Part shown: piece by piece, positions 1 to 64,000 of the stretch
Layout: each line of letters starts with the position of its first letter
How positions within the stretch are numbered: position 1 is the first letter of the stretch
DNA from: Candidatus Poriferihabitaceae bacterium
GTDB taxonomy: Bacteria; Pseudomonadota; Gammaproteobacteria; Arenicellales; Poriferihabitantaceae
Direction of reading: 5' to 3'
Assembly: GCA_965206445.1 (NCBI GenBank)
Contig: CBDBJR010000002.1
Coordinates: 520,719-584,718 of the forward strand
DNA: 64,000 bases
The notes under the pieces: generated by a model
What the model saw: the letters and a program-made list of their open reading frames with translations, nothing else
Databases searched by the model: none
What the model was told of the DNA's origin: nothing
Program-made: the position numbers and the translations under genes

Positions 1-36
1 TCCCTCTCCCTCTGGGAGAGGGATTAAGGGTGAGGG
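1..36. repeat. REP-like palindromic element (ccctctccc-tctg-ggagaggg followed by gggtgaggg)
   Basis: Inverted repeat CCCTCTCC/GGAGAGGG. The same family recurs at 39469-39506 (inverted), 39617-39653, 40167-40205, 40244-40280 and 40321-40357. Confidence 0.7.
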
Positions 37-872
37 AAAATAATCTGCTGCACTCAAAAAGAAAAAACAAAATCACAAAAACCCTCGAATCCCGCATGGC
101 ACTGCACCGCTTCATGTGCCACCAATTCGGCTACCAAACCCTGCGTGAAATCCTGGATCGCCTGAAATACCTATCAGATCAATTAGACAAAAAACAAGGC
201 AGCGATTTTGCTCAGGGGATATTGATAAACCTTCAAAGCACCACCCCCACAACAAAGCAAGACTTTGCCCGTTACGATACCAACATCGCCCTCCATAGCC
301 AGACTCTGGGCATGACCGATGAAAAAGGCAGATCGTGGAAACCGTTTCAATATCTCGCCCTGCTCTTTACCGAGCGCTACCTCGATTTGTATTTCCAGGA
401 CCCGGAAACCCTGATTAAAAAACTAAACCAATGGAAACAGACCGAACGCGCCTACACCGACATTCCCGAATATACGATCGACGATCTCCAGACCCTGGCC
501 TTCCAAAGCGCGACCGGTTCGGGCAAAACACTGCTTTTGCACGCCAACATTTTGCAATACCGGCATTATCTGGAACAGCACAAGCGACTGCACAAACTCA
601 ATAAAATCATACTGGTAACCCCGGACGAGGGGATGTCCCGCCAGCACTTGCGCGAACTGCAAGCAAGCAACATTCCGGCGCAGCTGTTCTCGGACGATGC
701 GGCAACCGACGTTTTTTCCCGTGGCGGCACGATGGTGGATATTATCGATATACACAAGTTTGCCGACAAAAAAGGCATAAAACGGGTTACACCGGAAGCG
801 TTTGAAGAAAACAATCTTGTGATGGTGGGCGAGGGGCATTTGGGAACCGGCGGCAAGAAGCCGTGCCGCTGA
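30..872 (+). pseudogene. N-terminal fragment of a DEAD/DEAH (superfamily 2, Res-like) helicase-nuclease gene
   Basis: Walker A motif FQSATGSGKTLL. The ORF stops right after a motif II-like VMVGEGH, and the next ORF overlaps it by 10 nt in another frame. No helicase C-terminal domain follows. Confidence 0.45.
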
Positions 873-1582
873 AGAATGACAACCCGAACTATGTTGAGAA
901 GTATGAGTTGTCTGTCGATGCGAAGGAAAAAAAGCTGATAAAAGAGATTGAACAATTGGTGAAAGAGGTCAAACAGAGCAGATATCAGCTTGCAGATACA
1001 TACGAGTTGAACTTGCTGGATGGAGCGGAGTTATCGCTTCTGGAACCGGAATTTCATGCTTACATACCGCTGCTTCATTGCGACACACGGAAAGACATTC
1101 AAATCTCGCCCGTCGCTTTGAATGGCGGAGAAGCTAAATTTGTAAAACAGCTAAAAGTTGTTGTGGAAGGCAAGCACAGGACTGACTTTCTGCACGGCAA
1201 GGAGATATACCTGATGCGAAATTTGAGTCGTGGGAAAGGCGTTTCGTTCTTTGATGATTTTTCTTTCTACCCGGATTTTATTCTCTGGGTAAAAGATGCG
1301 AACAGGCAGGACATTCTGTTTATAGACCCGAAAGGGCTTGCGTACTATGACTCCAAGATCAAATCTAAAGTGGACCTGCATAGACGAATAAAGGAAACGC
1401 AGAAAAAAATCCAACAGAAGCATACTGAACTGTTTTTACATTCCTATATCTGGACGAACACAAAACCCACAAACATTGGCAGCGACACAAAAATGACGCT
1501 GAAAGAGTGCCGGAAACTGGGCATATTCCTTGATAGCAACCTGGAAATCATATTAAAGCATGCCCTTACAAGTGACGCCTGA
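863..1582 (+). pseudogene. C-terminal fragment of the same helicase-nuclease (PD-(D/E)xK-like tail)
   Basis: YPDFILWVK...ILFIDPKG resembles a PD...(D/E)xK nuclease core. It overlaps the upstream ORF out of frame. The region is AT-richer than the backbone. Confidence 0.4.
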
Positions 1583-1787
1583 CCGATTGCCGACAGCATC
1601 ACACACGCCATCGGCGGATAAGTGCAGTCGCAATCGATCTAACGACGCTTCCAGGGCATGGCCAGCTCTCCCGCCCCTGCTTCCCAACGGCAATGCGCTA
1701 CCAGGTTGCGCCACGCCCATCGCACACAACCGGGGACGGCACGCGACGCTCCTGGTATCGCTGATTCCCGCACTAACTGCGGGCCGG

Positions 1788-2249
1788 TTACTGCTTGATT
1801 GCCGCCACCACCGCCTGGGCGCATTTGCGGTCGTTTTCTATCGCACTGCCGGCCACGCCGATGGCGCCGGTCAATTGGTTGTCGGCGGAGAAAATCGGTT
1901 CACCACCGCCGATCGGCAGCAGGCCGGGGAGTTGCTTGAACTCGGGTTTTTGCGCGACGATTTCGGCGACTTTGTCGGTTGACGAGAACCACGACAGCGC
2001 CGTCTCCGCTTTGAGCGTCGCGCCGGTGTAGGCGGCGGACAAGGCCCCATCCATGCGCAACGAGGCGATCACCCGCTGTCCGCGATCCACGATGACCATG
2101 GCCACGTTCCAGCCGTTTTGTTGCGCCAGGCTATGGCAGGCACGGACACCGGTCAGGGCGTCGGCGGCGGTCAGGTAGGGGCGCGTGGCTTGTGCGCCGG
2201 CAGTAGAGACGGCGAGCAGGAGGGCGGCGCCAACAATAATCTGTTTCAT
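1788..2249 (-). CDS. GlcG/HbpS-like (DUF336) haem-binding protein, secreted
   Basis: 153 aa with an N-terminal signal peptide (MKQIIVGAALLLAVSTAGAQA). The GAIGVAGS motif is typical of the GlcG/DUF336 family. Confidence 0.7.
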   Translation of the reverse strand: MKQIIVGAALLLAVSTAGAQATRPYLTAADALTGVRACHSLAQQNGWNVAMVIVDRGQRVIASLRMDGALSAAYTGATLKAETALSWFSSTDKVAEIVAQKPEFKQLPGLLPIGGGEPIFSADNQLTGAIGVAGSAIENDRKCAQAVVAAIKQ

Positions 2250-2525
2250 TCTATTTCCTCATAAATGGTTTGAATTGGCTAATATAGCAATATCCGCGGT
2301 CGGGCGACCAAAGAGCCGGTCAGCCGACGCGGGTCAGGTAGAAAATACCACAGATTACCATCTCAATTCACGACAGGCACCGATTGAAAACGCGCTTTTT
2401 TTATCGCCCGGTGGCGCTGCGAGCGGCGGCGGAATCTGCGCCCCGGTGTCCGGCAGCGCCACTCGGGGATGAACCGCCCGACGGTGGGGCGAGAATTTGG
2501 TGGCGGATGCTGGTATAAGGTGGCC

Positions 2526-3956
2526 ATGAGCGCTGAAAATCAATCCACCGGCTGGGGTGCTCTGCTGACGCGGGCGCATTTGCCCCGGCTGGCCGTGATG
2601 GCGCTGGCGCTCTGGCTGCACGCGTCCAATTCCCTGCTGGCGGCGACCACTTTGCCCAGCGCCATCGCGGATATCGGCGGGCTCAATCTGATTAGCTGGG
2701 CGTTTGCGCTGTATCTGATGGGCTCGATCACGGCCGGCCCCTGCGTCAGTCTGCTGGTGCATCGCTTCGATATTCGCGGAACCATGCTGCGCGCCACGCT
2801 GATTTTCGCTCTGGGCTGCGCCATTTGCGCCTCGGCGCCCAGCATTTACCTGTTGCTGGCGGGGCGGATCATTCAGGGGTTCGGCGGCGGCCTGCTGGTG
2901 GCGCTGGTCTATATTTGCCAGGTGCGGTTTTTTCCCAACCGGTTCGTGCCCAGGATAGTGGCCTGCATGTCAATGGTGTGGATGCTGTCGGCGCTTTGCG
3001 GGCCGCTGATCGGCGGGGCGTTCGCCACCTGGGGCCTCTGGCGCATGGCATTTTGGGCCTACGCGCTCCAGGCGCTGGCGCTGCTGCTGGCGGTCCGGGT
3101 GATGCCGTCCGGGGACGAAGCATTGCCGGTGGAATCGAAACGCATTCCGCTGGTGCGGCTGACCTTTCTCGTCGGCGCCATCCTGTCGGTGTCCCTGGCG
3201 GGCGCGTATTTTCACCCGCTCTTCTCGCCGCTGCTGATTCTGGTCGGCATCGGCGCACTGGCGGCATTCATCTACTGGGATCGACGGGCCGCCGTCAACC
3301 GCATGCTGCCGCTGGCGCTGACCCGGCTCGACCACCGCGTCGGCAGCGGCATCACGATGACGTTTTGCCTCAGCCTGTCGATCATGTCTTTTATCGTGTA
3401 CGGCCCGCTGATTCTGATCAATCTGTATGGGCTGTCGCCGTTGCAGGTGGGCTTTGTAATCATGCTCGAATCGGTCGGCTGGACGCTGGGCGCGGTTTTC
3501 CTGTCGGGGCTTTCCCCGCAGGCCGAACGCTACCTGATTCGCAGCGGCAGTGTGCTGGTCGCCTTCGGCCTGATCAGCATGGCCGCGTTTTTGCCCAACG
3601 GCCCCCTGGCCGTCGTCATCGTCTGCATCATGCTGCAAAACGTCGGCATGGGCATGATGTGGGGCTACATCGTCCGGCGGGTAGTGGACTCCGCCGACGC
3701 CGACGAGAAAGACCGCACGTCCACGCTGATTCCGGCCACCCAGCAATTGGGGTTTGCCCTTGGTGCGGCATTGAGCGGGCTGATCGCCAACGGCCTCGGC
3801 TTGAGCGCCGCCCTGTCCCCGGAGCGACTAAAGGTGATCACCGTCTGGCTGTTCATCGGCTTCCTGCCCTGCGCTCTGGTGGGCATCGTGCTGGCGTGGA
3901 AATTTACCCGGCAACCGACGACTGTGGCGCAGGCGGAGTCTGGGGGGGTGCTGTGA
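2526..3956 (+). CDS. MFS transporter
   Basis: Long hydrophobic multi-TM ORF with 12-14 predicted helices by eye. The start is placed at the internal ATG 2526 (MSAENQ) and is uncertain. Confidence 0.75.
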   Translation: MSAENQSTGWGALLTRAHLPRLAVMALALWLHASNSLLAATTLPSAIADIGGLNLISWAFALYLMGSITAGPCVSLLVHRFDIRGTMLRATLIFALGCAICASAPSIYLLLAGRIIQGFGGGLLVALVYICQVRFFPNRFVPRIVACMSMVWMLSALCGPLIGGAFATWGLWRMAFWAYALQALALLLAVRVMPSGDEALPVESKRIPLVRLTFLVGAILSVSLAGAYFHPLFSPLLILVGIGALAAFIYWDRRAAVNRMLPLALTRLDHRVGSGITMTFCLSLSIMSFIVYGPLILINLYGLSPLQVGFVIMLESVGWTLGAVFLSGLSPQAERYLIRSGSVLVAFGLISMAAFLPNGPLAVVIVCIMLQNVGMGMMWGYIVRRVVDSADADEKDRTSTLIPATQQLGFALGAALSGLIANGLGLSAALSPERLKVITVWLFIGFLPCALVGIVLAWKFTRQPTTVAQAESGGVL

Positions 3957-4014
3957 TGCAGTGGGGGAGTGTGATGGGTTGGATGCGAGTGGCGGCGGTT
4001 GTCAGCTTGCCGGC
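3673..4014. repeat. Direct repeat copy 1 (3' end of the MFS gene plus ~55 nt downstream)
   Basis: Near-identical to 5721-6051. Only a few substitutions and small indels are seen by eye. Confidence 0.9.
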
Positions 4015-4077
4015 GGTAGACAAATGCTTTGCAGCATTGGTCGACAAATTGCAGTGCGAAAAGTGGGGGGTAGAGGT

Positions 4078-4938
4078 ATGCATGCGCAATATCAAATCAT
4101 AGAGATTGGTCTCGCCTCGGTGGAGGAGAGTGAGACGATGGGCACCAGAGAGAAATTCTGGTTTCGTGATGTGGACGGGCGTCCCTGGCTATTCAAGCAT
4201 CCGCGTAAAAATACGGGCGAGCACTGGGCGGAGAAGATTGCCGCATCAGTAGCATCCATGCTCAAGGTTGCGCATGCGAAGGTAGAGCTGGCAAAGTTTG
4301 GCGGTGTGCGTGGCTCGGCGACAGCGTCTTTTATCTGTAATGATGAAGCTTTGTTTCATGGCAACGAGCTATTGGAAGAGTTCATTGATGATTACGATCC
4401 TGAGGCCGGATTTCGCTACTCAAGCCATACACTGAAAAATATCTTGAGCTTAGGACCAGATTTCGACATGAAGCAAGCCATTGCTGAATACATGGTTTTG
4501 GATGCATTGATTGGCAATACGGACCGTCACCACGAAAACTGGGGGATGATCTACAACACTGGGGATAAAAGCTGGCAGGTTTTGGCAGCCCCTTCGTTCG
4601 ATCACGCATCTTCTTTAGGGCGGGAGCTTCTGGATGAGAAGCGCGATAGGCTGATGAAGGAGGATCGGGTCGGCCACTATGCGAAAAGGGGACACGGTGC
4701 GATTTACTGGTCGGAGGACGAAAAACGCGGCCCCAGCCCGCTGGAACTGGTGCGCCGTGCGGCCAGCACCTATTCGAATCTTTTCCATAAGGTAGCCGGA
4801 AATCTTAAAAAGATACGCGAGGATGATTTTGATCAAATAATCGCCAGGATCCCTGCGGATTGGATGACAGGCCCGGAGCGGCAGTTTGCAGCTGAACTTA
4901 TGCGCTATAATTACAGCAAGCTACGGGAGGTTTTATGA
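4078..4938 (+). CDS. HipA-like Ser/Thr kinase (C-terminal kinase domain type)
   Basis: The LIGNTDRHHENWG catalytic-loop motif is characteristic of the HipA C-terminal domain. ATG 4078 is preceded by gaggt. The stop overlaps the next gene start (ATGA). Confidence 0.75.
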   Translation: MHAQYQIIEIGLASVEESETMGTREKFWFRDVDGRPWLFKHPRKNTGEHWAEKIAASVASMLKVAHAKVELAKFGGVRGSATASFICNDEALFHGNELLEEFIDDYDPEAGFRYSSHTLKNILSLGPDFDMKQAIAEYMVLDALIGNTDRHHENWGMIYNTGDKSWQVLAAPSFDHASSLGRELLDEKRDRLMKEDRVGHYAKRGHGAIYWSEDEKRGPSPLELVRRAASTYSNLFHKVAGNLKKIREDDFDQIIARIPADWMTGPERQFAAELMRYNYSKLREVL

Positions 4939-5681
4939 ATACAAAAGTCTTATTTTTGGCATGGCAGGGTAAAAAAGCAGACGGCCAGCCCTGGTTTCCG
5001 GTCGGCAGGTTGGATGTCGAGTCTGATACGTCCTATCGCTTCCGCTACATCGGCGGTGTACAACGAGCAGTAGAAAGGGCGGGGTTTTCGCCGTTGCCCA
5101 GCTTTCTTGATCTGGAAAAAGATTATCGTTCCTCAAAGCTGTTTGCCCTGTTCCAAAATCGGATTATGAAGCCGGCAAGACCCGACTTCGAGGCGTATTT
5201 GCGCAGCCTTGACTTGCACAATAACGCCAACCCCATCGAAATTTTATCGGCCAATGGCGGTACCCGGGCAACGGATACTTTCGAGGTTTTTCCGAAGCCC
5301 GAAAAGGACGCTAAAGGCAATTTTACCTGTCGCTTCTTCCTGCACAGCTGGCGATATAGCAATGAATTCGCTCGACAACGAATTGATTTCTTGAAGGAGG
5401 GTGAAGACTTGTACCTGACCCTGGAACTGACCAATCCGGAAACCGGACTGGCGGTACAGGTTCAGACGACGGACTATTACATGATCGGCTGGGCACCGCG
5501 TTATCTCGTGGATGATTTGGCGAGTGCGATGGTCGAAGGCCCCGTTGATTACAAAGCGAAAGTAATACGCTTAATCCCTCAGTCGGCGCGATCGAAACAG
5601 CGTGTTTTGATCGAGATGAGCGGGCGCTGGAATAAGCACGAACCAATGAGCAGCCCGGATTTCGAGCCTTTGGTTGAGTGA
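4935..5681 (+). CDS. HIRAN domain-containing protein
   Basis: The C-terminal half (LYLTLELTNPETGLAVQVQTTDYYMIGWAPRYL) fits the HIRAN pattern (L.L..E..NP.D..AV.V....IG..PR). It is translationally coupled to the HipA-like gene. Confidence 0.6.
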   Translation: MNTKVLFLAWQGKKADGQPWFPVGRLDVESDTSYRFRYIGGVQRAVERAGFSPLPSFLDLEKDYRSSKLFALFQNRIMKPARPDFEAYLRSLDLHNNANPIEILSANGGTRATDTFEVFPKPEKDAKGNFTCRFFLHSWRYSNEFARQRIDFLKEGEDLYLTLELTNPETGLAVQVQTTDYYMIGWAPRYLVDDLASAMVEGPVDYKAKVIRLIPQSARSKQRVLIEMSGRWNKHEPMSSPDFEPLVE

Positions 5682-5720
5682 CTCTCTTCCGATAACACAG
5701 TCCGTCACAACGCGACAACA

Positions 5721-6051
5721 TCCGGCGGGTAGTGGACTCTGCCGACGCCGACGAGAAAGACCGCACGTCCACGCTGATTCCGGCCACCCAGCAATTGGGG
5801 TTTGCCCTTGGTGCGGCATTAAGCGGGCTGATCGCCAACGGCCTCGGCTTGAGTGCCGCCCTGTCCCCGGAGCGACTAAAGGTGATCACCGTCTGGCTGT
5901 TCATCGGCTTCCTGCCCTGCGCTCTGGCGGGCATCGTGCTGGCGTGGAAATTTACCCGGCAAACGACGACTGTGGCGCAGGCGGAGTCTGGGGGGTGCCG
6001 TGATGAAGCAGGTGAGTGTAACGGGTTGGATGCGAGCGGCGGCGGTTGTCA
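5721..6051 (+). pseudogene. Duplicated 3' fragment of the MFS gene (direct repeat copy 2)
   Basis: Encodes VDSADADEKDRTSTLIPATQQLGFALGAALSGLIANG...AQAESGG, almost identical to the C-terminus of the 2526-3956 product. It has no N-terminal part. Confidence 0.9.
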
Positions 6052-6086
6052 CGAGATGATTGTCGTGTAGAAAATCGCCTCCACAC

Positions 6087-6611
6087 TTATAGATTGAGCA
6101 CTTTTTTTAGCCATTCGGCGGCGGCGTTGACATCGCACAGGGCGGTCACTTCGGCTCCTTGTCGGCGGTAATCGATTTTCTCTCCTGCCAATTTGGCCGA
6201 CCAACCGCCGCTTTTCGACATCACCGCAACCGGTTTGTCGAGTTGCCATGCAAAAGCAATTTCGGAAAGCGTTCCCGACCCCCCGCGCACGCCGATACAG
6301 GCGTCACCGGCACGGGCAACAAGCAAATTACGAAACAGATCGAGCCCGGTCGGGATGACAATATCGACGAACGAATTGGCGTCATCGAACTTGGCCGACG
6401 GAATAATGCCGATGGTGTCGCCCGGCTCGTAGCCGGTGGCGGTTTTTGCACCGCGGCATACGGCGGTCATTGCGCCGCCGAGTCCACCACAAACGATTCG
6501 GCAGTTCAGGTTCACAATCTCCCGCCCAAGGTCTTCGCACAGCGACTCGACTTCGGGCGCACCGGAAAGATCGTGGGAGCCGAATACGGCAACGGATGGT
6601 TTTCTTTTCAT
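6087..6611 (-). CDS. TIGR00725/LOG-like (SLOG Rossmann fold) protein
   Basis: 174 aa. The motifs VFGS...CGGLGGAM...GGSGTLSEI are typical of the lysine-decarboxylase-like/LOG superfamily. Confidence 0.65.
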   Translation of the reverse strand: MKRKPSVAVFGSHDLSGAPEVESLCEDLGREIVNLNCRIVCGGLGGAMTAVCRGAKTATGYEPGDTIGIIPSAKFDDANSFVDIVIPTGLDLFRNLLVARAGDACIGVRGGSGTLSEIAFAWQLDKPVAVMSKSGGWSAKLAGEKIDYRRQGAEVTALCDVNAAAEWLKKVLNL

Positions 6612-6771
6612 TTGATGAATTATACAGGTTTATAGAGATAACAAGACGCCAAAAAAAAATCCGTCAAAGGGGTGTATAAGCTCAGAAACGGTTGGCAGTT
6701 TGCTATAATGCCGCCTCGGTGCCTGGCTTAACCGGCACATTGCCGACAATGGAAATTTTATACTCAGACCA

Positions 6772-7872
6772 ATGATAAAGCGCATCCACATTGACAACTA
6801 CAAGTGCATGAGCAACTTTGACCTGCACTTTGGCGATTTAACGCTGCTTGCCGGGCCAAACGGCTGCGGCAAGTCCGCCGTGTTTGAAGTGGCGCAGAAA
6901 TTGCGCGACCTCATCCACAACGAAAAGCGGGTCGATCAATTGTTTTTCGCCGCCGACCTTACGCGCTGGAGCAACAACCTTAAGCAGCGCTTTGAGTTGG
7001 AAATCACCCGCAAGGAAGGCGGCGATTATCTTTATCAGCTCACCATTGAGCATCACCACGACAAGCCGCTGGTGCGCGTGATAAAAGAAAACCTGTTGTT
7101 TAACGACAAGCCGCTGTTCGCGTCCGAAAACGGCGATGTGCAGCTGTACCGAAATAACCACAGCGAAGGGCCGACGTTTTCGATGGGTTGGACACAGTCC
7201 GGGCTTGCCGTGGTGGCCGACCGGCCCGATAACACGCTGCTGCAGGAATTTCGCCAGCAAGTCCACCGTTTGACGATAGTCTCGCTGGAGCCCAGACAAA
7301 TGCTGGCGGTTTCCGATGTCGAAGCGAATACGCCGGCCGTCAGCGGGAAAAATTTTGCCTCGTGGTATCGCGGAAGATTGCAGGCAGATCCCACGCGCAC
7401 GGTAAAAGTCGACGACCATTTGCGAGATATTCTGCCGGGATTCTGCGGCCTGAAATCCATGCGGCAAAGCACCGAGCACTGGGAACTGCATGCGGAATTT
7501 TCTTCGGCGGAGGGAAAGCAAAAAAGCACCTATCGCTTTGACGCACTCTCCGACGGGCAGCGCGCATTGATTGTGCTTTATCTGCTGCTGTTTGCCGATG
7601 ATGCCAACCGTACGCTGCTGTTGGACGAGCCGGACAACTATGTCACCCTGCCGGAACTACAGCCCTGGCTGGCCGAGTTAAAAGACGAATGCGGCGATGA
7701 ATTGCCGCAAACCGTATTGATTTCGCATCACCCGGAAGCATTGAATTTTCTCCCTAACGACACGATCTGGCTGACGCGCGAACCGGAAAGCCACACGCGC
7801 ATTGCCGAACCCTCGTTAAATGGTACCGGACTCAGCATCTCTGAACTTTACGCGAGAAGGCAGATTCCATGA
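6772..7872 (+). CDS. ABC-type (AAA_15/21-like) ATPase
   Basis: Walker A GPNGCGKSA, ABC signature LSDGQRAL, Walker B LLLDEPDNY. No TM segments. The stop overlaps the next gene start (ATGA). Confidence 0.75.
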   Translation: MIKRIHIDNYKCMSNFDLHFGDLTLLAGPNGCGKSAVFEVAQKLRDLIHNEKRVDQLFFAADLTRWSNNLKQRFELEITRKEGGDYLYQLTIEHHHDKPLVRVIKENLLFNDKPLFASENGDVQLYRNNHSEGPTFSMGWTQSGLAVVADRPDNTLLQEFRQQVHRLTIVSLEPRQMLAVSDVEANTPAVSGKNFASWYRGRLQADPTRTVKVDDHLRDILPGFCGLKSMRQSTEHWELHAEFSSAEGKQKSTYRFDALSDGQRALIVLYLLLFADDANRTLLLDEPDNYVTLPELQPWLAELKDECGDELPQTVLISHHPEALNFLPNDTIWLTREPESHTRIAEPSLNGTGLSISELYARRQIP

Positions 7873-8399
7873 GCCGCCCGTTCACCACCATCCTTTGCGA
7901 AGATCAGCAACAACAAACATTCATTTACCGCTTTTTGAAACGACGAGGATGGAAGAAAGACAACTTTCGCCTGATTGCAGTACCGGCAGGAAAGGCTGAC
8001 GGCAAGCAACATGTCCGAGAAAAATACCCCTTTGAATTGCGCGCTTTGCGTACCGCCACAAAACACACCGCGCTTGTGGTGATGACTGACGGCAACGGGG
8101 ACGGCATACAGAAAAGGATGAACCAATTGGATAATGCCTGCGACAAGGAAAATATTGGGCGCCGAAAATCCGACGACAAAGTGGTTGTGCTCATCCCCAC
8201 CCGCAACATTGAAACATGGCTCGCCTATTTGGGTGGCGAATCCGTGGATGAAACGCAGCCATATCTCCAATTCAAGAAAGAAGGGAAATACAAGCGTCAT
8301 GTGACCGCACTGATACAAATGTGCAATGCCAACGAATTGCGCCCCCCCGCACCGCCCTCGTTGCAAGCAGCATGCGAGGAATACGCAAAATTGCGGTGA
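7869..8399 (+). CDS. Small TOPRIM-like protein (DUF4276/RloB-like partner of the ATPase)
   Basis: 176 aa with an N-terminal acidic ILCED, a central DxD-type MTDGNGDG and a late IETW motif. This is the layout of split OLD-family TOPRIM partners. The family assignment is by pattern only. Confidence 0.45.
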   Translation: MSRPFTTILCEDQQQQTFIYRFLKRRGWKKDNFRLIAVPAGKADGKQHVREKYPFELRALRTATKHTALVVMTDGNGDGIQKRMNQLDNACDKENIGRRKSDDKVVVLIPTRNIETWLAYLGGESVDETQPYLQFKKEGKYKRHVTALIQMCNANELRPPAPPSLQAACEEYAKLR

Positions 8400-8549
8400 T
8401 ACCGCAATTTGATTCCGCTTCAACCACAAAAAACCGCCCACCTGTTTTTTCGATTCGCGCGATGTTGCCGCCAAAATCAATACCGTCAAAAACAGCGTAT
8501 CACACCCGCCAACCGAAACAGTTTTAACCCCCCTTACCCTTTACCCGCA

Positions 8550-9281
8550 CTACTTATCCTTCACATACTCCGTGCTGTAGCCATTAAACAAATGCCCAAA
8601 CAAACCGCGGTCAAGATCCGACGTGCCGAACCACCAATCCGCAATAGGAAACGTCAGGTTCATATTCTTGCGCATCATGATCGACTGGTTATGGTGCGCC
8701 GTATGGTGGCGGCGCAGCGTATTGACCAGCGGACAATGGCGAACAAACCAATTCTCATCGATATGACAGCAAAAGTGCATGAACTCGTAGATCAGGTAAA
8801 TACTAGTAGTGACGCCCATCAGCAGCCAGCCGGTATTCGGTGAAATCAGCCAGCCGGCGGCGAGTGCAGCGGGCGCCGACATCAGGATAAACACGACCAG
8901 GGCGTAGGGCGGGAAGACCGTCACGCGCCAGTCGATGGGGCCGGCAAAGCGCATTTCGGTGTCGGTGAAGAATTGGTGATGCATCAGCGTATGGCGGGTA
9001 TAGATCGCCCGCAGCGCCCGGTTTTTGCGCGGTCGGTGCATGACCTGGGCATGCAGCAACCACTCGAACAGGTTGGCCAGCACAAACACCACCGGGACCG
9101 TCAGCCACTCCCACCAGAGCGGTTGATGAATGTGCGCGCCGTACACATAGAGCGCACCGAAACCGATGGCATAAATTAAAACCACGTGTAAAAACCCGTT
9201 GTACCAGGCGACGATGCGTTCACGGTAAATTTGCCGGTAGTCAAACTGACGCGGGGTCATGGGGCTATCTGCTAATTCCAT
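8550..9281 (-). CDS. Fatty acid hydroxylase / sterol desaturase family membrane protein
   Basis: Three histidine boxes (HAQVMH, HTLMHH, HHTAHH) and several TM segments. Confidence 0.75.
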   Translation of the reverse strand: MELADSPMTPRQFDYRQIYRERIVAWYNGFLHVVLIYAIGFGALYVYGAHIHQPLWWEWLTVPVVFVLANLFEWLLHAQVMHRPRKNRALRAIYTRHTLMHHQFFTDTEMRFAGPIDWRVTVFPPYALVVFILMSAPAALAAGWLISPNTGWLLMGVTTSIYLIYEFMHFCCHIDENWFVRHCPLVNTLRRHHTAHHNQSIMMRKNMNLTFPIADWWFGTSDLDRGLFGHLFNGYSTEYVKDK

Positions 9282-9363
9282 TGTGTACCTCCAGGATCAG
9301 GGGGTGAGCGGGGCGGCGGTGGCTGCGGCGGCGCATCGATGCAGATGGAAGCCGACCCTTCCA

Positions 9364-10056
9364 CTACCACTCCAGGGCGTCGAGCGTAATGGATCTGATG
9401 TGATCCATCAGCTTATCGGAATGCTTCGCCGCGCTGTCGCCGTCGGCGTTGGCGATGGCCCGGGCCACCGCGGCATGACGCGCCGCGGTCGTGCGCAGGT
9501 CGGGCTGGCGCTGGTTGTGCATGAACCAAAACCGGCGCGACAGCCCGGCGACCAGCGCGATCGATTGGGTCAGAAATTTATTGCGCGCCGCCTGCACCAG
9601 CAGACGGTTGAATTCCTGGTCCAGCCGCATGAAGCGAATCGCATCACCCTGGCGCGCGCAGGCGGGCATCTCGCTGCCGATGCGGCGAAAGGCGGCGCGC
9701 TCCTGCACATTGGCCCGCTCGGCGGATTTGCGCGCCATCAGGCGCTCGATTTCCCGCCGCACCTCGAGCATCTGCAACTGTTCGCGCAGGTCCAGACTGG
9801 CCACCAGAATACCGCGGCGGGGCAACACCGTCACCAGCCCTTCCCGCCCCAGACGGTGCAGCGCCTCGCGCACCGGCGTACGGCCGATGCCCAGCAGCTG
9901 CGACAGCGCGAGCTCGGACAACACGGCGCCCGGCTTGAGCTCCAGCGTGACGATTTTCTCTTCGAGAATGCAGTACGCCTTTTCCGCGAGACTTGCCACC
10001 ACCCCCGGGGGTGTCGCGGTGAGTATGTGCAGGGAGGCGCTCACCGGGCCGGTCAA
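9364..10056 (-). CDS. GntR family transcriptional regulator (FadR/FCD type)
   Basis: N-terminal winged-HTH pattern LKPGAVLSELALSQLLGIGRTPVREALHRLGREGLV. It overlaps the panB stop by 4 nt. Confidence 0.8.
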   Translation of the reverse strand: MTGPVSASLHILTATPPGVVASLAEKAYCILEEKIVTLELKPGAVLSELALSQLLGIGRTPVREALHRLGREGLVTVLPRRGILVASLDLREQLQMLEVRREIERLMARKSAERANVQERAAFRRIGSEMPACARQGDAIRFMRLDQEFNRLLVQAARNKFLTQSIALVAGLSRRFWFMHNQRQPDLRTTAARHAAVARAIANADGDSAAKHSDKLMDHIRSITLDALEW

Positions 10057-10919
10057 TGTTGCACCCGATGTTCGAGCATGTTGCGAAACTGCTCCACCGC
10101 CTCATCATCGGCGCCGTAGCTGTGCTCCGCATCCGGGAAGGTGCCGGCCTTGACTTCCTCGACATAGCGCCGCAGGCCGCTGACCGCCGTTTCGGTCAGG
10201 TTGGCGTAGCGCTTGGTGAAGCGCGGTTTGAAATCCGTGAACACGCCGAGCAGATCGTAGGACAGCAGAATCTGGCCGTCGGTGCCGGCGCCGGCACCGA
10301 TGCCGATGGTGGGGATCTCCAACTGCTGCGAGATCAGCGCCGCCATCGGCGCCGGTACCGCTTCGAATTCGACCATGAAACAGCCGGCGTCCTGAATCGC
10401 CAGCGCATCTTCGAGAATGCGCATCGCGGCGGCGGCGGTTTGCCCCTGGGTTTTGAAGCCGCCGAAGACGGCGATGGTATGCGGCGTCAGCCCGATATGC
10501 GAGGCCGTGGGAATGCCGGCATCCACCAGCGCCTTCAGGATATGCGCCTGGGATTTGCCGCCCTGCGGTTTGACGGCGTCACACGCCGCCGCCTGCATAA
10601 ACCGCGCGGCGTTGGCCAGCGCCCGGTCGACGGTATGGTAGCTCTGGTACGGCATACAGCCGAGCACAAAGGTATTGGCCGCACCGCGCCGCACCGCCTG
10701 GGCGTGCAGCACCATCATGTCCATCGTTGCCGGAATAGTCGAGCTGTGGCCGTGGGCCACCATGGCGAGGCTGTCGCCGACGACGCAGACGTCCACGCCG
10801 GCCATTTCAGCCCAGCGCGCCGACGTGTAATCGGGCACCGACGTATAGGCCATTTTCTCGCCGTTGACTTTGGATTGCCGGATTTCGGTAATCGTGCGCT
10901 TGGGTTTCTGGGTTGACAT
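10053..10919 (-). CDS. panB: 3-methyl-2-oxobutanoate hydroxymethyltransferase
   Basis: Conserved PanB blocks VGDSLAMV.HGH.ST, KPQGG and HIGLTPH. The start is set at ATG 10919 (MSTQKPK) rather than the upstream extension of the ORF. Confidence 0.85.
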   Translation of the reverse strand: MSTQKPKRTITEIRQSKVNGEKMAYTSVPDYTSARWAEMAGVDVCVVGDSLAMVAHGHSSTIPATMDMMVLHAQAVRRGAANTFVLGCMPYQSYHTVDRALANAARFMQAAACDAVKPQGGKSQAHILKALVDAGIPTASHIGLTPHTIAVFGGFKTQGQTAAAAMRILEDALAIQDAGCFMVEFEAVPAPMAALISQQLEIPTIGIGAGAGTDGQILLSYDLLGVFTDFKPRFTKRYANLTETAVSGLRRYVEEVKAGTFPDAEHSYGADDEAVEQFRNMLEHRVQH

Positions 10920-11001
10920 TGAGCGTTTCCGGTTGCAACCGGCCAGGGATGCAGCGCGCCGATTGCGCGGCGGGCAGCGTAAACCAGGGCCGTATAGCGG
11001 T

Positions 11002-11083
11002 ATGCATATTACGGCATGCATATTACGGCATGCATATTACGGCATGCATATTACGGCATGCATATTACGGCATGCATATTACT
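11002..11083. repeat. 14-bp tandem repeat, ~5.8 copies (atgcatattacggc)
   Basis: Perfect head-to-tail copies read directly from the sequence. Each unit carries the palindrome ATGCAT. The array lies ~85 nt upstream of the panB start. Confidence 0.95.
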
Positions 11084-11194
11084 TTGGCCATGATATATAT
11101 GCAAGTGATATAAATGTTGTATTTTACTTATATATCAATTAAATTTCAGCCCTAAGCTATCTTAATCTATCTATCGCCCCGATTTCGCGGGGCA

Positions 11195-11533
11195 TTGAGC
11201 GCCATGAAACGCTACCGGGGAGATCGCACCATTGACGGTATTGTCGTACTGGTTGACGACCGGCCGCTGGATCAGCGGCTGGATTTGCAGCAGTTTTCCG
11301 ATAACGGCTTTGAGTGGACCTACGAAGGCGCCGCGCCGCGTCAACTCGCGCTGGCGCTGCTGGCCGAGCATCTCGGCGCGGATACAGCGCGCGCGGTGCG
11401 CCTCAGCGACGCATTCATGCGCCATGTCGTGGCCGGGCTCGGCAACACCTGGGAGCTGACCGGCGAGCAGATCGACGCGGCGCTGCGGGCAATCGACCCG
11501 GCCGCCGACAACCCGCCCACCACCGAAAATTGA
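11195..11533 (+). CDS. Hypothetical protein (112 aa)
   Basis: ORF with backbone-like composition. No motif recognised. Confidence 0.4.
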   Translation: MSAMKRYRGDRTIDGIVVLVDDRPLDQRLDLQQFSDNGFEWTYEGAAPRQLALALLAEHLGADTARAVRLSDAFMRHVVAGLGNTWELTGEQIDAALRAIDPAADNPPTTEN

Positions 11534-11545
11534 CCGCACCCATCG

Positions 11546-11797
11546 ATGCCGCCCCTGCTTAAAGCCGCATTGTCTATCGCCGCCCTGCTGGTCTGCCTGG
11601 CGCTTTTTTCCTACGACCTGCGCCACGATGCGGGGCCGGAAAAATGGATCGCCCTGCTGCTCGGGCCGCTGATGGTGTTCGGCATCTGGATTTTCCCCGA
11701 AGCCTCGGCGAAAGAGATTCGCCGGCAGGCGGCGGACAAGCGCTCGACCAACAAATGCGCGGTGAACAAATGCTCAGTGAAAGATTACACGAATTAA
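11546..11797 (+). CDS. Small membrane protein (hypothetical)
   Basis: 83 aa with two hydrophobic helices. Weak support. Confidence 0.3.
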   Translation: MPPLLKAALSIAALLVCLALFSYDLRHDAGPEKWIALLLGPLMVFGIWIFPEASAKEIRRQAADKRSTNKCAVNKCSVKDYTN

Positions 11798-11883
11798 CCC
11801 GCCTGCGCCGCCGTACTATCGGTACGCACCGGCACCGGCACCGAATCACAATCAACCATCAATCAACCATGAGGAACCTGACC

Positions 11884-12957
11884 ATGAAATATCCCCATAG
11901 CAAACACCTGTATCGCACCCTGCTCGCGCGGGCCGCTGTCGGCGCGTCGCTGGTCCTGGCCATCAGTACCGTCGCATCGGCCGAGGTGGAGCACAAATGG
12001 AAGATGACCAGCGCCTGGAGCGGCGGCCCGCTGCATGAGCTCGCCGCCAAGGGGTTCGCCAACCGGGTCGAGCTCTTGACCGACGGGCGCATCGAGATCG
12101 ACGTGTTTCCGGCCGGCACGCTGGGCGAATCGTTCAAGGTAACGGAAACGGTGCGCAACGGCATTGCCCAGGTCGGCCACCACTGGCCCGGCTACGACTG
12201 GGGCAAAGACACCACCGCGGTGGTGTTCGGCAGCTTCGCCGGCAGCATGGATTCCGAGCGCATCCTGCACTGGATTTACGAAGGCGACGGGCTGGCGCTC
12301 TGGCGCCAATGGCGGCAAGAGAAGTTCGGCGTCGTCGGGCTGCCGTGCGGCATCCGCACCGCCGAGGCATTTCTGCATTCGCGCAAAGCCGTCCGCACAC
12401 TGGCAGACCTCAAGGGCCTGAAACTGCGCACCGCCGGCGCCTGGCAGGAAATCTCGAAAAACCTCGGTGCGTCACCGGTCAGCCTGCCCGGCGGCGAGGT
12501 CTTCACCTCGCTGGAACGCGGCGCCATTGACGCCACCGAATGGGGCACGCTGTACGAAAACATTACCCCCGGTTTCCACAAAATCGCCAAATACGTCATC
12601 ATCCCCGGCGTGCATCAGCCGTCCGCGCCGTTTGAATGCGTCATCAGCAACACCGCCTGGGACGCGCTGTCGGAGCGCGACCGGGAGCTGGTGGCATTGG
12701 CGGCCAAAATGACCACCCTCGATTTCTGGATGCGGGTCGGGCACGAAGACGCCAAAGCGCTGGTGTTTTACCAGGATGCCGGCAACGAAATTATCGAGCT
12801 GGACGAATCCGTACAAAAACAGGTCAAGGTGATGGCCGATGCCTGGGCCGACGAACAGGCCGCCAAAAACCCCTGGTTCAAAAAGGCATGGGAGCACCAG
12901 CAGGGATACGAAGTACTGTGGAAAAACGCCGCGCGCTATCGCAACATCAAACGCTGA
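11884..12957 (+). CDS. TRAP transporter substrate-binding protein (DctP family)
   Basis: Signal peptide (MKYPHSKHLYRTLLARAAVGASLVLAISTVASA), followed by DctQ- and DctM-like genes. The start is chosen at ATG 11884 after aggaa; ATG 11869 is also possible. Confidence 0.8.
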   Translation: MKYPHSKHLYRTLLARAAVGASLVLAISTVASAEVEHKWKMTSAWSGGPLHELAAKGFANRVELLTDGRIEIDVFPAGTLGESFKVTETVRNGIAQVGHHWPGYDWGKDTTAVVFGSFAGSMDSERILHWIYEGDGLALWRQWRQEKFGVVGLPCGIRTAEAFLHSRKAVRTLADLKGLKLRTAGAWQEISKNLGASPVSLPGGEVFTSLERGAIDATEWGTLYENITPGFHKIAKYVIIPGVHQPSAPFECVISNTAWDALSERDRELVALAAKMTTLDFWMRVGHEDAKALVFYQDAGNEIIELDESVQKQVKVMADAWADEQAAKNPWFKKAWEHQQGYEVLWKNAARYRNIKR

Positions 12958-12974
12958 GTTAGCGCGCGTTTCCC

Positions 12975-13490
12975 ATGGCCCGGCTGATGGTGCGGCTGAT
13001 CGAGCGCCTCACCGGCGGCGCCGGCCTGCTGGCCTGCTGGCTGGTGGTGCTGCTGGTGACGGCCACCTGCTACGAAGTGTTCTCGCGCTACGTGCTGAAC
13101 GACCCGACGCTGTGGGCCTACGAAGTCGGGTATATGGCCACCGGCACCAACTTCATGCTCGGCATGGCCTATACCCTGCGCGAACGCGGACACATTCGGA
13201 TCGACGTCCTCTACAGCCGGTTCAGCGTCCGCACCCGCGCCGTGATCGACCTGGTCGGCATGGTTGTTTTTATGCTGCCGACGGCGTTCTGGCTGACGCT
13301 CATGCTGTGGGGCTATGCGTACGACGCCTGGCAGCTCGGCGAAACCACCGGTGAATCGGCATGGAATCCGGTGGTCTGGCCGTTTCGCACGACGTTTTTC
13401 CTCGGCTTCGCCCTGCTCAGTCTGCAAGGCGTGGCCGAGGTGTTGAAAACGCTGCGGGTGCTGGCCGATACCCCCTCGGCACGGGCCTGA
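12975..13490 (+). CDS. dctQ: TRAP transporter small permease (DctQ family)
   Basis: 171 aa, 4 TM helices, positioned between the SBP and large permease genes. Confidence 0.8.
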   Translation: MARLMVRLIERLTGGAGLLACWLVVLLVTATCYEVFSRYVLNDPTLWAYEVGYMATGTNFMLGMAYTLRERGHIRIDVLYSRFSVRTRAVIDLVGMVVFMLPTAFWLTLMLWGYAYDAWQLGETTGESAWNPVVWPFRTTFFLGFALLSLQGVAEVLKTLRVLADTPSARA

Positions 13491-13493
13491 CGG

Positions 13494-14816
13494 ATGGGCG
13501 AATATTTTGCCCTGCTGATGTTCCCCGCGGTGCTGCTGGCGGTATTTCTGGGCATCCCGGTGGCCTTCTCGCTGATGGGGGTGGCGCTGTTTTTCGGCCT
13601 GATCACGTTCGACGCCGTGGTTATTTTTCAGTTCATCCAGAAGGTCGAGAGCGTGTCGTCGAATTTTGTGCTCGCCGCCGTGCCGCTGTTCATTTTCATG
13701 GGCGCAATGATGGAGCGCTCCGGCATCGCCGAGCGTTTGTTCGAGGCCATCCACCTGTGGACGCGCCGCCTGCCGGGCGGGCTGGCGCTTGGCACCGTGA
13801 TCATGTGCGTCATCTTCGCGGCCTCATCGGGCGTAATCGGCGCCACCGAAACCGTGGTCGGGCTGCTGGCGATCCCGGTGATGATGAAGTACGCCTACGA
13901 CAAGGGTCTGATTGCCGGCACCATCTGCGCCGGCGGCTCGCTGGGCACAATCATCCCGCCGTCGGTGGTGGTCGTGGTGCTGGGGCCGGTGGCCGATGTC
14001 TCGGTTGGCGATCTGTTCGTCGGCATGGTGTTCCCCGGCATGATCATGGCGTCGGCGTATCTGCTCTATATTCTCATCCGCTGCCTGCTCGACCCGGCCG
14101 CCGGCCCGCGCATCCCGCCGGCCGCCGACGACCCTCCGCTGGCGGCCCGACTGCGCATCACGGCGGTTGCGCTGCTGCCACCGATCACGCTGATTTGCAC
14201 CGTGCTGGGCTCGATCATGTTCGGCTGGGCGGCGCCGACCGAAGCGGCCGGCATGGGGGCGATGGGGTCGGTGGTGCTGACGGTGCTCTACCGCACCTTT
14301 TCGCTGGCCACACTGCAACAGGCGCTACTGAAAACCCTCAAGGTCACCTGCATGATTATGCTGATTCTGCTCGCCGGCAGTCTGTTCTCAGGCGTGTTTA
14401 TTGCCGCCGGCGGCGTGGCCGTCACCGAGCGCCTGCTGCAAGGCGCAAACCTGGGGCCGTGGGCGATGCTGATCCTGTTTCTGGCGATATTCTTTGTCGT
14501 CGGCTTTTTCCTGGACTGGATCTCGATACTGTTGATCTTCATCCCGGTGTTTATCCCGCTGGTCACCGGCATGGGATTCGACCCGGTATGGTTCTGCGTC
14601 CTCTTTCTGATCATGATTCAGACCAGCTATCTGACGCCGCCAATGGCGCCCGCGATCTTTTATCTGCGCGGCATCAGCCCGCCGGAAATCACGCTGGGGC
14701 ACATGTTTCGCGGCGTGATTCCGTTTATCATTTTGCAGCTGATCACGCTGGCCGTGGTGATGGCGTTTCCGCAAATCGTGCTGTGGCTGCCGTCGAAATT
14801 GTTGGGCTTTGCATGA
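13494..14816 (+). CDS. dctM: TRAP transporter large permease (DctM family)
   Basis: 440 aa polytopic membrane protein in the canonical operon position. Confidence 0.85.
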   Translation: MGEYFALLMFPAVLLAVFLGIPVAFSLMGVALFFGLITFDAVVIFQFIQKVESVSSNFVLAAVPLFIFMGAMMERSGIAERLFEAIHLWTRRLPGGLALGTVIMCVIFAASSGVIGATETVVGLLAIPVMMKYAYDKGLIAGTICAGGSLGTIIPPSVVVVVLGPVADVSVGDLFVGMVFPGMIMASAYLLYILIRCLLDPAAGPRIPPAADDPPLAARLRITAVALLPPITLICTVLGSIMFGWAAPTEAAGMGAMGSVVLTVLYRTFSLATLQQALLKTLKVTCMIMLILLAGSLFSGVFIAAGGVAVTERLLQGANLGPWAMLILFLAIFFVVGFFLDWISILLIFIPVFIPLVTGMGFDPVWFCVLFLIMIQTSYLTPPMAPAIFYLRGISPPEITLGHMFRGVIPFIILQLITLAVVMAFPQIVLWLPSKLLGFA

Positions 14817-14822
14817 GCCCAC

Positions 14823-14933
14823 CGCCGCCTTCGGCGGGAATTATGCCGCCTACGGCGGGAATTAGGAATTAGGAATGAAATCCGCCTGCGGCGGGAATTA
14901 GGAATTAGGAATTAGGAATTAGGAATTAGGAAA
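14823..14933. repeat. Three GC hairpins (ccgccNNcggcgg), each followed by tandem ggaatta heptamers (2.5 and 5.5 copies)
   Basis: Read directly: ccgccttcggcgg, ccgcctacggcgg and ccgcctgcggcgg, then (ggaatta)n. Located just after the dctM stop. Confidence 0.9.
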
Positions 14934-14984
14934 CCCGATGCTGAGGCGTAAATGCCAACGTAGCCATTCTCGAGGAGGTTCATT

Positions 14985-15893
14985 ATGACACCGGAAGCAA
15001 TTTTGTCGTATCCGCCGCGTATTTTGACTCAGGTCCAGCGCGAGCACTATTTCACTCAGGGTTATGTCGCGGTTGACAGTCTGGTGCCTGTTGCGCTCTT
15101 GACTGAGCTCAATCGGGTAACTGATGCGTTTGTCGACGCCAGCCGTACCGAAACCTGCTCCGGGCAACGGTTCGATCTCGGGCCCGGGCACTCCTCGGAC
15201 AAACCGGTGATCAGGCGCCTGAAGCGGCCTGACGAACAGCACGACGCCTATTGGCGCTTTGCCAGCGGCATCATGGCCGACGTGGCCGCCGATCTGGCCG
15301 GCCCGGATGTGGTGTTTCACCACTCCAAGCTGAACTTTAAGTGGTTCGACCACAGTGACGCCGTCCGCTGGCACCAGGACATCCAGTTTTTCCCGCACAC
15401 TAACTATCAGGTCTTCACCATCGGCTGTTATCTCACCGACACCGACCTGTCGAACGGGCCGCTGGCGGTGCTTCCGGGCAGCCATAACGGGCCGCTGTAC
15501 AACCTGTACGCGCCCGACGGCAACTGGGCCGGGTGCCTGAACGATGACGATGCGGGCAAAATTGACGCCTCGAAAGCCGTCCATCTGACCGGGCCGGCGG
15601 GCTCGATTACGGTGCACAACTGCCGCACGCTGCACTGTTCACCGCCGAGCAAAGCGCCGCAGCCGCGACCGCTGCTGCTCAATTGCTATACCGCCGCCGA
15701 CGCCAAAGCCTATACGCCGCACCCCGACCTGTCGCCCCACGCCGGCGAGGTGGTGCGCGGCAAACCGGCGCAGTGGGCGCAGCATGACCACCGCCCGTGC
15801 CTGATTCCGCCCGACTGGTCGGCCGGGTATACGTCGATTTTCGCCGCGCAGGCCGGGGAGCAGACCGGGGAGCAGGCCGAAAACCGGCCATAA
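14985..15893 (+). CDS. Phytanoyl-CoA dioxygenase (PhyH) family Fe(II)/2OG oxygenase
   Basis: WHQD (HxD) iron-binding motif and a distal H in GSITVHNCRTLH. Confidence 0.75.
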   Translation: MTPEAILSYPPRILTQVQREHYFTQGYVAVDSLVPVALLTELNRVTDAFVDASRTETCSGQRFDLGPGHSSDKPVIRRLKRPDEQHDAYWRFASGIMADVAADLAGPDVVFHHSKLNFKWFDHSDAVRWHQDIQFFPHTNYQVFTIGCYLTDTDLSNGPLAVLPGSHNGPLYNLYAPDGNWAGCLNDDDAGKIDASKAVHLTGPAGSITVHNCRTLHCSPPSKAPQPRPLLLNCYTAADAKAYTPHPDLSPHAGEVVRGKPAQWAQHDHRPCLIPPDWSAGYTSIFAAQAGEQTGEQAENRP

Positions 15894-16358
15894 CCGCCGC
15901 CGCGGCGAGCAGAAATCCCCGCCCGGGCATAACCGCACCCCACCCGCGAACGGCCGGACGCCGGGGGCGGGCGCCGCCATTCGGATAAGCAACGCCGACC
16001 CTGTTGCGGGCCGGAGCGCTACGCAGGGCGGCCAGCGGGCGTCAACCGCAATGACGCCCGCCCGCATAAAGCGATACCGCCCATCCGAAACCCGCTTCCG
16101 ATGGGGACACTTCGGACCGTCAGCCCGACAACAACCCCAGCGCGCACCGGCGCTGCAATCCCCGCTGCAATCCCGGCCCACCAAACACCCCGGGCGCCTT
16201 GTCGTATGGGCATACAGGAACTTACGCCGGTCAAAAAATGATAGTATTTGACCCCATCCAGATGCCGCACAACCGGCGTGTGCACACGGCCCGGCAAACC
16301 GCGGCGCAGGGTGCCGGCCACCACGCGCATCCGGGCCGCCACTACCCATCACAAACCC

Positions 16359-18332
16359 ATGCAGCAGAACAAATTCACCTGGATCACCAATTTTATCTGG
16401 GGCATCGCCGACGCGACGCTGAGAGATGTTTCCAATAAGGGCAAGTACCGCGATGTGATCCTGCCGATGGCCGTGCTGCGGCGCTTTGACGTCGTGCTGG
16501 AGGAAAGCAAGCAGGCGGTTCTGGAACAAAAAACCTCACTCGACCACGCCGGCGTGGTGGAGCAGGAACAGGCGCTGCGCCAGGCCGCCGGGCAGGCTTT
16601 CTATAACACCTCGAAGTTTACGCTGCGCGACCTGCATGCGCGCGGCAGACAGGCGCAGCTCAAAGCCGACTTTGAAGACTATCTGGATGGCTTCTCGCAC
16701 AATGTGCAGGACATCCTGAACAATTTTGAATTCCGCAATCGGATCCCCCGACTGGTTAAAGCCGATGCGCTGGGGACGCTGATTGAAAAATTCCTTTCGC
16801 CGGAAATCAACCTGGGCCCAAAACCGGTGCTCAACGGCGACGGCTCGGTTAAACATCCGGGCCTCGACAATCACGCCATGGGCACGATTTTTGAAGAACT
16901 GGTACGCCGTTTCAACGAAGACAACAACGAAGAGGCGGGCGAGCACTGGACCCCGCGCGACGCCGTCGAGCTGATGGCCCGCTTGATCTTTCTGCCGATT
17001 GCCGATGACATCAAATCCAGCACCTATTTGCTGTACGACGGCGCCTGCGGCACCGGCGGTATGCTGACCGTGGCCGAGGAAACGCTGCAACGTCTGGCCA
17101 AAGAGCGCAACAAGCAGGTGTCGATCCATCTCTACGGCCAGGAAATCAACGCCGAAACCTACGCCATCTGCAAAGCCGACCTGCTGCTCAAGGGCGAGGG
17201 CGAGGCGGCGGACAATATCGTCGGCGGCTCCGAGCATTCCACGCTTTCCAACGACGCCTTCCCGTCACACGAGTTTGACTTCATGCTCAGCAATCCCCCG
17301 TACGGCAAGGATTGGAAAGTCGATTTGGAACGCATGGGCGGCAAGCGCGACCTCAACGACCCGCGCTTTATAGTTGAGCACAACGGCGATAATGCGTATT
17401 CGCTGGTCACCCGATCGAGTGACGGCCAGATGCTCTTCCTCGCCAACCTGCTGTCGAAGATGAAGCGCAATACAAAACTCGGCAGCCGCCTCGCCGAGGT
17501 GCACAACGGCAGCTCCCTGTTCACCGGTGACGCCGGCCAGGGCGAGAGCAACATCCGCCGCTGGATGATCGAAAACGATTGGCTCGAAGCCATTGTCGCC
17601 CTGCCGCTCAACCTGTTTTACAACACCGGCATCGCCACCTACATCTGGGTGCTGACCAACCGCAAACCCGAACACCGCCGGGGCAAAGTGCAGCTCATCA
17701 ACGCCACCGAGTGGTACCGACCACTGCGCAAAAACCTGGGCAAGAAAAACTGCGAGCTGGGCGAGGATGATATTCAACGCATCTGCGATGCATTTCTTGG
17801 CTTCAAGGAAACCGAGCAGAGCAAAATCTTCGATAACCGGGCTTTCGGCTACTGGAAAGTCACTGTGGAGCGGCCATTGCGCATTGCGGGTGCTGATTCT
17901 GACCGTGTCTGCAAGGCTGCTGAGATTAAGAAACTCAAGGAGGAAGGTGCCCGTAGCGAGGATGCTCGGCCTGTTGTCAGGAAGATACATAAACAGGGCA
18001 CCGTGCCTGACCCGCTGCGCGGTCTGTTTGCAGCGACTATCAACGGCAAGCCCGCCGTGGTAGAGTACGAACCCGACACCGACCTGCGCGACACCGAGCA
18101 GATTCCGCTGCTGGAAGAGGGTGGGATTGCGGCGTTTCTTGAGCGTGAAGTGTTGCCCTATGCTGCTGATGCGTGGTATGTTGAAGATAGCGTCAAGATT
18201 GGGTATGAGATCAGTTTTACTCGTTATTTTTATAAGCCGCAGCCGATGCGGACGCTGGAAGAAATCCGGGCGGATATTCTGGCATTGGAAGGCGAAACCG
18301 AGGGGCTGTTGTGCAAAATCATTGATGGATAG
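16359..18332 (+). CDS. hsdM: Type I restriction-modification system, methyltransferase subunit
   Basis: HsdM N-terminal pattern (NFIWGIAD.LRD), AdoMet motif LYDGACGTGGML and catalytic NPPYG. The start is at ATG 16359. Confidence 0.9.
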   Translation: MQQNKFTWITNFIWGIADATLRDVSNKGKYRDVILPMAVLRRFDVVLEESKQAVLEQKTSLDHAGVVEQEQALRQAAGQAFYNTSKFTLRDLHARGRQAQLKADFEDYLDGFSHNVQDILNNFEFRNRIPRLVKADALGTLIEKFLSPEINLGPKPVLNGDGSVKHPGLDNHAMGTIFEELVRRFNEDNNEEAGEHWTPRDAVELMARLIFLPIADDIKSSTYLLYDGACGTGGMLTVAEETLQRLAKERNKQVSIHLYGQEINAETYAICKADLLLKGEGEAADNIVGGSEHSTLSNDAFPSHEFDFMLSNPPYGKDWKVDLERMGGKRDLNDPRFIVEHNGDNAYSLVTRSSDGQMLFLANLLSKMKRNTKLGSRLAEVHNGSSLFTGDAGQGESNIRRWMIENDWLEAIVALPLNLFYNTGIATYIWVLTNRKPEHRRGKVQLINATEWYRPLRKNLGKKNCELGEDDIQRICDAFLGFKETEQSKIFDNRAFGYWKVTVERPLRIAGADSDRVCKAAEIKKLKEEGARSEDARPVVRKIHKQGTVPDPLRGLFAATINGKPAVVEYEPDTDLRDTEQIPLLEEGGIAAFLEREVLPYAADAWYVEDSVKIGYEISFTRYFYKPQPMRTLEEIRADILALEGETEGLLCKIIDG

Positions 18333-18396
18333 CGATCCGCTTATGGAGAATAAGGATATTAAAGAGTGGTAGATAGCTTTGTATTAAGCTAGAATT

Positions 18397-18426
18397 TTGA
18401 CTATGCTCATTTGCTTGTTGTACAAT
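18397..18426 (+). promoter_or_regulatory. Candidate sigma70 promoter for the DUF262 cassette
   Basis: -35 TTGACT (18397-18402), 18-nt spacer, -10 TACAAT (18421-18426). It lies ~40 nt upstream of ATG 18468. Confidence 0.4.
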
Positions 18427-18467
18427 AAAATTTGATACAGATTAAACGAGGGCTAAAAGGTGACATC

Positions 18468-19562
18468 ATGAATAAACCAGAAAATCTTAAATATATTGAG
18501 GAACAAACGTACATAGAAGATAGCAGTCCAGAGATACCGCCTCCTGACGTTGTCGCATACAATGAACTCCGGTCGTGTGCGGACCTCCATCGCATGGAGA
18601 CAAGTGGAATATTGAATATTCAACCTGAATTCCAACGCGAACTTGTATGGAAAAAGCCAGCTCAGACAAGATTTATCGATTCGCTAATTAAACAGCTTCC
18701 TATTCCAAGCATGTGCTTCAGTCTTGATTTTAAAGAACAAAAGTGGCAGGTAATCGATGGTCTCCAGAGAATGTCAGCAATTTGTAGTTTCCTTTCTGGA
18801 GAGCCGTGGAAATTATCACGTCTTGATGATATAGATAAAAAGATTTCAGGTCAGTCAGTCTCAGCTTTTCATAGTGATACATCTGATCTCCACCAATACT
18901 TGACTCGTGTTCAAAACCTGGCTCTCCCAATTACAGTAATACGGTGCGATTACTCTAATCAGTTGCATACCTATTATTTATTCACCATCTTTCATAGACT
19001 CAACACAGGAGGAATGAAGCTAAACAATCAAGAAATTCGGAACTGTATTTACTCAGGAGAACTGAATAATCTCTTAAAAAAGCTTGATCAATATCCGGAT
19101 TGGAAACGATTAAACCGTATTAAAAAGACAGTCGTATATCGATTCTCAAAACAGGAGCTTATTCTTCGCTTATTTGCATTTCACGATTCGTACAGGTCAT
19201 ACAATGGTCGATTGGCAAGTTTTTTAAACGAGTATATGAACAAGTATCGCAACTTACCAGAGAAGAAGAAAAATAAGAAACAAGACCTTTTTTGCCGCAC
19301 TGTAAATATAGTATACAGAAAGATATTCGAAGGAACTCCGCCACAGAAGCAATCTTTGTCCGTATTAGAAGCCTTACTTGTTGGTGTCTCTTTTAATCTG
19401 GATTATTTGGAGGCCATACCAAAAACAAAAATTATAAAACTGTACAAAGATCTTCTTAAACATGAAGAATTTTCGGAAGGAAAACTTATTGAGGGCCTCT
19501 CTGGCAAGCCACGAGTAATTGGTCGAATTGAAGCTGCACGTACGATATTTTCTGAAAAATGA
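18468..19562 (+). CDS. DUF262 (ParB-like/GmrSD N-terminal type) domain protein
   Basis: QPEFQRELVW and DGLQRM motifs (DUF262 FQR...W and DGQQR). No DUF1524/HNH tail. AT-rich. RBS aaaggtg. Confidence 0.75.
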   Translation: MNKPENLKYIEEQTYIEDSSPEIPPPDVVAYNELRSCADLHRMETSGILNIQPEFQRELVWKKPAQTRFIDSLIKQLPIPSMCFSLDFKEQKWQVIDGLQRMSAICSFLSGEPWKLSRLDDIDKKISGQSVSAFHSDTSDLHQYLTRVQNLALPITVIRCDYSNQLHTYYLFTIFHRLNTGGMKLNNQEIRNCIYSGELNNLLKKLDQYPDWKRLNRIKKTVVYRFSKQELILRLFAFHDSYRSYNGRLASFLNEYMNKYRNLPEKKKNKKQDLFCRTVNIVYRKIFEGTPPQKQSLSVLEALLVGVSFNLDYLEAIPKTKIIKLYKDLLKHEEFSEGKLIEGLSGKPRVIGRIEAARTIFSEK

Positions 19563-20053
19563 AAAACATTGAAAAGACGGAAATCGGTCAAAACCTAGAA
19601 ACTCTAAACATACTTTACACCAACAGTGCAAATAACAGAGAGGCTCTTTTTTACTCGAAACTTGCTGTGCTTGAACTTTGCGCGTGGCTTGAAGAAACCA
19701 TGGAAGAAGTGGTTCGGTCTTACGTTGTTCTTAATATAAAAAATAAAGAAAACCAAAATAGTATAGAAAACTCCATTATCAGACCAAATCATGGATTTGA
19801 CTATAAAGGTAATTTTCGGAAGATGCTTATTCGTGTTGTAGGGTTTCGAGGAATTGAGACTATGGAGGACGCAGCAGGTTCGGCTACAATCTATACTCTC
19901 GAAAGTACTACACGTACACTTAAGAAAACCAGAGACAGGCAAGTACACACTTATTTTAATACCACTATGAACTTGGAAGCCCCATCGATAATTATGGGAC
20001 ACTTTAATAATATGTTTCAAGCACTTGAGAAATTTCAGGATGCCATGAAATAA
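19559..20053 (+). CDS. Small HEPN-like protein (Rx4H motif), partner of DUF262
   Basis: 164 aa, all-helical by composition, with RDRQVH matching Rx4H near the C-terminal third. The start overlaps the DUF262 stop (ATGA). Confidence 0.45.
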   Translation: MKNIEKTEIGQNLETLNILYTNSANNREALFYSKLAVLELCAWLEETMEEVVRSYVVLNIKNKENQNSIENSIIRPNHGFDYKGNFRKMLIRVVGFRGIETMEDAAGSATIYTLESTTRTLKKTRDRQVHTYFNTTMNLEAPSIIMGHFNNMFQALEKFQDAMK

Positions 20054-20143
20054 GAATAGTTATAAAAAATTAGGATATTCTTTCAGGTTAAGGTTAATTA
20101 AATTAGTGAAAATAATAAGGCTAAAATAGCAAAGGTACTGAAA

Positions 20144-20446
20144 TTGCACCTCTATCCAAAATATAAAAATTCCATTGTTAAGTGGCTGATGGAAGCACCA
20201 GAGTATTCGAAAGTACGGCAGCTACGGGCTGTATCAGAGATGGGCGTCAGAAACGACGATAAACATTTCAGGGATAACTATGAGATTAGTTTTACTCGTT
20301 ATTTTTATAAGCCGCAGCCAATGCGGACGCTGGAAGAAATTCGGGCGGATATTCTGGCGTTGGAGCAGGAAAGTGGCGGGTTGGAAGCAATTATTGGGCG
20401 TGGAGAACTCAACATGAACTTGCTGGAGAAAATAAAAAATGACTAA
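20144..20446 (+). pseudogene. Chimeric scar: hsdS 5' stub fused to a copy of the hsdM 3' end
   Basis: N-terminal LYPKYKNSIVKWLMEAPEYSKVRQL resembles an HsdS N-terminus. 20279-20373 is near-identical to hsdM 18204-18298 (EISFTRYFYKPQPMRTLEEIRADILALE). Confidence 0.75.
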
Positions 20447-21896
20447 TGGCGCGCAAACATTCGACGACCACCAAAAAGGGATTCTGCTGAAACGGGCGGA
20501 ACCTGAAGTCAAGACTGATGAACCATGGGCAGATGACGCTTTAGATCGTAGTGAAGTGGCAAACGCGCTGACCAATCTTGTTTCGGGGCAGAAAGACCCG
20601 CTGGTTATAAGTCTGGATGGATACTGGGGAACAGGCAAAACATTTTTACTCAAGCGCTGGCAGGTGGAATTGGAAAAACAAGGCTTTCAGTCTATTTATT
20701 TCAATGCATGGGAAGACGACTTTTGCGACGATCCTCTTGTGGCCATCATAGGGCAACTATCAGCTAGCCTGGAAAAAGATTTTAAGAATATAGTAGATGA
20801 TATCAAAAAAGATATAGTACCTTTACTTGGAAAAATCCTTCTTAGCGTTATACACAATACCGCTGGTATAGATTTCGGTGGTGTCACTCTTAAAGAGCCC
20901 ACAGACTCGATTTTAGAAAAATATGCATCTCAAATAAAGCAGAAAAAAGAAATAAAAGAGCATTTGCAGAAAATATCAGACGAAGTAATGAAGAATACTA
21001 AGCAACCTTTGGTATTTATTATTGATGAACTTGATCGATGTCGCCCAACTTTCGCTATCGAGCTTTTGGAAAGAGTAAAACATATATTCGATATTCCCGG
21101 CATGGTTTTTGTTTTTGGTATCAATCAGGGCGAGCTGTGTTTAGCAATTAAATCAGTTTATGGGGACATTGATGCTGATACCTATCTTCGACGTTTTTTT
21201 GACATACCTTTATTATTGCCGAAAGCAAACATAGAGAATTTTTGTAGACATTTGATTGAGAAATATGAATTGGAAGAGTTTTTTTCGAAACTACGCATAA
21301 GTGCAAGTGACCCTATTCATCGGGAAGATTTTTATACTTTTAATACTTTCTTTCCTTCTTTCTATAATAATCTGGATTTGTCTCTTCGAGATGTTGATCA
21401 TTGTATCAGGGCATTTTCCTTTGTAGGAAAAAGTATTAAGAAAGGGCAAAAGATGTTTCCATTTCTTGTTGGCGCATTAATTGCCCTGCGAGTAAAAAAT
21501 CAGACCTGTTATCGAGATTTTATTACACAGAAATGTTTTGGAGCCGATGTTATGGATTACATCAATGAGGTGATGTCTGATGAAAATATAAATAGCAAAT
21601 TAGGAGACGCTCTCCGTGTTATAGAAATTATTTTGTATGTTACAGATCGTGGGCGCGGACGTGATTCTCTCGGACAATTAAGAATTTTTCTGGATGGCGA
21701 TGAGCCATCTCATCCAGAATATTTATCTAAAAAAATAAAAAAAATATGCAAAGAACAAGATTCAAATAAACAAATAATAGAGGCTTTTGATTTGCTGATA
21801 TCTGATAGCTGGGTTATCCGTGAAACTCCAGAGCTCAAGTATGTTTCCAGTTTGATTGAGCTTACTCAAATAACTACGCAGAGTAAGCCATGGTGA
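20439..21896 (+). CDS. KAP family P-loop NTPase
   Basis: Walker A in the KAP context (ISLDGYWGTGKTFLLKRW) and Walker B FIIDELDRC. 485 aa, AT-rich. Confidence 0.75.
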   Translation: MTNGAQTFDDHQKGILLKRAEPEVKTDEPWADDALDRSEVANALTNLVSGQKDPLVISLDGYWGTGKTFLLKRWQVELEKQGFQSIYFNAWEDDFCDDPLVAIIGQLSASLEKDFKNIVDDIKKDIVPLLGKILLSVIHNTAGIDFGGVTLKEPTDSILEKYASQIKQKKEIKEHLQKISDEVMKNTKQPLVFIIDELDRCRPTFAIELLERVKHIFDIPGMVFVFGINQGELCLAIKSVYGDIDADTYLRRFFDIPLLLPKANIENFCRHLIEKYELEEFFSKLRISASDPIHREDFYTFNTFFPSFYNNLDLSLRDVDHCIRAFSFVGKSIKKGQKMFPFLVGALIALRVKNQTCYRDFITQKCFGADVMDYINEVMSDENINSKLGDALRVIEIILYVTDRGRGRDSLGQLRIFLDGDEPSHPEYLSKKIKKICKEQDSNKQIIEAFDLLISDSWVIRETPELKYVSSLIELTQITTQSKPW

Positions 21897-22087
21897 AATT
21901 GCTTCCTTTCTCAGAATATGAAGATTCCATTGTTGGGTGGCTGATGGAAGTACCAGTGCATTGGAAAGTACAGCGGCTATGGATTGTCCTAAGGATGCGC
22001 ATCAGTAATTTAGACAAACACACTACGGATGGCGCGATTCCTGTTCGGCCCTGTAGCTTTGCTAAAAGGGTGATTTTTAACTGTTAG
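21890..22087 (+). pseudogene. hsdS 5' stub
   Basis: LLPFSEYEDSIVGWLMEVPVHWKVQRL parallels the N-terminus of the intact HsdS (KPYSKYKDSDVEWLGKISAHWKRL) and the stub at 20144. It is only 65 codons long. Confidence 0.65.
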
Positions 22088-22210
22088 GAATTCTTTAGTG
22101 TATGAGCCGAAGATATTTTCGGGAAAGGTAAGGATAATATGACAGATTATTTGTCTTTGGTTTCACTTCCAGATTAGGAATGTTAGACAAATATACTAAC
22201 CGCAAAATAT

Positions 22211-22786
22211 GTGCAGCAACCAGTAATTGAAGAAAAAATTGTGCGTGAAAAAACTTTTAAAGCATTAATAATTGGAGTAGTTGCCTCAGTATTGGGAGGG
22301 ATTTTTCTGCTATATGGCACAGAGTACATTGTCAAACCTTTTTTGTGGCTTAAGTCTGCTATTCTATGGTCTTGGAACTTTTTGATTTCATCTCATTCTC
22401 TGCCCGGATGGGTTTTGCTGATTGTTTTTTTGTTTGCTTCTCTGTTTATTATTTTTGCAGTGATTTATTTTTTGGTGAAGATCGATAAAAATTCTGAATC
22501 TAAACATCTACTGTATACCAAAGATATTATGTTTGGAGCAATATGGCGATGGAAGTGGATGGGAAATCAAATATCTAATATTTGGTGCTATTGCCCTTAC
22601 TGTGACACAATGCTGGTTTATGATGAGCATTGGGGAGAAACATACTTTAGATGTGAGAATTGCAATAACTCTGTTATAGCTACTTTTGACTGCTCTAAAA
22701 ACCGAGCGATACGTAGAGTCGCGCATCAGATTGATAGAAAACTCCGGTCGGGTGAATTTAGAAAAATTATCACATCTAACCAATAA
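22211..22786 (+). CDS. Membrane protein with C-terminal zinc ribbon (hypothetical)
   Basis: 2-3 N-terminal TM helices, then CYCPYC...(17)...CENC. GTG start, uncertain. Confidence 0.45.
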   Translation: MQQPVIEEKIVREKTFKALIIGVVASVLGGIFLLYGTEYIVKPFLWLKSAILWSWNFLISSHSLPGWVLLIVFLFASLFIIFAVIYFLVKIDKNSESKHLLYTKDIMFGAIWRWKWMGNQISNIWCYCPYCDTMLVYDEHWGETYFRCENCNNSVIATFDCSKNRAIRRVAHQIDRKLRSGEFRKIITSNQ

Positions 22787-22796
22787 CAAATAACCC

Positions 22797-24083
22797 ATGA
22801 ATACTCATCTTAAACCTTACTCAAAATACAAAGACTCTGACGTTGAGTGGCTGGGTAAAATATCGGCACACTGGAAACGATTGCCGGGTCGTGTGTGCTA
22901 TCGGGAGAAAAAGTCACCAAATACCGGCCCCCAAATTGACACAGTGCTGTCACTCAGCTTCGGCAAGATTGTCATAAAGCCACCTGAAAAGTTACATGGG
23001 CTAGTCCCGACATCTTTCGAGACATACCAGTTAATTGAACCCAATGATATTGTCATCCGCCCAACAGATCTACAAAATGACTGGAACAGCCTCCGGTTTG
23101 GTTTGGCGAACACAACAGGCATTATCACATCTGCCTATATTTGCCTCCGCACGAGTTCTGTACTCACACCACAATACGGACACCTACTGCTTCATACCTA
23201 CGATTTGAAAAAAATATTTTATGGATTAGGCTCTGGTTTGCGACAAAATTTAGCTTGGCGTGACTTTAAATATTTACCTTGCTTAGTTCCACCCCTACTC
23301 GAACAAACCGCTATTGTCCGTTATCTTGATTATTTCGACCGGCGGATTCGGCGTTATATTGATGCCAAGCAAAAGTTGATCAAGCTGTTGGAGGAGCAGA
23401 AGCAGGTCGTCATTCACCGCGCCGTTACTCGGGGGCTTGATCCTGATGTTCCTCTTAAGCCCTCCGGTGTTGAATGGTTGGGGGAGGTGCCGGAGCATTG
23501 GGAAATACGGCGGCTAAAGCTTTTGGCGCAAATTAGGACTGGTGGACATGATACTGTGGACAGAGTGGAAGAAGGAGCGTACCCGTTTTTTGTCCGCTCT
23601 CAGAATATTGAGCGGATCAACAGTTATTCGTTCAACGGTGAGGCTGTATTGACTGCTGGTGATGGTGCAGGAGTCGCCAAGGTGTTTCATTACTTCGTCG
23701 GCAAGTTTGATTACCACCAACGAGTCTACAAGTTCAGTAATTTTAGAGAAATCACAGGAAAATACTTCTTCTACTTCTTTAGGAATACACTCCGGTTTGA
23801 AGCATTCCGAGAAACAGCAAAGTCAACCGTCGATTCACTTCGACTTCCAATGCTCCAGAACTTTCCTGTTCCATTACCACCGCATAAAGAACAGGAGAAG
23901 ATCGTTGAGGTTATTGAATCTGATACTGCCGACATTGATGCCACGATTGAACGCGCCCGCCGCGGAATCGACCTGCTGCAAGAATACCGCACCCGCCTGA
24001 TTGCCGACGTGGTTACCGGCAAACTCGACGTGCGTGAAGTGGCGGCGGCGTTGCCCGATGATCCGGCGCCGCTATCGGGCTAG
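22797..24083 (+). CDS. hsdS: Type I restriction-modification system, specificity subunit
   Basis: Two TRD halves, each introduced by an (S/D)xVEWLGxxxxHW block, with conserved coiled-coil spacers (LLEEQKQVVIHRAVTRGL; LLQEYRTRLIADVVTGKLDVRE). Confidence 0.88.
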   Translation: MNTHLKPYSKYKDSDVEWLGKISAHWKRLPGRVCYREKKSPNTGPQIDTVLSLSFGKIVIKPPEKLHGLVPTSFETYQLIEPNDIVIRPTDLQNDWNSLRFGLANTTGIITSAYICLRTSSVLTPQYGHLLLHTYDLKKIFYGLGSGLRQNLAWRDFKYLPCLVPPLLEQTAIVRYLDYFDRRIRRYIDAKQKLIKLLEEQKQVVIHRAVTRGLDPDVPLKPSGVEWLGEVPEHWEIRRLKLLAQIRTGGHDTVDRVEEGAYPFFVRSQNIERINSYSFNGEAVLTAGDGAGVAKVFHYFVGKFDYHQRVYKFSNFREITGKYFFYFFRNTLRFEAFRETAKSTVDSLRLPMLQNFPVPLPPHKEQEKIVEVIESDTADIDATIERARRGIDLLQEYRTRLIADVVTGKLDVREVAAALPDDPAPLSG

Positions 24084-24322
24084 TGCTGGCCGAATGCAGG
24101 CGCCATTGCGCATGAATTCGGTCAGATACACACTCCAGACATTCAGATAGCGGATTTTTTGCGGGTACATCCGCTTTCCGTCGGCACCGGGAAGCACAAT
24201 GGTGCTGCATTGCTCCTTCGGTGCCGGGCACGTTATAATCGACCTGACGAGACAGCCTTCGTCAACCGGAATACGCCATATTATTGATTTGAGTACGTTA
24301 GAGCAGGAATCGGGGGAACACC

Positions 24323-27300
24323 ATGCTTATTGTTAAACCCTATGGCAGGAGTGCCATAACCAAACCCGTTTCGGGGGAGTCTCGCAGAGTACTGCGTAAA
24401 CGCGATGGGGGTATCGATCGTGATTTCAAGGAGTTCTGCCGGGAACACCCCGATCTGGTTCTTGCCCAATGGATTTCTGTTGTCGATAAAATTGCCCGCA
24501 AACCGTCCGGTCGAGGCCAGCCGCCGGAAGCCCAGCGCAAGTTTCGCCAGGAGATTGGCGCAGTGCTTTGGCCGTATCTGACTTCAAAGGAGATATTGTC
24601 GCCGGAGTTGGAGCAGAAATTCTGGTCAAAGGTTCATCCCTATCCGGAGCCTGATAGCAAGGATAAGCCCAGGAAAGCCAAACCGAAAGTGGCTAAATCG
24701 CACCCGAAAAAGACCGGTGGCGAGGCCAAACCCGAGGGCAGGTGGTACAAACGCTTCCTGGGCGATGCGGAACCTGATAACGCGGTTCTCAGTGATCTGC
24801 CGGACAAAATCTTTGCGCATCTGTATGAAACGGAATACCGGATTGCGCCCACCCGCCCGAACAAATCCAAAGGCTTGATTGCCGCACGCGCCGAGTCAAT
24901 TTCCGGTAACCTGTTGCAGCGATCATCCCTGTCCGGGTGTGACTGGACTGAAGACGACGAGGAAGCATACGCCCGGGGCGGCAATGTCGCCGCAGAGATA
25001 AAGAGGAAGATCAAGGAACTGGAGGTGCCTGCAAAGGGTAAGAAGTCGCAGAGGGCATCCCTGCGTGATGTCGCTCCTGTGCTGTTCGGGCAATATGGGC
25101 GGCTGTTCCACGGCGAAAATGATACCGCGCTATCCGTCGCCGAGGCCGGGCAAAAACATCCCGGCCTCTTGGCATTGCATCAGGCGGTGAAAGAGGCGTA
25201 CAAGCGCCGTCTGTCCGGCCACAAATCTGCCCGGCATAAATCGGTTGCCGAAGTGCTGCCCGATAGCATGGACGCGCTTTTTAGGCTGGTTCATAGCGCC
25301 CGGCAGAATGCCCGGGTCAGCAATTTGATCCGAATCGGAAAGATTGCCCATTATGAAGCCGCCCCGAATAGTATCGTCGATGACTGGCCGGCAGATCGTC
25401 TTGCTGCCAGTTTGTATTGGACCAGCGATGGTCAGGCGGAAATCAAACGGACTGATGCGTTTGTCCGTGTCTGGCGCACGGCACTGGTGCATGCGGCCCT
25501 GACGCTGACTGATTGGGCTGACCCGGAAGGCAGGATTGCCGACGATATATTAATCAGCGACAGCAAGGAAGAAGTACTCGACATGCTTGATAGTGCTGCT
25601 TTCGACCGCAAGGCATCTGTCCTGTTTGGCAGCCGAGCGCAGGATCTGACATGTCTGCCGCTTGAGAAGAAAAAAGAATGCTGGTCAGCCATTTGCACAG
25701 CAGTAGCACAGCTCCGTAACAGCAGTTTCCATTTCAAGGGGATTGACCGGTTTGCACAATCCATCAATGACGCTGCCACGGGCGATTTCCAGTTCGATTT
25801 TCTTGTCGACCTGTACAAACAGGACCGGGCTGCCCGGTTGAAATATCTGGTCGAAACACTGCAAGGTGTCAAGGCAGACCGGCACCTCGACAAGGGGCAA
25901 TTCAAACAGCTCATTCTGGAGATAAGCACCGGTTCACCCCGCATGATTCCGTTGCCGCGATTTCAGCGGGTGTTGGTGCGTTACAGGGACGCATTCTGGT
26001 CAAAAGAATCTTCTGTTGTGAAACTGCCTGCACCCGGGAATCGTCAGAAAATGGAAGAGTCCCCGGCGCTTCGCTGCCAGTACACATGCCTGAAACTGCT
26101 CTACGAGCGCGCTTTTCCGGCCTGGCTCAAAGACAGTGATACGGGCACATTGAGACGCTGGATTGACCGCGCCGTTAAGCGCGCCACCTCGGATGCACAA
26201 AAGATCAATCGTGATGCGTCGGCTGTTGCGCGCGCTACCGATATAATCTGCCTGCATGACGGCGACACGATTGCTACTTTCCTTGACCGTCTGGCGGCAG
26301 AGACGGCGACGGAAATCCGCGTACAAAAGGGATACGACCCTGATCCCGAAGCCGCCCGCAAGAAGTCGGCTTACCTGGACAATCTGAATTGTGACGTGAT
26401 GCTCCAGGCGTTTGGCGACTTTCTCAATGAGAAGAAATTCGACTGGTTGCTTGAACTGCAGGACGGTCAAGAGGATATGCCGCGATATGATCTGCCTGAG
26501 CTGCCCCCGAACGAAACCGGGATACAAGCATGGCAGCGTGTTCTTTATATTGTTTTGCACCTCGTCCCGGTTGGTGAAGTTTCCCGCCTGCTCCATCAGA
26601 TTCAAAAGTGGAACATTCTTACCCTGAAATCTGCGCACGGGGGCCGGAGTCGGCAGCCTGATGCGGCACGTTCGGATGAAGCTTTTGCCCCCTTGACGGA
26701 TGCTGACTGTCTGTTCGAGGTGCTCACGCTGTATCTCGATATGCACGACGCCAAGTTCGAGGGCGGCGAGAGCCTGATGAGAGGCGATGCGCTGCCTCGC
26801 TGGTTTGAATCTGAACAGGATTGCAAAAAGATTTTTCCCGAACAAGATGGGGCGCTTGATGACGCGCACCTGCCGCTTCGCGGTCTGCGGGAAATGCAGC
26901 GGTTTGGCGCCTTGAAATGCCTGGAACCGATTTTCGAAGCCCATAAGATCACCGGCGAGGAAGTGTCCGGGTATTTGGAATTGAATAGAGGGGAGGGCGG
27001 TGAATCGAAAATCGTGCGCGCCCAGAAGGTGCGTGAGACGCTGCACGCGGATTGGACCAGCAAGCCCAAAGATTTTGACAAAGACAAGAAGAAGCAGCGG
27101 TGTTATTGGGATGCGCTGGCAACGGTCACGCAGCACCGGCATTTTGCTAACCGCGTCCACCTGATTGATCATGTTCAGCTGTATTATCTCCTGATGCAGA
27201 TTTTGGGCAGGCTGGTTGATTTTGCCGGTTTGTGGGAGCGCGACCTTTATTTCACAGCGCTTGGCCTGATGATCGAGAAAAATGAGCAGCCGGATTCGAT

Positions 27301-27907
27301 ATTCAAGCCGAAAGGGATTAAGCGCCTGAAACAAGGCAGGATTGTGGAGGCGCTTCGTGAAATTATTGATGAGGATACCGGGCGGGAGATAAAACGGGAG
27401 ATAGAGCGACTCTTTGATTCGAATTTCACTTCCCGAGACAGAAATATCCGTATCAGGAACAATTTCATGCACTTCAATATGCTGCGCTCAGGGCGAAACC
27501 CCGACGCCGGTACAGCGGCAGTGCCCCTGAACCTGACCGCACTGGTAAACGACTGCCGATCACTTATGGGTTATGATCGCAAGCTGAAGAATGCAGTTTC
27601 TAAATCTGTGAAGGATTTATGTGCGCGTGAAAAGCTCGATTTGTGCTGGAAAACCGATCCCAGGCATTGTCTGACCCAGGCCACCGTCAACACGAAACAG
27701 GCCCGGCACCTCAAGACAAAATGTATCAGGGAGAATCTGTGCGGAATACACTACATAAAGATGGCTGCGGATCTTTTTGCCGGTAGAGAATTGTCCAGCA
27801 AGGATGTCACGTCAAAAGGCTTTGATGAAGCTGAACAGGAAAAGCAAAAAAATCGGCCAAAAAAGCGAGAAAAAAACGCCAGACAAGGCGGTCAACGAAG
27901 AAGATGA
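24323..27907 (+). CDS. cas13a: Cas13a (C2c2)-like type VI-A CRISPR effector, two HEPN RNase motifs
   Basis: 1194 aa. Rx4H motifs RNSSFH (R465/H470) and RNNFMH (R1045/H1050), spaced as in characterised Cas13a. It is directly followed by a co-oriented array whose repeat resembles Cas13a repeats. Confidence 0.8.
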   Translation: MLIVKPYGRSAITKPVSGESRRVLRKRDGGIDRDFKEFCREHPDLVLAQWISVVDKIARKPSGRGQPPEAQRKFRQEIGAVLWPYLTSKEILSPELEQKFWSKVHPYPEPDSKDKPRKAKPKVAKSHPKKTGGEAKPEGRWYKRFLGDAEPDNAVLSDLPDKIFAHLYETEYRIAPTRPNKSKGLIAARAESISGNLLQRSSLSGCDWTEDDEEAYARGGNVAAEIKRKIKELEVPAKGKKSQRASLRDVAPVLFGQYGRLFHGENDTALSVAEAGQKHPGLLALHQAVKEAYKRRLSGHKSARHKSVAEVLPDSMDALFRLVHSARQNARVSNLIRIGKIAHYEAAPNSIVDDWPADRLAASLYWTSDGQAEIKRTDAFVRVWRTALVHAALTLTDWADPEGRIADDILISDSKEEVLDMLDSAAFDRKASVLFGSRAQDLTCLPLEKKKECWSAICTAVAQLRNSSFHFKGIDRFAQSINDAATGDFQFDFLVDLYKQDRAARLKYLVETLQGVKADRHLDKGQFKQLILEISTGSPRMIPLPRFQRVLVRYRDAFWSKESSVVKLPAPGNRQKMEESPALRCQYTCLKLLYERAFPAWLKDSDTGTLRRWIDRAVKRATSDAQKINRDASAVARATDIICLHDGDTIATFLDRLAAETATEIRVQKGYDPDPEAARKKSAYLDNLNCDVMLQAFGDFLNEKKFDWLLELQDGQEDMPRYDLPELPPNETGIQAWQRVLYIVLHLVPVGEVSRLLHQIQKWNILTLKSAHGGRSRQPDAARSDEAFAPLTDADCLFEVLTLYLDMHDAKFEGGESLMRGDALPRWFESEQDCKKIFPEQDGALDDAHLPLRGLREMQRFGALKCLEPIFEAHKITGEEVSGYLELNRGEGGESKIVRAQKVRETLHADWTSKPKDFDKDKKKQRCYWDALATVTQHRHFANRVHLIDHVQLYYLLMQILGRLVDFAGLWERDLYFTALGLMIEKNEQPDSIFKPKGIKRLKQGRIVEALREIIDEDTGREIKREIERLFDSNFTSRDRNIRIRNNFMHFNMLRSGRNPDAGTAAVPLNLTALVNDCRSLMGYDRKLKNAVSKSVKDLCAREKLDLCWKTDPRHCLTQATVNTKQARHLKTKCIRENLCGIHYIKMAADLFAGRELSSKDVTSKGFDEAEQEKQKNRPKKREKNARQGGQRRR

Positions 27908-27972
27908 AACATATTTTTTTTTATTGCAAAAATCAGGATTTTCTTTATGTATTATTGCGTTATCAGTTAGCT
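27908..27972 (+). promoter_or_regulatory. CRISPR leader (AT-rich) of array 1
   Basis: 65-nt AT-rich stretch between the cas13a stop and the first repeat. The degenerate repeat is at the far end of the array. It is duplicated at 29860-29924. Confidence 0.6.
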
Positions 27973-28869
27973 GTTGAAGATGACCCCCATATGAAGGGGG
28001 ACTACACCGACAGATGTTCCCAATCCCACCGATTCTGCAGTTGAAGATGACCCCCATATGAAGGGGGACTACACCTAAAACGGCGTTATATCGCATCTGA
28101 CGGCCGTTGAAGATGACCCCCATATGAAGGGGGACTACACCCGTAATCCAGTTGGATCAAATTCTATTGCTGTTGAAGATGACCCCCATATGAAGGGGGA
28201 CTACACCTGCGTCCGACTGCACCAATTGCGCGGTCAGGTTGAAGATGACCCCCATATGAAGGGGGACTACACCTGCGTCCGACTGCACCAATTGCGCGGT
28301 CAGGTTGAAGATGACCCCCATATGAAGGGGGACTACACCCTTGCAAGGATGATGTTGTTTTGCTCGTTTGTTGAAGATGACCCCCATATGAAGGGGGACT
28401 ACACCCACAACGTCTTTGCGGTGCTCGTTCGCTTTCGTTGAAGATGACCCCCATATGAAGGGGGACTACACCTGATCAACCCGCCGATTAAATTCCGGCG
28501 TCGTTGAAGATGACCCCCATATGAAGGGGGACTACACCAGCGCGGACGGTGTATAGAAGGTGGTCGTAGTTGAAGATGACCCCCATATGAAGGGGGACTA
28601 CACCTGTATGGGCGTGATACTGCGCATTTGCACCGTTGAAGATGACCCCCATATGAAGGGGGACTACACCATCACCACCATTATTTCGCTGGCCGGCCTG
28701 GTTGAAGATGACCCCCATATGAAGGGGGACTACACCCGGATCCATTGACTCCATGCCTTCCCTATAGTTGAAGATGACCCCCATATGAAGGGGGACTACA
28801 CCCAAGACGTTATTTTTGTAATCTGTTTTTCAAGTTGAAGATAACCCCCATATAAAGAGGAACCACACG
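27973..28869 (+). CRISPR. CRISPR array 1: 14 x 36-nt repeat (gttgaagatgacccccatatgaagggggactacacc), 13 spacers of 30-31 nt
   Basis: All repeats were located by eye at 27973, 28040, 28106, 28172, 28238, 28304, 28370, 28437, 28503, 28569, 28635, 28701, 28767 and 28834. The last repeat is degenerate. Spacers 4 and 5 are identical. Confidence 0.97.
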
Positions 28870-29779
28870 ACGTAGCCAGAAAAGCAGGAACGAGCACTAC
28901 TTTGTTGCTCTCTGTGAGCCGAACAGCGTTACGGAGAAGATTGCCGCTGAGCGGCCAGCGGAGTATGGTGTCAGTTAGTTGTATGGCGAGGTGCGGGATT
29001 ACAACCGCGCACGCTCATCGACTTAAACCTTCCGGGGTGGAATGGTTAGGGGAGGCGCCGGCGCATTGGGACGTTTTTCGCCGCAAAACACAGGCGGCAA
29101 ACCGTACTGAGCGAATATCCATACATGAAAACACATCGTCCATCATCATACGGAATCCCGAGGCTGGCCACCGAAGCCGGCCCTGTTGGCCATCCCGGGC
29201 CGGCTGATTTGCCGGGGAAATGCGCACTCCATTGTCGCCATCAGCGTATAAATTTGTTTACCCGTTGTTTAGTTTTCGAGAATTTCTCGGAAAAAAATAC
29301 CCTGAATACAGTCAGTTAGGTCTGAAAAGTTGTTTACCCGTTGTTTTATTATCGGTCGATACAACCAGATATAACCTATCGTAGCGGGCAGGAGTCAATC
29401 GTACATCTGGCAGCGGATTGACACGGATTCTGTTGCGTGGGCAGAGCAAAACAGCAAGCTGTTGGGCGGTTACCTTATCAAATGCCGGTTCACGTGCTGT
29501 CGATGCCGGTGCCAACCCGGATCAATCAGGTAAGATTAATCGGACGGCTGTGCGGGCAAAACAGGGGACATCCTGTCAATATCGCAAACATAAATATCGC
29601 AAACGGGTGGAATGGCTTATGGCGGAAAGTTTTCCGTGGGATATGATTGCGCGTATTGGCGTACACTCGCGCAATGCTGGTGATCAGGCCACGGCGGCTC
29701 AAGCCGTCGGGCAGAAACCGACAGTCCAGATTTTCTCTGAGTGGTATTATTAGCGCGGGGGCAAACATGATCCATTTTA
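28870..29779. repeat. Post-array segment, copy 1 (non-coding; contains an hsdS-like fragment)
   Basis: Homologous to 30426-31336. 29021-29071 encodes LKPSGVEWLGEAPAHWD, matching the HsdS central block. It ends with the first 5 codons of the macro gene (ATGATCCATTTTAAA, ATG at 29767). Confidence 0.85.
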
Positions 29780-29924
29780 AAGCTGAACAGGAAAAGCAAA
29801 ATAATCGGCCAAAAAAGCGAGAAAAAAACACCAGACAAGGCGGTCAACGAAGAAGATGAAACATGTTTTTTTTTATTGCAAAAATCAGGATTTTCTTTAT
29901 GTATTATTGCGTTATCAGTTAGCT
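29780..29924 (+). pseudogene. Duplicated cas13a 3' end (~26 codons) plus leader copy
   Basis: Near-identical to 27828-27972. Together with the macro start codons it forms a chimeric 30-codon ORF, 29767-29859 (MIHFKAEQEKQNNRPKKREKNTRQGGQRRR). Confidence 0.85.
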
Positions 29925-30425
29925 GTTGAAGATGACCCCCATATGAAGGGGGACTACACCGCTCTCCACATGATCTAACTTACCATTAAAGTTGAAGATG
30001 ACCCCCATATGAAGGGGGACTACACCCCAAGTTCGGTAGTATTTTTAATCCAGAAGGTTGAAGATGACCCCCATATGAAGGGGGACTACACCAGTGTCGA
30101 TTGGATTAGTCGGCCATGTCATAGTTGAAGATGACCCCCATATGAAGGGGGACTACACCAGTGTCGATTGGATTAGTCGGCCATGTCATAGTTGAAGATG
30201 ACCCCCATATGAAGGGGGACTACACCTCAACCGAGCGGTATGTGACCGGGCTTGCGGTTGAAGATGACCCCCATATGAAGGGGGACTACACCAGCTGAAC
30301 CGCAATATGAGCGTGTCCGTCAGTTGAAGATGACCCCCATATGAAGGGGGACTACACCACGGGCGCGCGCGTCCCCTGATTTATCAAGAGTTGAAGATGA
30401 CCCCCATATAAAGGGGAACTACACG
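29925..30425 (+). CRISPR. CRISPR array 2: 8 x the same 36-nt repeat, 7 spacers of 30-31 nt
   Basis: Repeats at 29925, 29991, 30057, 30124, 30191, 30257, 30323 and 30390. The last repeat is degenerate. Spacers 3 and 4 are identical. No spacer is shared with array 1. Confidence 0.97.
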
Positions 30426-31322
30426 ACGTAGCCAGAAAAGCAGGAAGGAGCACTACCTTGTTGCTCTCTGTGAGCCGGGCAGCGTTACGGAGAAGGCTGC
30501 CGCTGAGCGCCCAGCGGGCTATGGTGTCAGTTAGTTATATGGCGAGGTGCGAGATTACAACCGCGCACGCTCATCGCCTTAAACCTCCCGGGGTGGCGTG
30601 GTTGGGGGAGGCGCCGGCGCATTGGGACGTTTTTCGCCGCAAAACACCGGCGGCAAACCGTACTGAGCGAGTATCCATACATGAAAACACATCGTCCATC
30701 ATCATACGGAATCCCGAGGCTGGCCACCGAAGCCGGCTCTGTCGGCCATGCCGGGCCGGCTGATTTGCCGGGGCAATGCGCACGCCATGGTCTCCATCAG
30801 CGTATAAATTTGTTTATACGTTGTTTAGTTTTCGAGGATTTCTCAGAAAAAAATACCCTGAATACAGGCAGTTAGGTCTGAAAAATTGTTTACCCGTTGT
30901 TTTATTATCGGCCGATACAACCAGATATAACCTATCGTAGCGGGCAGGAGTCAATCGTACATCTGGCAGCGGATTGACACGGATTCTGTTGCGTGGGCAG
31001 AGCAAAACAGCAAGCTGTTGGGCGGTTACCTTATCAAATGCCGGTTCACGTGCTGTCGATGCCTGTGCCGACCCGGATCAATCAGGTAAGATTAATCGGA
31101 CGGCTGTGCGGGCAAAACAGGGGACATCCTGTCAATATCGCAAACATAAATATCGCAAACGGGTGGAATGGCTTATGGCGGAAAGTTTTCCGTGGGATAT
31201 GATTGCGCGTATTGGCGTACACTCGCGCAATGCTGGTGATCAGGCCACGGCGGCTCAAGCCGTCGGGCAGAAACCGACAGTCCAGATTTTCCCTGAGTGG
31301 TATTATTAGCGCGGGGGCAAAC
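30426..31322. repeat. Post-array segment, copy 2
   Basis: Homologous to 28870-29766. The last ~340 nt show only 3 mismatches; the first ~530 nt are clearly more diverged. Confidence 0.85.
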
Positions 31323-31805
31323 ATGATCCATTTTAAAACGGGCAATATCCTGACCGAAGACGCCGAAGCAATCGTCAACACGGTCAACTGCGTCGGCGTC
31401 ATGGGCCGCGGTATCGCGCTGCAATTCAAACAGAGTTTTCCCGACAACTTCAAGGCGTATGCTGATGCGTGTAAGCAGAAAGCAGTACAGCCTGGGCGCA
31501 TGTTTATCTTTGCAACCGGGCAAACCACCAACCCCCGCTATATCATCAATTTTCCGACCAAGCGGCACTGGCGCGAAATGAGCCGGATGGAAGATATTGA
31601 GGCCGGGTTGTCGGCGCTGGTCAAAGAGATTGAAAAACGCAGGCTCCGTTCAATCGCGATTCCGCCCCTTGGCAGCGGTCTGGGCGGGCTGGACTGGGCG
31701 CAGGTTCGCCCGCGCATAGAAAAAGCGCTCCGGGGCTGTGACGACCTTCGGGTCATTGTCTATACACCGCACCCGGTACCGAAACCGGACAAGATGGCGT
31801 ATTAA
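31323..31805 (+). CDS. Macro domain (ADP-ribose binding/hydrolase) protein
   Basis: 160 aa. IVNTVNCVGVMGRGIALQFK and IAIPPLGSGLGGLDW match macro-domain signature blocks. The start is ATG 31323. Confidence 0.75.
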   Translation: MIHFKTGNILTEDAEAIVNTVNCVGVMGRGIALQFKQSFPDNFKAYADACKQKAVQPGRMFIFATGQTTNPRYIINFPTKRHWREMSRMEDIEAGLSALVKEIEKRRLRSIAIPPLGSGLGGLDWAQVRPRIEKALRGCDDLRVIVYTPHPVPKPDKMAY

Positions 31806-31844
31806 CACCATACCAACGGAACCCCGCAGGACTGGAAAGCAACG

Positions 31845-34800
31845 ATGCCCACCGACACCACCGAACGCGGTCTTGAGCGCCTGATCTGCGCGGCGCTGAC
31901 CGGCCACCCCGGCGATGCCGACTCAGCCGGCGGCACAGACTACAAAGTTGCCCTGCGCCCGACGCACTATTCCACCGTTTGGCTGTACGGCGATGCCAGC
32001 GATTACAACCGCGAATACTGTGTGGACTTGCGGCAGTTCTCGGCTTTCCTGCAGGCAACGCAGCCGCAGGTCGCCGCGGCGCTCGCCCTTGACGAGGACG
32101 GCGCGGCGCGGCGCAGCTTCCTGGCGCGACTGGAAGGCCAGATTTCCCGGCGCGGCGTGATTGATGTCTTGCGCAACGGCGTAAAACACGGCCCGCACCA
32201 GCTCGATCTCTTTTACGGCACGCCGTCGCCGGGCAACGAGAAAGCCCGGACGCTGTATGCCGACAACCGCTTTTCGGTGACCCGGCAGTTGCGCTACAGC
32301 AACGACGCCACGCGGCTGGCGCTTGACCTGGGGCTGTTTGTCAACGGCCTGCCGGTGGCAACGTTTGAGCTCAAGAACAGCCTGACCAAACAAACCGCGG
32401 CGGATGCGGTGCGGCAGTACCGGCGCGACCGCGACCCGCGTGAAAAGCTGTTCGCGTTTGGCCGCTGCGTGGTGCATTTTGCGGTGGATGAGAACGAGGT
32501 GTATTTTTGCACCCACCTCACCGGGAAAACGTCCTGGTTCCGGCCTTTCAATCGCGGCTGTAACGACGGCGCCGGCAATCCGCTCAACCCCAACGGCCTC
32601 AAGACCGACTACCTGTGGCGCGAGGTGCTGACCCGTCGGCGCCTTACCGATATCCTCGAAAACTACGCCCAGGTCGTCAAACTCAAAGACAACACCACCG
32701 CGACCACGAAAAAGGTGCAGATCTGGCCGCGCTACCACCAGCTCGACGTGGTGCGGCAACTGCTGGCGGATGTCAGGGCAAACGGGGCGGGGCGGCGTTA
32801 TCTGATCCAGCACTCGGCGGGCAGCGGCAAATCCAACTCGATCGCGTGGCTGGCGCATCAACTGATCGGCCTGGAGAAAGACGGCGGGACGGTGTTCGGT
32901 TCGATCATCGTCGTCACCGACCGGGTGCTGCTTGACCGCCAGATCCGCGACACCATCCGGCAGTACGCCCAGGTGAACGCGACCGTAGGCCACGCCGAGC
33001 GCTCGGGCGATTTGCGCAGGTTGATTGAAAGCGGCAAGCAGATCATCATCTCGACGGTGCAAAAATTCCCGTTCATCCTTGACGAGATCAGCAGCCAGCA
33101 ACGCGACCGCCGGTTTGCCATCATCATCGACGAGGCGCATTCAAGCCAGGGCGGCAAAACCTCGGCGGCGATTTCGCAGGCGCTTGCGCACGACGGTGAA
33201 GCGGGGGAGGAGGACACCTTTGAGGATCGGATCAACCGCTTGATAGCGGCGCGCCGGCTGCTGCCCAATGCCAGCTATTTCGCCTTCACCGCCACGCCCA
33301 AGGGGAAAACGCTGGAGGTCTTCGGCCGGCCGGAGCCGCAGGCGGACGGCACAACCCGACACCTGCCGTTCCATACCTACACGATGAAACAGGCCATTCA
33401 GGAAGGCTTTATTCTGGACGTGCTGGCACACTATACCCCGGTCAACAGCTACTATCGGCTGGTCAAAACGATAGAACCCGATCCGCAATTCGACACCCGG
33501 CGCGCGCAGAAAAAACTGCGCCGCTACGTGGAGGGGCATGAGCACGCTATCCGGCTCAAAGCGGAGATCATGGTGGATCATTTTCATCAGCAGGTGTTCG
33601 GTCCGCGCCGGGTCGGTGGGCAGGCGCGGGCGATGGTGGTGACCGGCGGCATCGCGCAGGCAATCCGGTACTTCCACGCCATCAGCGACTACCTGACCGA
33701 GTGCAACCGCCCGTATCGCGCCATCGTCGCGTTCTCCGGCGAGCACGATTACGGCGGCGCGAATGTGACCGAGGCATCGCTCAACGGCTTCGCCTCGAAC
33801 AAAATTGCCGATTGCATCCGGGCCGAGCCGTATCGTTTTCTGGTCTGCGCCGACAAGTTCCAGACCGGCTATGATGAACCGCTGCTGCACACGATGTACG
33901 TCGACAAAACCCTTTCCGGCATCAAGGCGGTGCAGACACTGTCGCGCCTCAACCGGGCGCATCCGAAAAAACACGATGTCTTTGTGCTCGATTTTATGAA
34001 CCAGACCGAGCTGATTCGAGAGGCGTTTTCCGACTATTATCGCGCGACGATTTTGTCCGCCGAAACCGACCCCAACAAACTGCACGATCTGCAAGCGGAC
34101 CTGGACGGCGCGCAGGTGTACTCGCAGCAGCAGATCGACGATTTCGCCGAGCGCTACCTCGGCGGGGCGAAACGCGAGCAGCTCGACCCGCTGCTCGACG
34201 CCTGCGTGGCGGTCTATCTCAACCAGCTCGACGAGGACGGCCAGGTGGATTTCAAGGGCAAGGCCAAGGGCTTCGTGCGCACCTATGGCTTCCTTTCCTC
34301 GCTGCTGCCCTATACCAACCTGCAGTGGGAGAAGCGCTCGATCTTTCTGAACTTCCTGATCTCCAAACTGCCGGCGCCGCAAGAGGCGGATCTCTCCAGG
34401 GGCATCCTCGATGCGATCGACATGGACAGCTATCGGGCGGAGAAACAGGCGATGCAGCAGATCCGGATTGCGGACGAGGACGCCGAGATCGACCCGGTGC
34501 CGGCCAGCGCCGGCGGCCACCGCACCGAGCCCGAGTTGGATCGGCTGTCAAACATCATCCGGAGCTTCAACGAGCACTTCGGCAACATCACCTGGGGGGA
34601 CACCGACCGGGTGATGCAGCTGATCACCGAAACCGTGCCCGTACAGGTGGCGAAGAACCGCGCTTACCGGAACGCACAACAGAACTCGGACAAGCGCAAT
34701 GCCCGCATCGAACACAGCAAGGCACTGTCGCGCGTGATGACCGCGATAATGAGAGACGATACCGAGTTGTTCCGCCAATTCATGGACAACCCGGACTTCA

Positions 34801-34856
34801 AGCGCTGGATGACCGACACGGTGTTTGACCTCACCTACCAAAGAGGCGCGCCCTGA
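31845..34856 (+). CDS. hsdR: Type I restriction enzyme, restriction/helicase subunit
   Basis: 1003 aa. N-terminal PD-(D/E)xK block (LDLGLFVNGLPVATFELKN), Walker A HSAGSGKSNS, DEAH box IIIDEAHSSQGG and a helicase C region. Confidence 0.9.
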   Translation: MPTDTTERGLERLICAALTGHPGDADSAGGTDYKVALRPTHYSTVWLYGDASDYNREYCVDLRQFSAFLQATQPQVAAALALDEDGAARRSFLARLEGQISRRGVIDVLRNGVKHGPHQLDLFYGTPSPGNEKARTLYADNRFSVTRQLRYSNDATRLALDLGLFVNGLPVATFELKNSLTKQTAADAVRQYRRDRDPREKLFAFGRCVVHFAVDENEVYFCTHLTGKTSWFRPFNRGCNDGAGNPLNPNGLKTDYLWREVLTRRRLTDILENYAQVVKLKDNTTATTKKVQIWPRYHQLDVVRQLLADVRANGAGRRYLIQHSAGSGKSNSIAWLAHQLIGLEKDGGTVFGSIIVVTDRVLLDRQIRDTIRQYAQVNATVGHAERSGDLRRLIESGKQIIISTVQKFPFILDEISSQQRDRRFAIIIDEAHSSQGGKTSAAISQALAHDGEAGEEDTFEDRINRLIAARRLLPNASYFAFTATPKGKTLEVFGRPEPQADGTTRHLPFHTYTMKQAIQEGFILDVLAHYTPVNSYYRLVKTIEPDPQFDTRRAQKKLRRYVEGHEHAIRLKAEIMVDHFHQQVFGPRRVGGQARAMVVTGGIAQAIRYFHAISDYLTECNRPYRAIVAFSGEHDYGGANVTEASLNGFASNKIADCIRAEPYRFLVCADKFQTGYDEPLLHTMYVDKTLSGIKAVQTLSRLNRAHPKKHDVFVLDFMNQTELIREAFSDYYRATILSAETDPNKLHDLQADLDGAQVYSQQQIDDFAERYLGGAKREQLDPLLDACVAVYLNQLDEDGQVDFKGKAKGFVRTYGFLSSLLPYTNLQWEKRSIFLNFLISKLPAPQEADLSRGILDAIDMDSYRAEKQAMQQIRIADEDAEIDPVPASAGGHRTEPELDRLSNIIRSFNEHFGNITWGDTDRVMQLITETVPVQVAKNRAYRNAQQNSDKRNARIEHSKALSRVMTAIMRDDTELFRQFMDNPDFKRWMTDTVFDLTYQRGAP

Positions 34857-34963
34857 CGACTCCGGCGGGCGGCCGCATCCCGTCCGCCGCCGGCGTGAAA
34901 AAAACCCGTGTTCGCCCTTCCCCTCGCCGACAACAGGGCATCGGCCCGGGCGGCGAAGACGCA

Positions 34964-35053
34964 TGGCGGAGAGGGTGGGATTTGAACCCACGAATCCCGT
35001 GAAGGATTGCCGGTTTTCGAGACCGGTGCATTCGACCACTCTGCCACCTCTCC
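34964..35053 (-). tRNA. tRNA-Ser (anticodon CGA)
   Basis: The reverse complement folds as a class II tRNA: 7-bp acceptor stem GGAGAGG/CCTCTCC, anticodon stem CCGGT/ACCGG with loop CTCGAAA, long variable arm, T-arm GGGTTCAAATCCC and encoded CCA. Confidence 0.9.
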
Positions 35054-35370
35054 AGATATGCGGCGAACCAACCCGCAGCAGCACAACCTTGCGACACCCC
35101 GCTATCCAACGGCAGCAGCCATGCACATCCGGCGCATCGGCTGGCGGATACCCCGATTTTACCGCACCGCCGAACCGGGCGCCGTTGATCAATCTACGAT
35201 AAAACCGTTCATCTGCCTGGCCCGCATGTTATCAGGCAAGTTATCAGGCCGGGTTTCACCGCCCCACCTCGCTTGCGTTGGCCGGTTAAATCATTATACT
35301 CCCAATCGACGCAGCGCCACCCGCGCGCTGGCATTGACAACCAAAAATCCACCACTACCGGAAAACCAAC

Positions 35371-36378
35371 ATGCAATCCATCACCACACGACTGGCGGCT
35401 CTGCTGCTCACCGCGGTTTTGATCGGCGCGGCGACCGCGCAGGAAATGACCTTTTTTCGCATTGGCACCGGCGGCGCCGGCGGCACCTATTTCCCGATTG
35501 GCGGCATCATTGCCAATGCCATTTCCAACCCGCCCGGGTCGCGGGCCTGCGATAAGGGCGGCAATTGCGGCGTCCCGGGGCTGGTCGCGATGGCGCAGTC
35601 CACCAATGCCTCGGCGCATAACGTCAACGCGATTCAGGCCGGGCAGATGGAAGCCGGGCTGTCCGGCGCCGCCACGCTGCATTTTGCCTACCACGGCATC
35701 GGTAAATTTGCCGACGCCGCCAAACCCGATCTGCGGGTTATCGCCAATCTGTACCCCGAAGATCTGCACCTCGTGCTACCCAAAGGCAGCAGCCTGAACG
35801 GGCTTGTAGACCTGAAAGGCAAGCGCGTCGGCATCGCGCAGGCCGGCTCGGGCACGCAGATTGCGGTCGAGTTGATCCTGGCCGACCACGGCGTCAATCG
35901 TGACAACATCAACGAGGCCGAATTGAACAATGCGCAAAGCGCCGAGCGCATCGCCGACGGGCAGTTGGACGCCTACTTCTATGCCGCCGGCACGCCGGTT
36001 TCCGCGATGATCCAGCTGGACAACACCAAAGGCATGGAGCTGTACTCGTTCACCGACGCGGAAGTCAAGCAGGCCAACCAGACGGTGCCCTACTATATTC
36101 CGTCAACCATACCGACCGACACCTACCCCGGCGTGCAGTACGACGTCAATACGGTCGCGGTCAGCGGTATTCTGGTCACCAACGCCAAACAGGATGACGA
36201 GCTGATCTATCAGGTCACCAAGGCGCTGTGGTCGGATACGGCGCGCAAACTGCTCGACAACGGCCACTCCAAAGGCAAAGTGATCACGCTCGAAACCGCA
36301 CTCGACGGCATCGACGGCATTGGCGTGCCGCTGCACCCGGGGGCCGAGCGGTTTTACCGTGAGCAGGGCATGCTGTAG
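35371..36378 (+). CDS. TAXI-family TRAP transporter solute receptor
   Basis: Signal peptide plus the FFRIGTGGAGGTYFPIGG motif typical of TAXI receptors. Confidence 0.85.
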   Translation: MQSITTRLAALLLTAVLIGAATAQEMTFFRIGTGGAGGTYFPIGGIIANAISNPPGSRACDKGGNCGVPGLVAMAQSTNASAHNVNAIQAGQMEAGLSGAATLHFAYHGIGKFADAAKPDLRVIANLYPEDLHLVLPKGSSLNGLVDLKGKRVGIAQAGSGTQIAVELILADHGVNRDNINEAELNNAQSAERIADGQLDAYFYAAGTPVSAMIQLDNTKGMELYSFTDAEVKQANQTVPYYIPSTIPTDTYPGVQYDVNTVAVSGILVTNAKQDDELIYQVTKALWSDTARKLLDNGHSKGKVITLETALDGIDGIGVPLHPGAERFYREQGML

Positions 36379-36568
36379 CCACCGGCATTAGTCAGACGCA
36401 ATCCGGGGGCGGTGGCGGCAGACGCCCCGCCCTTTTTGCTGCTCTTTTTGTTGCCCTTTTTTACGGCCTGTTTTAGCGCCCTTTTTAGCGCCTTTTTAAT
36501 CATCTTTTAATCGCCTTTTAATCACCTTATAACGCCCTTTTTAAGGTCGCATAGCCGACCGAACGACG

Positions 36569-38785
36569 ATGCCCGACCACCCGACGCCGGATCTGCAAAC
36601 GCTGGAGCGGCAATACGACACCGCCCTGCAAACCCGCGACAACGGCCAATCGCTTGGCCGCCTGCTGTATTGGTTGTCGATCGGGTTTGCGCTGTATCAC
36701 CTGTGGACTGCGGGCTTCGGCACGCCGGTGGACTACGTCCACATGGGGCTGCACCTGTCCGGGCTGTTTGTGTTCATCTTCATCGGCTTTCCGCTGCTGC
36801 GCAACCGGCACTACCTCGACTACCGCCCGCGCAGCGCCCTGGTCTGGGGCAACGTGCCGGCCTACGATTGGCTCCTGCTGACGCTGGGCGTCGCCGCCGC
36901 GCTGTTTCTGTGGCTCAGTTGGCGCGGGGTGGCGGTGCTCGACTGGTCGATCCCGGAGCAAATGCTCCGGCAGGGCAACCCGAGCGGCGTGGACGTTTTT
37001 TTCGGCTCTTTTCTGGTGCTCGCCTGCCTGGAAATCGCCCGCCGCACAATCGGCGTTATCCTACCGCTGATCATCCTGGTGTTTATCATCTTCGCGCTGT
37101 TCGGCCCGTACATGCCGGCGCAAATCCTGAAACACCCCGGCGTCGATTGGCGGCAGTTCATCAACAACATGTATTTCCCGTTTGAAGGCATCTTCGGCGT
37201 GACGCTGTGGGTGGTGTCCACCGTGGTGTTTCATTTCGTGCTGTTCGGCGTGATCGCCCAACGGATGGGGCTGGGGCAGTTTTTCGTTGACAATGCGATG
37301 ATCGTAGCCGGCCGCTACACCGGCGGCCCGGCCAAGGTCAGCGTCGTCTCGTCGGCTTTTTTCGGCACCATTTCCGGCTCCTCGATTGCCAACACGGTGT
37401 CCACCGGCTCGCTGACGATCCCGAATATGAAAAAAATGGGCTACCCCGGCTATTTCGCCGGCGCCGTCGAAGCGGCCGCCAGCGCCGGCGGGCAGATTAC
37501 GCCGCCGATCATGGGCGCCGCGAGTTTTCTCATGGCCGAGTATCTGGAAGTGCCGTATACCACCATCGTGATTGCCGCCATCGTACCGGCGGCGATGCAC
37601 TACATCAGCGTCATGTCGATCGTCCACTTCACGGCAAAACGGCTGGGGCTGGCGACCTACAGCAAAGCGCAACTGCCCAATCTGGTCGTCGTCTGGCGTA
37701 CCGGCTGGTTCACGGTCATCCCGCTGGTGGCGCTGCTGATGGTGCTGTTTTCCGGCTACTCGCCCAACATGGCGGCGTTTATCGGCATCAGCCTGTGCAT
37801 CGTCGTCGGCTTCACCTCGCTGCGCCAACCGGCCACGCTGCCGGTGCCGTTCGCGCTGCTGGCGTTTATTTTCTGGAAAGCGTCGCCGTTAAGCGGCGAA
37901 GGCTTTTCCCCGCTGATAGCCGGCGTGCTCGCCGCCGGCGTCGTGGTCGGGGTCCTGCACAACGGCGAGCGGCGCCGGTTCAGGCAACTGTTCGACAGCA
38001 TGCACGTCGGCGTCCAATACGCGCTGGCGGTGGGCGCCGCATCGGCGGCGGTCGGCATTGTCGTCGGCGTCATCAACACCACCGGGGTCGGGTTCCGGCT
38101 GGGGTTTATGGTCACCTCCGGCGCGGCCGACCTGTCCGTCGGCCTGCATGCGCTGATCGGCTGGATTCCGATAGCGGCGTTTTCGCCGGCCTCGCTGCAG
38201 CAGTTCTTATCGCTGGTGATGATCGCCATCGCCTGTATTTTGATGGGTGCCGGGCTGCCGACCACCGCGCTGTACATCATGCTGGTCGCGGTCGCCCAGC
38301 CGGCGCTGGCCGATTTGGGCGTGCCGGCGCTGGCAACCCACATGTTTGTGCTGTATTACGGCGTCATTTCCGAGATCACCCCGCCGGTCTGCGCCTCGGC
38401 CTATGCGGCCGCCGGCATCGCCAATGCCAACCCGTTTCGCACCGGCCTGAACGCCTTCACGCTCGGGCTGGGCAAGCTGATGGTGCCGATGGTGTTTGTC
38501 TATGCGCCCACCATCCTGCTGGTCATCCCCGGCTATTTCACGCTGTCCTCCTTCCTGCAAGTGGCGCTCACCTGCGCCATCGGCGTGTTTGCGATTGCCA
38601 CCGCGGTGTCGGCGTATTATTTGCAGCCGCTGACCGGCATCTGGCGCTTCGGCATGGCAGTCGGCGGGCTGCTGCTGGTGGCGCCGGGCACCAACAGCGA
38701 TCTGCTGGCGCTGGTGATCGTGCTGCCGGTGCTGCTGCAACAATACCGCGCGTTGAAGGCGCAGCCGGCGGTGCGCCCGGCCTAG
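36569..38785 (+). CDS. TRAP transporter fused (4TM/12TM) permease, TAXI-associated
   Basis: 738-aa polytopic protein immediately downstream of the TAXI receptor. Confidence 0.85.
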   Translation: MPDHPTPDLQTLERQYDTALQTRDNGQSLGRLLYWLSIGFALYHLWTAGFGTPVDYVHMGLHLSGLFVFIFIGFPLLRNRHYLDYRPRSALVWGNVPAYDWLLLTLGVAAALFLWLSWRGVAVLDWSIPEQMLRQGNPSGVDVFFGSFLVLACLEIARRTIGVILPLIILVFIIFALFGPYMPAQILKHPGVDWRQFINNMYFPFEGIFGVTLWVVSTVVFHFVLFGVIAQRMGLGQFFVDNAMIVAGRYTGGPAKVSVVSSAFFGTISGSSIANTVSTGSLTIPNMKKMGYPGYFAGAVEAAASAGGQITPPIMGAASFLMAEYLEVPYTTIVIAAIVPAAMHYISVMSIVHFTAKRLGLATYSKAQLPNLVVVWRTGWFTVIPLVALLMVLFSGYSPNMAAFIGISLCIVVGFTSLRQPATLPVPFALLAFIFWKASPLSGEGFSPLIAGVLAAGVVVGVLHNGERRRFRQLFDSMHVGVQYALAVGAASAAVGIVVGVINTTGVGFRLGFMVTSGAADLSVGLHALIGWIPIAAFSPASLQQFLSLVMIAIACILMGAGLPTTALYIMLVAVAQPALADLGVPALATHMFVLYYGVISEITPPVCASAYAAAGIANANPFRTGLNAFTLGLGKLMVPMVFVYAPTILLVIPGYFTLSSFLQVALTCAIGVFAIATAVSAYYLQPLTGIWRFGMAVGGLLLVAPGTNSDLLALVIVLPVLLQQYRALKAQPAVRPA

Positions 38786-38973
38786 TCGATGCGCCGACCG
38801 CCGGCGGTCATCGGCCCGGGCGGCAGTGCAACGCGCATGGATGCGCGCGGTTGGTGGTATACTGATTCGACTGACCGCCCCGCCCACGCCGGCACCAACC
38901 GCCGACCGGCCCCGGCGAATCGACATCGGCCCGCCGGTGGCGCCGGCAGGCGAGTCAATGCCGAGGAAACAGC

Positions 38974-39315
38974 ATGTCGAAAAAGCGCATCTACAAAATC
39001 CGCTTCCACCACCACGGACAATTGTACGAATTGTACGCACGCGAGGTAGCGCAAAGCAGCCTGTACGCATTCATCGAGGTGGCGGACATCATTTTCGGGG
39101 AAAAATCCAAGCTGGTGGTTGACCCGTCCGAAGAGCGCCTCAAGGCCGAGTTCAGCCAGGTCAAGCGCACCCATATCCCGCTGCACGCAGTTGTGCGCAT
39201 CGACGAAGTAGAAAAAGAAGGCACCAACAAAATCATCGGCAAAGCCGCCGACAACAGCACCGACAACAACATCACGCCGTTCCCGCTGCCGCCGCTGCAA
39301 CCCCGCCGCGACTGA
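38974..39315 (+). CDS. DUF1820-like small protein
   Basis: 113 aa. YKIRFHHHGQLYELYAREV...LVVDPSEERLKAEF..VKRTHIPLHAVVRIDEV resembles the DUF1820 consensus as I recall it. Confidence 0.55.
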   Translation: MSKKRIYKIRFHHHGQLYELYAREVAQSSLYAFIEVADIIFGEKSKLVVDPSEERLKAEFSQVKRTHIPLHAVVRIDEVEKEGTNKIIGKAADNSTDNNITPFPLPPLQPRRD

Positions 39316-39539
39316 CCGCCGACCGGAGCGCGGGTTTTCCAACCCGCGAAACACAAGCAAAAACTCTGTGGGTGGATGCAACCCCGAAGCGCAACCGGTG
39401 GGCCGGTGCCGAGCCATGCCGGTTGTCGCTCAGCGGGGCAGGTGGCGGGCTATTACAGATGTGTGTCTGCCCTCCCCCTCACCCAACCCTCTCCCACAGG
39501 GAGAGGGCTAAAGCCGACAACCGCCTTCTCCCCCGGAAA

Positions 39540-39598
39540 GGAGAACGGGTTTTCCAACCCGTTTATTTTAAAAACACGGACAGGAATGTCCGTGCTCC
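39540..39598 (+). repeat. Two-hairpin dispersed element, copy 1 (GGAG...CTCC bounded)
   Basis: ggag-aacggg-ttttccaa-cccgtt-tattttaaaaa-cacggac-aggaat-gtccgtg-ctcc. A homologous element lies at 43635-43695 on the other strand. Confidence 0.8.
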
Positions 39599-39658
39599 TG
39601 TTCGGGATAACCGGAACCTCCCTCTCCCTCTGGGAGAGGGCCGGGGTGAGGGCCGGCG

Positions 39659-40155
39659 CTACCCGTCGCCATACAAATACGCGATCACCTGATCAGCCAG
39701 TACATCCGCATCCCCGCCGGCGCTGTTCAGCACAATTTCGGCGTTTTCCGGCGGCTCGTACGCCGAGTCGATGCCGGTAAAGTTTTTTAGCGCCCCGCTG
39801 CGCGCCTGCTTATACAACCCCTTCGGGTCGCGCTGCTCGCACACGGCCAGCGGGGCATCGACAAAAATCTCAACAAACTCACCCGGCGCCATCAACGCGC
39901 GCGCCATTTGCCGCTCGGCGCGAAACGGAGAAATAAACGCCGCCAATACAATCAGCCCGGCGTCGAGCATCAGCCGGGCGATCTCGGCAATGCGGCGGAT
40001 ATTTTCCACCCGGTCGGCGGCGGTAAACCCCAGATCCTTGTTCAACCCATGGCGCAGGTTGTCGCCGTCCAGCAGATAGGTGTGCTTGCCCAGAGCGTGG
40101 AGTTTTTGCTCCAGGCGGTCGGCGGTGGTCGATTTGCCGTCGCCGGACAGACCCG
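39659..40155 (-). pseudogene. Duplicated 3' fragment of the APS kinase domain of the CysNC-like gene
   Basis: 39603-40155 is near-identical to 40308-40860. The encoded C-terminal 128+ aa match the CysNC-like C-terminus. The P-loop reads SGDGKST instead of SGAGKST, and nothing upstream belongs to the gene. Confidence 0.85.
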
Positions 40156-40372
40156 GGATAACTGGAACCTCCCTCTCCCTCCGGGAGAGGGCCGGGGTGA
40201 GGGCCGGCGCTACCCGGCACCGGACAGACCCGGGATAACCGGAACCTCCCTCTCCCTCCGGGAGAGGGCCGGGGTGAGGGCCGCCGCTACCCGTCGCCGG
40301 ACAGACCCGGGATAACCGGAACCTCCCTCTCCCTCCGGGAGAGGGCCGGGGTGAGGGCCGCCGCTACCGGTC
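40142..40372. repeat. 77-bp tandem repeat x3, each unit containing a REP-like palindrome
   Basis: Units start at 40142, 40219 and 40296. Unit sequence: ccggacagacccgggataaccggaacctccctctccctccgggagagggccggggtgagggccgccgctacccgtcg. Confidence 0.9.
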
Positions 40373-41896
40373 GCCATACAAATACGCGATCACCTGATCA
40401 GCCAGTACATCCGCATCCCCGCCGGCGCTGTTCAGCACAATTTCGGCGTTTTCCGGCGGCTCGTAGGCCGAGTCGATGCCGGTAAAGTTTTTTAGCGCCC
40501 CGCTGCGCGCCTGTTTATACAACCCCTTCGGGTCGCGCTGCTCGCACACGGCCAGCGGGGCATCGACAAAAATCTCAACAAACTCACCCGGCGCCATCAA
40601 CGCGCGCGCCATTTGCCGCTCGGCGCGAAACGGAGAAATAAACGCCGCCAATACAATCAGCCCGGCGTCGAGCATCAGCCTGGCGATCTCGGCAATGCGG
40701 CGGATATTTTCCACCCGGTCGGCGGCGGTAAACCCCAGATCCTTGTTCAACCCATGGCGCACATTGTCGCCGTCCAGCAGATAGGTGTGCTTGCCCAGCG
40801 CGTGGAGTTTTTGCTCCAGGCGGTCGGCGGTGGTCGATTTGCCGGCGCCGGACAGACCGGTAAACCACAGCACGCAGGGGTTTTGCCCGTTGGCGCGCGC
40901 CCGCGCCGCCTTATCGACCTTCATATCCCGCCAGACGACGTTGCCGGCGCGGCGCAGCGCGAAATCGACCATGCCGACCCCGACCGCGGCATGGGTGAAT
41001 TTGTCGCTGATAACAAACCGCCCGGCGCGGCGGTCGTCGGCGTCCACCGCCCGGTCGAGCGCCAGCTTGCAGTAGCCTATCCGGTTGGCGTCCAGCGTTT
41101 TCACCGCCGCCTTGCCCAGCGTCTCGACCTCGACCCGGTGCACCAGGTCGGTTATCTGCAACTCGACCTGCTGTGTGCCAAAGCGGGCCGGGTAGCTGCG
41201 CTCCGGCAGCAGCGGCGCGTCATCCAGCCACACCACGTGGGCGGCAAAGCGATCGGCGCGCGCGCGCACCGGCGCTGCGGTCGGCCGGTCGGCGCGCGCG
41301 GCCTCTTCCACCAGTACATCCGCCAGCCGCGGGCCGGTGTACCACGCCATCGGCGTGTCAGCGTCAGCATCAGCCGCGTCAGCAGCGGTCGCGTCAGCAG
41401 CGGCAAAACAGGCAACATTGTCCCCGGTGGCCGCACACACCGGTATCGCCCGCACCCGCTCGATGCCGGCGCGCTGCGCGAAATCGCGATAATCCGCCAC
41501 CACGGCGTCAAATACCGCGCGGCTGTAATCCACCCGATCCATCCCGTTCACCGCCAGCAGCCAGCGGCGCACGCCGAGCAGCGCGGCCGCATAAGTATGC
41601 AGGCGCGTCCGTGCCAGCAGGCCGGCGCCGGCGTCCACCACAACCAGCGCCAACCCGGCATCACCGGCGGCCGCGGCCACCAGCCGCAGATGCCGGTCGT
41701 CATCCGGAATATCGACCGCGCCAAACACCCGCCCGGCGAGCGCAAAACACCGATACGAAACCGCCGCCAGCGCGCTGCGCTCGACCTGCTCCGTCGCCCG
41801 GTCGTCGGCCGCGTCAATCAGGCGCGCGAGCAAGGTTGACTTGCCGTGCCCGACCGCCCCGCAGACAATCACCCCGGTTTGCCGGTGCGCACTCAC
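40364..41896 (-). CDS. cysNC: CysN-like GTPase domain fused to adenylylsulfate (APS) kinase
   Basis: The C-terminal APS kinase domain is intact ([13 protein letters not shown]...[17 protein letters not shown]). The N-terminal GTPase-like domain has G1 [10 protein letters not shown] but a degenerate G3 (DIPDDDRH) and G4 NGMD. The GTG start at 41896 overlaps the sulfotransferase stop (GTGA). Confidence 0.7.
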
Positions 41897-42633
41897 GCGA
41901 CCACCAGCCGCTGCGCGTACAGATGTTGGTAATGCGGCAGCACCTGCCGATACACCGCCTGCACCCACGGCGGCGCGGCGGCGATATCGGCATACCGGCG
42001 CGGCTGCGGCTTCAGCCCGTCGGAATCCCGCAGGTTGGCATGAAACGAGCCGCCGTCCCACCAGCTCACCGCATCGCGCGCGCCCGGCTGCCAGCGCATC
42101 GCCGCCGGCAGAAACGGAATCCGCACCGCGCGGCACCAGGCGGCGACCACGCGCTGCGGGTCGGCGAGCAAATCGTCGCTGTCGATCACCGGCGGTGGAC
42201 GACTGTCGTGCGCCCACAGGCGGTCAAACAACGCCCGCTGCTCGGCAAAGCCGACCTCCTTGATGTGAAAATCCGGCCATCGAGCAAACATTGACATCAG
42301 CGTCCGGGCCGGGTCGCGGATCAGAAAAGAGTGCGTGAACATATTCAGCAAGTCGTCGTCCCACAAGTGATCGATATACAACGGAAAGTCTTTCGTGAAC
42401 ACCGCGCCCCGGGCCGCCGCCGCGCGCAGCGTGTCGATAACGCGGTGCAGCGTCAGGCCGGGCGTGCGCAAACTGTCCGCCGTCACGCGCGGCCACAGCG
42501 GCTGCTCGCCCTGATACCAGGCTTCGCCGAACGGCTCGTGAAAGCAGGTCATATCACCGCGCTGGCGCATCATCCATTCAAACGCGGTCGAGGTCGAGCG
42601 GGGGACGGCCCACAGGGCGAGAATTTTGTTCAT
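41893..42633 (-). CDS. Sulfotransferase family protein
   Basis: N-terminal PAPS-binding-like [11 protein letters not shown] (PRSGST-type 5'-PSB loop). Coupled to the APS kinase gene. Confidence 0.65.
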
Positions 42634-42663
42634 GCCGGCGCCGGCAACGCAAACCGAAAGGCA

Positions 42664-43539
42664 CTACCCCGCCGGCGACAGCGTCGACAGCAACCGCCCC
42701 TGAGCGGTAACCGGCGCCAGCCCCAGGGTTTTGAAAATGCGCCAGTACAGCGCGCTGTCAGAGGCCACAATCGGCTTGCCCACCAGCGCCTCCAACTCGA
42801 CCTCGCAGGCCGACATGCGCCGCGGCAGGCCGTTTGCGGCGCGGAAATTGGGCATCCCGCAGACCGCATAGGCATCCACGTCGGGGGCCAGCTCGGCCAC
42901 CCGCTGCATCGAGCGCGCGGCCACGTCGGTGGGGAATATCCAGGTCAAATCGTTGACCTGCTGCTGCGTTGGATACAACCCCTGGTCAACAAAGTTGCCG
43001 TACCACACCAAATCGAAGCCGGCCTGACGGAGAAAACGGGCGATCCCGTCGCGCCAGTCGGGCCAATAATAAACCGCATTCAGCGCAATCTTTTCCGCGC
43101 CCAGCGCGCGCAACCCGTCAACCAGGCACAACCCGGCCATGTGAAACGGCGTCGCGTAGGTATCGCTGATGCGCTCACAAAGCGCGCGGATCTCGTCCGG
43201 CGTCCGGCCACCGGCGTGCACCCAGTTGGTACCGACCTGCGCGCACACATCGGCGCCGTTATTGGCCATGCACTCGACAAACTCCTCCAGCAAATCGAAA
43301 TTCTGCCGCCGCTGTTCGAGCGCGTGCGCATAGCCGGGCAAGTGCAGCATGCGCCCGTGCACCCCGACGGTAGCCGGCGCCAGGCGCAAAAAATCGCTCG
43401 GCGCCGCGTCGAAATCGTGCGGCGGAGCGGTGAACCCCACCTGATGCGGAAACAGCTTGTTAGCCGGGTCGCTCCATCTGGCCGGTTTGGTATAAGTCTG
43501 CATGTCGATCAGCCCGGTTAGTCGATTGCCATCCCGCAC
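42664..43539 (-). CDS. Asp/Glu racemase / maleate isomerase / arylmalonate decarboxylase superfamily protein
   Basis: About 290 aa with an alternating alpha/beta pattern and a conserved Cys context (AYAVCGMPNF). The start is uncertain (GTG 43539 or ATG 43503). Confidence 0.5.
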   Translation of the reverse strand: MRDGNRLTGLIDMQTYTKPARWSDPANKLFPHQVGFTAPPHDFDAAPSDFLRLAPATVGVHGRMLHLPGYAHALEQRRQNFDLLEEFVECMANNGADVCAQVGTNWVHAGGRTPDEIRALCERISDTYATPFHMAGLCLVDGLRALGAEKIALNAVYYWPDWRDGIARFLRQAGFDLVWYGNFVDQGLYPTQQQVNDLTWIFPTDVAARSMQRVAELAPDVDAYAVCGMPNFRAANGLPRRMSACEVELEALVGKPIVASDSALYWRIFKTLGLAPVTAQGRLLSTLSPAG

Positions 43540-43634
43540 GGTCGGGGCAGCCTGACCGCATATCGTAGCCGATTGCGCGGCCTGAGAATGAAACGGCGTT
43601 GATTATATACCGTACCAACAGTTGAATTGGGACA

Positions 43635-43695
43635 GGAGCACAGGCATTCCTGCCTGTGTTTATTTATATTTCGCGGGCTGGAAAGCCCGCGCTCC
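43635..43695 (-). repeat. Two-hairpin dispersed element, copy 2
   Basis: Minus strand reads ggag-cgcggg-ctttccag-cccgcg-aaatataaataaa-cacaggc-aggaat-gcctgtg-ctcc. The architecture matches 39540-39598, with compensatory stem changes. Confidence 0.8.
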
Positions 43696-43696
43696 T

Positions 43697-44896
43697 TTAG
43701 GCGGCACTGCGCCGCCGCGCTCGACGATGGGCCGCCAGGCACAGCCCCTGACCGACCGCCAGCAGCACAATCAACACCCACAGCAGCAGCCGATAGCCGC
43801 CCAGACGCCACACCAGCGAGCCGAAATACGGCGCCGCCGCCACGCCCGCCAGATACAGCAGCGCCAATGCTCCGGTTTTGTCGCCGAAGTTGTCGGCGCC
43901 CAGCACATCGCGTGCAATCAACGGGCGAATGATGCTGACCACGCCGTAGCCGCCGCCAAACAGCACCACGAAGCCGAGCAGCAATGCCGGTCGGTCGGCC
44001 GTGGCGGCGGATAGCAGCAGCACCGAGAGGCCGACGACGGCAAAACAGCCGATTGTGATGGCGGCATTGGATACGTATCGCTCGGCTGCCAGTATGACCA
44101 GCCGGCCGACAACCTGCATCGGGCCGATCAGCGACACCGCCAGGATGGCCACCCCGGCGGCAATGCCGCGTTCATCCAGCAGCGGCAGCAGGTGATGCAG
44201 TACCACGCCATGCGACAGCGCCATCATCGCAAAGCTCAGCCCCAGACACCAGAAGACCGCATTCGGCGAAAACACCGGCCACAGCCGGCTCCTGCCCGGT
44301 TGGCGGCGGTGGGTTTCGGCAGCGTCGCGCTCGGTGCACCGATTGACGCGCCGCGCACCCAGCCACATCAACGGCGCGGCAACCAATATCGCCATTGCGG
44401 CAAAAATCCGCACCGTGCTGCGCCAGCCGACCGCCTCGACCAGCACGTGGCTGAGCGGGAAGCTGATGCTGCTGGCAAATCCGGCAATCAGCGTGACCAG
44501 GATGATGGCGTGTTTGGCGCGCGCGCCGTGCGCTCGGGTAATCAGCGCAAAACACGGGTCGTACAGGCAGCCGGCCAGCATCACGCCGATCACGCCCCAT
44601 ACCGTGTAGAACTGCCACAGCGCCGTCACCTCCGCCAACGCGAGCAGGCACAGGCCGCCGACCACCGTGCTGCCGGTCATCAACAGCGGGCCCTGGTGCA
44701 GGTCGATCAACCGCCCCGCCAGCGGGGATACCAGCGCCGAGATGAATACGGCGAGTGTGATGGCGCTGGTCAATTCGACCCGGGACCAGCCGAGGGCGGT
44801 TTCCCAATGCAGCAGCAGCGCCGGGAAAAGATAATACAGGCTGGCCCAGGCCAGGGTCTGCGCCACCGCCAGCAGGATAATCGGCCGGTTGTTCAT
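43697..44896 (-). CDS. MFS transporter
   Basis: 399 aa, ~12 TM helices. Confidence 0.8.
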   Translation of the reverse strand: MNNRPIILLAVAQTLAWASLYYLFPALLLHWETALGWSRVELTSAITLAVFISALVSPLAGRLIDLHQGPLLMTGSTVVGGLCLLALAEVTALWQFYTVWGVIGVMLAGCLYDPCFALITRAHGARAKHAIILVTLIAGFASSISFPLSHVLVEAVGWRSTVRIFAAMAILVAAPLMWLGARRVNRCTERDAAETHRRQPGRSRLWPVFSPNAVFWCLGLSFAMMALSHGVVLHHLLPLLDERGIAAGVAILAVSLIGPMQVVGRLVILAAERYVSNAAITIGCFAVVGLSVLLLSAATADRPALLLGFVVLFGGGYGVVSIIRPLIARDVLGADNFGDKTGALALLYLAGVAAAPYFGSLVWRLGGYRLLLWVLIVLLAVGQGLCLAAHRRARRRSAA

Positions 44897-44935
44897 GCCG
44901 GGCCGGGTTTGTATGCCGCGCCGGGCCGCTGCCGC

Positions 44936-45856
44936 TTATGCGCTGATTCGATCAGCGCGCGCACGGGCGCCTTGCCGCTTCGAGGGTTGCCGACAGTCGG
45001 GGCAGACCGGCCCGGTGCCGTCGGGTTCGCCGGGTTGCTGCGGTCGGTTGATGGGCTGTCGGCAGGTGCGGCAGGGCGTGTAGCTGCCGGCGTTCAATTG
45101 CGGCGCGAGGGCGCCCCGATCGTCGAACACAAAACAATCCCCCTGCCAGCGGGATTGCGGCTGCGGCACCGTTGCCAGGTAATTGAGGATGCCGCCTTGC
45201 AGCTGATACACCTGCTCAAACCCCTGCTGCTTCAGGTAGGCGGCCGACTTTTCGCAGCGAATCCCGCCGGTGCAGAACAGCGCCACTTGCCGCTGCCGCG
45301 ACGGGTGCAGATGGTGCGCCACATACGCGGGGAATTGGCGAAAGCGGGTGGTATGCGGATTGACCGCATGGCGGAAGGTGCCGGCGGCGATCTCATATTC
45401 GTTGCGGTTGTCGATCACCAGCACCGCCGGGTCGTCCAGCAGCGCGTTCCAGTCGGCCGGCTCGACATAGCTCCCCGGGGTTTGCACGGGGTCGATGCCG
45501 GCGACGCCCAGCGTGACGATTTCCCGTTTCAGCTTGACTTTGCTGCGCCGAAACGGCGGCGTGTCGGTAAAGGATCGATGACAGCGCAGATCTGCCAGCC
45601 CGGGTTGTCGGCGCAGCCATTGCAGCAGCCGCTGTAGCGCCCGCCCGTCGCCGGCGACGGTGCCGTTGAGGCCCTCGCAGGCCAGCAGGATGGTGCCTTT
45701 GATGCGGTGCCGCTGCATCAGCGACAGCAGCGGCCGGCGCAGGCAGCGGTAGTGCTCGAGGCGGACGAATTTGTAAAACGCCAGCACCACCAGACGGTTT
45801 GAATCGAGCGCAGGCGCAGGCGCAACGGTAGCGGCCGGTGTGTGGGTTGCGGGCAT
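44936..45856 (-). CDS. trhO: Rhodanese-domain tRNA uridine(34) hydroxylase (UPF0176/YceA family)
   Basis: AFYKF..L N-terminal block, GTILLA.EG.NGT, rhodanese active-site CTGGIRCEK and a C-terminal Cys cluster. The start is ATG 45856. Confidence 0.8.
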   Translation of the reverse strand: MPATHTPAATVAPAPALDSNRLVVLAFYKFVRLEHYRCLRRPLLSLMQRHRIKGTILLACEGLNGTVAGDGRALQRLLQWLRRQPGLADLRCHRSFTDTPPFRRSKVKLKREIVTLGVAGIDPVQTPGSYVEPADWNALLDDPAVLVIDNRNEYEIAAGTFRHAVNPHTTRFRQFPAYVAHHLHPSRQRQVALFCTGGIRCEKSAAYLKQQGFEQVYQLQGGILNYLATVPQPQSRWQGDCFVFDDRGALAPQLNAGSYTPCRTCRQPINRPQQPGEPDGTGPVCPDCRQPSKRQGARARADRISA

Positions 45857-46009
45857 GGTCAATTTCCGGTTCGGCACGGATTCGCCGAGACGAATCCGAG
45901 CGCGACAGTGTAGCGCCAAACGCCGCTCCAGGCCAGCGTGATCGCCCGCGGTGAGTGCAGTGCGGCCGGTGCTGGCCGCCGGCCCGGGGTGGGGGCCGCG
46001 CCGCCGGGG

Positions 46010-47638
46010 TCAGGTTGCCGGCGCGTCCGGCGGCGCCGGATAACGGCAGTTTTTGATGTAGCTCAATACTTGCAGAAACGATCGGACGGTATCCTGGTGG
46101 ATCGAGCTTGAGCTCAGGCTCTCGGCGCGGCGGTCACTCAGACGCAGCCGGTGGTTGGAGATGCTGGCTTCACACTGCTGCTCAATGGTGTCGATTTTTG
46201 TTTTGGTGAGTTCTATCCCCGCTGCCTGCCCGAGTGCGAAGTCGTTGACGGTCAGCTGGAGCAGGCTCAGCAGCTCGGCGTGGATCAACGCCAGTTCATC
46301 CCGTCCCTTGCTGGACAGCCGCACCTGCCGGCCCAGCCGTTTGTTCGCCAGGCGCGCCAGATCGTAGGCCACGCTGTCGCCGATATTCTCCATGCAGGTG
46401 GCAAATTGCAGAATTTCATCCAACTGCTGCTCCTGCCGGTGCTCGCGGATATGCCGCCGCGCTTCGGACAGATAGCGCTGGATGGCTTTGTTGCGGGCGT
46501 TGATCTCCTGGTCGAGCGCCGCCAGGCGGTCTATTTCCGCGCGATCACCGGCCTCGAACATCGACAGCGCGCGCGCAAACAGCGACTCGGTGTTGTCGGC
46601 CAGCCGCATGGCCTCGCGCCGGGAGCTGGACAGCGCCAGCGTGGGGTGGTCGATATGGGCCGCATCCAGCCCGCTGCCGGGGTCGATCGACAGGCGATTG
46701 TCGGCCGGCTGTCGGGATTCGATAAAACGCTTGACCGGGCCGGCAATGCTGCCGGCAAACGGGGTGCACAGCAACGCCAGCAGGCCGTTGAACAGCAGGT
46801 GCAGATAGATGATCTGCTCACCGGGCTGGCGGCTCAGCAGGCCGATGTGCGGCAGGATGCGCTCGAGCAGCAGCAGCGCAGTCACCGCCAGCGCACTGCG
46901 CAGCAGCAGATTGGTCAACACTGCCGCATGGATATCCAACTGTCGGCGGTCAACCAGCGGCCAGGCAATCAACCCGGCGCCGATGTTGGCGCCGAGCAGC
47001 ATCGGCACCGCCAACTGCGGCGGTATCAGGCCGGTTTGCGCCAGCGTGCCGGCCACCAGCAACACCGCAATGCTGGAATGCGCCAGCCAGGTCAGCAGGG
47101 CGGTCGCCAGCATGCACAGCCACGGCACCGCGCTTAACGCCAGCAGCAGATCGCTCGCCGCCGCACTGCTGCTCAGCGGCAGGATCTGCTGTCGCATCAA
47201 CCGGATCGACAGCAGGATCAGCCCGAGCCCAATCAACACCCGGCCGAACTGCCGCCAGCGCCAGGGGCGGCTGAGCAGATGCAGGCTGATGCCGCCGCAC
47301 AGGCACAGCGGCGAGAGTATCGACCAATCGAAAAACAGCAGCCGCACCGCCAGCGCCGAGCCGGCATCCGCGCCCAGTATGATCACCACCGCCAGCGGCA
47401 GCGACAGCAGCCCGCTGCCGATAAAAGAGGCGGTCAGCAGGATGGTCGCGGTCGCGCTTTGCATCACCACCGCGGCGACGGCGCCGCATATCAGCGCGTG
47501 GAATCTGGACGCCGTCGCCGCGATAATGAGCTTGCGCAGCTCGGTCGAAAAGGCCCGCTCGACCGCGCTGCGGAGCATATAGCTGCCCCACAACAGCACG
47601 GCAATGCTGCCGGCGAGATGCAGCGGGCTTAAGTCCAT
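46010..47638 (-). CDS. Na+/phosphate symporter family protein with PhoU-like C-terminal domain
   Basis: N-terminal polytopic NptA-like half plus a helical C-terminal half. The start is ATG 47638 (MDLSPLHLAG). Confidence 0.7.
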   Translation of the reverse strand: MDLSPLHLAGSIAVLLWGSYMLRSAVERAFSTELRKLIIAATASRFHALICGAVAAVVMQSATATILLTASFIGSGLLSLPLAVVIILGADAGSALAVRLLFFDWSILSPLCLCGGISLHLLSRPWRWRQFGRVLIGLGLILLSIRLMRQQILPLSSSAAASDLLLALSAVPWLCMLATALLTWLAHSSIAVLLVAGTLAQTGLIPPQLAVPMLLGANIGAGLIAWPLVDRRQLDIHAAVLTNLLLRSALAVTALLLLERILPHIGLLSRQPGEQIIYLHLLFNGLLALLCTPFAGSIAGPVKRFIESRQPADNRLSIDPGSGLDAAHIDHPTLALSSSRREAMRLADNTESLFARALSMFEAGDRAEIDRLAALDQEINARNKAIQRYLSEARRHIREHRQEQQLDEILQFATCMENIGDSVAYDLARLANKRLGRQVRLSSKGRDELALIHAELLSLLQLTVNDFALGQAAGIELTKTKIDTIEQQCEASISNHRLRLSDRRAESLSSSSIHQDTVRSFLQVLSYIKNCRYPAPPDAPAT

Positions 47639-47921
47639 GCGGTGTGCCCCCGGCCACTGACGCCCGCCGGCAACGGGACAGGCGCGCCGTCCGGTGTCCG
47701 GGATGCCCCGGTTGCGGCTGGCGGGGGGCGGCTGGCGGGATGGGCAGTAACGGCGACGGTGGAGCACAGGTGTGGGGCATGGTGCAAGTATAGGGCAGGC
47801 GTGGCGGTTGAGTACAGGCGGCGCGGGTGGTGAGTGGCCGGTTTGTGCTTGCAAAACGCCGGCGGGGGTCGGATAATTTGCGATTCAACTTTAATTGACC
47901 CTTCAACCACCCATTACGCTT

Positions 47922-49274
47922 ATGAACGCACCACTGACCAATGCCAAACTGCTGAATAAAGATCAGCAGCATCTGATTCATCCGCTGCACCATACCGCCG
48001 GCCATGTCGATGGCCGGGTCTGGGTGCGCGGCGAGGGCTCGCACCTGTTCGACGCCGACGGCAACCGCTTTATCGACGGTCTGTCCTGCCTGTGGAATGT
48101 CAGCGCCGGGCACGGGCGCAAAGAGCTGGCCGACGCCGCCCACCGGCAAATGTCGCAGCTGGCATTCAGCTCGAGCTATACCGGCGGCTCGAACCGCCCG
48201 GCAATCGAGCTGGCCGAACGCCTGGCCGAGATAACCTATCCGAATATCAACAACTTCTACTTCACCTCCGGCGGCGGTGAATCCACCGACAGCAATTTCA
48301 AGCTGGCGCGCTTTTATTGGAAGGCGAAAGGCAAGCCGGAAAAAACCAAAGTCATCTCGCGCATCTGGGGCTACCACGGGGTGACCTTCGCCGCCATGTG
48401 CGCCACCGGCATCAGCAGCTACTGGCCACAGTTTGAGCCGCGCATTCCCGGTTTCAGCCACATCCCGGCACCCGACCCGTATCACTACCCGATGCCGACC
48501 GACGGCTCTTCCCAGGGCATTGCCGCCGCCAACGAATTGGAGAAAGAAATTCTCAAGCAGGGGCCGGAAACCGTCGCCATGTTTATCGCCGAGCCGGTGC
48601 AGGGCGCGGGCGGTGTGATTGTGCCGCAGGACGACTATTTTCAGCGCATCCGGGAAATCTGCGATCAGTACGAAGTGCTGCTGGTGTCGGATGAAGTGAT
48701 TACCGGCTTTGGCCGCACCGGCCCGATGTTTGGGCTGGAGCATTACGGCATACAGCCCGACCTGATTCAGTTTGCCAAATCCATCACGTCCGGCGCCGTA
48801 CCGCTGGGCGGCATCGGCCTCAGCGATGAAATTGCCGCCACGGTTACCTCGGGCGCCAAGCCGTGGATGCACGCCTATACCTACAGCGGCCACCCCACCT
48901 GCTGCGCCGTGGCGCTGGCAACGCTGGATATCATTCAGGCGGAAGACCTGCCGGGCCAGGCCGCGGTCAAGGGCAAAAAACTGCTGCAAAACCTTCACCA
49001 GGCGCTGGACGACCTGCCGCACGTCGGCAACGTGCGCGGTTTGGGGCTGATGTGCGGCGTCGAAATCGTCGCCGACAAGGACAGCAAGGCCTGGTTCGAG
49101 GCCGACTTCGGCCTCGGCGCAAAACTCTCCGCCGCGCTGCTCGAGCGCAAACTGTTCACGCGCGTGCGCAACGAAGTCATCTGCCTCGCGCCGCCGCTGT
49201 CCACCGACGAATCGACGCTGGACGAAATCGTCGACATCACCCGCGACACGATTGTCGCTGTGACCGGCAGGTAA
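47922..49274 (+). CDS. Class III (omega) pyridoxal-phosphate aminotransferase
   Basis: Blocks GSHLFDADGNRFIDG, SGGGESTD, LVSDEVITGFGRTG and FAKSITSG (PLP-binding Lys). Confidence 0.85.
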   Translation: MNAPLTNAKLLNKDQQHLIHPLHHTAGHVDGRVWVRGEGSHLFDADGNRFIDGLSCLWNVSAGHGRKELADAAHRQMSQLAFSSSYTGGSNRPAIELAERLAEITYPNINNFYFTSGGGESTDSNFKLARFYWKAKGKPEKTKVISRIWGYHGVTFAAMCATGISSYWPQFEPRIPGFSHIPAPDPYHYPMPTDGSSQGIAAANELEKEILKQGPETVAMFIAEPVQGAGGVIVPQDDYFQRIREICDQYEVLLVSDEVITGFGRTGPMFGLEHYGIQPDLIQFAKSITSGAVPLGGIGLSDEIAATVTSGAKPWMHAYTYSGHPTCCAVALATLDIIQAEDLPGQAAVKGKKLLQNLHQALDDLPHVGNVRGLGLMCGVEIVADKDSKAWFEADFGLGAKLSAALLERKLFTRVRNEVICLAPPLSTDESTLDEIVDITRDTIVAVTGR

Positions 49275-49425
49275 TTGACGCCGCCCCGCCGGCGCCGCGC
49301 TGTTTGCTGCGGCGTCCGGCTATGGGTGCCATCCGCGCTGTCGGGTCGCCGCGTGCTACCGCGGCTATGGGCGCATTGACTATCCCATCCCTATTGCCGT
49401 ACCAAACAAGAGGACAGTTGGCTGC

Positions 49426-50364
49426 GTGATGCCGGTGAAAAAACCCAAACCCGATTGCACCCAGGCCGACACCCAGGCCGACACTCAGGCCAATGCGCGC
49501 CTCGTCAACGGCGAGGCGATAGCGGTGCTGAACAGCCTGCCGGACAACAGCATTGATTTGATTTTTGCCGACCCGCCGTACAATCTTTCCAATAACGGCT
49601 TTACGTGCCATGCCGGGCGGCGAGCCAGTGTCAATAAGGGCGGGTGGGACAAAAGCCGGGGAATAGAACAGGACTTTGAATTTCACTATGACTGGATTGC
49701 GGCGTGCCGCAGGGTTTTGAAAGACAGCGGGTCGTTGTGGATTTCGGGCACCTATCATTCGATTTATGCCTGCGGTTTTGCCTTGCAGCGCCAGGGCTGG
49801 CACGTGCTTAACGAAATCTGCTGGTACAAGCCGAATGCCGCTCCCAATCTGGCGTGCAGAATGTTTGCCGCCAGCCATGAGACCTTGCTGTGGGCGCGCA
49901 AAACAAAGCAGGCAAAGCACACATTCAATTATCAAGTGATGAAAAAAACGGCATGGGCGGGCGATTTCATTAAGAAGCCGGACAGGCAGATGCGCAGTGT
50001 GTGGGCGATCAATACGCCGCGGAAGGGAGAGAAAAAATACGGCAAACACCCGACCCAGAAACCCGAATTGCTGTTGCAGCGAATTATCCTGGCCTGCACA
50101 CATGAGAACGACATTGTGCTCGACCCGTTCTGCGGCAGTGCAACCACCGGCGTCGCGGCGCTGCGGGAAAACAGGAATTTTGTCGGCATTGATTTTGAAT
50201 TGGCGTATCTTGAGAAACTGGCCGTCAAGAGAATTCGTGATGTGCTACAGGCGCGCGCGCCGAGGCCCGAGGTTGCGCAAGCGCAGACGGGTAATCGGTT
50301 GGACGCCGTCGTGCCCAAAGCAGGATGGCCCGAAAGCAAACAGCAGTTTGTGCCGGTTTTTTAG
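49426..50364 (+). CDS. Site-specific DNA methyltransferase (beta-class N6A/N4C), apparently solitary
   Basis: DPPY motif (IFADPPYNL) precedes the AdoMet motif (VLDPFCGSATTGVAA), plus HPTQKP. No adjacent endonuclease candidate. Confidence 0.8.
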   Translation: MMPVKKPKPDCTQADTQADTQANARLVNGEAIAVLNSLPDNSIDLIFADPPYNLSNNGFTCHAGRRASVNKGGWDKSRGIEQDFEFHYDWIAACRRVLKDSGSLWISGTYHSIYACGFALQRQGWHVLNEICWYKPNAAPNLACRMFAASHETLLWARKTKQAKHTFNYQVMKKTAWAGDFIKKPDRQMRSVWAINTPRKGEKKYGKHPTQKPELLLQRIILACTHENDIVLDPFCGSATTGVAALRENRNFVGIDFELAYLEKLAVKRIRDVLQARAPRPEVAQAQTGNRLDAVVPKAGWPESKQQFVPVF

Positions 50365-50375
50365 CCCGGGTCGGC

Positions 50376-50540
50376 GTTGGCCAAATCAGGTAGCCATTGG
50401 CTAATATCAGGTATGCCAATGGCATATATCAGGTATGCCATTGGCATATATCAAGTATGCCATTGGCATACATCAAGTATGCTATTGGCTAATATCAGGT
50501 AAGCCATTGGCCTATAGTAACCGTTGGCTAATATCAATCA
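50376..50540. repeat. ~21-22-bp tandem repeat, ~7 copies (atatcaggtatgccattggcat)
   Basis: Read directly. Each unit contains an imperfect palindrome (T)GCCAWTGGC(A). It sits between the convergent MTase and MFS genes. Confidence 0.9.
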
Positions 50541-50576
50541 GCAAACAAAACGCCGGTCAAAATCCATAACGGATGC

Positions 50577-51755
50577 TCACCGCAGCCGCGCCGGAATGTA
50601 GCGACAAAACCCGGTGGCGGTGAACATCCATAGCGCTGCCGTCGCAAACACCATCGGCAGCGCAAAGTAGTGCAGCAGTACGGCAAACAGCCCCGGCGTG
50701 AGTATCTGCCCGGTATCGCGGTAGGTCACGAATATGGCCGACATGGCGGCCTGTTCATGCGCGCGGACTACGCGGAAAAACAGCACGTTGCCGACCCCGT
50801 CCAGCATCGTGGCGCCCAGCGCCGACATAACCAGCAGCACCGATGCCGTCAACGGCATCGCGGCCAGTCCGTAAACGCACAGGCTGAACAGGCCGGTCGT
50901 GGCATACCCGAGGGCCAGCACTTTGCGCACGCCGTAACGCCGCGCAACCCACCCCCACAGCGGCACCGAAAAAGTCCAGGCGGTGCCAATCGATACCAGC
51001 GCCGCGCCGGTCAGCTCACCCAGCCCCGAAGCGGTGGCATAAATCGGCGTATAGATCACGAACATGGTCCACCAGCAGGAGCGCGCCATGGTCAGGCTGT
51101 AAGCCAGCACCAGCCGCGGCTGCTTGAAATACCGCGCCAGGTGATTGAGCGGATTGACGCCGGCAGAGGTCGGGGCGCGAAATGGCAGGTGCCGCAGCCC
51201 GAGTCGATGAAAGCACCCCAGCGACACCAGCGTGCACAGCGCACAGAGGACAAAGGGCAGCGCGTGTGCCACGTTGCGTTCGAGGTACACCCCGAGAAAA
51301 GGGCCGATGGTCAGCGCCACTACGGTAAACACGATCCGCAGCGGCTCAAACCCGGTCAACTCATTGCGCGGAATTTTGGTCAGCACCAGCAGGGACAGCA
51401 CCACTTCCGCCGAGGCGATGGAAAACGCGTGGCAGAACAGGCCGATAGAAAAAATGGTCACCTGATCCAGCGACATCAGCGCCGCCGATGCGATCATGGC
51501 CGCGCAGGAGAACAGGAAGGCGCGGTAAACCCCGACCAGTTTGATCACCAGCGGCTGCACCAGAGCCGCGATGATGCCGCCGACCGCGACGATGAACAGC
51601 AGCGCACTGGCATCTCGCGGGCTGCCCAGCAATTCCAGCGCCTGCAGCGGGATGATCGAGAGCATCATCCCGCGCGGCAGGGCTTGCAGCAGGAAAAAAA
51701 ACGCCAGCCCCGCGTATTTGGAATAAAAAGCGAATCGAGGCAGGATAATCGGCAC
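50577..51755 (-). CDS. MFS transporter
   Basis: 392 aa, ~12 TM helices. Confidence 0.8.
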   Translation of the reverse strand: MPIILPRFAFYSKYAGLAFFFLLQALPRGMMLSIIPLQALELLGSPRDASALLFIVAVGGIIAALVQPLVIKLVGVYRAFLFSCAAMIASAALMSLDQVTIFSIGLFCHAFSIASAEVVLSLLVLTKIPRNELTGFEPLRIVFTVVALTIGPFLGVYLERNVAHALPFVLCALCTLVSLGCFHRLGLRHLPFRAPTSAGVNPLNHLARYFKQPRLVLAYSLTMARSCWWTMFVIYTPIYATASGLGELTGAALVSIGTAWTFSVPLWGWVARRYGVRKVLALGYATTGLFSLCVYGLAAMPLTASVLLVMSALGATMLDGVGNVLFFRVVRAHEQAAMSAIFVTYRDTGQILTPGLFAVLLHYFALPMVFATAALWMFTATGFCRYIPARLR

Positions 51756-51960
51756 CGGATGGCATGGGTGAAACCGTGCATCCTAATGCAAATCTGCGCT
51801 CACGGGCGGAATAATTTTGGGGTTAAAGCCGGCGCGTTTTTATGTTTTGAGATTTCAGATCAAATGTGCGACTATTGCTGCGTATTTGATTGATTAACCC
51901 GCGATGAAGCAGCCGACTGCATTTTCGCAGGCGGTGTCCTGGTAAAACCCGTACGGAGGA

Positions 51961-53571
51961 ATGATGAAACCATCGAATAGATCGAAATCCCAGCGGTATG
52001 TCGGCGATCGGTATACCGGCAATGTATCGAGACGTGATTTTTTACAGCAAACCGGCGTACTCGGCCTGGCTTCGGCCATTCCGTCCGCATTGATCGGCGG
52101 CAGTGCGCAGGCGGCAACCCCCCGGCGGGGCGGGCATTTGCGGGTGGCAACCGTGCAAGGGTCGTCAACCGATCGACTCGACCCGACCCAGCTGACCAGC
52201 GGGCACACCAATTTTCTGTTTTACGCGATGCATAATTGTCTCACCGAGGTGGGCCCGGATGGCCGGTTGGCGCCGCTGCTGGCAGAGTCTTTCGAGCCGG
52301 GCGCCGACCCGTCCGAATGGATTTTCAAACTGCGCACCGGGGTCGAATTCCACAACGGCAAGTCGCTGACGGCCAACGATGTTATCGCCTCGCTCGACCG
52401 CCATCGCGGCGACGCTTCGGCCTCGGCGATGAAGTCCTTTATGGAAGAAATCGTCAGCATGACCAGCGACGGCGACCACGTTGTCAAGTTGAAGCTGAAA
52501 TCACCCAGCGTCGATTTTCCGGTTATTTTAAGCGCCAGTTCCCTGTCCATACTGCCGGCAAAAGACGGCCGGATTGAGACGTTCGATATCGGCAATGGCG
52601 CCTATATGCTCGAAGAGTTCGAACCGGGGCAATATTCCCGCTTGAAACGGAATCCCAATTATTATCTGTCGGATCGGGCATTCGTCGACTCGGCGGAAAT
52701 TCTGACCATCGCCGATTCGACCGCGCGACAAAATGCGCTGGTCACCGATGCGGTGGATGTCATCGGCGATGTCGATGCGACCACCGCCGATTTGCTGGCT
52801 CTCAACCCGCGGCTGAGCATTTTGGATATCACCAGCACCCAGCACTACACCTTCCCGATGCGCACCGATCTCGCGCCGTTTGACAATAACCACGTGCGCA
52901 TGGCGCTCAAGTTGTCGATCGACCGGGAAGAGGTGCTGGAAAAGGTGTTAAACGGCTATGGTCTGGTTGGCAACGACCACCCGATTTCACCGGCAAATCG
53001 CTACTACAACGCCGAGCTCGAACAGCGTACATACGACCCGGAGAAAGCAAAGTGGCATTTGCAGCAGGCCGGGCTGAGCAGCCTCAAGGTCGAATTGAGT
53101 GCGTCTGACGGGCTGTATGCCGGCGCGGTCGATACCACGGTGCTGTTCAGCGAACACGCCAAACAGTCCGGTATCGAGCTGACCCCCAAACGGGTTCCTG
53201 ACGACGGCTACTGGTCGGACGTCTGGCTCAAACACCCGTGGTGTGCGAGCTACTGGAGCGGGCGCCCAACCGAAGACTGGATGTTTACCCAGGGGTACTC
53301 GGCGGGCTCCAACTGGAATGAAACCTTCTGGAAAAACGAGCGTTTCAATCAACTGCTGGTCGCGGCACGCGCTGAGCTGGATGATAACCAGCGGCGTCAA
53401 ATGTATTATGAAATGCAGGCCATTTGCCGCGATGATGGCGGCTCGGTTATCCACGCCTTTGCCAACCACATTTCGGCGCACAGCGAGCAGGTCGGCGTGC
53501 CCGAGACGGTTGCCGGCAACTGGGAGTTCGACGGCTATAAGCTGATTGAACGGTGGTGGCTGAACGGATAA
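51961..53571 (+). CDS. ABC transporter substrate-binding protein, family 5 (peptide/nickel/opine type), Tat-exported
   Basis: Twin-arginine signal SRRDFLQQTGVLGLASA. Its size and blocks are typical of SBP_bac_5. Confidence 0.8.
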   Translation: MMKPSNRSKSQRYVGDRYTGNVSRRDFLQQTGVLGLASAIPSALIGGSAQAATPRRGGHLRVATVQGSSTDRLDPTQLTSGHTNFLFYAMHNCLTEVGPDGRLAPLLAESFEPGADPSEWIFKLRTGVEFHNGKSLTANDVIASLDRHRGDASASAMKSFMEEIVSMTSDGDHVVKLKLKSPSVDFPVILSASSLSILPAKDGRIETFDIGNGAYMLEEFEPGQYSRLKRNPNYYLSDRAFVDSAEILTIADSTARQNALVTDAVDVIGDVDATTADLLALNPRLSILDITSTQHYTFPMRTDLAPFDNNHVRMALKLSIDREEVLEKVLNGYGLVGNDHPISPANRYYNAELEQRTYDPEKAKWHLQQAGLSSLKVELSASDGLYAGAVDTTVLFSEHAKQSGIELTPKRVPDDGYWSDVWLKHPWCASYWSGRPTEDWMFTQGYSAGSNWNETFWKNERFNQLLVAARAELDDNQRRQMYYEMQAICRDDGGSVIHAFANHISAHSEQVGVPETVAGNWEFDGYKLIERWWLNG

Positions 53572-53704
53572 GCACCGCCGGGAGAAGGGTGTTTTGCAGT
53601 CTGTTCCGGCGGCCGGCGGGTCGCCGGATTTTGCTGGCCCGGCTGACCTGGCCGGTACGACTTGATGCGCGCCGCCGGAAATTGCCGATACCGTCGGCGT
53701 CGCG

Positions 53705-55150
53705 ATGAGTGCAGCCGAAACCCGCCGCCGCGGTGACCGGGGGCACCGGGCCAAGGCCGAGCGCAAGGTCAATGCCGCCCATGCGACCACCAAACTGACG
53801 CAACACGTCGCACTCGAGCTGGTCGATGCGTCGCAGGCGGCGCGTATCCACGCGACGGTCAAGTCTATCCTGTGGCAGGTCGGGGTCATCATCGAGCATC
53901 AGCCGACGCGCGATTTGCTGGTCAAGCAGCACGGCTGTCGTCAGGATAGCGACGGGCGTATTCACCTGATGCCGGAGCTGGTTGAGCGGGCGATCGCCAG
54001 CGTTCCCGACCGCATCCGGCTCTACGATCAGGACGGCAATCTGCGGGTGGATACCGCCAGCCGGATGGCGAGTTTTTGCCCGGGGCATAACTGCGTCCGC
54101 ATTCTCGACTTTCGCAGCGGCGAGCTGCGGCCCTGCCGACTGGACGATATTCGAGAAACCGCGAAACTGTGCCAGCAACTGGCCAATATCGATATGGTGT
54201 GTTCGCTCGGCTACCCGAGCGAGGTGCCGCCGGAGGATGAAGTCGTCGCAACGGTGCGCGCGATGTATGAGCATTGCAGCAAGCCGGCGGCATTGCTGGC
54301 GCATGATGAAGTCATTCAGGAGCGCATGCTGAACCTGATCGCCGATATGACCGGCGGCTGGAGTCGGATGGCCGATAAACCGGTCTGCCTCGAACTGATG
54401 GGGCCGGTATCGCCGCTTAAGCTGCCCGCAGAGCTATGCCTTAGACTGATCAACTGCGCGCGCTGGCGCATCCCGGTGGTCTGTTATCCGGCGACCTTTC
54501 CCGGCATGTCCTGCCCGATCTCCAATGCCGGTGCGATCGCGCAGTCTTCCGCCGAGGCGATTGCCGGCATCGTCGTGCACCAGCTGGTTGAGCCCGGGGC
54601 GCCGGTCATGAGTGGCTCCGCCATCCTGCCGATGGACCTGCGCCAGGCGAATCTGGCGTATGGGTCGCCCGAGTACATGCTGGCGGGGCTCGGTGCCAGC
54701 GATTATTTTCGCTCGATTGGCATCCCGTCATGGGTGGGTGCGGGCTGCTCCGATTCACACCAATTCGATGCCCAGGCGGCGGCCGAAGCGGGCGCCAACC
54801 TGGCAATCGCAGCGCTGGCCTCGACGCCGTTTGTGCATAACCTCGGGTTTTTGTCCGGCGGTCGGACCGGCTCGCTGCAACTGCTGGTACTGTGTGACGA
54901 GCTGATCGGCTGGTCAAGCAAGATGGCGGCCGGGGTGGACGTGACCGCGGATACGATTGCGCTCGAGGTGGTCAGGCGTGCCGCCCACGATAATGCGTAT
55001 TTGACCGACGACCACACCCAGGAGCGATTTTTAACCGAAAACTGGTATCCGGGGCTGTGCGAGCGCTCCGATGCCGATGCCTGGCTTGAGGCCGGCGGGC
55101 GGGATATGACGGCACGGGTCAATCAGCGCCTGCGGGAATTGCTCGGTTAG
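53705..55150 (+). CDS. MttB-family (trimethylamine methyltransferase-like, non-pyrrolysine) methyltransferase
   Basis: 481 aa with no in-frame stop. N-terminal blocks (ILWQVGV...HLMPELVERAI..VP) resemble MttB superfamily members. The start is uncertain. Confidence 0.6.
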   Translation: MSAAETRRRGDRGHRAKAERKVNAAHATTKLTQHVALELVDASQAARIHATVKSILWQVGVIIEHQPTRDLLVKQHGCRQDSDGRIHLMPELVERAIASVPDRIRLYDQDGNLRVDTASRMASFCPGHNCVRILDFRSGELRPCRLDDIRETAKLCQQLANIDMVCSLGYPSEVPPEDEVVATVRAMYEHCSKPAALLAHDEVIQERMLNLIADMTGGWSRMADKPVCLELMGPVSPLKLPAELCLRLINCARWRIPVVCYPATFPGMSCPISNAGAIAQSSAEAIAGIVVHQLVEPGAPVMSGSAILPMDLRQANLAYGSPEYMLAGLGASDYFRSIGIPSWVGAGCSDSHQFDAQAAAEAGANLAIAALASTPFVHNLGFLSGGRTGSLQLLVLCDELIGWSSKMAAGVDVTADTIALEVVRRAAHDNAYLTDDHTQERFLTENWYPGLCERSDADAWLEAGGRDMTARVNQRLRELLG

Positions 55151-55219
55151 CGTCGATGCGTGCTATCGGGTCGCGACAGGCAGCACACGCGGACGCATGC
55201 GCCCGGTAAAGGTGACCGC

Positions 55220-56176
55220 GTGAACCCTATCGTCCGCATGCTGGCGCAGCGGATTGCGCTCGGCCTGTTGATTCTGTTTGTGGTTTCGCTGATTATTTTT
55301 CTCGGCGTCTCGATGCTGCCGGGCGATGCGGCGCAGGCGATTCTGGGGCAGGCCGCCACCCCCGATACGCTGGCCGCGTTGCGCCGGCAATTGGGCCTCG
55401 ATCTGCCCGCACATACGCGCTACATCCGTTGGCTGGGCGGTATTTTGCAGGGCGATTTTGGCACCTCGATCGGCAATGGCCGGGTAATCGGCGACTTCAT
55501 CGGTGTGCGCTTTTCGAATACCCTTTTCCTGGCGGCGTTTGCCGCCTGCATCGCGGTGCCATTGGCGCTGGCGCTTGGGATTCTGGCGGCGTTGTATCGC
55601 AATTCGCTGTACGATCGCAGTGTCAATGCGCTAACCCTGACCTCGATTTCGACGCCCGAGTTTTTTGTCGCCTACATTCTGATCCTGTTTGTCTCGGTAA
55701 AAGCCGGCTGGTTTCCGAGTCTGTCGAATATCCAGGCCGATACGACCTGGTTCGAGCGGCTGGAAAAAACCCTGCTGCCGGCGATCACGCTGTCGCTGGT
55801 GTCGATTGCGCACATGATGCGCATGACGCGCGCCGCGATCATTAGTCTGTTATCGCACCCCTACATCGAGATGGCGGCGCTCAAGGGGATGAAAAAATCC
55901 TGGATCATCCTCCACCACGCGCTGCCCAATGCCTGGGCGCCGATCGTCAACGTGGTGGTGCTGAATCTGGCCTATCTGGTGGTCGGCGTGGTCGTGGTCG
56001 AGGTCGTGTTCGTGTATCCGGGGCTCGGCCAATTGCTGGTCGACGCGGTGCAGCGGCGCGATATGCCGGTGGTGCAGGCCTGCTGTTTGATTTTTGCCGC
56101 CACCTACGTCGGTTTGAATCTGGTCGCCGATATCCTGTCGATTCTGACCAACCCGCGGCTGCTGCACCCCAAATGA
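55220..56176 (+). CDS. ABC transporter permease (DppB/OppB-like)
   Basis: Polytopic protein with an EAA-like loop. A GTG start at 55220 after aggtga is proposed. Confidence 0.8.
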   Translation: MNPIVRMLAQRIALGLLILFVVSLIIFLGVSMLPGDAAQAILGQAATPDTLAALRRQLGLDLPAHTRYIRWLGGILQGDFGTSIGNGRVIGDFIGVRFSNTLFLAAFAACIAVPLALALGILAALYRNSLYDRSVNALTLTSISTPEFFVAYILILFVSVKAGWFPSLSNIQADTTWFERLEKTLLPAITLSLVSIAHMMRMTRAAIISLLSHPYIEMAALKGMKKSWIILHHALPNAWAPIVNVVVLNLAYLVVGVVVVEVVFVYPGLGQLLVDAVQRRDMPVVQACCLIFAATYVGLNLVADILSILTNPRLLHPK

Positions 56177-57063
56177 GCGCGTCGACGGCACCACCGCAGC
56201 CGACGCCGCTCGAGGGCGCAAAAACCTCCCGTACGGCGCGCGCGATCAAGGCGCTGATTGCCGCGCCAATCAGCGCCAAACTGAGCCTGCTGGTGATTCT
56301 CGTCTATGTGCTCACGGCGATTTTCGCACCGTTGATTGCGCCTTTTGGCGAGTCCGAAATTGTCGGTAAAAAATACCTGCAGTGGAGCGGTGAGTTTCTG
56401 CTGGGCACGGATAATCTGGGGCGCGATATGCTGACCCGGATCATTTACGGTGCGCGCAACACGGTCGGAGTGGCGTTGGTGACGACGGTCTATGCATTCC
56501 TGCTGGGCGGGGCGCTCGGCATCATCGCGGCGGTCGTCGGCGGCTGGGCCGATCAGCTGTTGAGCCGCATCGTCGATGTGTTCATGGCCATCCCGGCGCT
56601 GATTTTTGCCATGCTGCTGCTGTCGATTTTCGGCACCTCGATTCTCAGTCTGGTGCTGATCATCGGCTTGCTGGATGCAACCCGGGTGTTTCGCATTGCC
56701 CGCGCGGTGAGCCTCAACGTGGTCGTCATGGACTATGTCGAAGCCGCCAGATTGCGCGGCGAGAAGCTGCCGTGGATTGTCGTGCGCGAGATACTGCCCA
56801 ATATTTCGGCGCCGATGGCGGCCGAATTCGGCATCCGGTTTTGTTTCGTATTTTTGACTATCAGCGCACTGAGTTTTCTCGGCCTCGGCATCCAGCCGCC
56901 GACCGCGGACTGGGGTTCGATGGTGCGCGACACGGCGGATCTGATTACCTTTGAACAGTATACGCCGCTGATTCCCGCGGCGGCGATTGCGGTGTTGACC
57001 ATCGGGGTTAATTTTGTCGTCGACTGGTTCCTGCACCAAACCAGCGGGCTCAAAGATGAATGA
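56173..57063 (+). CDS. ABC transporter permease (DppC/OppC-like)
   Basis: Polytopic protein that overlaps the preceding stop by 4 nt. Confidence 0.8.
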   Translation: MSASTAPPQPTPLEGAKTSRTARAIKALIAAPISAKLSLLVILVYVLTAIFAPLIAPFGESEIVGKKYLQWSGEFLLGTDNLGRDMLTRIIYGARNTVGVALVTTVYAFLLGGALGIIAAVVGGWADQLLSRIVDVFMAIPALIFAMLLLSIFGTSILSLVLIIGLLDATRVFRIARAVSLNVVVMDYVEAARLRGEKLPWIVVREILPNISAPMAAEFGIRFCFVFLTISALSFLGLGIQPPTADWGSMVRDTADLITFEQYTPLIPAAAIAVLTIGVNFVVDWFLHQTSGLKDE

Positions 57064-57072
57064 GGCATCAAG

Positions 57073-58728
<1,656 letters not shown>

Positions 58729-58732
58729 CCGC

Positions 58733-59524
58733 TTAGCGGCGGCAGGCGACCGGATATTGCGCGCTGTCCAGCGCCTGGCCCTGTTGCAGCGTGGGGTTGG
58801 TGATCCTGGGGTTGACCTCGGCGCTGGTGTGGTAGGTGGCGCCGTCGCCGGCATAGCGCACCGCGTAGCCTCGCCGGATACCGCCCGATCGATTCGCACG
58901 CGCCCCATGCACGACCAGCGCGTCGAATACCAGCACATCGCCGGGCGCCATCTCCCAGCACAGGATGGTGTGTTGACCGCGTTCGGCTTCGAAGTCGGGC
59001 AGCGGCTCAAACAGGGCGTCGGTGCCGGCATAAACGGCGTCGACGCTGCCGTCGTTTTGCGTCATAAAAGGCTGAAACCACCGATTCCATCGGTGCGACC
59101 CGGCAATAAACTCAAGCGCCCCCGATTCAAATTTGACCGCATCCAGCGCCAGCCACACGCTAATCACCGGACCGCCGCGCACCGGCCAGTAGGGCAGGTC
59201 GTTGTGCCAGGGGGTGGCGGGGCCGGCGGCTGCTTTTGCAAACACCTGGTCGTAGAGCAGATTGACCTTGCTTGACCGCATCAGCATCGCGGCCAGTTGT
59301 GCCGCTGTCGAATCGAGGCAATAGTCGCGGCACACCGGGTCGTATTCCCACACCCGCTGCCGCCGGAAATAGTTTTCCGATTGCGCGCAGGCGGCATCGA
59401 CCGAATCCCGCAGCGCGGCTACGACTGCATCGGCGATCACCGCTTCGAGCCGTATCGCGCCGTCGCGTTCGAATGCCGCCAGAGTAGATCGGTCGACCCG
59501 ACCGGCGACGCTATGTTTTCCCAT
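58733..59524 (-). CDS. Phytanoyl-CoA dioxygenase (PhyH) family oxygenase
   Basis: WHND (HxD) motif. The start is set at ATG 59524 (MGKHSVAG); the longer upstream extension of the ORF overlaps the next gene. Confidence 0.7.
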   Translation of the reverse strand: MGKHSVAGRVDRSTLAAFERDGAIRLEAVIADAVVAALRDSVDAACAQSENYFRRQRVWEYDPVCRDYCLDSTAAQLAAMLMRSSKVNLLYDQVFAKAAAGPATPWHNDLPYWPVRGGPVISVWLALDAVKFESGALEFIAGSHRWNRWFQPFMTQNDGSVDAVYAGTDALFEPLPDFEAERGQHTILCWEMAPGDVLVFDALVVHGARANRSGGIRRGYAVRYAGDGATYHTSAEVNPRITNPTLQQGQALDSAQYPVACRR

Positions 59525-60155
59525 CAGCAGCACTCTCCGATTGGCTGGTCTGCACGGCGGACACATCGTCGGATTCCCCGTCCGGCCGAATCCCCAGCGC
59601 GTTGATAAACCGCACCCAATAGGCGAAGCAGGAGGTCGCCTGCACCGCCTCGAGAATTTCCGTATCGTCGGCGCCGGCTGTGCGCAGGGCGTTGATATCC
59701 TGTTCGCGCATCGACTCGGGTGCGCGGCATAACCGGGCGCCGTATTGCAACAATGCCGCCTGCTTCCCGGTAAACAGCGCGCGGTCGTCAAAGCAATCTT
59801 CACGCACCGCTTGCAGCATGGCATCGGCCTTGTGCGCATCACCCAGCAGGGCTTTGAAGTTGGCGCCGTGGTTGCGTAGCGCGTAGTCGCAATCGGCGAT
59901 AATAGCCGCCTGGCTGGCGAGCAGTTCGAGCAGCCACGGCGGCGAGTGGTTGTTTTTATTATGCAGCACATCCCGATAATGCCGATCAGCGGCAATCAGC
60001 GGCTGCGGCTGCAACGAAAAAGCGCGGTAGAGATTATGCAGCTTGTTATGTGCCGCGCCGACCTGCCGATACATTACCAGCAATGCCGCCGACGCCTGTT
60101 CGGGTTCGATGGTCTCTATCCAGCAGGGGGATGAGATTTTGCCGCTCTTTGTCAT
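59511..60155 (-). CDS. Carboxymuconolactone decarboxylase (CMD/AhpD-like) family, peroxidase-related protein
   Basis: 214 aa. A two-CMD-repeat layout and the blocks LLELLASQAAIIADCDYALRNH resemble peroxidase-related CMD proteins. Confidence 0.6.
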   Translation of the reverse strand: MTKSGKISSPCWIETIEPEQASAALLVMYRQVGAAHNKLHNLYRAFSLQPQPLIAADRHYRDVLHNKNNHSPPWLLELLASQAAIIADCDYALRNHGANFKALLGDAHKADAMLQAVREDCFDDRALFTGKQAALLQYGARLCRAPESMREQDINALRTAGADDTEILEAVQATSCFAYWVRFINALGIRPDGESDDVSAVQTSQSESAADGKT

Positions 60156-60541
60156 GGCTTGATGGCGGTGGTAGCGTTGATACGGCGGACGCTGATGCTC
60201 GGCCCCTGCTATCGATCTGCTCGGATTTCAGGTGCGCCGCAATCAGTCGACCGCCTTGTTTTTTGGCAATCGGAACCTCGCCCAACGGTGTCGAAAACCG
60301 AGCTGTGCGCAACGGCGGTGCCGTGAGTTTGCCAGAAGTGCAGGGTTTGCATTCGTCATTGAGCATGAGCGTTAATTGACCAACGATACCTGATCCGGGC
60401 GACTCGGTAAACCCTTTTTATCCGGCAGCTGATGTGCTGGATTTACATGGCTTCTCCTCCTGGGTTCAGGAATGACCTCAAGCGCCCGCCCTACGGTACC
60501 CTAAGTGTATTCCAGCATAATCTACTGCGGTCAATATTTAT

Positions 60542-60570
60542 TTGCTAATCTCGTTCCTATTGGCGATAAT
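60542..60570 (+). promoter_or_regulatory. Candidate sigma70 promoter of the ParB/SNF2 island
   Basis: -35 TTGCTA (60542-60547), 17-nt spacer, -10 GATAAT (60565-60570). It lies ~105 nt upstream of ATG 60677. Confidence 0.3.
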
Positions 60571-60676
60571 AAAAGCAGTGCTGAAATTCAGGTAGCTGAT
60601 TGGGTTTTTCACCTAATCTGTATTATGATCTGGACCAAGCGTTATTCATCATTTGATACATGTTTTCGGAGGGAAA

Positions 60677-61717
60677 ATGGACGAAAATCACACGATGTTG
60701 GGTGTCGAAAAGATAGATTTTGACACTGAAAATCCAAGAATAAAAATGGCTTTGGAGAAGTATGGCGAACAATTGAATGCAGATCGCATTCATTTCGCAT
60801 TGCGTTCGGCTACTGAAAACGGAGCAAGAGGCACTTCTTCATACAATGGGCTTAAAGATTCCATCCTTGCCAGCGGTCGTATAGTAACTCCAATCACTGT
60901 CGTAAAGAAAGACGATAAGTATGTCTGTATTGATGGAAATACCAGGCTTGCTATCTACAAACAGTTTATTAGAGAAAAAACCTTAGGGGATTGGTCGGAG
61001 ATCAAAGCGATAGTCTTGAACAATGCCAGCCCACGCGATATAGAGACAATTCGTGTTTCCGCTCATCTCGTTGGCTCCAGGCAATGGCCTGCCTATGAGA
61101 AAGCGAGATATCTTCATCATCTCCGCAACCAGCAGTTGATGGACTATGGTGAAATGATCGCATTATGTGGTGGCAATAGAGTCGACATAGAACGGCAGAT
61201 TGACGCTTACCATGACATGAATGAATATTATCGTGATGTGGTTGATGACTCGGCGTTTAGGATGGAACGGTATAGCGGTTTTGTTGAGCTCCAAAAACCA
61301 CAGATCAAGGAAGCCATATTCGAAGTCGGTTTAGACCTGAAAGATTTTGGGGAATGGATTCGTGATGGCAAAATATATCGACTGGACACTGTAAGGCAGT
61401 TGCCCAGAGTTCTCCGGGATGACGAAGCAAGGAATACATTTCTTAATGGTGGTCCTCGGTCTATAGAGAGTGCTATCAGGTTGCTTGATCAACGGCGGTC
61501 GGAAAATGAACGTGACGGAACAATCGATAATATAACGCTAGAGAATGCATCTATATATCATCTGGCAAAGGTTCTTACACAGCGTATCAACAGTTTTCCT
61601 CTTGAAGAATTAGATGCTCTAAGGAAAAAGGAACGCGAAGATTCTGTAGAACAGATAGGTGTACTAGAGAATTTGTCTGCGCGTTTGCATATTTTGATCG
61701 AAAATGTCTCAGAGTGA
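60677..61717 (+). CDS. ParB/Sulfiredoxin-like N-terminal domain protein
   Basis: ENPR ... L.DSI...G.I.TPI.V......Y.CIDGNTRLA pattern of the ParB-like nuclease/NTPase domain. RBS ggaggg. AT-rich. Confidence 0.6.
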   Translation: MDENHTMLGVEKIDFDTENPRIKMALEKYGEQLNADRIHFALRSATENGARGTSSYNGLKDSILASGRIVTPITVVKKDDKYVCIDGNTRLAIYKQFIREKTLGDWSEIKAIVLNNASPRDIETIRVSAHLVGSRQWPAYEKARYLHHLRNQQLMDYGEMIALCGGNRVDIERQIDAYHDMNEYYRDVVDDSAFRMERYSGFVELQKPQIKEAIFEVGLDLKDFGEWIRDGKIYRLDTVRQLPRVLRDDEARNTFLNGGPRSIESAIRLLDQRRSENERDGTIDNITLENASIYHLAKVLTQRINSFPLEELDALRKKEREDSVEQIGVLENLSARLHILIENVSE

Positions 61718-62150
61718 TGTGCATAGAGACTTGGTATTTCAGGTCGCTAAAGAAATTGAATCACGTTATCCGCACATTTCTCTCATCACCGATGTGCAAC
61801 ATAGTCCAGGCGGCGATGTACCTCCAATAATTGATGGATTCCGTCCCGATGTGTATGCCATACAATCAATGGGTCATCCTTTGATTATCATTGCAGAAGC
61901 AAAGACCGACAATGATCTTGATAATCAACATGCCGATGACCAATTATCTGCTTTCATCAGTTATCTTGAACGAAGGGAGAATGGAGCTTTCATCTTGTCT
62001 GTAACTGGTCGTAGAGCCGACCATGCAAAGACTGTACTGCGATTTTTGAATCGTAGTATCAATGTGAAAGGCACAATACTGTCTGTATTTGATGGTTGTG
62101 ATCTCTGGTTCTTGGACTCAATTTCGGGTGTCAAATGGCATTTAAGCTAA
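61704..62150 (+). CDS. PD-(D/E)xK restriction-endonuclease-fold protein
   Basis: 148 aa with GFRPDVYA ... LIIIAEAKT, i.e. a PD...ExK core. It overlaps both neighbouring genes. Confidence 0.5.
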   Translation: MSQSDVHRDLVFQVAKEIESRYPHISLITDVQHSPGGDVPPIIDGFRPDVYAIQSMGHPLIIIAEAKTDNDLDNQHADDQLSAFISYLERRENGAFILSVTGRRADHAKTVLRFLNRSINVKGTILSVFDGCDLWFLDSISGVKWHLS

Positions 62151-63613
62151 GAAAGCCACCTGTTCTGGTTTCCAAACATGAGGCTTACCCGTATCAGCTT
62201 GATGCTGTGCGGGCAGTACAGTCGTTACCTTACGCTGCAATATTCCATGAGCAAGGGCTAGGTAAAACAAAGATCGCAGCCGATCTAATGCTGCTTTGGC
62301 TGGATGAAGATGTAGTTGACACGGTGTTTGTCGTTGTAAAAAAGACCTTGGTTCAAAACTGGGTGGATGAACTGGCATCACACTCCTATGTTACACCTAG
62401 AGTTCTATCTGCTAATCGACGGGGAAACAGCGTTGCGCTAAATTCACCTGTGCTGATTTACGTAATGAATTATGAGGTTATATCAACAAATTTTGATCTC
62501 ATACGTGAGTTTTTGACCACGTGCCGAGTAGCGGCTTTCCTTGACGAAAGCCAAAAGATTAAAAATCCTGACTCACAGCTTTCACGCTGTTTCCATTCTT
62601 TAGCAAGCGGATTCACACGACGCATCATTATGACTGGAACTCCTGTAGCTAATCGACCTTACGATATCTGGTCTCAGATTAGGTTTCTTGACAATGGAGA
62701 CACATTTGGTGATTCGTTCTCTGAATTCAAAGACTCACTTGATCTTCCTCCTGATTTTACCAATACTTCAGACTATGGGTTGCGACTAGCTGATGTTATG
62801 GATAGGATTAAAAACTTTTCCATACGTGAAACCAAGAATTCGGTGAGCCTTGAGCTTCCGAATAAAACCATCCTGACTCATTTAGTCGAGCTTGCCCCTC
62901 GGCAGTCTGCTATTTACACTTCATATCGGGACGAGATGGCTTATGAATTAAAAAACGACAAGCAACATATTATTGACGACGCAGAAGATATTTTAAAGCG
63001 TTTATTACGTCTTGTACAGTGTGCTTCCAATCCTGCTCTCGTGGACCGACTCTATGACGAGCTCCCCGGCAAATATCCCAAGCTGGTTGAGTTGCTGGAA
63101 AGAATTGATATTCAATCATACAAGGCAATTATATGGACTGGATTTGTGAGCAACGTCGAATGGTTAAGCCAAATGCTGGATCAATACGCGCCACAAAAGA
63201 TTCATGGGCACATGCCTGTTTTTAGCCGAAACGAGTCAATCAGAAGATTTAAAGAAGATGATGGCTGTCGAATTTTACTGGCTACACCCGGAGCCGCGAA
63301 GGAAGGATTGACTTTGACAGTTGCGAATCATGCAATATTTTATGATCGTGGATTCAGTCTTGATGACTATATTCAAGCGCAAGACAGAATTCACAGAATT
63401 TCACAAACTGATGAGTGTTTCGTACACAATATTATTGCTAAAGGCACCATTGATGAATGGATAGATATACTACTTAATGCCAAGTATCAGGCGGCACAGT
63501 TGATGCAAGGTGATATATCACGCGAAACGTTTGATGCAACTTTTAGGTGTGACTTGTCCGAAGCATTGACACAAATACTTTCACCCACAGAACCTATCCA
63601 GATAATGCACTAA
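62135..63613 (+). CDS. SNF2-family helicase/ATPase
   Basis: Motif I EQGLGKTK, motif II FLDESQKIKN, TGTPVANR, and helicase C motifs (LLATPGAAKEGLTLT, QAQDRIHRISQ). Confidence 0.8.
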   Translation: MAFKLRKPPVLVSKHEAYPYQLDAVRAVQSLPYAAIFHEQGLGKTKIAADLMLLWLDEDVVDTVFVVVKKTLVQNWVDELASHSYVTPRVLSANRRGNSVALNSPVLIYVMNYEVISTNFDLIREFLTTCRVAAFLDESQKIKNPDSQLSRCFHSLASGFTRRIIMTGTPVANRPYDIWSQIRFLDNGDTFGDSFSEFKDSLDLPPDFTNTSDYGLRLADVMDRIKNFSIRETKNSVSLELPNKTILTHLVELAPRQSAIYTSYRDEMAYELKNDKQHIIDDAEDILKRLLRLVQCASNPALVDRLYDELPGKYPKLVELLERIDIQSYKAIIWTGFVSNVEWLSQMLDQYAPQKIHGHMPVFSRNESIRRFKEDDGCRILLATPGAAKEGLTLTVANHAIFYDRGFSLDDYIQAQDRIHRISQTDECFVHNIIAKGTIDEWIDILLNAKYQAAQLMQGDISRETFDATFRCDLSEALTQILSPTEPIQIMH

Positions 63614-63624
63614 GGAGAAATCAT

Positions 63625-64000
63625 ATGAAACAGATGACAATTTTAGGTGAAACTATCGGTATTAGTGATGATTACATCAACATACATGAACTCAAGTTTC
63701 TGAAAGATAACCCCAGGGTTTATGCCTGTACGCATGGAGAACCGGGATTCGAAGATTTACCCGATGAAGAACAACAGGATATCATATATAAAAAGCTTTT
63801 AGATGAGCCCAGTGTGAAAAATTTACTGCCAGAGATAAAACGACATGGCGGCCTTATGGAGTCCATATTAATCCGTCTTGACACAATGGAGGTTATTGAA
63901 GGCAATTCGCGTTTGGCTGTTTATCTCAAGCTGCATAGTGACCCCAAAGAAAACGATGAGTGGAGCCTTATCCCCTGCGACATAGCAAGTAGTCTGACAG
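63625..64000 (+). CDS. Second ParB-like domain protein (partial; runs off the window)
   Basis: RBS aaggag, then ATG 63625. DNPRV ... ESILIRLDTMEVIEGNSRLAVY parallels the 60677 product. The frame is open to the window end. Confidence 0.55.
   Translation, partial: MKQMTILGETIGISDDYINIHELKFLKDNPRVYACTHGEPGFEDLPDEEQQDIIYKKLLDEPSVKNLLPEIKRHGGLMESILIRLDTMEVIEGNSRLAVYLKLHSDPKENDEWSLIPCDIASSLT

Follow-up and report, generated by a model that had tools for sequence, protein, structure and literature searches.

Why should the 3' end of a transporter gene occur twice around just two genes, and what are the genes that it encloses? This question is raised by a locus in the window, i.e. the whole stretch of 64,000 nucleotides that was analysed, which comes from a Candidatus Poriferihabitaceae bacterium. 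An earlier note on this DNA had described a kinase gene and a HIRAN gene set between long direct repeats, and had proposed that they may form a distinct toxin or defence module. The features of the locus are listed below, with positions counted along the window.

2469..3956, + strand: MFS (DHA2/EmrB-like) transporter gene (Pfam MFS_1 2.5e-31; NCBIfam efflux_EmrB 2.9e-24)
3673..4004, + strand: repeat copy A, formed by the live MFS 3' end and its tail
4005..4077, + strand: 73-nt spacer upstream of hipI, with a TTGCAG...TTGCAG direct repeat and the ribosome-binding site GAGG
4078..4938, + strand: hipI, a short HipA-family Ser/Thr kinase of 286 aa (Pfam HipA_C 5e-9; PADLOC PDC-M03A 4e-79)
4935..5681, + strand: hipN, 248 aa (Pfam HIRAN 1.4e-7; PADLOC PDC-M03B 9e-74)
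5682..5720, + strand: 39-nt spacer after hipN, whose right edge would be an illegitimate joint with copy B
5721..6051, + strand: repeat copy B, a dead MFS 3'-end stub, put out of frame in every strain by the indel in a G-run
6087..6611, - strand: SLOG cluster-4 / TIGR00725 gene, which opens the next cargo block (Pfam LDcluster4 1.3e-31; TIGR00725)
6772..8399, + strand: ABC-type ATPase gene (366 aa) with an overlapping 176-aa partner (Pfam AAA_15, AAA_21; PADLOC HEC-01A 3.7e-24, PDC-M25A)

Alignment of the two repeat copies confirmed that the end of the MFS gene and its downstream tail occur twice, as 284 nt of coding sequence followed by a 48-nt tail. The limits previously assigned to the repeats were right at 3673, 5721 and 6051, while copy A had been extended about 10 nt too far, to 4014 instead of 4004. 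The copies are about 95% identical over 332 bases. Specifically, identity is 97% along the 284 coding nucleotides and 87% in a 62-nt piece running from the last codons through 48 nt past the stop, and a run of seven G in copy A (about 3942) is reduced to six in copy B by a 1-nt indel. A whole-genome search returned these two copies and no others (E = 3e-172 and 5e-152), therefore the pair is not a product of chance. In addition, a duplicated gene end of 332 bp greatly exceeds, as already remarked, what a transposon leaves as target duplication, and insertion of a transposon or IS was rejected, on account of this length and of the lack of a transposase ORF and of inverted repeats at the cassette ends. 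The sequence CCGGCGGTAGACA (4010), resembling the repeat start TCCGGCGGGTAGTGGAC, was considered as an att-like core and left as a probable chance likeness in GC-rich DNA.

Between the copies we found exactly two translationally coupled genes, kinase and HIRAN gene, the start of hipN overlapping the stop of hipI as ATGA. Both have a GC content of 0.51 and are thus AT-richer, as the earlier note had it, than the host MFS gene (0.64); the repeats stand at 0.64-0.65. The true start of hipI is the ATG at 4078, preceded 4 nt upstream by GAGG, and not that of the longer ORF from 3961. A promoter scan upstream of hipI found no sigma-70-like promoter of consensus type. Among the ORFs and Pfam matches between 3957 and 6086 there was no HTH ORF; the absence of a HipB-like HTH gene, hence the departure from the canonical HipBA layout, is therefore upheld.

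The HipI protein carries the motif GNTDRHHENWG, and its alignment to E. coli HipA showed all four Hip kinase motifs to be intact. In this alignment, K40, D149, H151, N154 and D175 of HipI correspond to K181, D309, H311, N314 and D332 of HipA, and the Gly-rich loop reads MGTREK at residues 21-26, with T23; the core catalytic residues are all intact, so this check does not refute the proposal of the earlier note. HipI is without the first ~150 residues of HipA, that is N-subdomain 1 and the adjoining N-terminal region. When its AlphaFold2 model (pLDDT 78) was compared with known structures through Foldseek, the top match was CtkA of H. pylori (TM 0.73-0.80), followed by HipA and HipT; a TM of about 0.58 with HipT, against up to 0.80 with CtkA, puts the fold nearer to the latter.

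Two domains make up the partner HipN: the N-terminal one, at about residues 1-110, is HipS-like, and the C-terminal one, at about residues 131-228, is a HIRAN domain. In its AlphaFold2 model (pLDDT 85), the N-domain superposes on HipS of the Legionella HipBST system (7vkb_B, TMt 0.76) and the C-domain is matched by the HIRAN structures 3k2y and 4s0n. These matches were given by fold comparison alone, as PDB sequence searches with HipN, either as single sequence or as profile, returned no match. Sequence patterns of HipN were matched by eye to those of the HLTF HIRAN domain, so that its residues for binding DNA ends are putative.

The pairing of such a kinase with a HipS-like-HIRAN protein was named hipIN in 2021 by Gerdes, Baerentsen and Brodersen (mBio, PMC8262856), where it forms clade XI of the Hip kinase tree with kinases of 279-321 aa, and it is catalogued as the PADLOC candidate PDC-M03; the adjective 'distinct' is therefore not justified. 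As in that description, the window shows a short core kinase without N-subdomain 1, encoded first, with all four kinase motifs and with a Ser/Thr residue (T23) next to its Gly-rich loop, followed by a downstream protein with HipS-like N-domain and HIRAN C-domain, and no HipB; nothing structural differs, although the present copy comes from a lineage absent from the paper (PMC8262856). Both proteins match the PDC-M03A/B models full-length and in adjacent genes (PADLOC-DB v2.0.0). Judged by its architecture, with the full-length PDC-M03A match as a proxy for tree placement, the cassette is an ordinary hipIN member. A survey of homologues shows the co-occurrence of the two genes that the earlier note had named as a check, and so does not refute its proposal either: hipN lies adjacent to the kinase gene, 2-27 nt after it, in 79/79 informative loci from more than 10 phyla. 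The literature searched on hipIN yielded the 2021 phylogeny alone and no experimental demonstration of function, nor was anti-phage activity found there for PDC-M03, a candidate defence system. As a gene pair, the finding thus adds little to what is already catalogued.

Two related systems can be set apart from this cassette. In hipBST (E. coli O127, Legionella pneumophila; PDB 7AB4, 7VKB, 8EZR), the HipA N-subdomain is detached as a small protein of its own, HipS, which neutralises the truncated kinase HipT, and the models of the HipN N-domain and of HipI superpose on HipS and HipT, respectively. However, hipBST is tricistronic (hipB-hipS-hipT) with a free-standing HipS upstream, whereas here there are two genes, no HipB, and a HipS-like part that is downstream and fused to HIRAN, so that the cassette falls outside hipBST. 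The canonical hipBA of E. coli K-12 shares the kinase superfamily and the catalytic residues, but in our case there is no HTH antitoxin gene, the kinase is without N-subdomain 1 (286 aa against about 440 aa of HipA) and the gene order is reversed, which places the cassette outside hipBA as well.

What we observe in the hipIN pair, i.e. its domains, an unbroken set of catalytic residues, the overlap of the genes and their strict co-conservation, can be set in a mechanism proposed by analogy with better known Hip kinases. HipI would be the toxin of the pair and, like HipA and HipT, would stop growth by phosphorylating an essential component of translation. HipN would act both as antitoxin and as sensor of DNA ends: its HipS-like N-domain would substitute for the absent HipA N-subdomain 1 by docking onto the kinase, keeping the latter inactive, and its HIRAN C-domain would bind free DNA 3' ends, for instance in phage replication intermediates, thereby releasing the kinase. 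The outcome would be abortive infection or toxin-antitoxin behaviour. That HipI is toxic, that HipN neutralises it, that DNA is the trigger and that the kinase acts on translation are thus all predictions for hipIN.

A comparison of nine strain-level assemblies of the species placed the cassette in a wider context. The MFS gene, whose 476-aa product is called from a start at 2526 in the sister assemblies, is the conserved left anchor of a variable slot, which reaches from about 25-48 nt past the MFS stop to a point ahead of the core genes GntR and panB. The slot flanks are 97-99% identical between strains and the cargo between them differs by whole genes, with no mobility genes, as in a variable defence slot or a minimal-mobile-element-like site. 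Specifically, a TmtA (Tiamat) gene replaces hipI in the sister strains L109, L116 and L118, where hipN and the stub remain, and a 5.9-kb glycosyltransferase/methyltransferase block lies between the SLOG and ATPase genes in L025, L106, L107 and L117, while it is absent in the window. The ATPase gene and its partner (6772..8399) are, from their sequence matches, a further defence-like block in the same slot. Six assemblies thus have hipI-hipN, three have hipN with Tiamat and none has hipI alone, a series that fits hipI being the toxic partner. This series amounts to a natural experiment and marks the site downstream of the MFS gene as a live defence slot. In addition, hipN is found in only 3/69 genomes of the family, at 57-63% identity; this rarity and the low GC content (0.51 against 0.64) point to a foreign origin of the hipIN cassette.

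Copy B is present in all nine assemblies, and both repeat copies were seen in the same geometry in L023, L024, L106 and L117. Across five strains, the coding part of copy A has only 4 polymorphic sites and that of copy B about 16. Copy B is thus the fast-decaying one. In addition to the G-run frameshift that every strain carries, it has independent indels in some of them, namely a 1-nt insertion in three strains and an 8-nt deletion in L109, and copy B-specific changes are common to several strains. In L023, the tail of copy B looks converted.

The divergence between the two copies is markedly uneven. The coding part holds 2 fixed differences and 1 indel, while the 48-nt tail is about 10% diverged, i.e. 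far more (Fisher P = 4e-4; binomial P = 0.01). This pattern fits anchors that may have been already non-identical when they were joined; it could just as well be due to gene conversion within the coding part. Both fixed coding differences are non-synonymous, for which reason we gave up the idea that purifying selection had acted on two functional alleles.

We then consider how the repeat arose. The earlier note had pointed to homologous recombination or to a duplication-type event, and the duplicated gene end indeed points there. It had also suggested that the repeats allow precise excision, which is possible in principle but finds no support, since hipN and the stub are retained together in 9/9 assemblies and none of these showed a form with one repeat. 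Neither an empty nor a single-repeat site was found in the nine assemblies or in any relative examined. Among 40 family relatives, the MFS gene is at most 58% identical, with no synteny and no empty site; when JGI metagenomes were scanned for an exact 58-mer, 0 matches came up, and a protein-guided scan of the same collection recovered only relatives of at most 59% identity, again with no synteny. All members of the MFS protein cluster were checked and no empty site emerged; the best MFS relatives reach 58-59% identity and lack synteny. Because no close outgroup exists, copies A and B cannot be polarised, and because there is no empty or single-repeat relative, the direction of the event (insertion versus other rearrangement) is inferred and not observed.

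All together, we consider it probable that the hipIN module and its repeat are an old scar of homology-anchored stacking in the variable slot, predating the divergence of the nine strains. The hipIN genes would be the first block in a stack of foreign, lower-GC cargo. The incoming DNA would have carried its own left anchor, made of the MFS 3' end and tail, followed by hipIN, and would have entered the resident locus by recombination, homologous at the anchor and with an illegitimate joint at the opposite end, either in a homology-facilitated illegitimate event or in a Campbell-type single crossover of a circle. The product would be a live gene end (copy A) before hipIN and a displaced stub (copy B) before the older cargo, with copy B decaying ever since. 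Homology-facilitated illegitimate recombination and the minimal mobile elements of naturally transformable bacteria are known to bring in cargo via a homologous anchor of a few hundred bp. As in those two processes, the cargo here has no mobility genes, lies between conserved flanking genes and varies among strains; they differ in that they usually replace or delete DNA, while here the anchor is duplicated and the ability to be transformed is putative.

Tandem duplications are frequent in bacteria, and one that arose in situ would produce the same arrangement if, in an ancestor with MFS gene, hipIN and downstream DNA, the 2,048-bp unit of MFS 3' end and hipIN were doubled and the second hipIN, with some downstream DNA, were then deleted. 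At another hipIN locus, L057, a flank of 1,469 bp is duplicated on the two sides of hipIN, and its second copy is immediately followed by 51 bp left over from the 3' end of hipN; duplication with internal deletion predicts exactly this, which counts against the stacking reading. In the window, however, there is no hipN remnant after copy B, the tail and coding parts diverge more unevenly than neutral decay of identical copies would predict, and two steps are needed where one suffices; we therefore regard this origin as unlikely. A third account, in which the cassette is active with no integrase of its own, is more doubtful still. Recombination of A with B would loop out a 2,048-bp circle of anchor and hipIN, which after transfer would re-insert by homology into any genome with the MFS gene, the repeats serving as working 'arms'. 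For this purpose, a match of 332 bp with 95% identity suffices for recombination by RecA, and direct repeats bracket hipIN 10 times against 2.5 expected (P about 1.5e-5, under a crude uniform-placement null and with loci not all independent); ComEC and DprA are also present, a weak indication as most control genomes have both. Against it, cassette loss or a single repeat was seen in 0/9 strain assemblies, and the strain-shared decay of copy B, together with the fixed A/B differences, implies vertical inheritance without frequent cycles of loop-out and re-entry.

Insertion at a gene 3' end with duplication of that end is also the classic signature of integrative elements, e.g. e14 in icd, and it would fit a decayed element like a CIME (cis-mobilizable element) in which a tyrosine recombinase acted at the MFS 3' end, a replacement gene end was brought along, everything but an addictive hipIN was lost, and the repeats are attL and attR. 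We judge this very improbable. No integrase or resolvase was found in or near the slot in the nine strains, no phage-type integrase or serine recombinase in the genome, and the only recombinases there, two Xer-like enzymes of the tyrosine type, lie over 1.8 Mb away. The repeat edges show no evident short identity core, and the repeats of other hipIN loci, with lengths of 47 to 1,469 bp and with hsdR 5' ends and a whole gene among them, do not resemble att sites. The best reading of these sequence comparisons remains that the repeat is an old recombination scar and not a sign of current mobility.

Similar gene-end stubs occur elsewhere. In the type I R-M operon of the window, cargo is bounded by hsdS 5' stubs and by a repeat of 105 nt, and hsdR 5' stubs flank hipIN in Latescibacteria and in one gammaproteobacterium. 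The flanking repeats at L080 and L068, which belong to multi-copy intergenic repeat families, and the non-coding 232-bp repeat at L059 were not accepted as target duplications. Nor does every hipIN carry the scar, because that of G003, a genome of the same family, has no flanking repeat. It is tempting, but speculative, to see in the stubs the footprint of a general integrase-free spread of small defence or toxin-antitoxin cassettes, with hipIN perhaps a favoured passenger. A cassette would then travel with the end of a neighbouring gene as homology arm and enter either through homologous recombination on one side or in the form of a looped-out circle, and the toxin-antitoxin nature of hipIN would punish loop-out, so that long repeats would persist over evolutionary time and not collapse. 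If true, this would explain both the duplicated gene ends of 47 to 1,469 bp at hipIN in unrelated phyla and the matching scars in the type I restriction operon of this genome.

The stubs flanking hipIN in other phyla are an only mildly new lead; their recurrence makes it a testable one on how defence islands grow without recombinases, relevant to defence-island turnover if confirmed. 'Guilt by embedding' describes defence genes lying within type I R-M and other operons (bioRxiv 10.1101/2024.01.29.577857), and a term search of that preprint found no mention of gene-end stubs. Compared with such embedded genes, the hipIN of the window differs in adjoining an MFS gene, outside a defence operon. 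The likeness lies in the stacked cargo of the R-M operon in the window and in two further loci, L027 and L074, where hipIN is directly upstream of hsdR.

The direct repeat that the earlier note had described around the gene pair is present as claimed, at the positions it gave, except that the end placed at 4014 for the upstream copy overshoots by about 10 nt. The copies enclose two genes and no more, as had also been stated, and the elements of the locus are the following:

3673-4004: repeat copy A, MFS gene end plus tail
4078-4938: hipI, HipA-type kinase gene, 286 aa; ATG start shared with homologues, GAGG 4 nt upstream
4935-5681: hipN, partner gene, 248 aa; start overlapping the kinase end as ATGA
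5721-6051: repeat copy B, the second copy of the MFS gene end plus tail

Only these two copies occur in the entire 4.0-Mb assembly (E = 3e-172 and 5e-152). Specifically, the first 284 nt, corresponding to the MFS coding end, are 97% identical between A and B, and a 62-nt piece comprising the last codons and 48 nt past the stop is 87% identical; the G-run just before the stop differs by 1 nt, which leaves the last codons of copy B out of frame. The homology stops 48 nt past the stop codon, and beyond this point hipI-hipN follow copy A and the SLOG gene follows copy B. Both genes of the pair have a GC content of 0.51, compared to 0.64 in the MFS gene. A longer kinase reading frame starting at 3961 was discarded as an artefact: it owes its length to an in-frame GTG further upstream, and the homologues start at the ATG at 4078.

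HipI matches Pfam HipA_C (5e-9) and, over its full length, PADLOC PDC-M03A (4e-79). An alignment with E. coli K-12 HipA shows that the first ~150 residues of the latter, N-subdomain 1 among them, have no counterpart in HipI, and that the catalytic residues, whose absence would have spoken against a kinase, are intact: K40 corresponds to the ATP-binding lysine K181, D149, H151 and N154 of the catalytic loop to D309, H311 and N314, and D175 to the Mg-binding aspartate D332. MGTREK (residues 21-26), a segment left unplaced by the aligner, was matched by eye to the Gly-rich loop AGAQEK of HipA. The AlphaFold2 model of HipI (pLDDT 78) is nearest to H. pylori CtkA (TM 0.73-0.80), followed by HipA and HipT. 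HipN matches Pfam HIRAN at residues 131-228 (1.4e-7) and PDC-M03B (9e-74), and its model (pLDDT 85) resembles the HIRAN structures 3k2y and HLTF 4s0n. The modelled N-domain separately resembles 7VKB chain B (TMt 0.76), and its predicted structural match is thus HipS, the antitoxin of Legionella HipBST.

This is the architecture named hipIN by Gerdes, Baerentsen and Brodersen in 2021, in which the short kinase HipI is followed by HipN, a HipS-like domain joined to HIRAN, and for which these authors proposed a sensing of phage DNA ends by HIRAN that releases the kinase (PMC8262856). The suggestion of a distinct toxin or defence module is accordingly unsupported, as the pair matches published hipIN and PADLOC PDC-M03. 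The literature searched yielded no experimental study of hipIN or PDC-M03, and the pair is a new, experimentally uncharacterised member of a known family. By analogy, the target of the kinase would be an aminoacyl-tRNA synthetase. Upstream of hipI no consensus promoter was detected; two TTGCAG motifs, 20 nt apart around a GTCGAC palindrome (4029-4054), lie 25-50 nt before the start and could be an operator.

The kinase and HIRAN genes are co-conserved well beyond the window; a lack of such conservation, like a loss of the catalytic residues, would have counted against the reading in the earlier note. The protein collection contains more than 5,400 proteins of the kinase family and more than 1,700 of the partner family. 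At 79 of 80 loci from species-representative genomes the kinase gene is followed after 2-27 nt by the partner gene; at the eightieth the contig stops 142 nt past the kinase. The loci span Latescibacterota, Acidobacteriota, Gemmatimonadota, Chloroflexota, Proteobacteria, Verrucomicrobiota, Spirochaetia and others, and a large share of them come from sponge-symbiont bins. In the family to which the window belongs, hipN was found in 3 of 69 genomes (57-63% identity), and hipI is the only HipA-family kinase in the source genome. Such constant pairing across many phyla, together with this sparse presence in the family, indicates that hipIN is a two-gene unit moving horizontally.

The history of the repeat was followed in eight more strain-level contigs of this species, all from the ENA long-read metagenome ERZ25069326, which are syntenic with the window and 93-99% identical to it in DNA. 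hipI and hipN are intact in six assemblies, the window included, and these carry two repeat copies in unchanged geometry wherever the contig reaches far enough. In the other three, among them a circular 3.9-Mb chromosome and the most abundant assembly (134x), a segment of about 4.7 kb stands in place of window positions 3982-4856, which comprise the final 23 nt of the copy A tail, the spacer and hipI codons 1-260. These Tiamat-type replacements map in the sister contigs as follows:

L109:2581-7202, minus strand
L116:10523-15168
L118:10522-15197

The replacement encodes a protein of 1,337-1,355 aa matching the Tiamat defence gene TmtA (PADLOC, 2e-64), with a weak Pfam Sacsin-domain match under the family cut-off, and a second ORF of 151 aa without a family match. 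In these strains hipN, an intact orphan, and the stub are untouched, and hipN and copy B are kept in all eight sister contigs. Among the nine assemblies there was neither a hipI without hipN nor a single-repeat form, and no evidence of current excision.

A column-wise comparison of eleven repeat copies showed that the G-run deletion and two substitutions (3880 and 3915) are common to every B copy, that the formerly coding part has about 16 polymorphic sites in B compared to 4 in A, and that further frameshifts in B are strain-specific (three strains have a 1-nt insertion and one an 8-nt deletion). Judged from these sequences, copy A is the working MFS gene end and copy B a decaying pseudogene stub, whose decay began before these strains diverged. 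The cargo gene hipN (4935-5681) is more diverged than the surrounding core: strains with flanks 98-99% identical differ in it at up to 5% of nucleotides and up to 26 of the 248 residues. Its dN/dS is about 0.3-0.45 for most strain pairs and higher for the closest ones.

The region downstream of the MFS gene varies in other cargo as well. Four sister assemblies carry a 5.9-kb block between the SLOG and ABC ATPase genes (window 6673-6697; L025:2682-8548), coding for a 113-aa ORF and a glycosyltransferase/methyltransferase fusion of 1,191-1,708 aa. The small ATPase partner is itself variable, since window 7926-8405, most of its 176-aa form (also found in L118), is absent from the sister strains L023 and L024, where a 75-aa ORF takes its place. 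On the other side, a type III restriction res-like helicase gene (3-1582) is broken into 280-aa and 239-aa fragments through the loss of about 1.6 kb at position 857, if compared to the intact 1,040-aa gene of sister strains (L024 2323-5445, and L117); L109 has the same deletion. A 14-bp tandem repeat, TATTACGGCATGCA, in about 6 copies, lies upstream of panB (10979-11090).

No transposase, inverted repeat or integrase was found at the cassette, no serine recombinase in the whole genome, and its only two tyrosine recombinases are Xer-like and more than 1.8 Mb away (C2:2.41 and 2.84 Mb), so that host-type recombination remains. This paucity contrasts with the several foreign defence islands of the window. 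Since the TmtA swap starts 23 nt before the point where A/B homology ends, the short stretch after the MFS stop is a cargo boundary used more than once. Copies A and B have diverged by about 10% in the 48-nt tail; over the 284 nt of coding sequence, two sites and one indel separate them (Fisher P = 4e-4), an unevenness at odds with neutral expectation for initially identical copies (binomial P 0.01). The boundary, the variable slot and this uneven divergence point to a stacking of cargo blocks, each carrying its own anchor copy: an incoming hipIN-bearing piece with its own MFS end would have recombined into a resident MFS-SLOG locus, by homology on the left and through an illegitimate joint at 5720/5721 on the other side.

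This evidence is not decisive, because the two fixed differences in the coding part both change an amino acid, the B tail of one strain shows gene conversion, and no outgroup for polarising A against B was found among the relatives searched. A tandem duplication followed by deletion is moreover a serious rival. It predicts what is seen at L057, a hipIN locus in another genome: the flank is duplicated over 1,469 bp around hipIN, and a 51-bp leftover of the hipN 3' end comes after the duplication. The repeat itself is genuine, an old recombination scar that has been inherited vertically within a variable defence slot.

Similar scars were sought at 78 analysable hipIN loci from other genomes. Three Latescibacteria loci, probably a single event, have an hsdR 5'-end stub of 47-96 bp upstream of hipIN and an intact hsdR downstream, and a gammaproteobacterial bin (L074:1914-11313) reads pAgo (Piwi), SIR2, hsdR 5' stub (169 bp), PIN, hipI, hipN, hsdR. 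Of 28 direct-repeat pairs whose copies are 1-4.5 kb apart, 10 bracket hipIN, compared to 2.5 expected (P ~1.5e-5), under a crude null of uniform placement and with the three Latescibacteria loci probably not independent. In L040, L048 and L061, a sequence of 55-83 bp directly after hipN (at ~7681 in the latter two) has a second copy 2.6-4.2 kb beyond it, with 91-99% identity, and the two copies enclose the following cassette. The L040 repeat (7678-7760 and 10358-10440) looks like the 3' end of a gene on the minus strand. The pattern suggests that cassettes were stacked one by one, with stubs. The repeats of L068 and L080 were set aside as repeat families, and G003, from the window's family, has hipIN without any flanking repeat. 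The gene-end scar is therefore recurrent, not universal. A survivorship effect is possible, as loop-out of a toxin-antitoxin pair flanked by repeats would be penalised and the repeats so preserved.

The gene pair itself is a further copy of a catalogued family; what goes beyond the literature found is solely that gene-end stubs recur around hipIN and other defence cargo, and the overall interest is modest. The type I restriction-modification operon of the window (18204-30627) bears scars of the same stub type: a 105-nt direct repeat at 18204 and 20279 (2,075 nt apart, 88% identical) and five copies of an hsdS 5' segment, at 20162, 21917, 23454, 29022 and 30578. In addition, two CRISPR arrays with the 36-nt repeat GTTGAAGATGACCCCCATATGAAGGGGGACTACACC lie at ~27973-28833 and 29925-30389.

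Follow-up and report, generated by a model that had tools for sequence, protein, structure and literature searches.

Defence modules in a type I restriction-modification (R-M) operon have probably been stacked between hsdM and hsdS by recombination among hsd loci of one family, either allelic or related. The operon lies in a stretch of 64,000 nucleotides from a Candidatus Poriferihabitaceae bacterium (hereafter, the window). We conclude that a non-homologous event joined the modules once, and that homologous recombination among close relatives shuffled them later. That type I R-M operons can harbour embedded defence genes is already known; the scar-based mechanism appears to be undescribed.

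The operon is co-directional, in the order hsdM, PD-T4-2, KAP, TM/Zn, hsdS, cas13a/CRISPR, macro, hsdR (Table 1). Every element reported by a first-pass annotation of the sequence was found in place or a few bases away, and family searches agree with its end of hsdM at 18332 and start of hsdS at 22797. HsdM (PADLOC MTase_I PDLC03029, 9.4e-239) shares 73-81% amino acid identity with its counterparts in 80 loci from many phyla, and its likely start is MQQNKFTW, the longest ORF beginning at 16248. Intact hsdS is similar to hsdS of sister loci only in its conserved regions. The cassettes had been called AT-rich, and the composition profile bears this out, with GC of 0.35-0.40 in the cargo and 0.58-0.63 in hsdM, hsdR and the flanks. 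GC3 is 0.75-0.9 ahead of the last ~220 nt of hsdM, where it drops to about 0.5, and it recovers only within the last ~160 nt of hsdS, from about 23920.

Table 1. Features of the hsd operon, in window coordinates.
Feature	Position	Strand	Evidence or remark
hsdM, type I methyltransferase	16359..18332	+	Pfam N6_Mtase 7.7e-51, HsdM_N 4.5e-22
hsdM 3' arm copy 1 (YEISFTRYFYKPQPMRTLEEIRADILALE)	18204..18289	+	inside intact hsdM; 82/86 identical to 20279-20364
PD-T4-2-specific hsdM tail (GETEGLLCKIIDG*)	18290-18332	+	directly 3' of arm copy 1
Promoter-like site, TTGACT-18-TACAAT	18397..18426	+	hsdM/PD-T4-2 spacer; consensus match only
PD-T4-2_A, DUF262/GmrSD_N protein	18432..19562	+	PADLOC 1e-154; Pfam GmrSD_N 9.6e-23
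PD-T4-2_B, small HEPN-like protein	19559..20053	+	PADLOC 2.6e-48
hsdS 5' stub 1, about 46 codons	20141..20272	+	cut just after DKH motif
Chimeric ORF, 100 codons	20144..20446	+	stub 1 in frame with hsdM 3' copy
Non-homologous junction, stub 1/truncated hsdM 3' copy	20266..20278	+	placeable only within about 13 nt
Truncated hsdM 3' copy	20279..20446	+	arm 20279-20364 plus KAP-specific tail (QESGGLEAIIGRGELNMNLLEKIKND*)
KAP-family P-loop NTPase, PADLOC candidate system PDC-S20	20439..21896	+	Pfam KAP_NTPase 3.9e-37; PDC-S20 7.7e-109
hsdS 5' stub 2, 65 codons	21890..22087	+	start overlaps KAP stop, as native hsdS start does
TM/zinc-ribbon protein	22211..22786	+	two membrane helices, CxxC…CxxC zinc ribbon
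hsdS, intact	22797..24083	+	Methylase_S; PADLOC Specificity_I 1e-94
hsdS conserved regions	central ~23289-23518; 3' ~23952-24083	+	
cas13a	24323..27907	+	embedded between hsdS and hsdR; PADLOC Cas13a 7.8e-202
CRISPR array 1, 36-nt repeats	27973..28833	+	repeat families D1, D2
hsdS central-region fragment in array trailer	29019..29132	+	E 6e-10
Tandem-duplication junction	29647..29859	+	first 46 codons of long macro ORF fused to cas13a 3'-end copy
CRISPR array 2, duplicated unit	29925..30389	+	
hsdS central-region fragment, second copy	30575-30685	+	E 2.3e-7
Macro-domain protein, resembles DarG N-terminal part	31203..31805	+	Pfam Macro 2.3e-26; PADLOC DarG 6.8e-79
hsdR	31845..34856	+	Pfam HSDR_N, ResIII, SWI2_SNF2, T1R_D3-like

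The three cassettes claimed earlier, the PD-T4-2 A/B pair, the KAP NTPase and the TM/zinc-ribbon protein, are all present. PD-T4-2_A probably starts at the ATG at 18468; its stop overlaps the start of PD-T4-2_B, which matches Pfam HEPN_RiboL-PSP at 3.6e-6, just under the family cut-off. Promoter-like sites in the region do not exceed the number in shuffled controls. The TM/zinc-ribbon protein matched no Pfam or PADLOC family and has only three homologues among 5.8 billion proteins, all within hsdM-hsdS stacks; of the more distant homologues of PD-T4-2 and KAP, most are not in type I R-M loci. The KAP start overlaps the stop of the hsdM copy, within its KAP-specific tail, and the KAP stop overlaps the start of stub 2; a GGAG ~10 nt upstream of the KAP ATG in this tail is likely to be the ribosome-binding site. 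Because cargo ends overlap hsd genes, complete cargo can move only with pieces of both neighbours. A module, on this reading, comprises the hsdM 3' end (the last 45-145 codons, with a cargo-specific tail), the cargo, and the first 25-85 codons of the following hsdS, with the hsdM tail carrying or abutting the translation start of the cargo.

A scar is made up of an hsdS stub and, joined to it, an hsdM 3' end that is truncated, and the position of the join differs from event to event. The stubs had been described as resembling HsdS N-termini, and they align significantly with a profile built from 64 HsdS N-termini as well as with PADLOC models: stub 1 at profile positions 4-46 (E 1.1e-5; PADLOC Specificity_I 4.9e-5) and stub 2, over 21896-22072, at positions 4-57 (E 1.2e-10; PADLOC 8.3e-7). 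The two share 73% nucleotide identity over 127 nt. The near-identical copy of the hsdM 3' end is equally real; the 82/86-nt core includes a 32-nt exact block, and identity is 88% between 18204-18308 and 20279-20383. The copy matches positions 134-178 of an HsdM C-terminus profile (E 1.2e-22) and reaches the C-terminus. Similarity to stub 2 stops at 20265 and hsdM similarity begins at 20279. The same junction recurs in three sister loci (L081, L083 and L084), in each of which a 100-aa gene is called at the position of the chimeric ORF. Tails of hsdM were cargo-specific in 12 of 12 copies examined, and wherever PD-T4-2 occurs in a sister locus, the tail specific to it (tail P) stands before it. 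The scars are true relics of hsdS 5' ends and hsdM 3' ends, derived from other loci within this hsd family.

Partial hsdS copies within type I loci are the hallmark of phase-variable specificity switches of the shufflon or inverton type (PMC7672463, PMC7394358), and the stubs could accordingly be silent hsdS segments. They are, however, direct rather than inverted and consist of the conserved N-terminus only, without a target-recognition domain, and we found neither an invertase gene nearby nor long inverted repeats, which leaves this reading with practically no likelihood. The stacking could also have arisen during assembly, if reads of strains with different cargo were joined via the common arm, which is a repeated sequence, and the sister contigs do come from low-coverage metagenome assemblies. 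A mis-join at a repeat cannot make a novel stub/hsdM junction, though, and four independent contigs carry this junction in diverged sequence, while the window's KAP protein has a database record on a contig of 3.36 Mb; we regard such an artefact as very improbable.

Alleles of this chromosomal locus in sister genomes contain one to four cassettes; they share the TRAP/PhyH flanks, and their hsdM genes are 97-98% identical. A locus with one cassette between the same arms, which had been proposed as a check, is found in L085 (hsdM-KAP-hsdS, with a single uninterrupted arm); KAP is also the sole cargo in L072. L084 has two cassettes (PD-T4-2, scar, KAP), and the window has three, its extra part relative to L084 being stub 2 and TM/Zn. 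In L081 and L083 there is a fourth, SDH_protease, behind a second stub/hsdM-3' scar with a 142-codon hsdM copy. The KAP-side hsdM copy of the window is the 3' end of intact hsdM in L085, directly before KAP. Since the one arm of L085 (9839-9924) aligns to both arm copies of the window, the window equals L085 with a further 2,075 nt that lie between direct repeats of 86 nt; L085 could equally be the product of PD-T4-2 loss via recombination between both arms. In L084 and L085, intact hsdS begins at the position of stub 2. Small indels in the sister contigs are unreliable, as these are low-coverage (2-8x) long-read metagenome assemblies.

Exchange at existing scars is indicated by a ~500-nt scar common to L082 and L081/L083 (93-97% identity, same junction), the cargo on either side of which differs (KAP…GmrSD in L082, SDH…PD-T4-2 in L081/L083). 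The left switch lies at hsdS codon ~24, in the conserved hsdS 5' motif, and the right switch within the hsdM arm, just past the 32-nt core. The left-switch motif of L082 is ~14 nt long and imperfect, below the length that RecA normally needs. Other breakpoints fall inside cargo, for instance where PD-T4-2 A meets B and within a hypervariable KAP patch, so the hsdM/hsdS arms are not the sole crossover sites. L086 and L087 carry TM/Zn homologues followed by further scars of the stub/hsdM-3' kind; in at least one stack, L154, no scars were detectable. The suggestion that the two gene ends act as homology arms stands in part. Crossovers do fall in the hsdM 3' arm and the hsdS 5' motif, but the hsdS 5' end is poorly conserved in DNA and the hsdM arm shows no extra synonymous-site conservation across 79 loci, which makes arm-guided exchange plausible only among close relatives. 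Serial stacking through the arms fits the alleles with one to four cassettes, but it does not account for the scars by itself: a double crossover through both arms replaces cargo and leaves no scar, so each scar needs at least one non-homologous join.

We infer that a rare event first joins two hsd loci head to tail, through one crossover where the hsd sequences are homologous and a single non-homologous join that links donor hsdS 5' to resident hsdM 3' sequence. Candidate routes would be homology-facilitated illegitimate recombination, integration of a circularised fragment in the Campbell manner, or a tandem integration with later deletion. The outcome would be a scar of hsdS stub and truncated hsdM 3' copy, with the older cargo keeping its own tail. 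In a second step, which the allele comparison shows, the conserved parts of existing scars (a 32-nt perfectly conserved core in an arm of about 86-245 nt, and the hsdS P-x-H-W motif region) provide the homology through which ordinary recombination among close relatives adds, removes or swaps modules. PD-T4-2 and then the SDH-protease cassette appear to have been added beside intact hsdM, and the TM/zinc-ribbon protein, along with a new hsdS allele, beside intact hsdS.

The duplication around the CRISPR arrays bears on an alternative. The hsdS-like fragments reported after each array are real, but their best matches are to HsdS amino acids ~215-260, a central region and not the N-terminus, and they represent one fragment doubled by tandem duplication rather than two insertions. 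Positions 27828-28009 and 29780-29961 (repeat family D4) are 98% identical, and the junction ORF matches macro codons 1-46 at 97.8% (largely leader, with the opening codons of the macro gene, which lies directly upstream of hsdR) and the Cas13a C-terminus at 92%. Cas13a products of sister loci match Pfam Cas13a families. This duplication yields the same "5' stub / 3' copy" type of junction as the scars, which could then be passive debris of tandem type I R-M integration followed by deletion of the redundant hsdS-hsdR-hsdM, with no later role in recombination. In L048, an intact locus is indeed preceded by a tandem hsdM/S/R copy that has decayed, and the first join is indistinguishable from the route of tandem integration plus deletion. 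Against this, the ten or so hsdM remnants all span at most ~145 of 657 codons and the hsdS stubs at most ~85 of ~430, and random deletion end points are a very unlikely source of such uniformly short remnants. Moreover, the cargo to the left and to the right of one scar varies, the switches lying within conserved parts of that scar, and the difference between L085 and L084 falls exactly at the arm. We consider passive debris unlikely, and favour modules that are joined once and then recombined.

In a GTDB sample of the hsd family, 54 of 66 loci carry cargo between hsdM and hsdS, mostly from defence families and most commonly GmrSD-like. Extra hsdM 3' copies occur in loci of the family from other phyla (8/80); all eight reach the C-terminus and are no longer than ~140 codons. 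The copy was collinear with the cargo behind it in all three loci tested (L002, L052 and L045), with corresponding cargo following intact hsdM in L016, L003/L023 and L017, respectively. No hsdS stub was detectable beside these copies in the GTDB loci, so the stub/copy pair is not universal. A similar scar occurs in the hsdS-hsdR gap of L032, where an hsdS 3' copy is immediately preceded by an hsdR 5' stub.

Defence genes embedded in type I R-M, BREX, DISARM and Hma operons have been used for guilt-by-embedding (Payne et al., bioRxiv 10.1101/2024.01.29.577857), the screen from which the PDC models stem, one of which the window's KAP NTPase matches. Earlier examples include PrrC, the Campylobacter rlo genes and V. 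cholerae TgvAB (PMC11411939). As in those operons, the window has co-directional defence cargo between hsd genes, and GmrSD-like cargo is commonest here too. The embedding studies catalogue cargo and not its route of arrival (the word "recombination" is absent from the Payne preprint, 10.1101/2024.01.29.577857), whereas here cassette borders are visible as hsd gene remnants and an allelic series shows cassettes gained or lost.

The first-pass annotation had called the stack integron-like. Like integron arrays, it is a serial, co-directional, head-to-tail arrangement of promoter-distal, single-function cassettes; additions are often at the end beside a conserved anchor gene, intact hsdM in many cases, as integron additions are at attI; and direct repeats could release circular cassettes. 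A site-specific system with a dedicated recombinase and scars as defined sites is nevertheless highly unlikely. The stack lacks IntI, attI and attC, no recombinase gene is present in 16.2-34.9 kb, where all ORFs are accounted for, no attC-like inverted repeats stand at cassette ends, and junctions vary (hsdM profile positions 34-150, hsdS positions 24-85). Without integrase, attC-like site or fixed junction, the term is a formal analogy only. Exchange within the stack depends on general recombination and sequence identity and is thus limited to close relatives, unlike in integrons.

In S. aureus, hsdM/hsdS alleles and adjacent defence genes are exchanged by transduction plus homologous recombination (PMC12829572). 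As in such allele exchange and in hsdS domain swapping, conserved hsd segments are crossover sites here; the known exchange is replacement, whereas here unequal joins leave duplicated gene ends and cargo accumulates. Homology-facilitated illegitimate recombination, reportedly described in naturally transformable bacteria by de Vries and Wackernagel and by Prudhomme and colleagues in 2002, resembles the first join in combining one homologous anchor with a nearby non-homologous join, and is a candidate route here. Such a process would explain why only a short hsdM piece was duplicated and why this piece stops at the junction.

The plus strand of the window between 16.2 and 34.9 kb carries a single co-directional type I restriction-modification (R-M) operon into which many genes have been inserted, as recovered from ORF calls, Pfam and PADLOC. 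By its subunit content (HsdM, HsdS and HsdR) this is a type I R-M operon, for which methylation and restriction are predicted. The N-terminal, internal-repeat and C-terminal regions of HsdS are all matched by profiles and its two target-recognition halves are present. GC content of the cargo between hsdM and hsdS is 0.35-0.40, versus 0.58-0.65 in the flanks, hsdM and hsdR. Promoter-like sites are not in excess in the region (12 versus 13.2 ± 3.6 in shuffled controls); terminator-like sites number 17 versus 9.5 ± 3.5, the majority on the opposite strand. An Rfam scan of 15.5-35.5 kb returned nothing beyond tRNA-Ser and an overlapping sub-threshold sX4 match, and nucleotide searches of complete E. 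coli genomes and plasmids found no DNA near-identical to 18100-22900.

Features of the hsd operon and its inserted genes (window positions)
Feature	Position	Strand	Matches and remarks
hsdM	16359-18332	+	Pfam N6_Mtase 7.7e-51, HsdM_N 4.5e-22; PADLOC MTase_I 9.4e-239
PD-T4-2_A	18432-19562	+	PADLOC 1e-154, residues 17-374 of 376; Pfam GmrSD_N
PD-T4-2_B	19559-20053	+	PADLOC 2.6e-48, residues 4-164 of 164
Chimeric ORF, 100 codons	20144-20446	+	stub 1 and hsdM 3' copy
KAP NTPase	20439-21896	+	Pfam 3.9e-37; PADLOC PDC-S20 7.7e-109, residues 17-477
65-codon ORF (stub 2)	21890-22087	+	
TM/Zn protein	22211-22786	+	two membrane helices, zinc ribbon; no family match
hsdS	22797-24083	+	Pfam Methylase_S, two stretches; PADLOC Specificity_I 1e-94, residues 5-417
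cas13a	24323-27907	+	with two CRISPR arrays; PADLOC Cas13a 7.8e-202
Macro-domain protein	31203-31805	+	
hsdR	31845-34856	+	Pfam HSDR_N, ResIII, SWI2_SNF2, T1R_D3-like
tRNA-Ser		-	opposite strand

The first-pass annotation had described hsdS 5' stubs and a copy of the hsdM 3' end between the cassettes, and both descriptions hold. Using HsdM C-terminus and HsdS N-terminus profiles built from 64-81 members of the hsd family, we recovered the two stubs as HsdS N-termini (E = 1.1e-5 for 20141-20272 and 1.2e-10 for 21896-22072), in agreement with the PADLOC models, and 20276-20407 as an HsdM C-terminus (E = 1.2e-22). Positions 18204-18308 and 20279-20383 are 88% identical, with an 86-nt core that agrees at 82 of 86 positions and includes a 32-nt exact block. 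We refer to this core as the arm, to the hsdM C-terminal end behind it as the tail, and to an hsdS stub joined to a truncated hsdM 3' copy as a scar. The chimeric ORF reads from stub 1 into the hsdM 3' copy without a frame break, and its stop codon overlaps the beginning of KAP; the KAP stop codon in turn overlaps the start of stub 2, as it does that of the intact hsdS in sister loci. In the window, in the related metagenome loci L081-L084, L086 and L087, and in three GTDB loci of the hsd family (L002, L045 and L052), internal cassettes stand behind a truncated hsdM 3' end whose tail is specific to the cargo. The TM/Zn cassette of the window, unlike its other internal cassettes, has no hsdM remnant upstream, and another stack (L154) also has internal cassettes with no detectable truncated hsdM 3' end in front.

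The closest KAP homologues (75-88% amino acid identity) are encoded on contigs from one metagenome, most of which represent the same chromosomal locus as the window, with equal flanking genes and hsdM 97-98% identical. The simplest of these sister alleles, L085, has the order hsdM-KAP-hsdS, and in L084 PD-T4-2 and a scar lie between hsdM and KAP. The window shares the order of L084 and has stub 2 and the TM/Zn gene in addition, while in L081 and L083 PD-T4-2 is preceded by a second scar (a 142-codon hsdM copy behind an hsdS stub) and, ahead of that, by an SDH_protease cassette. L082 is a decayed allele in which KAP is followed by a stub joined to a 144-codon hsdM copy, GmrSD and hsdS. Loci with one cassette, of the kind envisaged when serial stacking was proposed, do exist: the single arm of L085 (9839-9924) aligns to both window copies, so that the window corresponds to L085 plus 2,075 nt between 86-nt direct repeats. 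The series can be read in either direction: L085 could be the ancestral form, or could have arisen by a deletion through recombination between two arms. A single arrival of the AT-rich block at 18.1-23.9 kb was also considered, and this reading was revised once the sister loci showed separate events, although hsdM and hsdS do retain their GC3 breaks.

The sequence behind the arm is cargo-specific in 12 of 12 copies. KAP is always preceded by one tail, which overlaps the KAP start and, as read from the sequence, places a GGAG motif about 10 nt ahead of the KAP ATG; another is found in front of PD-T4-2 without exception, and two more belong to the SDH cassette and to GmrSD, respectively. The tail of the intact hsdM is invariably that of the first cassette. 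As separate observations on these alleles, L082 and L083 are interrupted by IS elements (DDE transposases), and hsdM and almost the whole of hsdR are missing from L082, which keeps its cargo and whose right end is 98% identical to window 34776-35404. Residues ~60-170 of KAP (window 20619-20950) are hypervariable, with 53-63% identity between alleles that are 90-100% identical on both sides.

One scar of ~500 nt is common to L082 and L081/L083 (93-97% identity), with unrelated cargo on both sides. Its junction is identical, …ATAAAACC running directly into GCTGAGATTAA, and connects hsdS codon ~85 to HsdM residue ~521. On the left side, L082 follows the native KAP-hsdS junction, as in L084, to hsdS codon ~24 and then continues as the scar at the conserved P-x-H-W motif; on the right side, L082 and L081/L083 part within the arm, right behind the 32 nt over which the six closest loci do not differ. 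In turn, the intact hsdM of the window is of the resident type to about 18200 and thereafter has the PD-T4-2 tail, and the hsdM copy before PD-T4-2 in L081/L083 is of a diverged type, with just 78% identity over 17919-18118. Comparison of alleles thus places the probable crossovers in conserved parts of the scars, with three clear cases. Breakpoints are found inside cargo too, and the arms are therefore not exclusive crossover sites. Since a double crossover through both arms cannot make a scar, each scar requires at least one non-homologous join. The proposed mechanism resembles classical hsd allelic recombination combined with a one-sided illegitimate join.

These comparisons preserve the core of the earlier interpretation, namely that cassettes of related type I loci were stacked and that conserved gene ends supplied the homology, although its account of scar origin was incomplete and its integron analogy overstated. 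An actual integron is ruled out: every ORF in 16.2-34.9 kb falls in families other than IntI tyrosine recombinases, and the junctions have no attC-like inverted repeats, the cassette ends being hsd gene fragments joined at differing positions. A phase-variable hsdS switch (inverton or shufflon) was likewise rejected, as the stubs are direct repeats of the N-terminus only, without recognition domains, and no recombinase or invertase is encoded nearby. Arm-mediated exchange between phyla was dropped because the arm has no extra synonymous conservation across phyla, its third-position identity at conserved codons being 0.58 versus 0.61 elsewhere (rank 261 of 408 runs); its plain nucleotide conservation is a mere local maximum (0.79-0.82 versus 0.89 at catalytic motifs).

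Relatives of the window HsdM, at 73-81% identity, occur across many phyla, often in metagenome-assembled genomes. In the 66 GTDB loci of this family where both genes were found, hsdM and hsdS lie from 11 bp to 5.4 kb apart, being adjacent in 12 and separated by cargo in 54. The cargo falls into 128 sequence clusters dominated by defence families, among them GmrSD, AbiD, PRTase-CE, HerA+SIR2, Fic, ThsB-TIR, AbiEii-like ATPases, Mrr and HNH. Extra hsdM 3' fragments occur within this gap in 8 of 80 loci; all reach the HsdM C-terminus, start at different points and are at most ~140 codons long. In all three loci tested, the fragment and its downstream cargo match, in collinear order, the 3' end of an intact hsdM and the same cargo in another genome (L002 with L016, L052 with L003/L023, L045 with L017). 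No hsdS stubs were recognized beside the hsdM 3' copies of GTDB loci (best E = 0.3 in the 330 nt upstream of ten extra copies). The hsdS-hsdR gap is a mirror image, containing hsdS 3' copies and hsdR 5' stubs, which adjoin each other in L032.

Several other features of the family were seen in the same loci. The hsdM frame runs ~140 codons past its usual C-terminus (profile positions 180-313) in many of them (L015, L025, L035, L042, L045, L048, L052, L056-L058, L061, L066, L069); this extension looks like a fused extra domain and is also found as isolated copies in gaps. A ~65-codon stretch just 3' of hsdS (L018, L043, L054, L064, L065, L067, L069) shows weak similarity to the conserved C-terminal region of HsdS (E = 1e-5 to 1e-10) and represents a small conserved gene or else old copies of the hsdS 3' end. 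L048 contains a second, heavily decayed hsdM/hsdS/hsdR set upstream of its intact locus (1870-7452), evidence that type I loci of this family do become arranged in tandem and then suffer deletions. Copies of a palindromic REP-like element (GTAGGGGCGACCGGCCGGTCGCCC) lie beside hsdM 3' fragments in the gaps of L048 (for example at ~13600 and ~14060) and L066 (~13100).

In terms of cargo, the adjacent A (DUF262/GmrSD_N) and B (HEPN-like) genes at 18432-20053, both with full-length model matches, constitute a PD-T4-2 two-gene system with a predicted anti-phage role, and the KAP translation, which matches the PDC-S20 model over its full length, shows the Walker A motif GYWGTGKT. Among 65 metagenome loci with PD-T4-2A homologues (44-68% identity), PD-T4-2 was not found as a lone cassette between the same arms, and none is flanked by the hsd family of the window, a distant type I system lying downstream only in one (L098). 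KAP has three homologues at ~50% identity, of which one lies within an hsd stack and the other two stand alone. These distant homologues, not embedded in this hsd family for PD-T4-2 and found both ways for KAP, indicate that hsd loci acquire cargo from elsewhere through other routes; shuffling guided by the arms would then act among close relatives.

The TM/Zn protein has no Pfam or PADLOC match. Only three homologues were found among 5.8 billion proteins (L081, L086 and L087), each within an hsdM-hsdS stack of a cas13a-bearing locus, and they share the motifs WRWxW and CYCPxC…CExCN. In L086 and L087, which occupy other chromosomal sites than the window locus, the homologue is followed by further scars of the stub and hsdM 3' type. 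We regard this protein as a candidate rare defence gene.

A type VI-A CRISPR-Cas system is present, with the Cas13a effector beside arrays whose 36-nt repeat ends in …GGGGACTACACC. The module (24323-31200) lies between hsdS and hsdR, and cas1 and cas2 are absent from the locus. The hsdS-cas13a order is kept in all sister loci and also in L086/L087 at different chromosomal sites (window and L083-L087), and is absent from all 80 of the family's GTDB loci. The second array goes back to a 1,952-nt unit that was duplicated in tandem; the unit starts at cas13a codon ~1168 and extends to codon 46 of the long macro ORF, near codon 5 of what is probably the true macro gene. At the junction (29647-29859, in the region 27828-29961) the 5' stub of the macro ORF runs into a copy of the cas13a 3' end. 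The hsdS-like fragments reported behind the arrays (29019-29132 and 30575-30685) are real, but correspond to the HsdS central region and represent one fragment duplicated. Identical neighbouring spacers occur at 28172/28238 and 30057/30124. In each array trailer (29250-29354, 30806-30910) a 29-nt repeat (AAATTTGTTTACCCGTTGTTTAGTTTTCG) without an Rfam match is present twice, at a spacing of 76 nt. The stand-alone macro protein, similar to the DarG N-terminus and 57-69% identical across phyla, is encoded directly upstream of hsdR in many family loci (window, L002, L005, L007, L013, L016, L023, L026, L030, L044, L054, L055); no DarT partner was detected in these, and L087 has a DarT gene further downstream.

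Our literature search was incomplete, with most subscription journals outside it; it returned nothing on hsdM 3'/hsdS 5' remnants as cassette borders, and no explanation of the route by which nested defence genes reach such operons. As a tentative and rather doubtful generalization, hsd operons of this family might be recombinase-free cassette platforms, on which any defence gene once landed between hsdM and hsdS would become a portable module bounded by an arm from the hsdM 3' end and a head from the hsdS 5' end, able to leave as a circle by arm-arm excision and to re-enter any related hsd locus by a single crossover; stacks would then grow and shrink at population speed without mobile-element machinery, and the retained hsdM tails would double as translation-coupling adaptors for the cargo. 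Apart from this generalization, the locus provides a concrete, testable model of how defence operons gather nested genes and of how immunity genes may be acquired or lost in a population. Together with its sister alleles it forms a readable record of cargo-specific hsdM tails, scars, a scar reused with different neighbours and a series of one to four cassettes at one site. For annotation, truncated hsdM 3' or hsdS 5' ends in an hsd operon can be taken as cassette borders, a rule that can delimit new candidate defence genes such as the TM/Zn protein. The locus itself belongs to a known class, type I R-M operons with embedded defence genes, of which TgvAB is a prior case (PMC11411939); such embedding has been described for type I R-M operons and is known for BREX, DISARM and Hma operons as well (Payne et al., bioRxiv 10.1101/2024.01.29.577857).

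Follow-up and report, generated by a model that had tools for sequence, protein, structure and literature searches.

Type I restriction-modification (R-M) operons are known to house further defence genes. For instance, PrrC-family genes are found almost only within type I R-M loci (Payne et al. 2024), with PrrC of EcoprrI being set off when the Hsd complex is inhibited, while DarTG was published between hsdS and hsdR (PMC5179494, PMC12255303), TgvAB of V. cholerae is embedded in a type I R-M locus as well (PMC11411939), and embedded defence genes have been surveyed in general (bioRxiv 10.1101/2024.01.29.577857). Cas13a of Rhodobacter capsulatus (RcCas13a), whose catalytic residues served as our reference (PMC8776769), possesses a complete trigger, crRNA plus target RNA, without any Hsd partner (PMC8776769, PMC11089165), and toxin-antitoxin genes were reported as frequent cas13a neighbours (PMC13448076). 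In a limited literature search we came across no CRISPR-Cas effector that, together with its arrays, had been reported as embedded type I R-M cargo, a lack of precedent that is not proof of novelty.

The window, i.e. the whole stretch of 64,000 nucleotides analysed here, contains such an arrangement. With a probability of about 0.8, we interpret it as a self-contained type VI-A cassette of ~4.8 kb (24063 to ~28880), in which a conserved upstream region is followed by cas13a, a leader and an array. On this reading, a widely distributed type I R-M operon houses at least four independent defence cargos, the cassette among them, and the position of the cassette reflects a cargo hotspot and not dependence on HsdMSR. 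The operon reads hsdM, PD-T4-2, PDC-S20, hsdS, cas13a with two arrays, two darT pseudogene copies, a macro-only darG and hsdR, all on the plus strand (Table 1); cas13a thus lies between hsdS and hsdR, where the initial annotation had placed it. The cargo has a GC content of 38-55 % compared to 59-62 % for hsdM, hsdR and the backbone, and the two PD-T4-2 genes are particularly poor in GC (38-42 % vs 62 % for the backbone). These encode a DUF262/GmrSD_N protein (A, 18432-19562) and a HEPN-like protein (B, 19559-20053), which match PADLOC PD-T4-2_A (1e-154) and PD-T4-2_B (2.6e-48), respectively, over their full length. The start of hsdM follows the homologue alignment, the mechanical open reading frame (ORF) beginning at 16248. 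Scars of hsd genes are found between the cargos: a direct repeat of 88 % (18204-18308/20279-20383) marks the copied hsdM 3' end and another of 73 % (20139-20265/21894-22020) the hsdS 5'-like fragment, both being matched by HsdM and HsdS of the related locus L064, and a further hsdS 5'-like scar (21894-22060) lies 5' of a 191-aa ORF for which Pfam and PADLOC give no family. The HsdS C-terminus (PAPLSG*) resembles those of the same HsdS family in cas13a-free operons, and the HsdR family is very widespread, its homologues reaching a plateau at 74-75 % identity. The annotated ORFs 3' of hsdR include no M48 peptidase, and no plausible small regulator ORF was evident upstream of hsdM.

Table 1. Features of the cas13a-bearing type I R-M operon (positions in the window; L numbers denote related loci)
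Feature	Position	Strand	Evidence
hsdM, type I methyltransferase subunit	16359..18332	+	Pfam HsdM_N and N6_Mtase; 80 % identity to L064 HsdM
PD-T4-2 defence system, two genes, embedded	18432..20053	+	PADLOC and Pfam matches
Recombination scars: hsdS 5'-like fragment (20139-20265), then hsdM 3' end copy (20279-20383)	20139..20383	+	Direct repeats, tblastn
KAP-family P-loop NTPase, PDC-S20 defence candidate, embedded	20439..21896	+	Pfam KAP_NTPase 3.9e-37; PADLOC PDC-S20 7.7e-109
191-aa ORF without assigned family, directly 5' of hsdS	22211..22786	+	Related DNA in L059 and L063
hsdS, specificity subunit, two target-recognition domains	22797..24083	+	Pfam Methylase_S, two stretches
Left end of cas13a cassette: last 21 nt of hsdS and 240-nt conserved upstream region	24063..24322	+	Seven-locus alignment
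cas13a, type VI-A effector, 1194 aa	24323..27907	+	NCBIfam NF038188, PADLOC Cas13a, PDB 7os0
Tandem-duplication unit, copy 1	27830..29781	+	Repeat families 27828-28009/29780-29961 (98 %) and 28833-29132/30389-30688 (93 %)
A+T-rich leader, array 1	27908..27972	+	Sequence; copy before array 2 at 98 % identity
CRISPR array 1: 13 exact repeats and a degenerate terminal one; 13 spacers	27973..28869	+	
hsdS-like remnant 3' of array 1 (second copy 30512-30709)	28956..29153	+	tblastn with L064 HsdS
darT pseudogene, copy 1	29350..29753	+	Pfam DarT positions 101-201 of 201; NCBIfam toxin_DarT; tblastn with L063 DarT
Chimeric 30-codon ORF at duplication junction	29767..29859	+	Read from sequence
Tandem-duplication unit, copy 2	29782..31337	+	Twin arrays also in L001, L002, L058
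CRISPR array 2: 7 exact repeats and a degenerate terminal one; 7 spacers	29925..30425	+	
darT pseudogene, copy 2	30921..31309	+	tblastn with full-length L063 DarT
Truncated darG, macro domain only	31323..31805	+	NCBIfam antitoxin_DarG positions 1-158 of 338
hsdR, restriction/translocase subunit	31845..34856	+	Pfam HSDR_N, SWI2_SNF2, ResIII, T1R_D3-like
tRNA-Ser(CGA), directly after hsdR, right island edge	34964..35053	-	

Profile comparison confirmed the cas13a product as a genuine full-length type VI-A effector. It scores 722 bits (1.5e-216) against the NCBIfam Cas13a model NF038188, for which the cut-off is 150 bits, covering the whole profile length, and also matches the PADLOC Cas13a profile (7.8e-202) and, as best solved structure, RcCas13a (PDB 7os0; 7e-98). 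The ORF coordinates and the HEPN motifs RNSSFH (465-470) and RNNFMH (1045-1050) of the initial annotation were borne out, and aligning 23 homologues showed no variation at R465, H470, R1045 or H1050. Together with a predicted pre-crRNA processing site (R1086/N1090/H1115), aligned to RcCas13a residues, this makes seven catalytic and processing residues, none of which has been lost. Two further remarks of the initial annotation concern the K/R-rich segments and the host. The segments, considered unusual there, fall where homologues vary (a loop after residue 107 and a C-terminal tail past the Cas13a profile) and gave no indication of importance. A GC-rich proteobacterial host is not atypical for a clade of >200 homologues whose best-studied member is RcCas13a; its related loci from the GTDB species-representative genome collection mostly carry the labels Alphaproteobacteria, Binatia or Nitrospirales. 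The ORF is open in seven relatives up to a dS of 0.23, with dN/dS of 0.28-0.59; values of ~0.5 are high and could point to relaxed constraint rather than arms-race diversification. For the L063 pair, the dS of 0.23 for cas13a compares to 0.45 for hsdR and 0.82 for darG, and the flanking genes are likewise higher for the same pairs. Upstream of cas13a, a TATAAT (24234-24239) is invariant across the seven-locus alignment; although a consensus promoter scan did not call it, its conservation suggests a putative promoter of the cassette.

The 36-nt repeat GTTGAAGATGACCCCCATATGAAGGGGGACTACACC, recognised already in the initial annotation, occurs on the cas13a strand in 20 exact copies over two arrays, thus making a chance origin impossible. 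Its computed fold comprises the anticipated 5-bp CCCCC/GGGGG stem, a 7-nt loop and an 8-nt 3' flank, and the arrays are oriented as expected for a 5' repeat handle. Spacers are 30-31 nt long, with one being duplicated within each array. The four leader-distal spacers of array 2 recur unchanged and in unaltered order in array 2 of L002, whereas the leader-proximal ones differ, and L001, despite 97 % Cas13a identity, has no spacers in common with the window. These leader-end differences between relatives indicate that the arrays turn over, and the pattern is that expected from leader-end acquisition. A protospacer search with the array spacers found none. A scan of 57 ORFs of the window detected no cas1, and neither cas1 nor cas2 was among the genes listed for close relatives; the window lists, being limited in length, would probably have missed a cas2.

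The second array derives from a 1.95-kb tandem duplication, an origin that the initial annotation had missed along with the macro-only darG; its end coordinate for the locus, 31337, coincides with the end of duplication copy 2. In each copy, the final 25 codons of cas13a (1170-1194) are followed by leader, array, an hsdS remnant (that of copy 1 with a 50-nt match to hsdS 23454-23503), a darT pseudogene and the initial 15 nt of darG, and the junction has AA microhomology. There, the darG start codon continues in the same frame into the C-terminal tail of cas13a; the resulting chimeric ORF is probably a by-product of the duplication. Relative to the 223-aa DarT of L063, copy 1 of the pseudogene spans aa 84-108, in a shifted frame and interrupted by a stop, as well as aa 121-218. 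The macro-only darG, placed between array 2 and hsdR, corresponds to aa 1-158 of a protein with 338 NCBIfam profile positions and 354 aa in L063, to whose N-terminus it is 73 % identical; with a dN/dS of 0.12-0.30 it is under purifying selection.

Given the dead darT, the truncated darG, the hsd fragments and duplications throughout the region, the undetected cas1, a cas13a dN/dS of ~0.5 and a deleted second cas13a copy in L060, one might regard cas13a-CRISPR as a decaying, non-functional relic of a rearranging island, which is retained only by hitch-hiking with the R-M operon. However, we consider this very unlikely, as a 3.6-kb ORF has stayed open in seven diverged relatives with its catalytic and processing residues complete, and the repeats are perfectly homogeneous while the spacer sets differ among relatives that are 90-97 % identical. 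We regard the cassette as an ordinary type VI-A system that is probably functional and whose place, though unusual, can be explained.

What this place means emerged from a comparison with about 100 related loci. The hsdS-cas13a-...-hsdR nesting is found in only six loci, in a single lineage defined by Cas13a identity of at least 77 %, and these span three chromosomal neighbourhoods (the window with L001, L002 and L058; L059; L063). With HsdR being 79-99 % identical, all six go back to a single ancestral operon and hence count as one event. Among 44 more distant Cas13a homologues (~30-44 % identity) none has hsdS upstream and hsdR downstream, and Methylase_S was not found in the 140 ORFs upstream of them. 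Conversely, Cas13a is missing from all 48 additional operons (JGI metagenome loci) that carry an hsdR of this family. Their slot between hsdS and hsdR holds intact DarTG (4/48), holds other cargo or is empty; intact DarTG occurs in this family in L078, L081, L090, L099 and L063, the latter reading cas13a, array, intact darT, intact darG, hsdR, while L064 carries SLFN/HATPase/PIN genes in the slot. Furthermore, in L003, L060 and L061 the same 4.8-kb cassette resides outside any hsdS-hsdR pair, upstream of an unrelated hsdM among type I genes, and still keeps a 21-nt scar of its original hsdS, homology beginning exactly at 24063. Its borders are sharp, and the TATAAT upstream region is kept in two different contexts. 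The slot thus accepts cargo in general, in line with the published cases of DarTG, TgvAB and PrrC. All members with at least 77 % Cas13a identity are located within a type I R-M cluster or next to one, which leaves some room for a preference of cas13a for type I R-M, inseparable in our census from shared ancestry.

These distributions also bear on the proposal of the initial annotation that Cas13a, in the slot of PrrC, may be coupled genetically or physically to a type I R-M complex. It might be restrained by HsdMSR until a phage anti-restriction protein frees it, or be wired in as a co-regulated back-up. Its position is that of prrC in EcoprrI, its layout was kept across three neighbourhoods, and L003, L060 and L061 likewise have it among type I genes. 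Yet the layout goes back to a single event, it is absent from the 44 distant homologues, the 48 further operons of the HsdR family have no Cas13a, the cassettes of L003, L060 and L061 sit upstream of an unrelated hsdM, Pfam and NCBIfam profile searches gave no PrrC homology, and Cas13a has a trigger of its own as well as its own conserved upstream region; such coupling is therefore very unlikely. Least likely of all, and in our view highly improbable, is that Cas13a cooperates with DarTG, analogous to Cas13a-HicAB 'CCTA', with the R-M operon being incidental: the row of genes in L063, the reported toxin-antitoxin neighbours, the addiction-module and HTH/M78 genes that are commonest upstream in the census of cas13a homologues, and the selected macro-only darG would fit, but the window and its closest relatives keep cas13a and arrays with a dead darT and a darG lacking its DarT-binding half, DarTG fills the slot in Cas13a-free operons and was there first, and L003, L060 and L061 have no darTG.

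For the self-contained cassette, we hypothesize from comparison that the ancestral order in this Hsd family was hsdS-darT-darG-hsdR, and that the cassette inserted between hsdS and darT, after which darT would have become a pseudogene and DarG been reduced to its macro domain. The tandem duplication would then have produced the second leader and array, and the cargo between hsdM and hsdS may have been stacked via recombination between related operons, leaving the hsdM 3' and hsdS 5' scars. By homology, the arrays would be transcribed and the pre-crRNA processed by Cas13a at its HEPN2-side site; a crRNA of 5' repeat handle and 30-nt spacer would base-pair with an invader transcript and activate the composite HEPN site (R465/H470/R1045/H1050), which may cut target and bystander RNA and thereby cause growth arrest, as demonstrated for RcCas13a. 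The type I enzyme would work separately, on unmodified DNA.

Among described systems, RcCas13a (PDB 7OS0) is matched across the NTD, helical and HEPN regions, with the HEPN tetrad and the three processing residues aligning one-to-one, although the likeness is limited to three separate aligned stretches. Both loci have two arrays near cas13a and GC-rich hosts, but R. capsulatus has an adjacent cas1 (PMC11089165), and in the window the two arrays stem from a tandem duplication and the locus is surrounded by the genes of a type I R-M operon. EcoprrI-PrrC is reminiscent as a collateral-type RNase gene inside an hsd operon with an abortive or dormancy outcome; however, PrrC is an anticodon nuclease of a type IC locus without sequence relationship to Cas13a, whose homologues are almost never embedded and are RNA-guided. 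'CCTA' loci similarly interleave Cas13a and arrays with toxin-antitoxin genes, but here the module is a DarTG, degraded in the window, and any interaction is putative. The EPEC RRDM island and other type I R-M operons carrying DarTG in this slot (PMC12255303, PMC5179494) have the same frame, hsdM-hsdS-darT-darG-hsdR, to which the window adds the Cas13a cassette upstream of a duplicated darT pseudogene and a macro-only darG. Finally, as in TgvAB and other 'guilt-by-embedding' cassettes, independent same-strand defence genes lie between hsd genes and the cargo varies among related operons, PD-T4-2 and PDC-S20 being typical examples.

The initial annotation placed a Cas13a gene between hsdS and hsdR of a type I restriction-modification (R-M) operon, and the gene boundaries listed in the table bear this out. 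All three genes, hsdM, hsdS and hsdR, are intact and form one co-oriented cluster (Pfam, NCBIfam), with HsdM 80 % and HsdR 75-79 % identical to homologues from other genomes. In our view, the nesting arose because this mobile, recombining R-M operon contains a hotspot for cargo, and functional coupling is not its explanation; we consider it probable (roughly 80 %) that the restriction enzyme and its embedded neighbours provide layered but independent defence. Frame genes and cargo can be distinguished by their GC content, which amounts to 59-62 % in hsdM, hsdR, and the surrounding backbone, 38-42 % in the cargo at 18-24 kb, and 50-55 % in cas13a with its arrays. Furthermore, the cargo lies between hsd genes and on the same strand, varies across homologous operons, and is bounded by hsd fragments. 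Those at 18204-22060, namely a duplicated hsdM 3' end and two hsdS 5'-like pieces within the hsdM-hsdS cargo, are in our reading scars left when related operons with different cargo recombined, and the region looks like a serial fusion of M-cargo-S segments. Among related loci from other genomes and metagenomes (designated L001-L099), the hsdM-hsdS cargo consists of KAP NTPase only in L058, of KAP NTPase, a DNA methylase, and HATPase in L001, and of PD-T4-2 plus KAP NTPase in L002. In metagenome locus L071, too, the cargo is followed by an hsdM 3' remnant of this kind.

Features of the R-M operon and of neighbouring defence regions (window positions)
Feature	Position	Strand	Basis or remark
Type III restriction enzyme fragments	30-872; 863-1582		left-end cluster
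PDC-M03A candidate	3961-4938		left-end cluster
hsdM	16359-18332		Pfam
PD-T4-2 A/B	18432-20053		PADLOC 1e-154 and 2.6e-48
hsdS 5'-like fragments	20139-20265; 21894-22020		within hsdM-hsdS cargo
hsdM 3'-end copy	20279-20383		88 % identical to 18204-18308
KAP NTPase (PDC-S20)	20439-21896		PADLOC 7.7e-109
ORF without family match	22211-22786		Pfam, PADLOC
hsdS	22797-24083		Pfam
Cas13a region	24063-31337		cas13a, arrays, duplication
TATAAT	24234-24239		upstream of cas13a
cas13a	24323-27907	+	ORF, 1194 aa
Duplication unit and its repetition	27830-29781; 29782-31337
Tandemly duplicated spacers	28208-28303; 30093-30190		arrays 1 and 2
29-nt direct-repeat pairs	29250-29354; 30806-30910		just 5' of darT pseudogenes
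Macro-only darG	31323-31805		NCBIfam
hsdR	31845-34856		Pfam
tRNA-Ser	34964-35053
ZorD/DpdE-like SNF2 helicase fragment	62135-63613

Profile comparison confirmed that the embedded protein is a Cas13a. It matches the Cas13a equivalog NF038188 (curated, NCBIfam) with 722 bits (E=1.5e-216; cut-off 150 bits) over the entire profile, residues 1-1152 corresponding to positions 1-1192 of 1192, as well as the PADLOC Cas13a model (7.8e-202), and its closest solved structure is that of Rhodobacter capsulatus Cas13a (RcCas13a; PDB 7os0, E=7e-98), followed by Leptotrichia and Listeria Cas13a. Both Rx4H HEPN motifs lie where they had been placed initially (RNSSFH at residues 465-470, RNNFMH at 1045-1050), and R465/H470 and R1045/H1050 align with the catalytic R464/H469 and R1052/H1057 of RcCas13a, without variation across 23 aligned homologues. 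Pre-crRNA processing by RcCas13a depends on R1085, N1089, and H1113 (PMC8776769). These residues align with R1086, N1090, and H1115 of the window protein, of which the first two are invariant and the third nearly so in the 23-homologue alignment; a processing site is thus predicted in terms of residue conservation, not of activity. With this protein and its CRISPR system, the R. capsulatus-like Cas13a clade gains a new member.

The same-strand arrays reported initially are likewise present: downstream of cas13a (+), a 36-nt repeat occurs in 13 exact copies in array 1 and 7 in array 2, with a degenerate terminal repeat in both and spacers of 30-31 nt. Folding of the repeat gives a stem of 5 bp that closes a 7-nt loop and is followed by 8 nt of 3' flank, and the repeat presumably resembles those of Lbu and Rca; Rfam returned one tRNA as the sole match in the whole window and no CRISPR-DR family. 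A tandem duplication gave rise to the twin arrays, each unit comprising the last 25 cas13a codons (98 % identical between the copies), an A+T-rich leader, an array, an hsdS-like remnant, a darT pseudogene, and the initial 15 nt of darG. The duplication junction shows AA microhomology and carries a chimeric ORF of 30 codons, in which the start of darG is joined to the Cas13a tail. As the twin-array structure is common to L001, L002, and L058 (Cas13a 97, 90, and 83 % identical to the window protein), the duplication is old and has been retained.

Array 2 has its four leader-distal spacers in common with array 2 of L002, in the same order, while the leader-proximal ones differ, and L001, at 97 % Cas13a identity, has no spacer in common with the window. 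Homogeneous repeats combined with spacer turnover are the pattern that leader-end acquisition would leave. One spacer is tandemly duplicated in array 1 (TGCGTCC...GGTCAG), another in array 2 (AGTGTCG...GTCATA), and a two-spacer block in the array of L060, which suggests repeat-mediated slippage or recombination inside the arrays. No cas1 was detected among the 57 ORFs of the window, for which matches were listed at Pfam E < ~1e-22, a level at which a weaker Cas2 match would not show. Moreover, cas1 and cas2 are absent from the gene lists of close relatives and not recurrent among the top 25 families listed for the flanks of 44 distant homologues, where isolated weak matches may have escaped the listing; an obvious conjecture is that spacers are taken up in trans, through a further CRISPR system of the genome. 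None of the 18 unique spacers matched any of 50,697 GenBank phage records, four searched in IMG/VR had no match, and no spacer matched outside the arrays in the window or in any fetched locus. The Cas13a region might also be regarded as a dead relic, and the dN/dS of cas13a (0.28-0.59) is high, yet it stays below neutral, and none of the seven relatives compared has an interrupted ORF. We find a relic improbable and count the system as probably functional, for which the open ORF, the intact catalytic residues, the homogeneous repeats, and the spacer turnover provide evidence at the sequence level.

The window layout recurs at the identical chromosomal site in L001, L002, and L058, and in other chromosomal neighbourhoods in L059 (Cas13a 82 %, HsdR 87 % identical) and L063 (77.5 % and 79 %); together with the window, these are one operon lineage. 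In L003, L060, and L061 (78-82 %), the cas13a cassette precedes an hsdM and is flanked by two type I gene sets that are unrelated. Here, DNA homology to the window starts exactly at 24063, with the last 21 nt of hsdS including the stop codon, and ends at ~28880, at the terminal repeat. Because the encoded ending PAPLSG* is similar to the C termini of this HsdS family where the operon lacks cas13a, the 21 nt represent an hsdS scar, and the L060-type placement is therefore derived from the window type. At 1-860, ~9 kb upstream of its intact cassette, L060 also contains a degraded second copy of the hsdS 3' end and the cas13a 5' end, joined to a DUF1223 gene; this is what remains of an earlier junction of the window type. 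The more divergent L062 (52 %) adjoins conjugation genes, with no R-M genes in view near its cas13a. L001, L002, L058, L060, L061, and L063 all stem from one sample (ERZ25069326) and are not independent ecological observations.

Synonymous divergence from the window is lower in cas13a than in the flanking genes of the same pairs (dS for L063: cas13a 0.23, hsdR 0.45, darG 0.82; for L059: 0.14, 0.25, and 0.33, respectively), suggesting that exchange of the cassette is more recent than divergence of the frames. A region of 240 nt upstream of cas13a is conserved, and its TATAAT is invariant in seven loci, consistent with promoter function; promoters are given here as putative since a promoter/terminator consensus scan called neither this region nor a leader promoter.

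The survey of synteny gave a divided answer: the nesting recurs in close relatives, but it was found in none of 44 distant homologues and in none of 48 operons with an HsdR of the same family. A scan of a genome collection yielded 55 cas13a loci, mostly labelled Alphaproteobacteria, Binatia, and Nitrospirales, at which tblastn with the window Hsd proteins did not detect the hsdS-cas13a-hsdR layout. For the 44 distant loci, flanking ORFs were called mechanically and the top 25 Pfam families listed. Within 3.5 kb upstream (140 ORFs), the commonest families were addiction-module antidote (5) and M78/HTH (4), N6_Mtase occurred twice, and Methylase_S was not among the families listed. The 81 downstream ORFs of at least 331 aa included Eco57I-type methylase (8), N6_Mtase (4), HsdM_N (3), Methylase_S (2), and ResIII (2), and the 126 smaller ones no recurrent family (Cas2 once). 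Neighbours of distant cas13a genes are thus often R-M systems of several types, as is expected in defence islands. An Eco57I-type methylase or type IIG-like gene lies up to 5 kb downstream of cas13a in 8 of the 44, with five large proteins of this type, related to one another, in the alphaproteobacterial loci L043, L011, L008, L013, and L024. Several distant homologues (within L004-L053) adjoin Mu-like prophage genes (Portal_Mu, gpT, Gp36, Phage_tail_S) or integrases.

The HsdR family of the window is very widespread, and the reverse test, for which 48 JGI metagenome loci of this family were inspected, showed what else its operons carry: four loci (L078, L081, L090, L099) have an intact darT-darG between hsdS and hsdR, in many hsdS abuts hsdR, and others hold 0.7-2 kb of different cargo. 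In L064, the slot is occupied by SLFN/AlbA, HATPase_c_4, and PIN genes. Embedding of Cas13a is confined to one shallow lineage, and we infer that operons of this family use the hsdS-hsdR gap as a cargo slot. DarTG between hsdS and hsdR has been published for many bacteria (PMC5179494; PMC12255303); it would have been the earlier occupant, with the Cas13a cassette entering upstream of it in one lineage.

These distributions also bear on the PrrC-like coupling to type I R-M that had been suggested from the position of the gene. Cas13a is the sole family matched by the window protein in Pfam and NCBIfam, without PrrC or RloC homology, and embedding is not a habit of the Cas13a family; hence, we rejected a PrrC-type guardian and regard such coupling as unlikely. 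Nevertheless, this Cas13a subclade is found repeatedly in or beside type I R-M clusters and beside DarTG, which might go beyond inheritance and hotspot use and reflect a real functional link, be it an RNA-level back-up co-regulated with the Hsd complex or guarded by it, or a partnership with the macro/DarTG module. We give this broader version just as little credence, and a new mechanism would be opened only if it, or the narrower coupling, were true.

The DarTG module itself is represented by remnants. Of a 223-aa DarT, both darT copies retain aa 121-218 and a frame-shifted piece that contains a stop (aa 84-108), so that a full-length ADP-ribosyltransferase is missing from the window (profile positions 101-201 of 201 plus the frame-shifted piece), and the macro-only DarG covers positions 1-158 of 338, without the C-terminal DarT-binding domain. 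L063 is informative in this respect, as full-length darT (223 aa) and darG (354 aa) follow cas13a and its array and precede hsdR. A partnership of Cas13a with DarTG, for which Cas13a-HicAB serves as the model, would have both modules side by side in L063 and only the truncated pair in the window, and we deem it the most improbable alternative. The macro-only DarG is under purifying selection (dN/dS 0.12-0.30 against L001, L002, L059, and L063) and may be an orphan ADP-ribose hydrolase kept for its own sake, for instance against incoming DarT-like toxins. Each darT pseudogene is preceded by two 29-nt direct repeats that lie 76 nt apart (AAATTTGTTTACCCGTTGTTTAGTTTTCG and a variant) and could represent an operator or promoter remnant. 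In L059 (7795-9825) and L064 (4958-7198), hsdS carries an N-terminal NADAR (NAD and ADP-ribose) fusion, worth mentioning because the same operons hold DarTG or macro genes, which also act on ADP-ribose.

Returning to independent layers of defence, the Cas13a layer can be envisaged from RcCas13a (PMC8776769; PMC11089165). Pre-crRNA would be cleaved metal-independently a few nucleotides 5' of the stem, giving a crRNA with a 5' handle; pairing with target RNA would activate the HEPN site, and the predicted crRNA-guided cleavage in cis and collateral RNase activity would result in growth arrest. Meanwhile, the type I enzyme would act on unmodified DNA, and PD-T4-2 and KAP NTPase by their own routes.

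The host had been described as proteobacterial and atypical for Cas13a. The backbone CysNC gene, whose named homologues are all Pseudomonadota, points to the first part, whereas the second is weak, since the clade occurs mostly in such genomes. The nearest species-representative genome with this Cas13a (82 % identity) is labelled Dehalococcoidia. L003 (OZ242209.1), with ~85 % DNA identity across the cassette, derives from a MAG with this label and reflects either cross-phylum transfer or a mislabelled MAG. Elsewhere in the window, a defence cluster of variable GC occupies the left end (30-8000), and a PDC-M03B match is also found among the window ORFs. At 60000-64000, GC is low (42-46 %), and this stretch probably marks the border of a further defence island.

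The operon offers a natural worked example of type I R-M as a scaffold gathering defence cargo, in which the conserved hsdM and hsdR enclose fast-changing inserts and the scars show stacking by recombination. The 4.8-kb Cas13a-plus-array unit behaves as a compact mobile cassette that displaced an older DarTG module, and its arrays change spacers, even though neither the window nor the surroundings of close relatives yielded a cas1. For Cas13 work, this adds a well-delimited R. capsulatus-like member with defined crRNA repeats. In the EPEC island, hsdM is preceded by an RptR-like regulator gene and hsdR is followed by a gene for an M48 peptidase; inspection of small ORFs at the corresponding places of our operon gave nothing convincing. 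A limited literature search found no description of a CRISPR-Cas effector with arrays as R-M-embedded cargo; the arrangement as such adds one more case to a phenomenon already described, the embedding of defence systems in type I R-M operons.

Follow-up and report, generated by a model that had tools for sequence, protein, structure and literature searches.

The window, meaning the whole 64-kb stretch of DNA that was analysed, carries a cas13a gene nested between the hsdS and hsdR genes of a type I restriction-modification (R-M) operon and followed by two tandem leader-array modules, with the whole unit lying inside that operon ( Table 1 ). The predicted Cas13a scores far above the 150-bit cut-off of NF038188, with profile positions 1-1192 aligned to its residues 1-1152, and retains two intact HEPN R-X4-H motifs (RNSSFH, residues 465-470; RNNFMH, residues 1045-1050). 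Its nearest solved structure is the Cas13a 7os0 (E 7e-98), the best PDB match spanning residues 533-975. The effector model, the HEPN motifs and the adjacent array identify the locus as a type VI-A CRISPR-Cas system, a kind of immunity directed at RNA. Exact-protein look-ups returned no record for the window's Cas13a and DarG, nor for P0006.

Table 1. Features of the cas13a locus and the surrounding R-M operon.
Feature	Position	Strand	Description or basis
hsdM	16248-18332		partner gene of R-M operon
hsdS	22797-24083		Pfam Methylase_S
cas13a (1194 aa)	24323-27907	+	type VI-A effector; NCBIfam NF038188, 722 bits, E 1.5e-216
Leader A	27908-27972	+	65 nt, AT-rich; sequence
CRISPR array A	27973-28868	+	13 identical 36-nt repeats and degenerate terminal repeat (28833-28868)
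Flank A	28869-29766	+	decayed gene fragments; blastx, tblastn, Pfam, motif search
hsdR' fragment	A 28931-29008; B 30487-30564		blastx against the window's own HsdR
hsdS' fragment	A 29022-29108; B 30578-30664		blastx against the window's own HsdS
17-nt direct repeat (two copies), flank A	29254-29270; 29330-29346		motif search
darT pseudogene, flank A	29350-29424 and 29463-29750		different frames, with stop; tblastn with intact L001 DarT
Junction and chimeric 30-codon ORF	29767-29859	+	5 darG codons (29767-29781) and copied cas13a tail (29782-29859)
Leader B	29860-29924	+	65 nt; 1 mismatch to leader A
CRISPR array B	29925-30424	+	7 identical repeats and degenerate terminal repeat (30389-30424)
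Flank B	30425-31322	+	same scars as flank A; alignment, tblastn, blastx
darT' remnant, flank B	30921-30980 and 31019-31306		tblastn with L001 DarT
darG remnant (160 aa)	31323-31805	+	macro domain only; NCBIfam NF048014 DarG, 273 bits; Pfam Macro
hsdR, type I R-M	31845-34856	+	Pfam HSDR_N, SWI2_SNF2, ResIII, T1R_D3-like
tRNA-Ser(CGA)	34964-35053	-	right edge of defence island

Both arrays lie on the cas13a strand and have the degenerate repeat last, so oriented that the handle lies on the 5' side of the spacer. Array A comprises 14 repeats in total and 13 spacers of 30-31 nt, and array B eight repeats and seven spacers, each with one pair of identical neighbours (spacers 4 and 5 in A, 3 and 4 in B). 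All non-terminal repeats are identical across the two arrays, and the 36-nt repeat folds into a hairpin with a 5-bp stem and a 7-nt loop (-9.8 kcal/mol). Spacer comparison and repeat listing agree with the original prediction that the arrays have no spacers in common and end in different degenerate repeats, yet these terminal repeats share three derived changes. Exact protospacers for four of the spacers (newest A, newest B, oldest B and duplicated B) were absent from viral contigs, and a search for self-targeting in the window and 40 loci gave only 15-nt chance matches.

The leader is nearly invariant across 12 copies, and its conservation extends to the distant loci L001, L002 and L038. Leader A contains a weak promoter-like element, TTGCAA-N18-TGTATT, and may thus hold a promoter; a promoter scan (threshold 9/12) called neither leader, and a promoter/terminator scan gave one match, spanning the junction between the modules, no more than shuffled sequences give. 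Transcription presumably starts from both leaders, and the transcripts would be processed into crRNAs by Cas13a. Rfam detected nothing in the region except the tRNA.

The Pfam domains of hsdS and hsdR score above gathering thresholds, and the hsdM of relatives carries N6_Mtase/HsdM_N. The R-M subfamily is uncertain, since the matches to the equivalog models TIGR00497 and TIGR00348 fall below their cut-offs. Between each array and the following darG start lie fragments of hsdR, hsdS and darT. What is left of DarT corresponds to residues ~84-108 and 121-218, in two frames and with a stop, at 41-43% identity to L001 DarT, with a Pfam DarT match at positions 101-201. A hidden gene in this flank was rejected, as every frame contains stops and the variable sites have no codon-phase bias (20/13/13 and 6/8/9); a 101-aa flank ORF had no Pfam match. 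The 'macro gene' downstream covers positions 1-158 of the 338 of the DarG profile and is 73% identical to residues 1-158 of the 359-aa L001 DarG, the last 19 residues of which match 31796-31852 in another frame. By these alignments it is a DarG with its predicted C-terminal DarT-binding domain deleted. Judged from sequence, DarTG of the window is not a working pair, with neither a full-length DarT nor a two-domain DarG.

Sequence alignment placed two adjacent direct copies, unit A (27828-29779) and unit B (29780-31337), where the original prediction had put a tandem block. Each consists of the cas13a 3' tail (the last 26 codons including the stop, 27830-27907, forming the left end of the duplicated unit), the 65-nt leader, an array, a 947-nt flank measured from the degenerate terminal repeat onward, and five darG codons. 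The cas13a tail and leader (27828-27972 versus 29780-29924) differ by three mismatches in 145 nt (27850, 27878 and 27913), and the flanks (28833-29779 versus 30389-31335) by 38 mismatches without indels, the two units thus differing by 0.7-6.6% depending on the part. A single novel end-to-start junction occurs between 29781 and 29782, where the darG start ATGATCCATTTTAAA (29767-29781) is joined to GCTGAACAGG of cas13a (29782 onward). This creates the chimeric ORF that had been described, which translates as MIHFKAEQEKQNNRPKKREKNTRQGGQRRR (30 codons, followed by a stop). The parental sequences at the join, GATGAA/GCTG in cas13a and TTTAAA/ACGG in darG, share just AA, so the microhomology is limited to these two nucleotides (27828-27829 and 29780-29781) and the AAAG first proposed had to be abandoned. 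The uneven flank identity noticed earlier was recovered, with 35 mismatches in the first 524 nt next to the arrays and three in the remainder next to the macro gene (29508, 29514 and 29736), but the clean stretch measures ~420 nt (423 nt) rather than ~340 nt.

Five further strain contigs (L033-L037) show two arrays with an identical junction, giving six strains with the window, five of which were assembled from a single metagenome, in some cases with no more than 4-8x coverage. Their Cas13a proteins are 83-97% identical, with a cas13a nucleotide divergence of 2-9%, and their spacer sets differ. One of these contigs, L033, is 3.9 Mb long and is named ctg78840_46x_c, which denotes 46x coverage and circularity. 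The chimeric ORF is intact in all six strains. This conservation is uninformative on function, because exchange with the cas13a tail keeps the two sequences similar; a functional 30-aa product was therefore rejected and the ORF is a by-product of the junction. JGI metagenome contigs gave no match to the 24-nt junction or to the exact 36-nt repeat, and the clade is thus known only from ENA assemblies ERZ25069326/ERZ25069323 and GTDB MAGs.

Comparison of one-array and two-array states, which had been put forward as a check, places single-array relatives outside this two-array clade of six. Five more distant relatives (L001, L002 and L038-L040) have a single array, and L001 and L038 are syntenic with the window in single copy. 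L001 keeps the ancestral order, in which the array is followed by an intact darT (223 aa), an intact darG (359 aa) and hsdR. Compared with the backbone, cas13a is more diverse within the clade yet less diverged between species, and its alleles move between lineages; a MAG labelled Dehalococcoidia carries a cas13a and leader 88.5% identical at the nucleotide level. Few type I R-M genes were found near the distant Cas13a loci L003-L032 by tblastn, an insensitive search, and we do not propose that Cas13a and type I R-M are linked in general.

Among 11 flank copies there are 112 variable sites, none of them a fixed A/B difference and 40 of them shared polymorphisms, where chance would give ~6 shared variable sites (83 x 69 / 948), and a smaller number still if the alleles must also agree. 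In these copies 864 site pairs fail the four-gamete test (Rm=25), i.e. at least 25 recombination events. The absence of fixed differences, the shared polymorphisms and the recombination events together indicate that the flank copies form one recombining pool. In the 5' flank the A copies have a diversity of 5.1% and the B copies one of 4.5%, and A and B of one strain differ by 5.6%; the corresponding values in the 3' flank are 2.0%, 1.65% and 1.75%. The A-B distance is about equal within (5.6%) and between (5.2%) strains, which fits A-to-B and inter-strain exchange alike, and part of the mixing could reflect recombination with alleles that the population carries in single copy instead of strict A-to-B conversion. 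The step from ~5% to ~2% falls at the start of the darT remnant across the population and therefore accounts for the uneven identity in the window genome; a conversion tract particular to that genome was rejected. The array-side flank (~5%) resembles the cas13a ends (dS 0.03-0.075), and the darT-remnant side (~2%) resembles the darG-hsdR backbone (hsdR dS ~0.04).

The arrays show a different pattern. Spacers 3-7 of window array B match spacers 3-6 of L034 array B, and window B7 is also identical to B6 of L037; upstream of these shared old spacers, the leader-end B spacers are unique in the window, in L034 and in L037. Trailer-end spacers shared with two strains and a differing leader end indicate continued acquisition in array B, and the pattern supports independent evolution of arrays A and B, with spacers gained and lost separately at each leader end. 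Profile scans of the window (~50 ORFs of at least 150 aa) found no Cas1. Cas1-2 encoded elsewhere is able to supply a type VI-A array with spacers (10.1101/2024.10.25.620265), and by analogy spacers at this locus would be acquired through Cas1-Cas2 encoded elsewhere. Spacer gain in nature at a type VI-A locus with no Cas1 found in its island bears on how type VI systems acquire spacers.

With considerable confidence, we interpret the locus as an old tandem duplication produced by one junction event, after which the two arrays evolved separately while the flanks kept exchanging. The ancestor would have had a Cas13a locus between hsdS and hsdR of an R-M operon that once carried DarT/DarG. As both copies carry the same decayed darT, its decay preceded the duplication, in the ancestor of the clade. 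One event of illegitimate recombination or template switching at the 2-nt AA, the likely mechanism of the join, would then have connected darG codon 5 to cas13a codon 1169, doubling the cas13a tail, leader, array, scar DNA and darG start head-to-tail. Two leader-array modules, each with its own conserved leader and perfect repeats, would since have served one cas13a, and the noncoding flanks recombine between copies and between strains as a single allele pool.

The original prediction had left a choice between such an old duplication, followed by independent array evolution and partial gene conversion, and recombination between two diverged alleles. The former is upheld by the same junction in six strains, the single-array outgroups, the spacer pattern and the mixed flanks. 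The latter, taken as a recent insertion in tandem of a diverged allele from another strain into the window genome, would account for arrays with no spacers in common and for a flank diverged in part by 6.6%, and would agree with the movement of cas13a alleles between lineages. It is nevertheless highly improbable, as six strains with an hsdR dS of ~0.04 and different cas13a alleles have the very same junction, and as window array B has four or five trailer-end spacers in common with L034 array B, which implies that array B already held the B position in the common ancestor of the two strains. The original ancestral event may itself have brought together two alleles that differed slightly. The source resembles a metagenome in which numerous strains with the locus co-exist, and the 0.7-6.6% difference between units is like that of strain alleles, so that two haplotypes of a single-array locus might have been concatenated, or a repeat wrongly expanded, during assembly. 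Such an artefact can hardly be credited, given that independent assembly of five other contigs, whose spacers differ and one of which is named as 46x and circular, gave the same junction and two arrays, and that an overlap-based assembler could not create a join at which just 2 nt are shared.

The second module could also be an inert relic that persists by chance, only array A, directly behind cas13a, being in use. Array B is shorter in four of the six strains (the window, L034, L035 and L037) and retains the old shared spacers, as such a relic might; however, its repeats are all perfect, its leader is conserved and it acquired spacers after the strains split. Tandem duplications are generally unstable, and a recombining 1.1-kb direct repeat would be expected to collapse if neutral. 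A relic is thus very unlikely. In a more far-reaching reading, the two-array state is kept by selection, and cas13a, leader, array and hsdR-like scar form a cassette that moves by recombination, enters type I R-M operons time and again and is exchanged among bacteria living side by side, those of different phyla included. Such a reading would account for the cas13a diversity pattern, the Dehalococcoidia MAG match and the diversity drop at the darT remnant, and the doubled leader-array end of the cassette would then provide twice as many highly expressed newest-spacer positions. Both arrays are kept in six of six clade members, a small sample for arguing selection, and we regard this reading as speculative and rather unlikely.

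Like the type VI-A loci of Leptotrichia, Listeria seeligeri and Rhodobacter capsulatus (and 7os0), the locus has one large effector that bears two HEPN R-X4-H motifs, a 36-nt stem-loop repeat, 30-31-nt spacers and an array downstream of cas13a behind a short leader, with no adjoining cas1/cas2. Unlike them, it has two tandem leader-array modules from one traceable duplication and is embedded in a type I R-M operon, and its Cas13a is a remote relative of the characterised enzymes. Several arrays with homologous leaders and differing spacers share one cas set in E. coli and in the paired loci of Sulfolobus, much as two arrays with differing spacers appear to be served by one cas13a here. In most multi-array genomes the origin of the arrays is no longer traceable, whereas here the junction, its microhomology, the copied gene ends and the single-array outgroup record how the second array arose. 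No paper was found in the literature on this locus or on tandem leader-array duplication in type VI systems. The locus thus offers a clean, datable natural case of a second CRISPR array arising by one segmental duplication through non-repeat DNA, in which one can inspect the junction, the single-array ancestral state and six strains that descend from the event, and the aftermath is visible as independent spacer turnover in the two arrays and continuing flank exchange. The understanding of how Cas13a systems work is unchanged, and the duplication is an ordinary kind of genome change.

Concerted evolution by gene conversion is known from rRNA operons and tufA/tufB. As in these, the flank copies lack copy-specific lineages and share polymorphisms, but they are not homogenised within the genome (A-B difference up to 6.6% locally), and inter-strain exchange seems to matter as much as exchange between copies. 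Type I R-M operons with an inserted DarTG toxin-antitoxin system have been described (Jankevicius et al. 2016, PMC5179494). L001 likewise has darT-darG between hsdS and hsdR; the window, by contrast, has two copies of a frameshifted 3' darT remnant and a darG that retains the macro domain only. Synergy between Cas13 and restriction-modification has been reported in Listeria (10.1101/2022.07.05.498905), where type VI and R-M systems also occur in one organism; in the window cas13a lies inside the R-M operon, and by analogy such synergy is a plausible functional reason for the linkage. In Xanthomonas citri, single spacer-repeat units duplicate in tandem within arrays (PMC9504256). The main event in the window differs in that a segment of 1.1 kb plus an array was doubled via non-repeat DNA, not by slippage between CRISPR repeats. 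Repeat-mediated duplications within arrays are seen here too, in the identical neighbouring spacers of window arrays A and B and of L035 array A (spacers 4 and 5).

The region downstream of cas13a consists of two head-to-tail units, A and B (see table), evident both by direct reading and by self-comparison, as expected for a tandem duplication of the cas13a 3' end, leader, array and flank. In each unit the last 26 codons of cas13a including the stop are followed by a leader of 65 nt, a CRISPR array and a post-array stretch of 947 nt. This stretch, measured from the degenerate terminal repeat onward, ends with the first 13 nt of the next gene, and a closing AA supplies the other 2 nt of that gene's five opening codons. 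The two copies of tail plus leader differ at 3 of 145 nt, and the 947-nt flanks at 38 positions (35 in the opening 524 nt, 3 in the remaining 423 nt) with no indels. The junction, ATGATCCATTTTAAA running into GCTGAACAGG, opens the chimeric ORF of 30 codons anticipated in the original prediction. The AAAG microhomology proposed there was not recovered: the parental sequences at the breakpoint (slash) are GATGAA/GCTG and TTTAAA/ACGG, and therefore the microhomology is AA. An illegitimate join at AA would have arisen through template switch or unequal sister exchange.

Related strains were expected to separate one-array from two-array states, and both were found. A genome scan for Cas13a recovered 32 loci, and a protein search yielded closer relatives (Cas13a 83-97% identical), whose contigs, L033-L037, all derive from ENA sample ERZ25069326. 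All five carry two arrays, ~1.05 kb apart, and an exactly identical junction; the L033 contig is 3.9 Mb long and its name indicates 46x coverage and circularity. An assembly artefact is ruled out by this recurrence of the exact junction and of both arrays, and a recent change in the window genome by the presence of the same junction in six strains. A single array without the junction is found at five more distant loci (L001, L002, L038, L039, L040). L001, a syntenic locus in a Gammaproteobacteria MAG with a 78% identical Cas13a, shows the ancestral arrangement, in which the single array precedes darT and darG, both intact, and hsdR. Because the junction is identical in all six strains and the outgroups have one array, the duplication was a single ancestral event, fixed in the clade formed by the window and L033-L037. 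By hsdR divergence, it postdates the split from the L038 lineage (dS 0.25) and had occurred by the time of the clade's common ancestor (dS ~0.04). A neutral, recombining direct repeat of 1.1 kb would be expected to collapse, yet both arrays are kept in 6/6 clade members, a small sample, so that selective retention of the two-array state is possible.

The uneven identity of the two flanks had been put down either to an old duplication with partial gene conversion or to recombination between two diverged alleles. The contrast is real (6.6% versus 0.7% in the 5' and 3' parts), but it is population-wide and not a conversion tract special to the window genome. In an alignment of six A and five complete B flanks (L037 B, cut by the contig end, was excluded), 112 sites are variable; A and B have no fixed difference, and 40 sites vary within both sets. 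If sites varied independently in the two sets, about 6 would coincide by chance (83 x 69 / 948), or still fewer when the same two alleles are required. The four-gamete test indicates at least 25 recombination events among these 11 copies. Mean pairwise differences in the 5' and 3' parts are 5.1% and 2.0% among A copies, 4.5% and 1.65% among B copies, 5.6% and 1.75% between A and B of the same strain, and 5.2% and 1.9% between A and B of different strains. Thus, A and B behave as one recombining pool, from whose overall contrast the values of the window are a draw. Diversity steps at ~29356, the start of the darT remnant: to the left it resembles that of the cas13a ends (dS 0.03-0.075), and to the right that of four-fold sites in the darG-hsdR backbone (~2.5-4%). 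Also, the last four spacers of array B are exactly equal in the window and L034, while the adjoining terminal repeats differ at 3/36 positions, making this boundary a concrete breakpoint.

The flanks are built of decayed genes. Of the 338 positions of the DarG antitoxin model, only 1-158 are matched by the open reading frame formerly termed the macro gene, and the ORF directly upstream aligns with DarT over its C-terminal half alone. When the intact L001 proteins served as queries, DarT residues ~84-108 and 121-218 were traced in the window in two frames with a stop (41-43% identity), and DarG residues 1-158 at 73% identity, ~159-335 being deleted. Insertion of DarTG into type I restriction-modification (R-M) operons has been described before (PMC5179494). 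The frameshifted 3' remnant of darT was copied along with the duplication; since both copies are decayed in the same way, decay preceded duplication. The remaining darG retains the macro domain alone (160 aa); L038 encodes a 152-aa macro protein, with no detectable darT. Directly after the array, each flank also contains two gene fragments, one of 26 codons that resembles the N-terminus of HsdR and has an in-frame stop, and one of 29 codons from the start of the second target-recognition domain (TRD2) of HsdS. The hsdR-like scar also follows the array in L001 and L038, and is therefore older than the duplication. In L038 this spot has been rearranged independently as well, with an rve-family transposase between the single array and the scar. 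Each flank carries two copies of the 17-nt direct repeat TTGTTTACCCGTTGTTT, 76 nt apart; it is absent from the rest of the window (0 expected by chance) and was found in clade-strain flanks only. Variable sites show no codon-phase bias, and hence the flank evolves as non-coding DNA.

Array A holds 13 perfect repeats, one degenerate terminal repeat and 13 spacers, and array B 7, one and 7, respectively. As predicted, they have no spacer in common and their terminal repeats differ; three derived changes are nevertheless common to both terminal repeats, so that a terminal repeat was already degenerate at the time of copying. The repeat folds as the usual short stem-loop, and non-terminal repeats are identical throughout both arrays in all strains. 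The leader is near-invariant over 12 copies and recognisably conserved in L001, L002 and L038; neither window leader was called as a promoter by a simple promoter scan. Both arrays would be expressed, each from its own leader, and a single Cas13a would process both transcripts. Numbering from the leader end, window spacers B3/B4, B5, B6 and B7 equal L034 B3, B4, B5 and B6, and B7 also equals L037 B6, while leader-end spacers are unique to each strain, the signature of polarised acquisition after strain separation. No array A spacer is common to any two strains, and thus array A has turned over completely. Cas1 was not found in the island or in a scan of ~50 window ORFs that are 150 aa or longer, and acquisition presumably occurs in trans; in Listeria, type II-C Cas1-2 has been shown to serve a type VI-A array (10.1101/2024.10.25.620265). 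No protospacers were found, either in viral contigs (exact search with four window spacers) or in the window and 40 loci, which yielded chance matches of 15 nt only.

Across opposite arrays, L034 A10 and L036 B2, and L035 B3 and L036 A3 (both trailer-most), are similar but non-identical, with 2/30 mismatches in one pair and 5/30 in the other, in unchanged register. Such pairs may descend from spacers acquired before the duplication, result from inter-array exchange, or reflect one protospacer sampled repeatedly in diverged targets.

Loci with multiple arrays and homologous leaders are already known. Tandem duplication of single spacer-repeat units has been described (PMC9504256) and, likewise, adjacent units are duplicated here three times, in 3/12 arrays examined. 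Our literature search found no paper on this Cas13a locus or on a traceable type VI leader-array segmental duplication. The kind of event is already known; its evolutionary record here is unusually complete.

Positions of the features discussed (window coordinates unless a locus is named)
Feature	Position	Remarks
hsdM	16248-18332	
hsdM-hsdS interval	18432-22786	L033/L035: 3914-8440
hsdS	22797-24083	
Cas13a effector	24323-27907	1194 aa; NF038188, 722 bits (cut-off 150)
cas13a plus leader matching L002	24065-27972	L002: 9738-13649
Unit A	27828-29779	1952 nt
Unit B	29780-31337	
HsdR N-terminus-like fragment	28931-29008; 30487-30564	L001: 14064-14178; L038: 15002-15165
HsdS TRD2-start fragment	29022-29108; 30578-30664	
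17-nt direct repeat	29254-29270, 29330-29346; 30810-30826, 30886-30902	
darT remnant	29350-29750; 30921-31306	
darG remnant	31323-31805 (+)	
Intact darT and darG	L001: 14481-16213	
rve-family transposase	L038: 13943-14920 (-)	
hsdR	31845-34856	
Duplicated unit A4=A5	28208-28303	Also A4=A5 in L035 array A
Duplicated unit B3=B4	30093-30190	
Defence-like cluster	3961-8399	
Tandem repeat, 14 nt x 6.1 copies	10998-11082	
Tandem repeat, 77 nt x 3.1 copies	40137-40375	95% matches; G+C-rich
Tandem repeat, 22 nt x 6.2 copies	50377-50511	

The locus is a genuine type VI-A system: Cas13a has both R-X4-H motifs intact and 7os0 as its closest solved structure. It sits within a type I R-M operon, with GmrSD-like, HEPN and KAP-NTPase genes in the hsdM-hsdS interval and a tRNA-Ser at the right edge. 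In Listeria, type VI and R-M systems are reported to co-occur without close linkage (10.1101/2022.07.05.498905), whereas here cas13a is physically linked to type I R-M. Related cas13a genes occupy several genomic settings inside or beside such operons: in the window clade, L001 and L038 the gene lies between hsdS and hsdR, and in L002, L039 and L040 upstream of hsdM-hsdS-(SIR2)-hsdR. The hsdM-hsdS gene content is strain-dependent (GmrSD_N, HEPN and KAP NTPase in the window, L034 and L037; KAP NTPase, DNA methylase and HATPase_c in L033 and L035) and HsdS of the window is only ~38% identical to those of L033-L036; this region is a hypervariable defence island.

Some side observations may merit more attention than the duplication. 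dN/dS is ~0.5 for cas13a versus 0.14-0.29 for hsdR; dS between clade strains is 0.10-0.27 over cas13a residues 300-1050, and 0.15-0.27 at the centre, versus 0.03-0.075 at its ends; and between the window and L001 it is lower for cas13a (0.235) than for hsdR (0.45). These values point to mosaic allele exchange, with relaxed or diversifying selection. Also, L002, a Dehalococcoidia-labelled MAG, shares cas13a plus leader with the gammaproteobacterial-type locus of the window at 88.5% nucleotide identity and nothing else, its R-M context being different, which points either to a recent transfer across lineages or to a fault in binning or labelling. Together, the divergence pattern and L002 point to cas13a allele exchange among co-resident bacteria.

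Elsewhere in the window, a second small defence-like cluster encodes, besides a HipA_C-like kinase and a HIRAN-domain protein, a minus-strand SLOG-family protein and an AAA_15/AAA_21 ATPase; the 176-aa ORF that comes after the ATPase matched no family. Three tandem repeats are also listed in the table.
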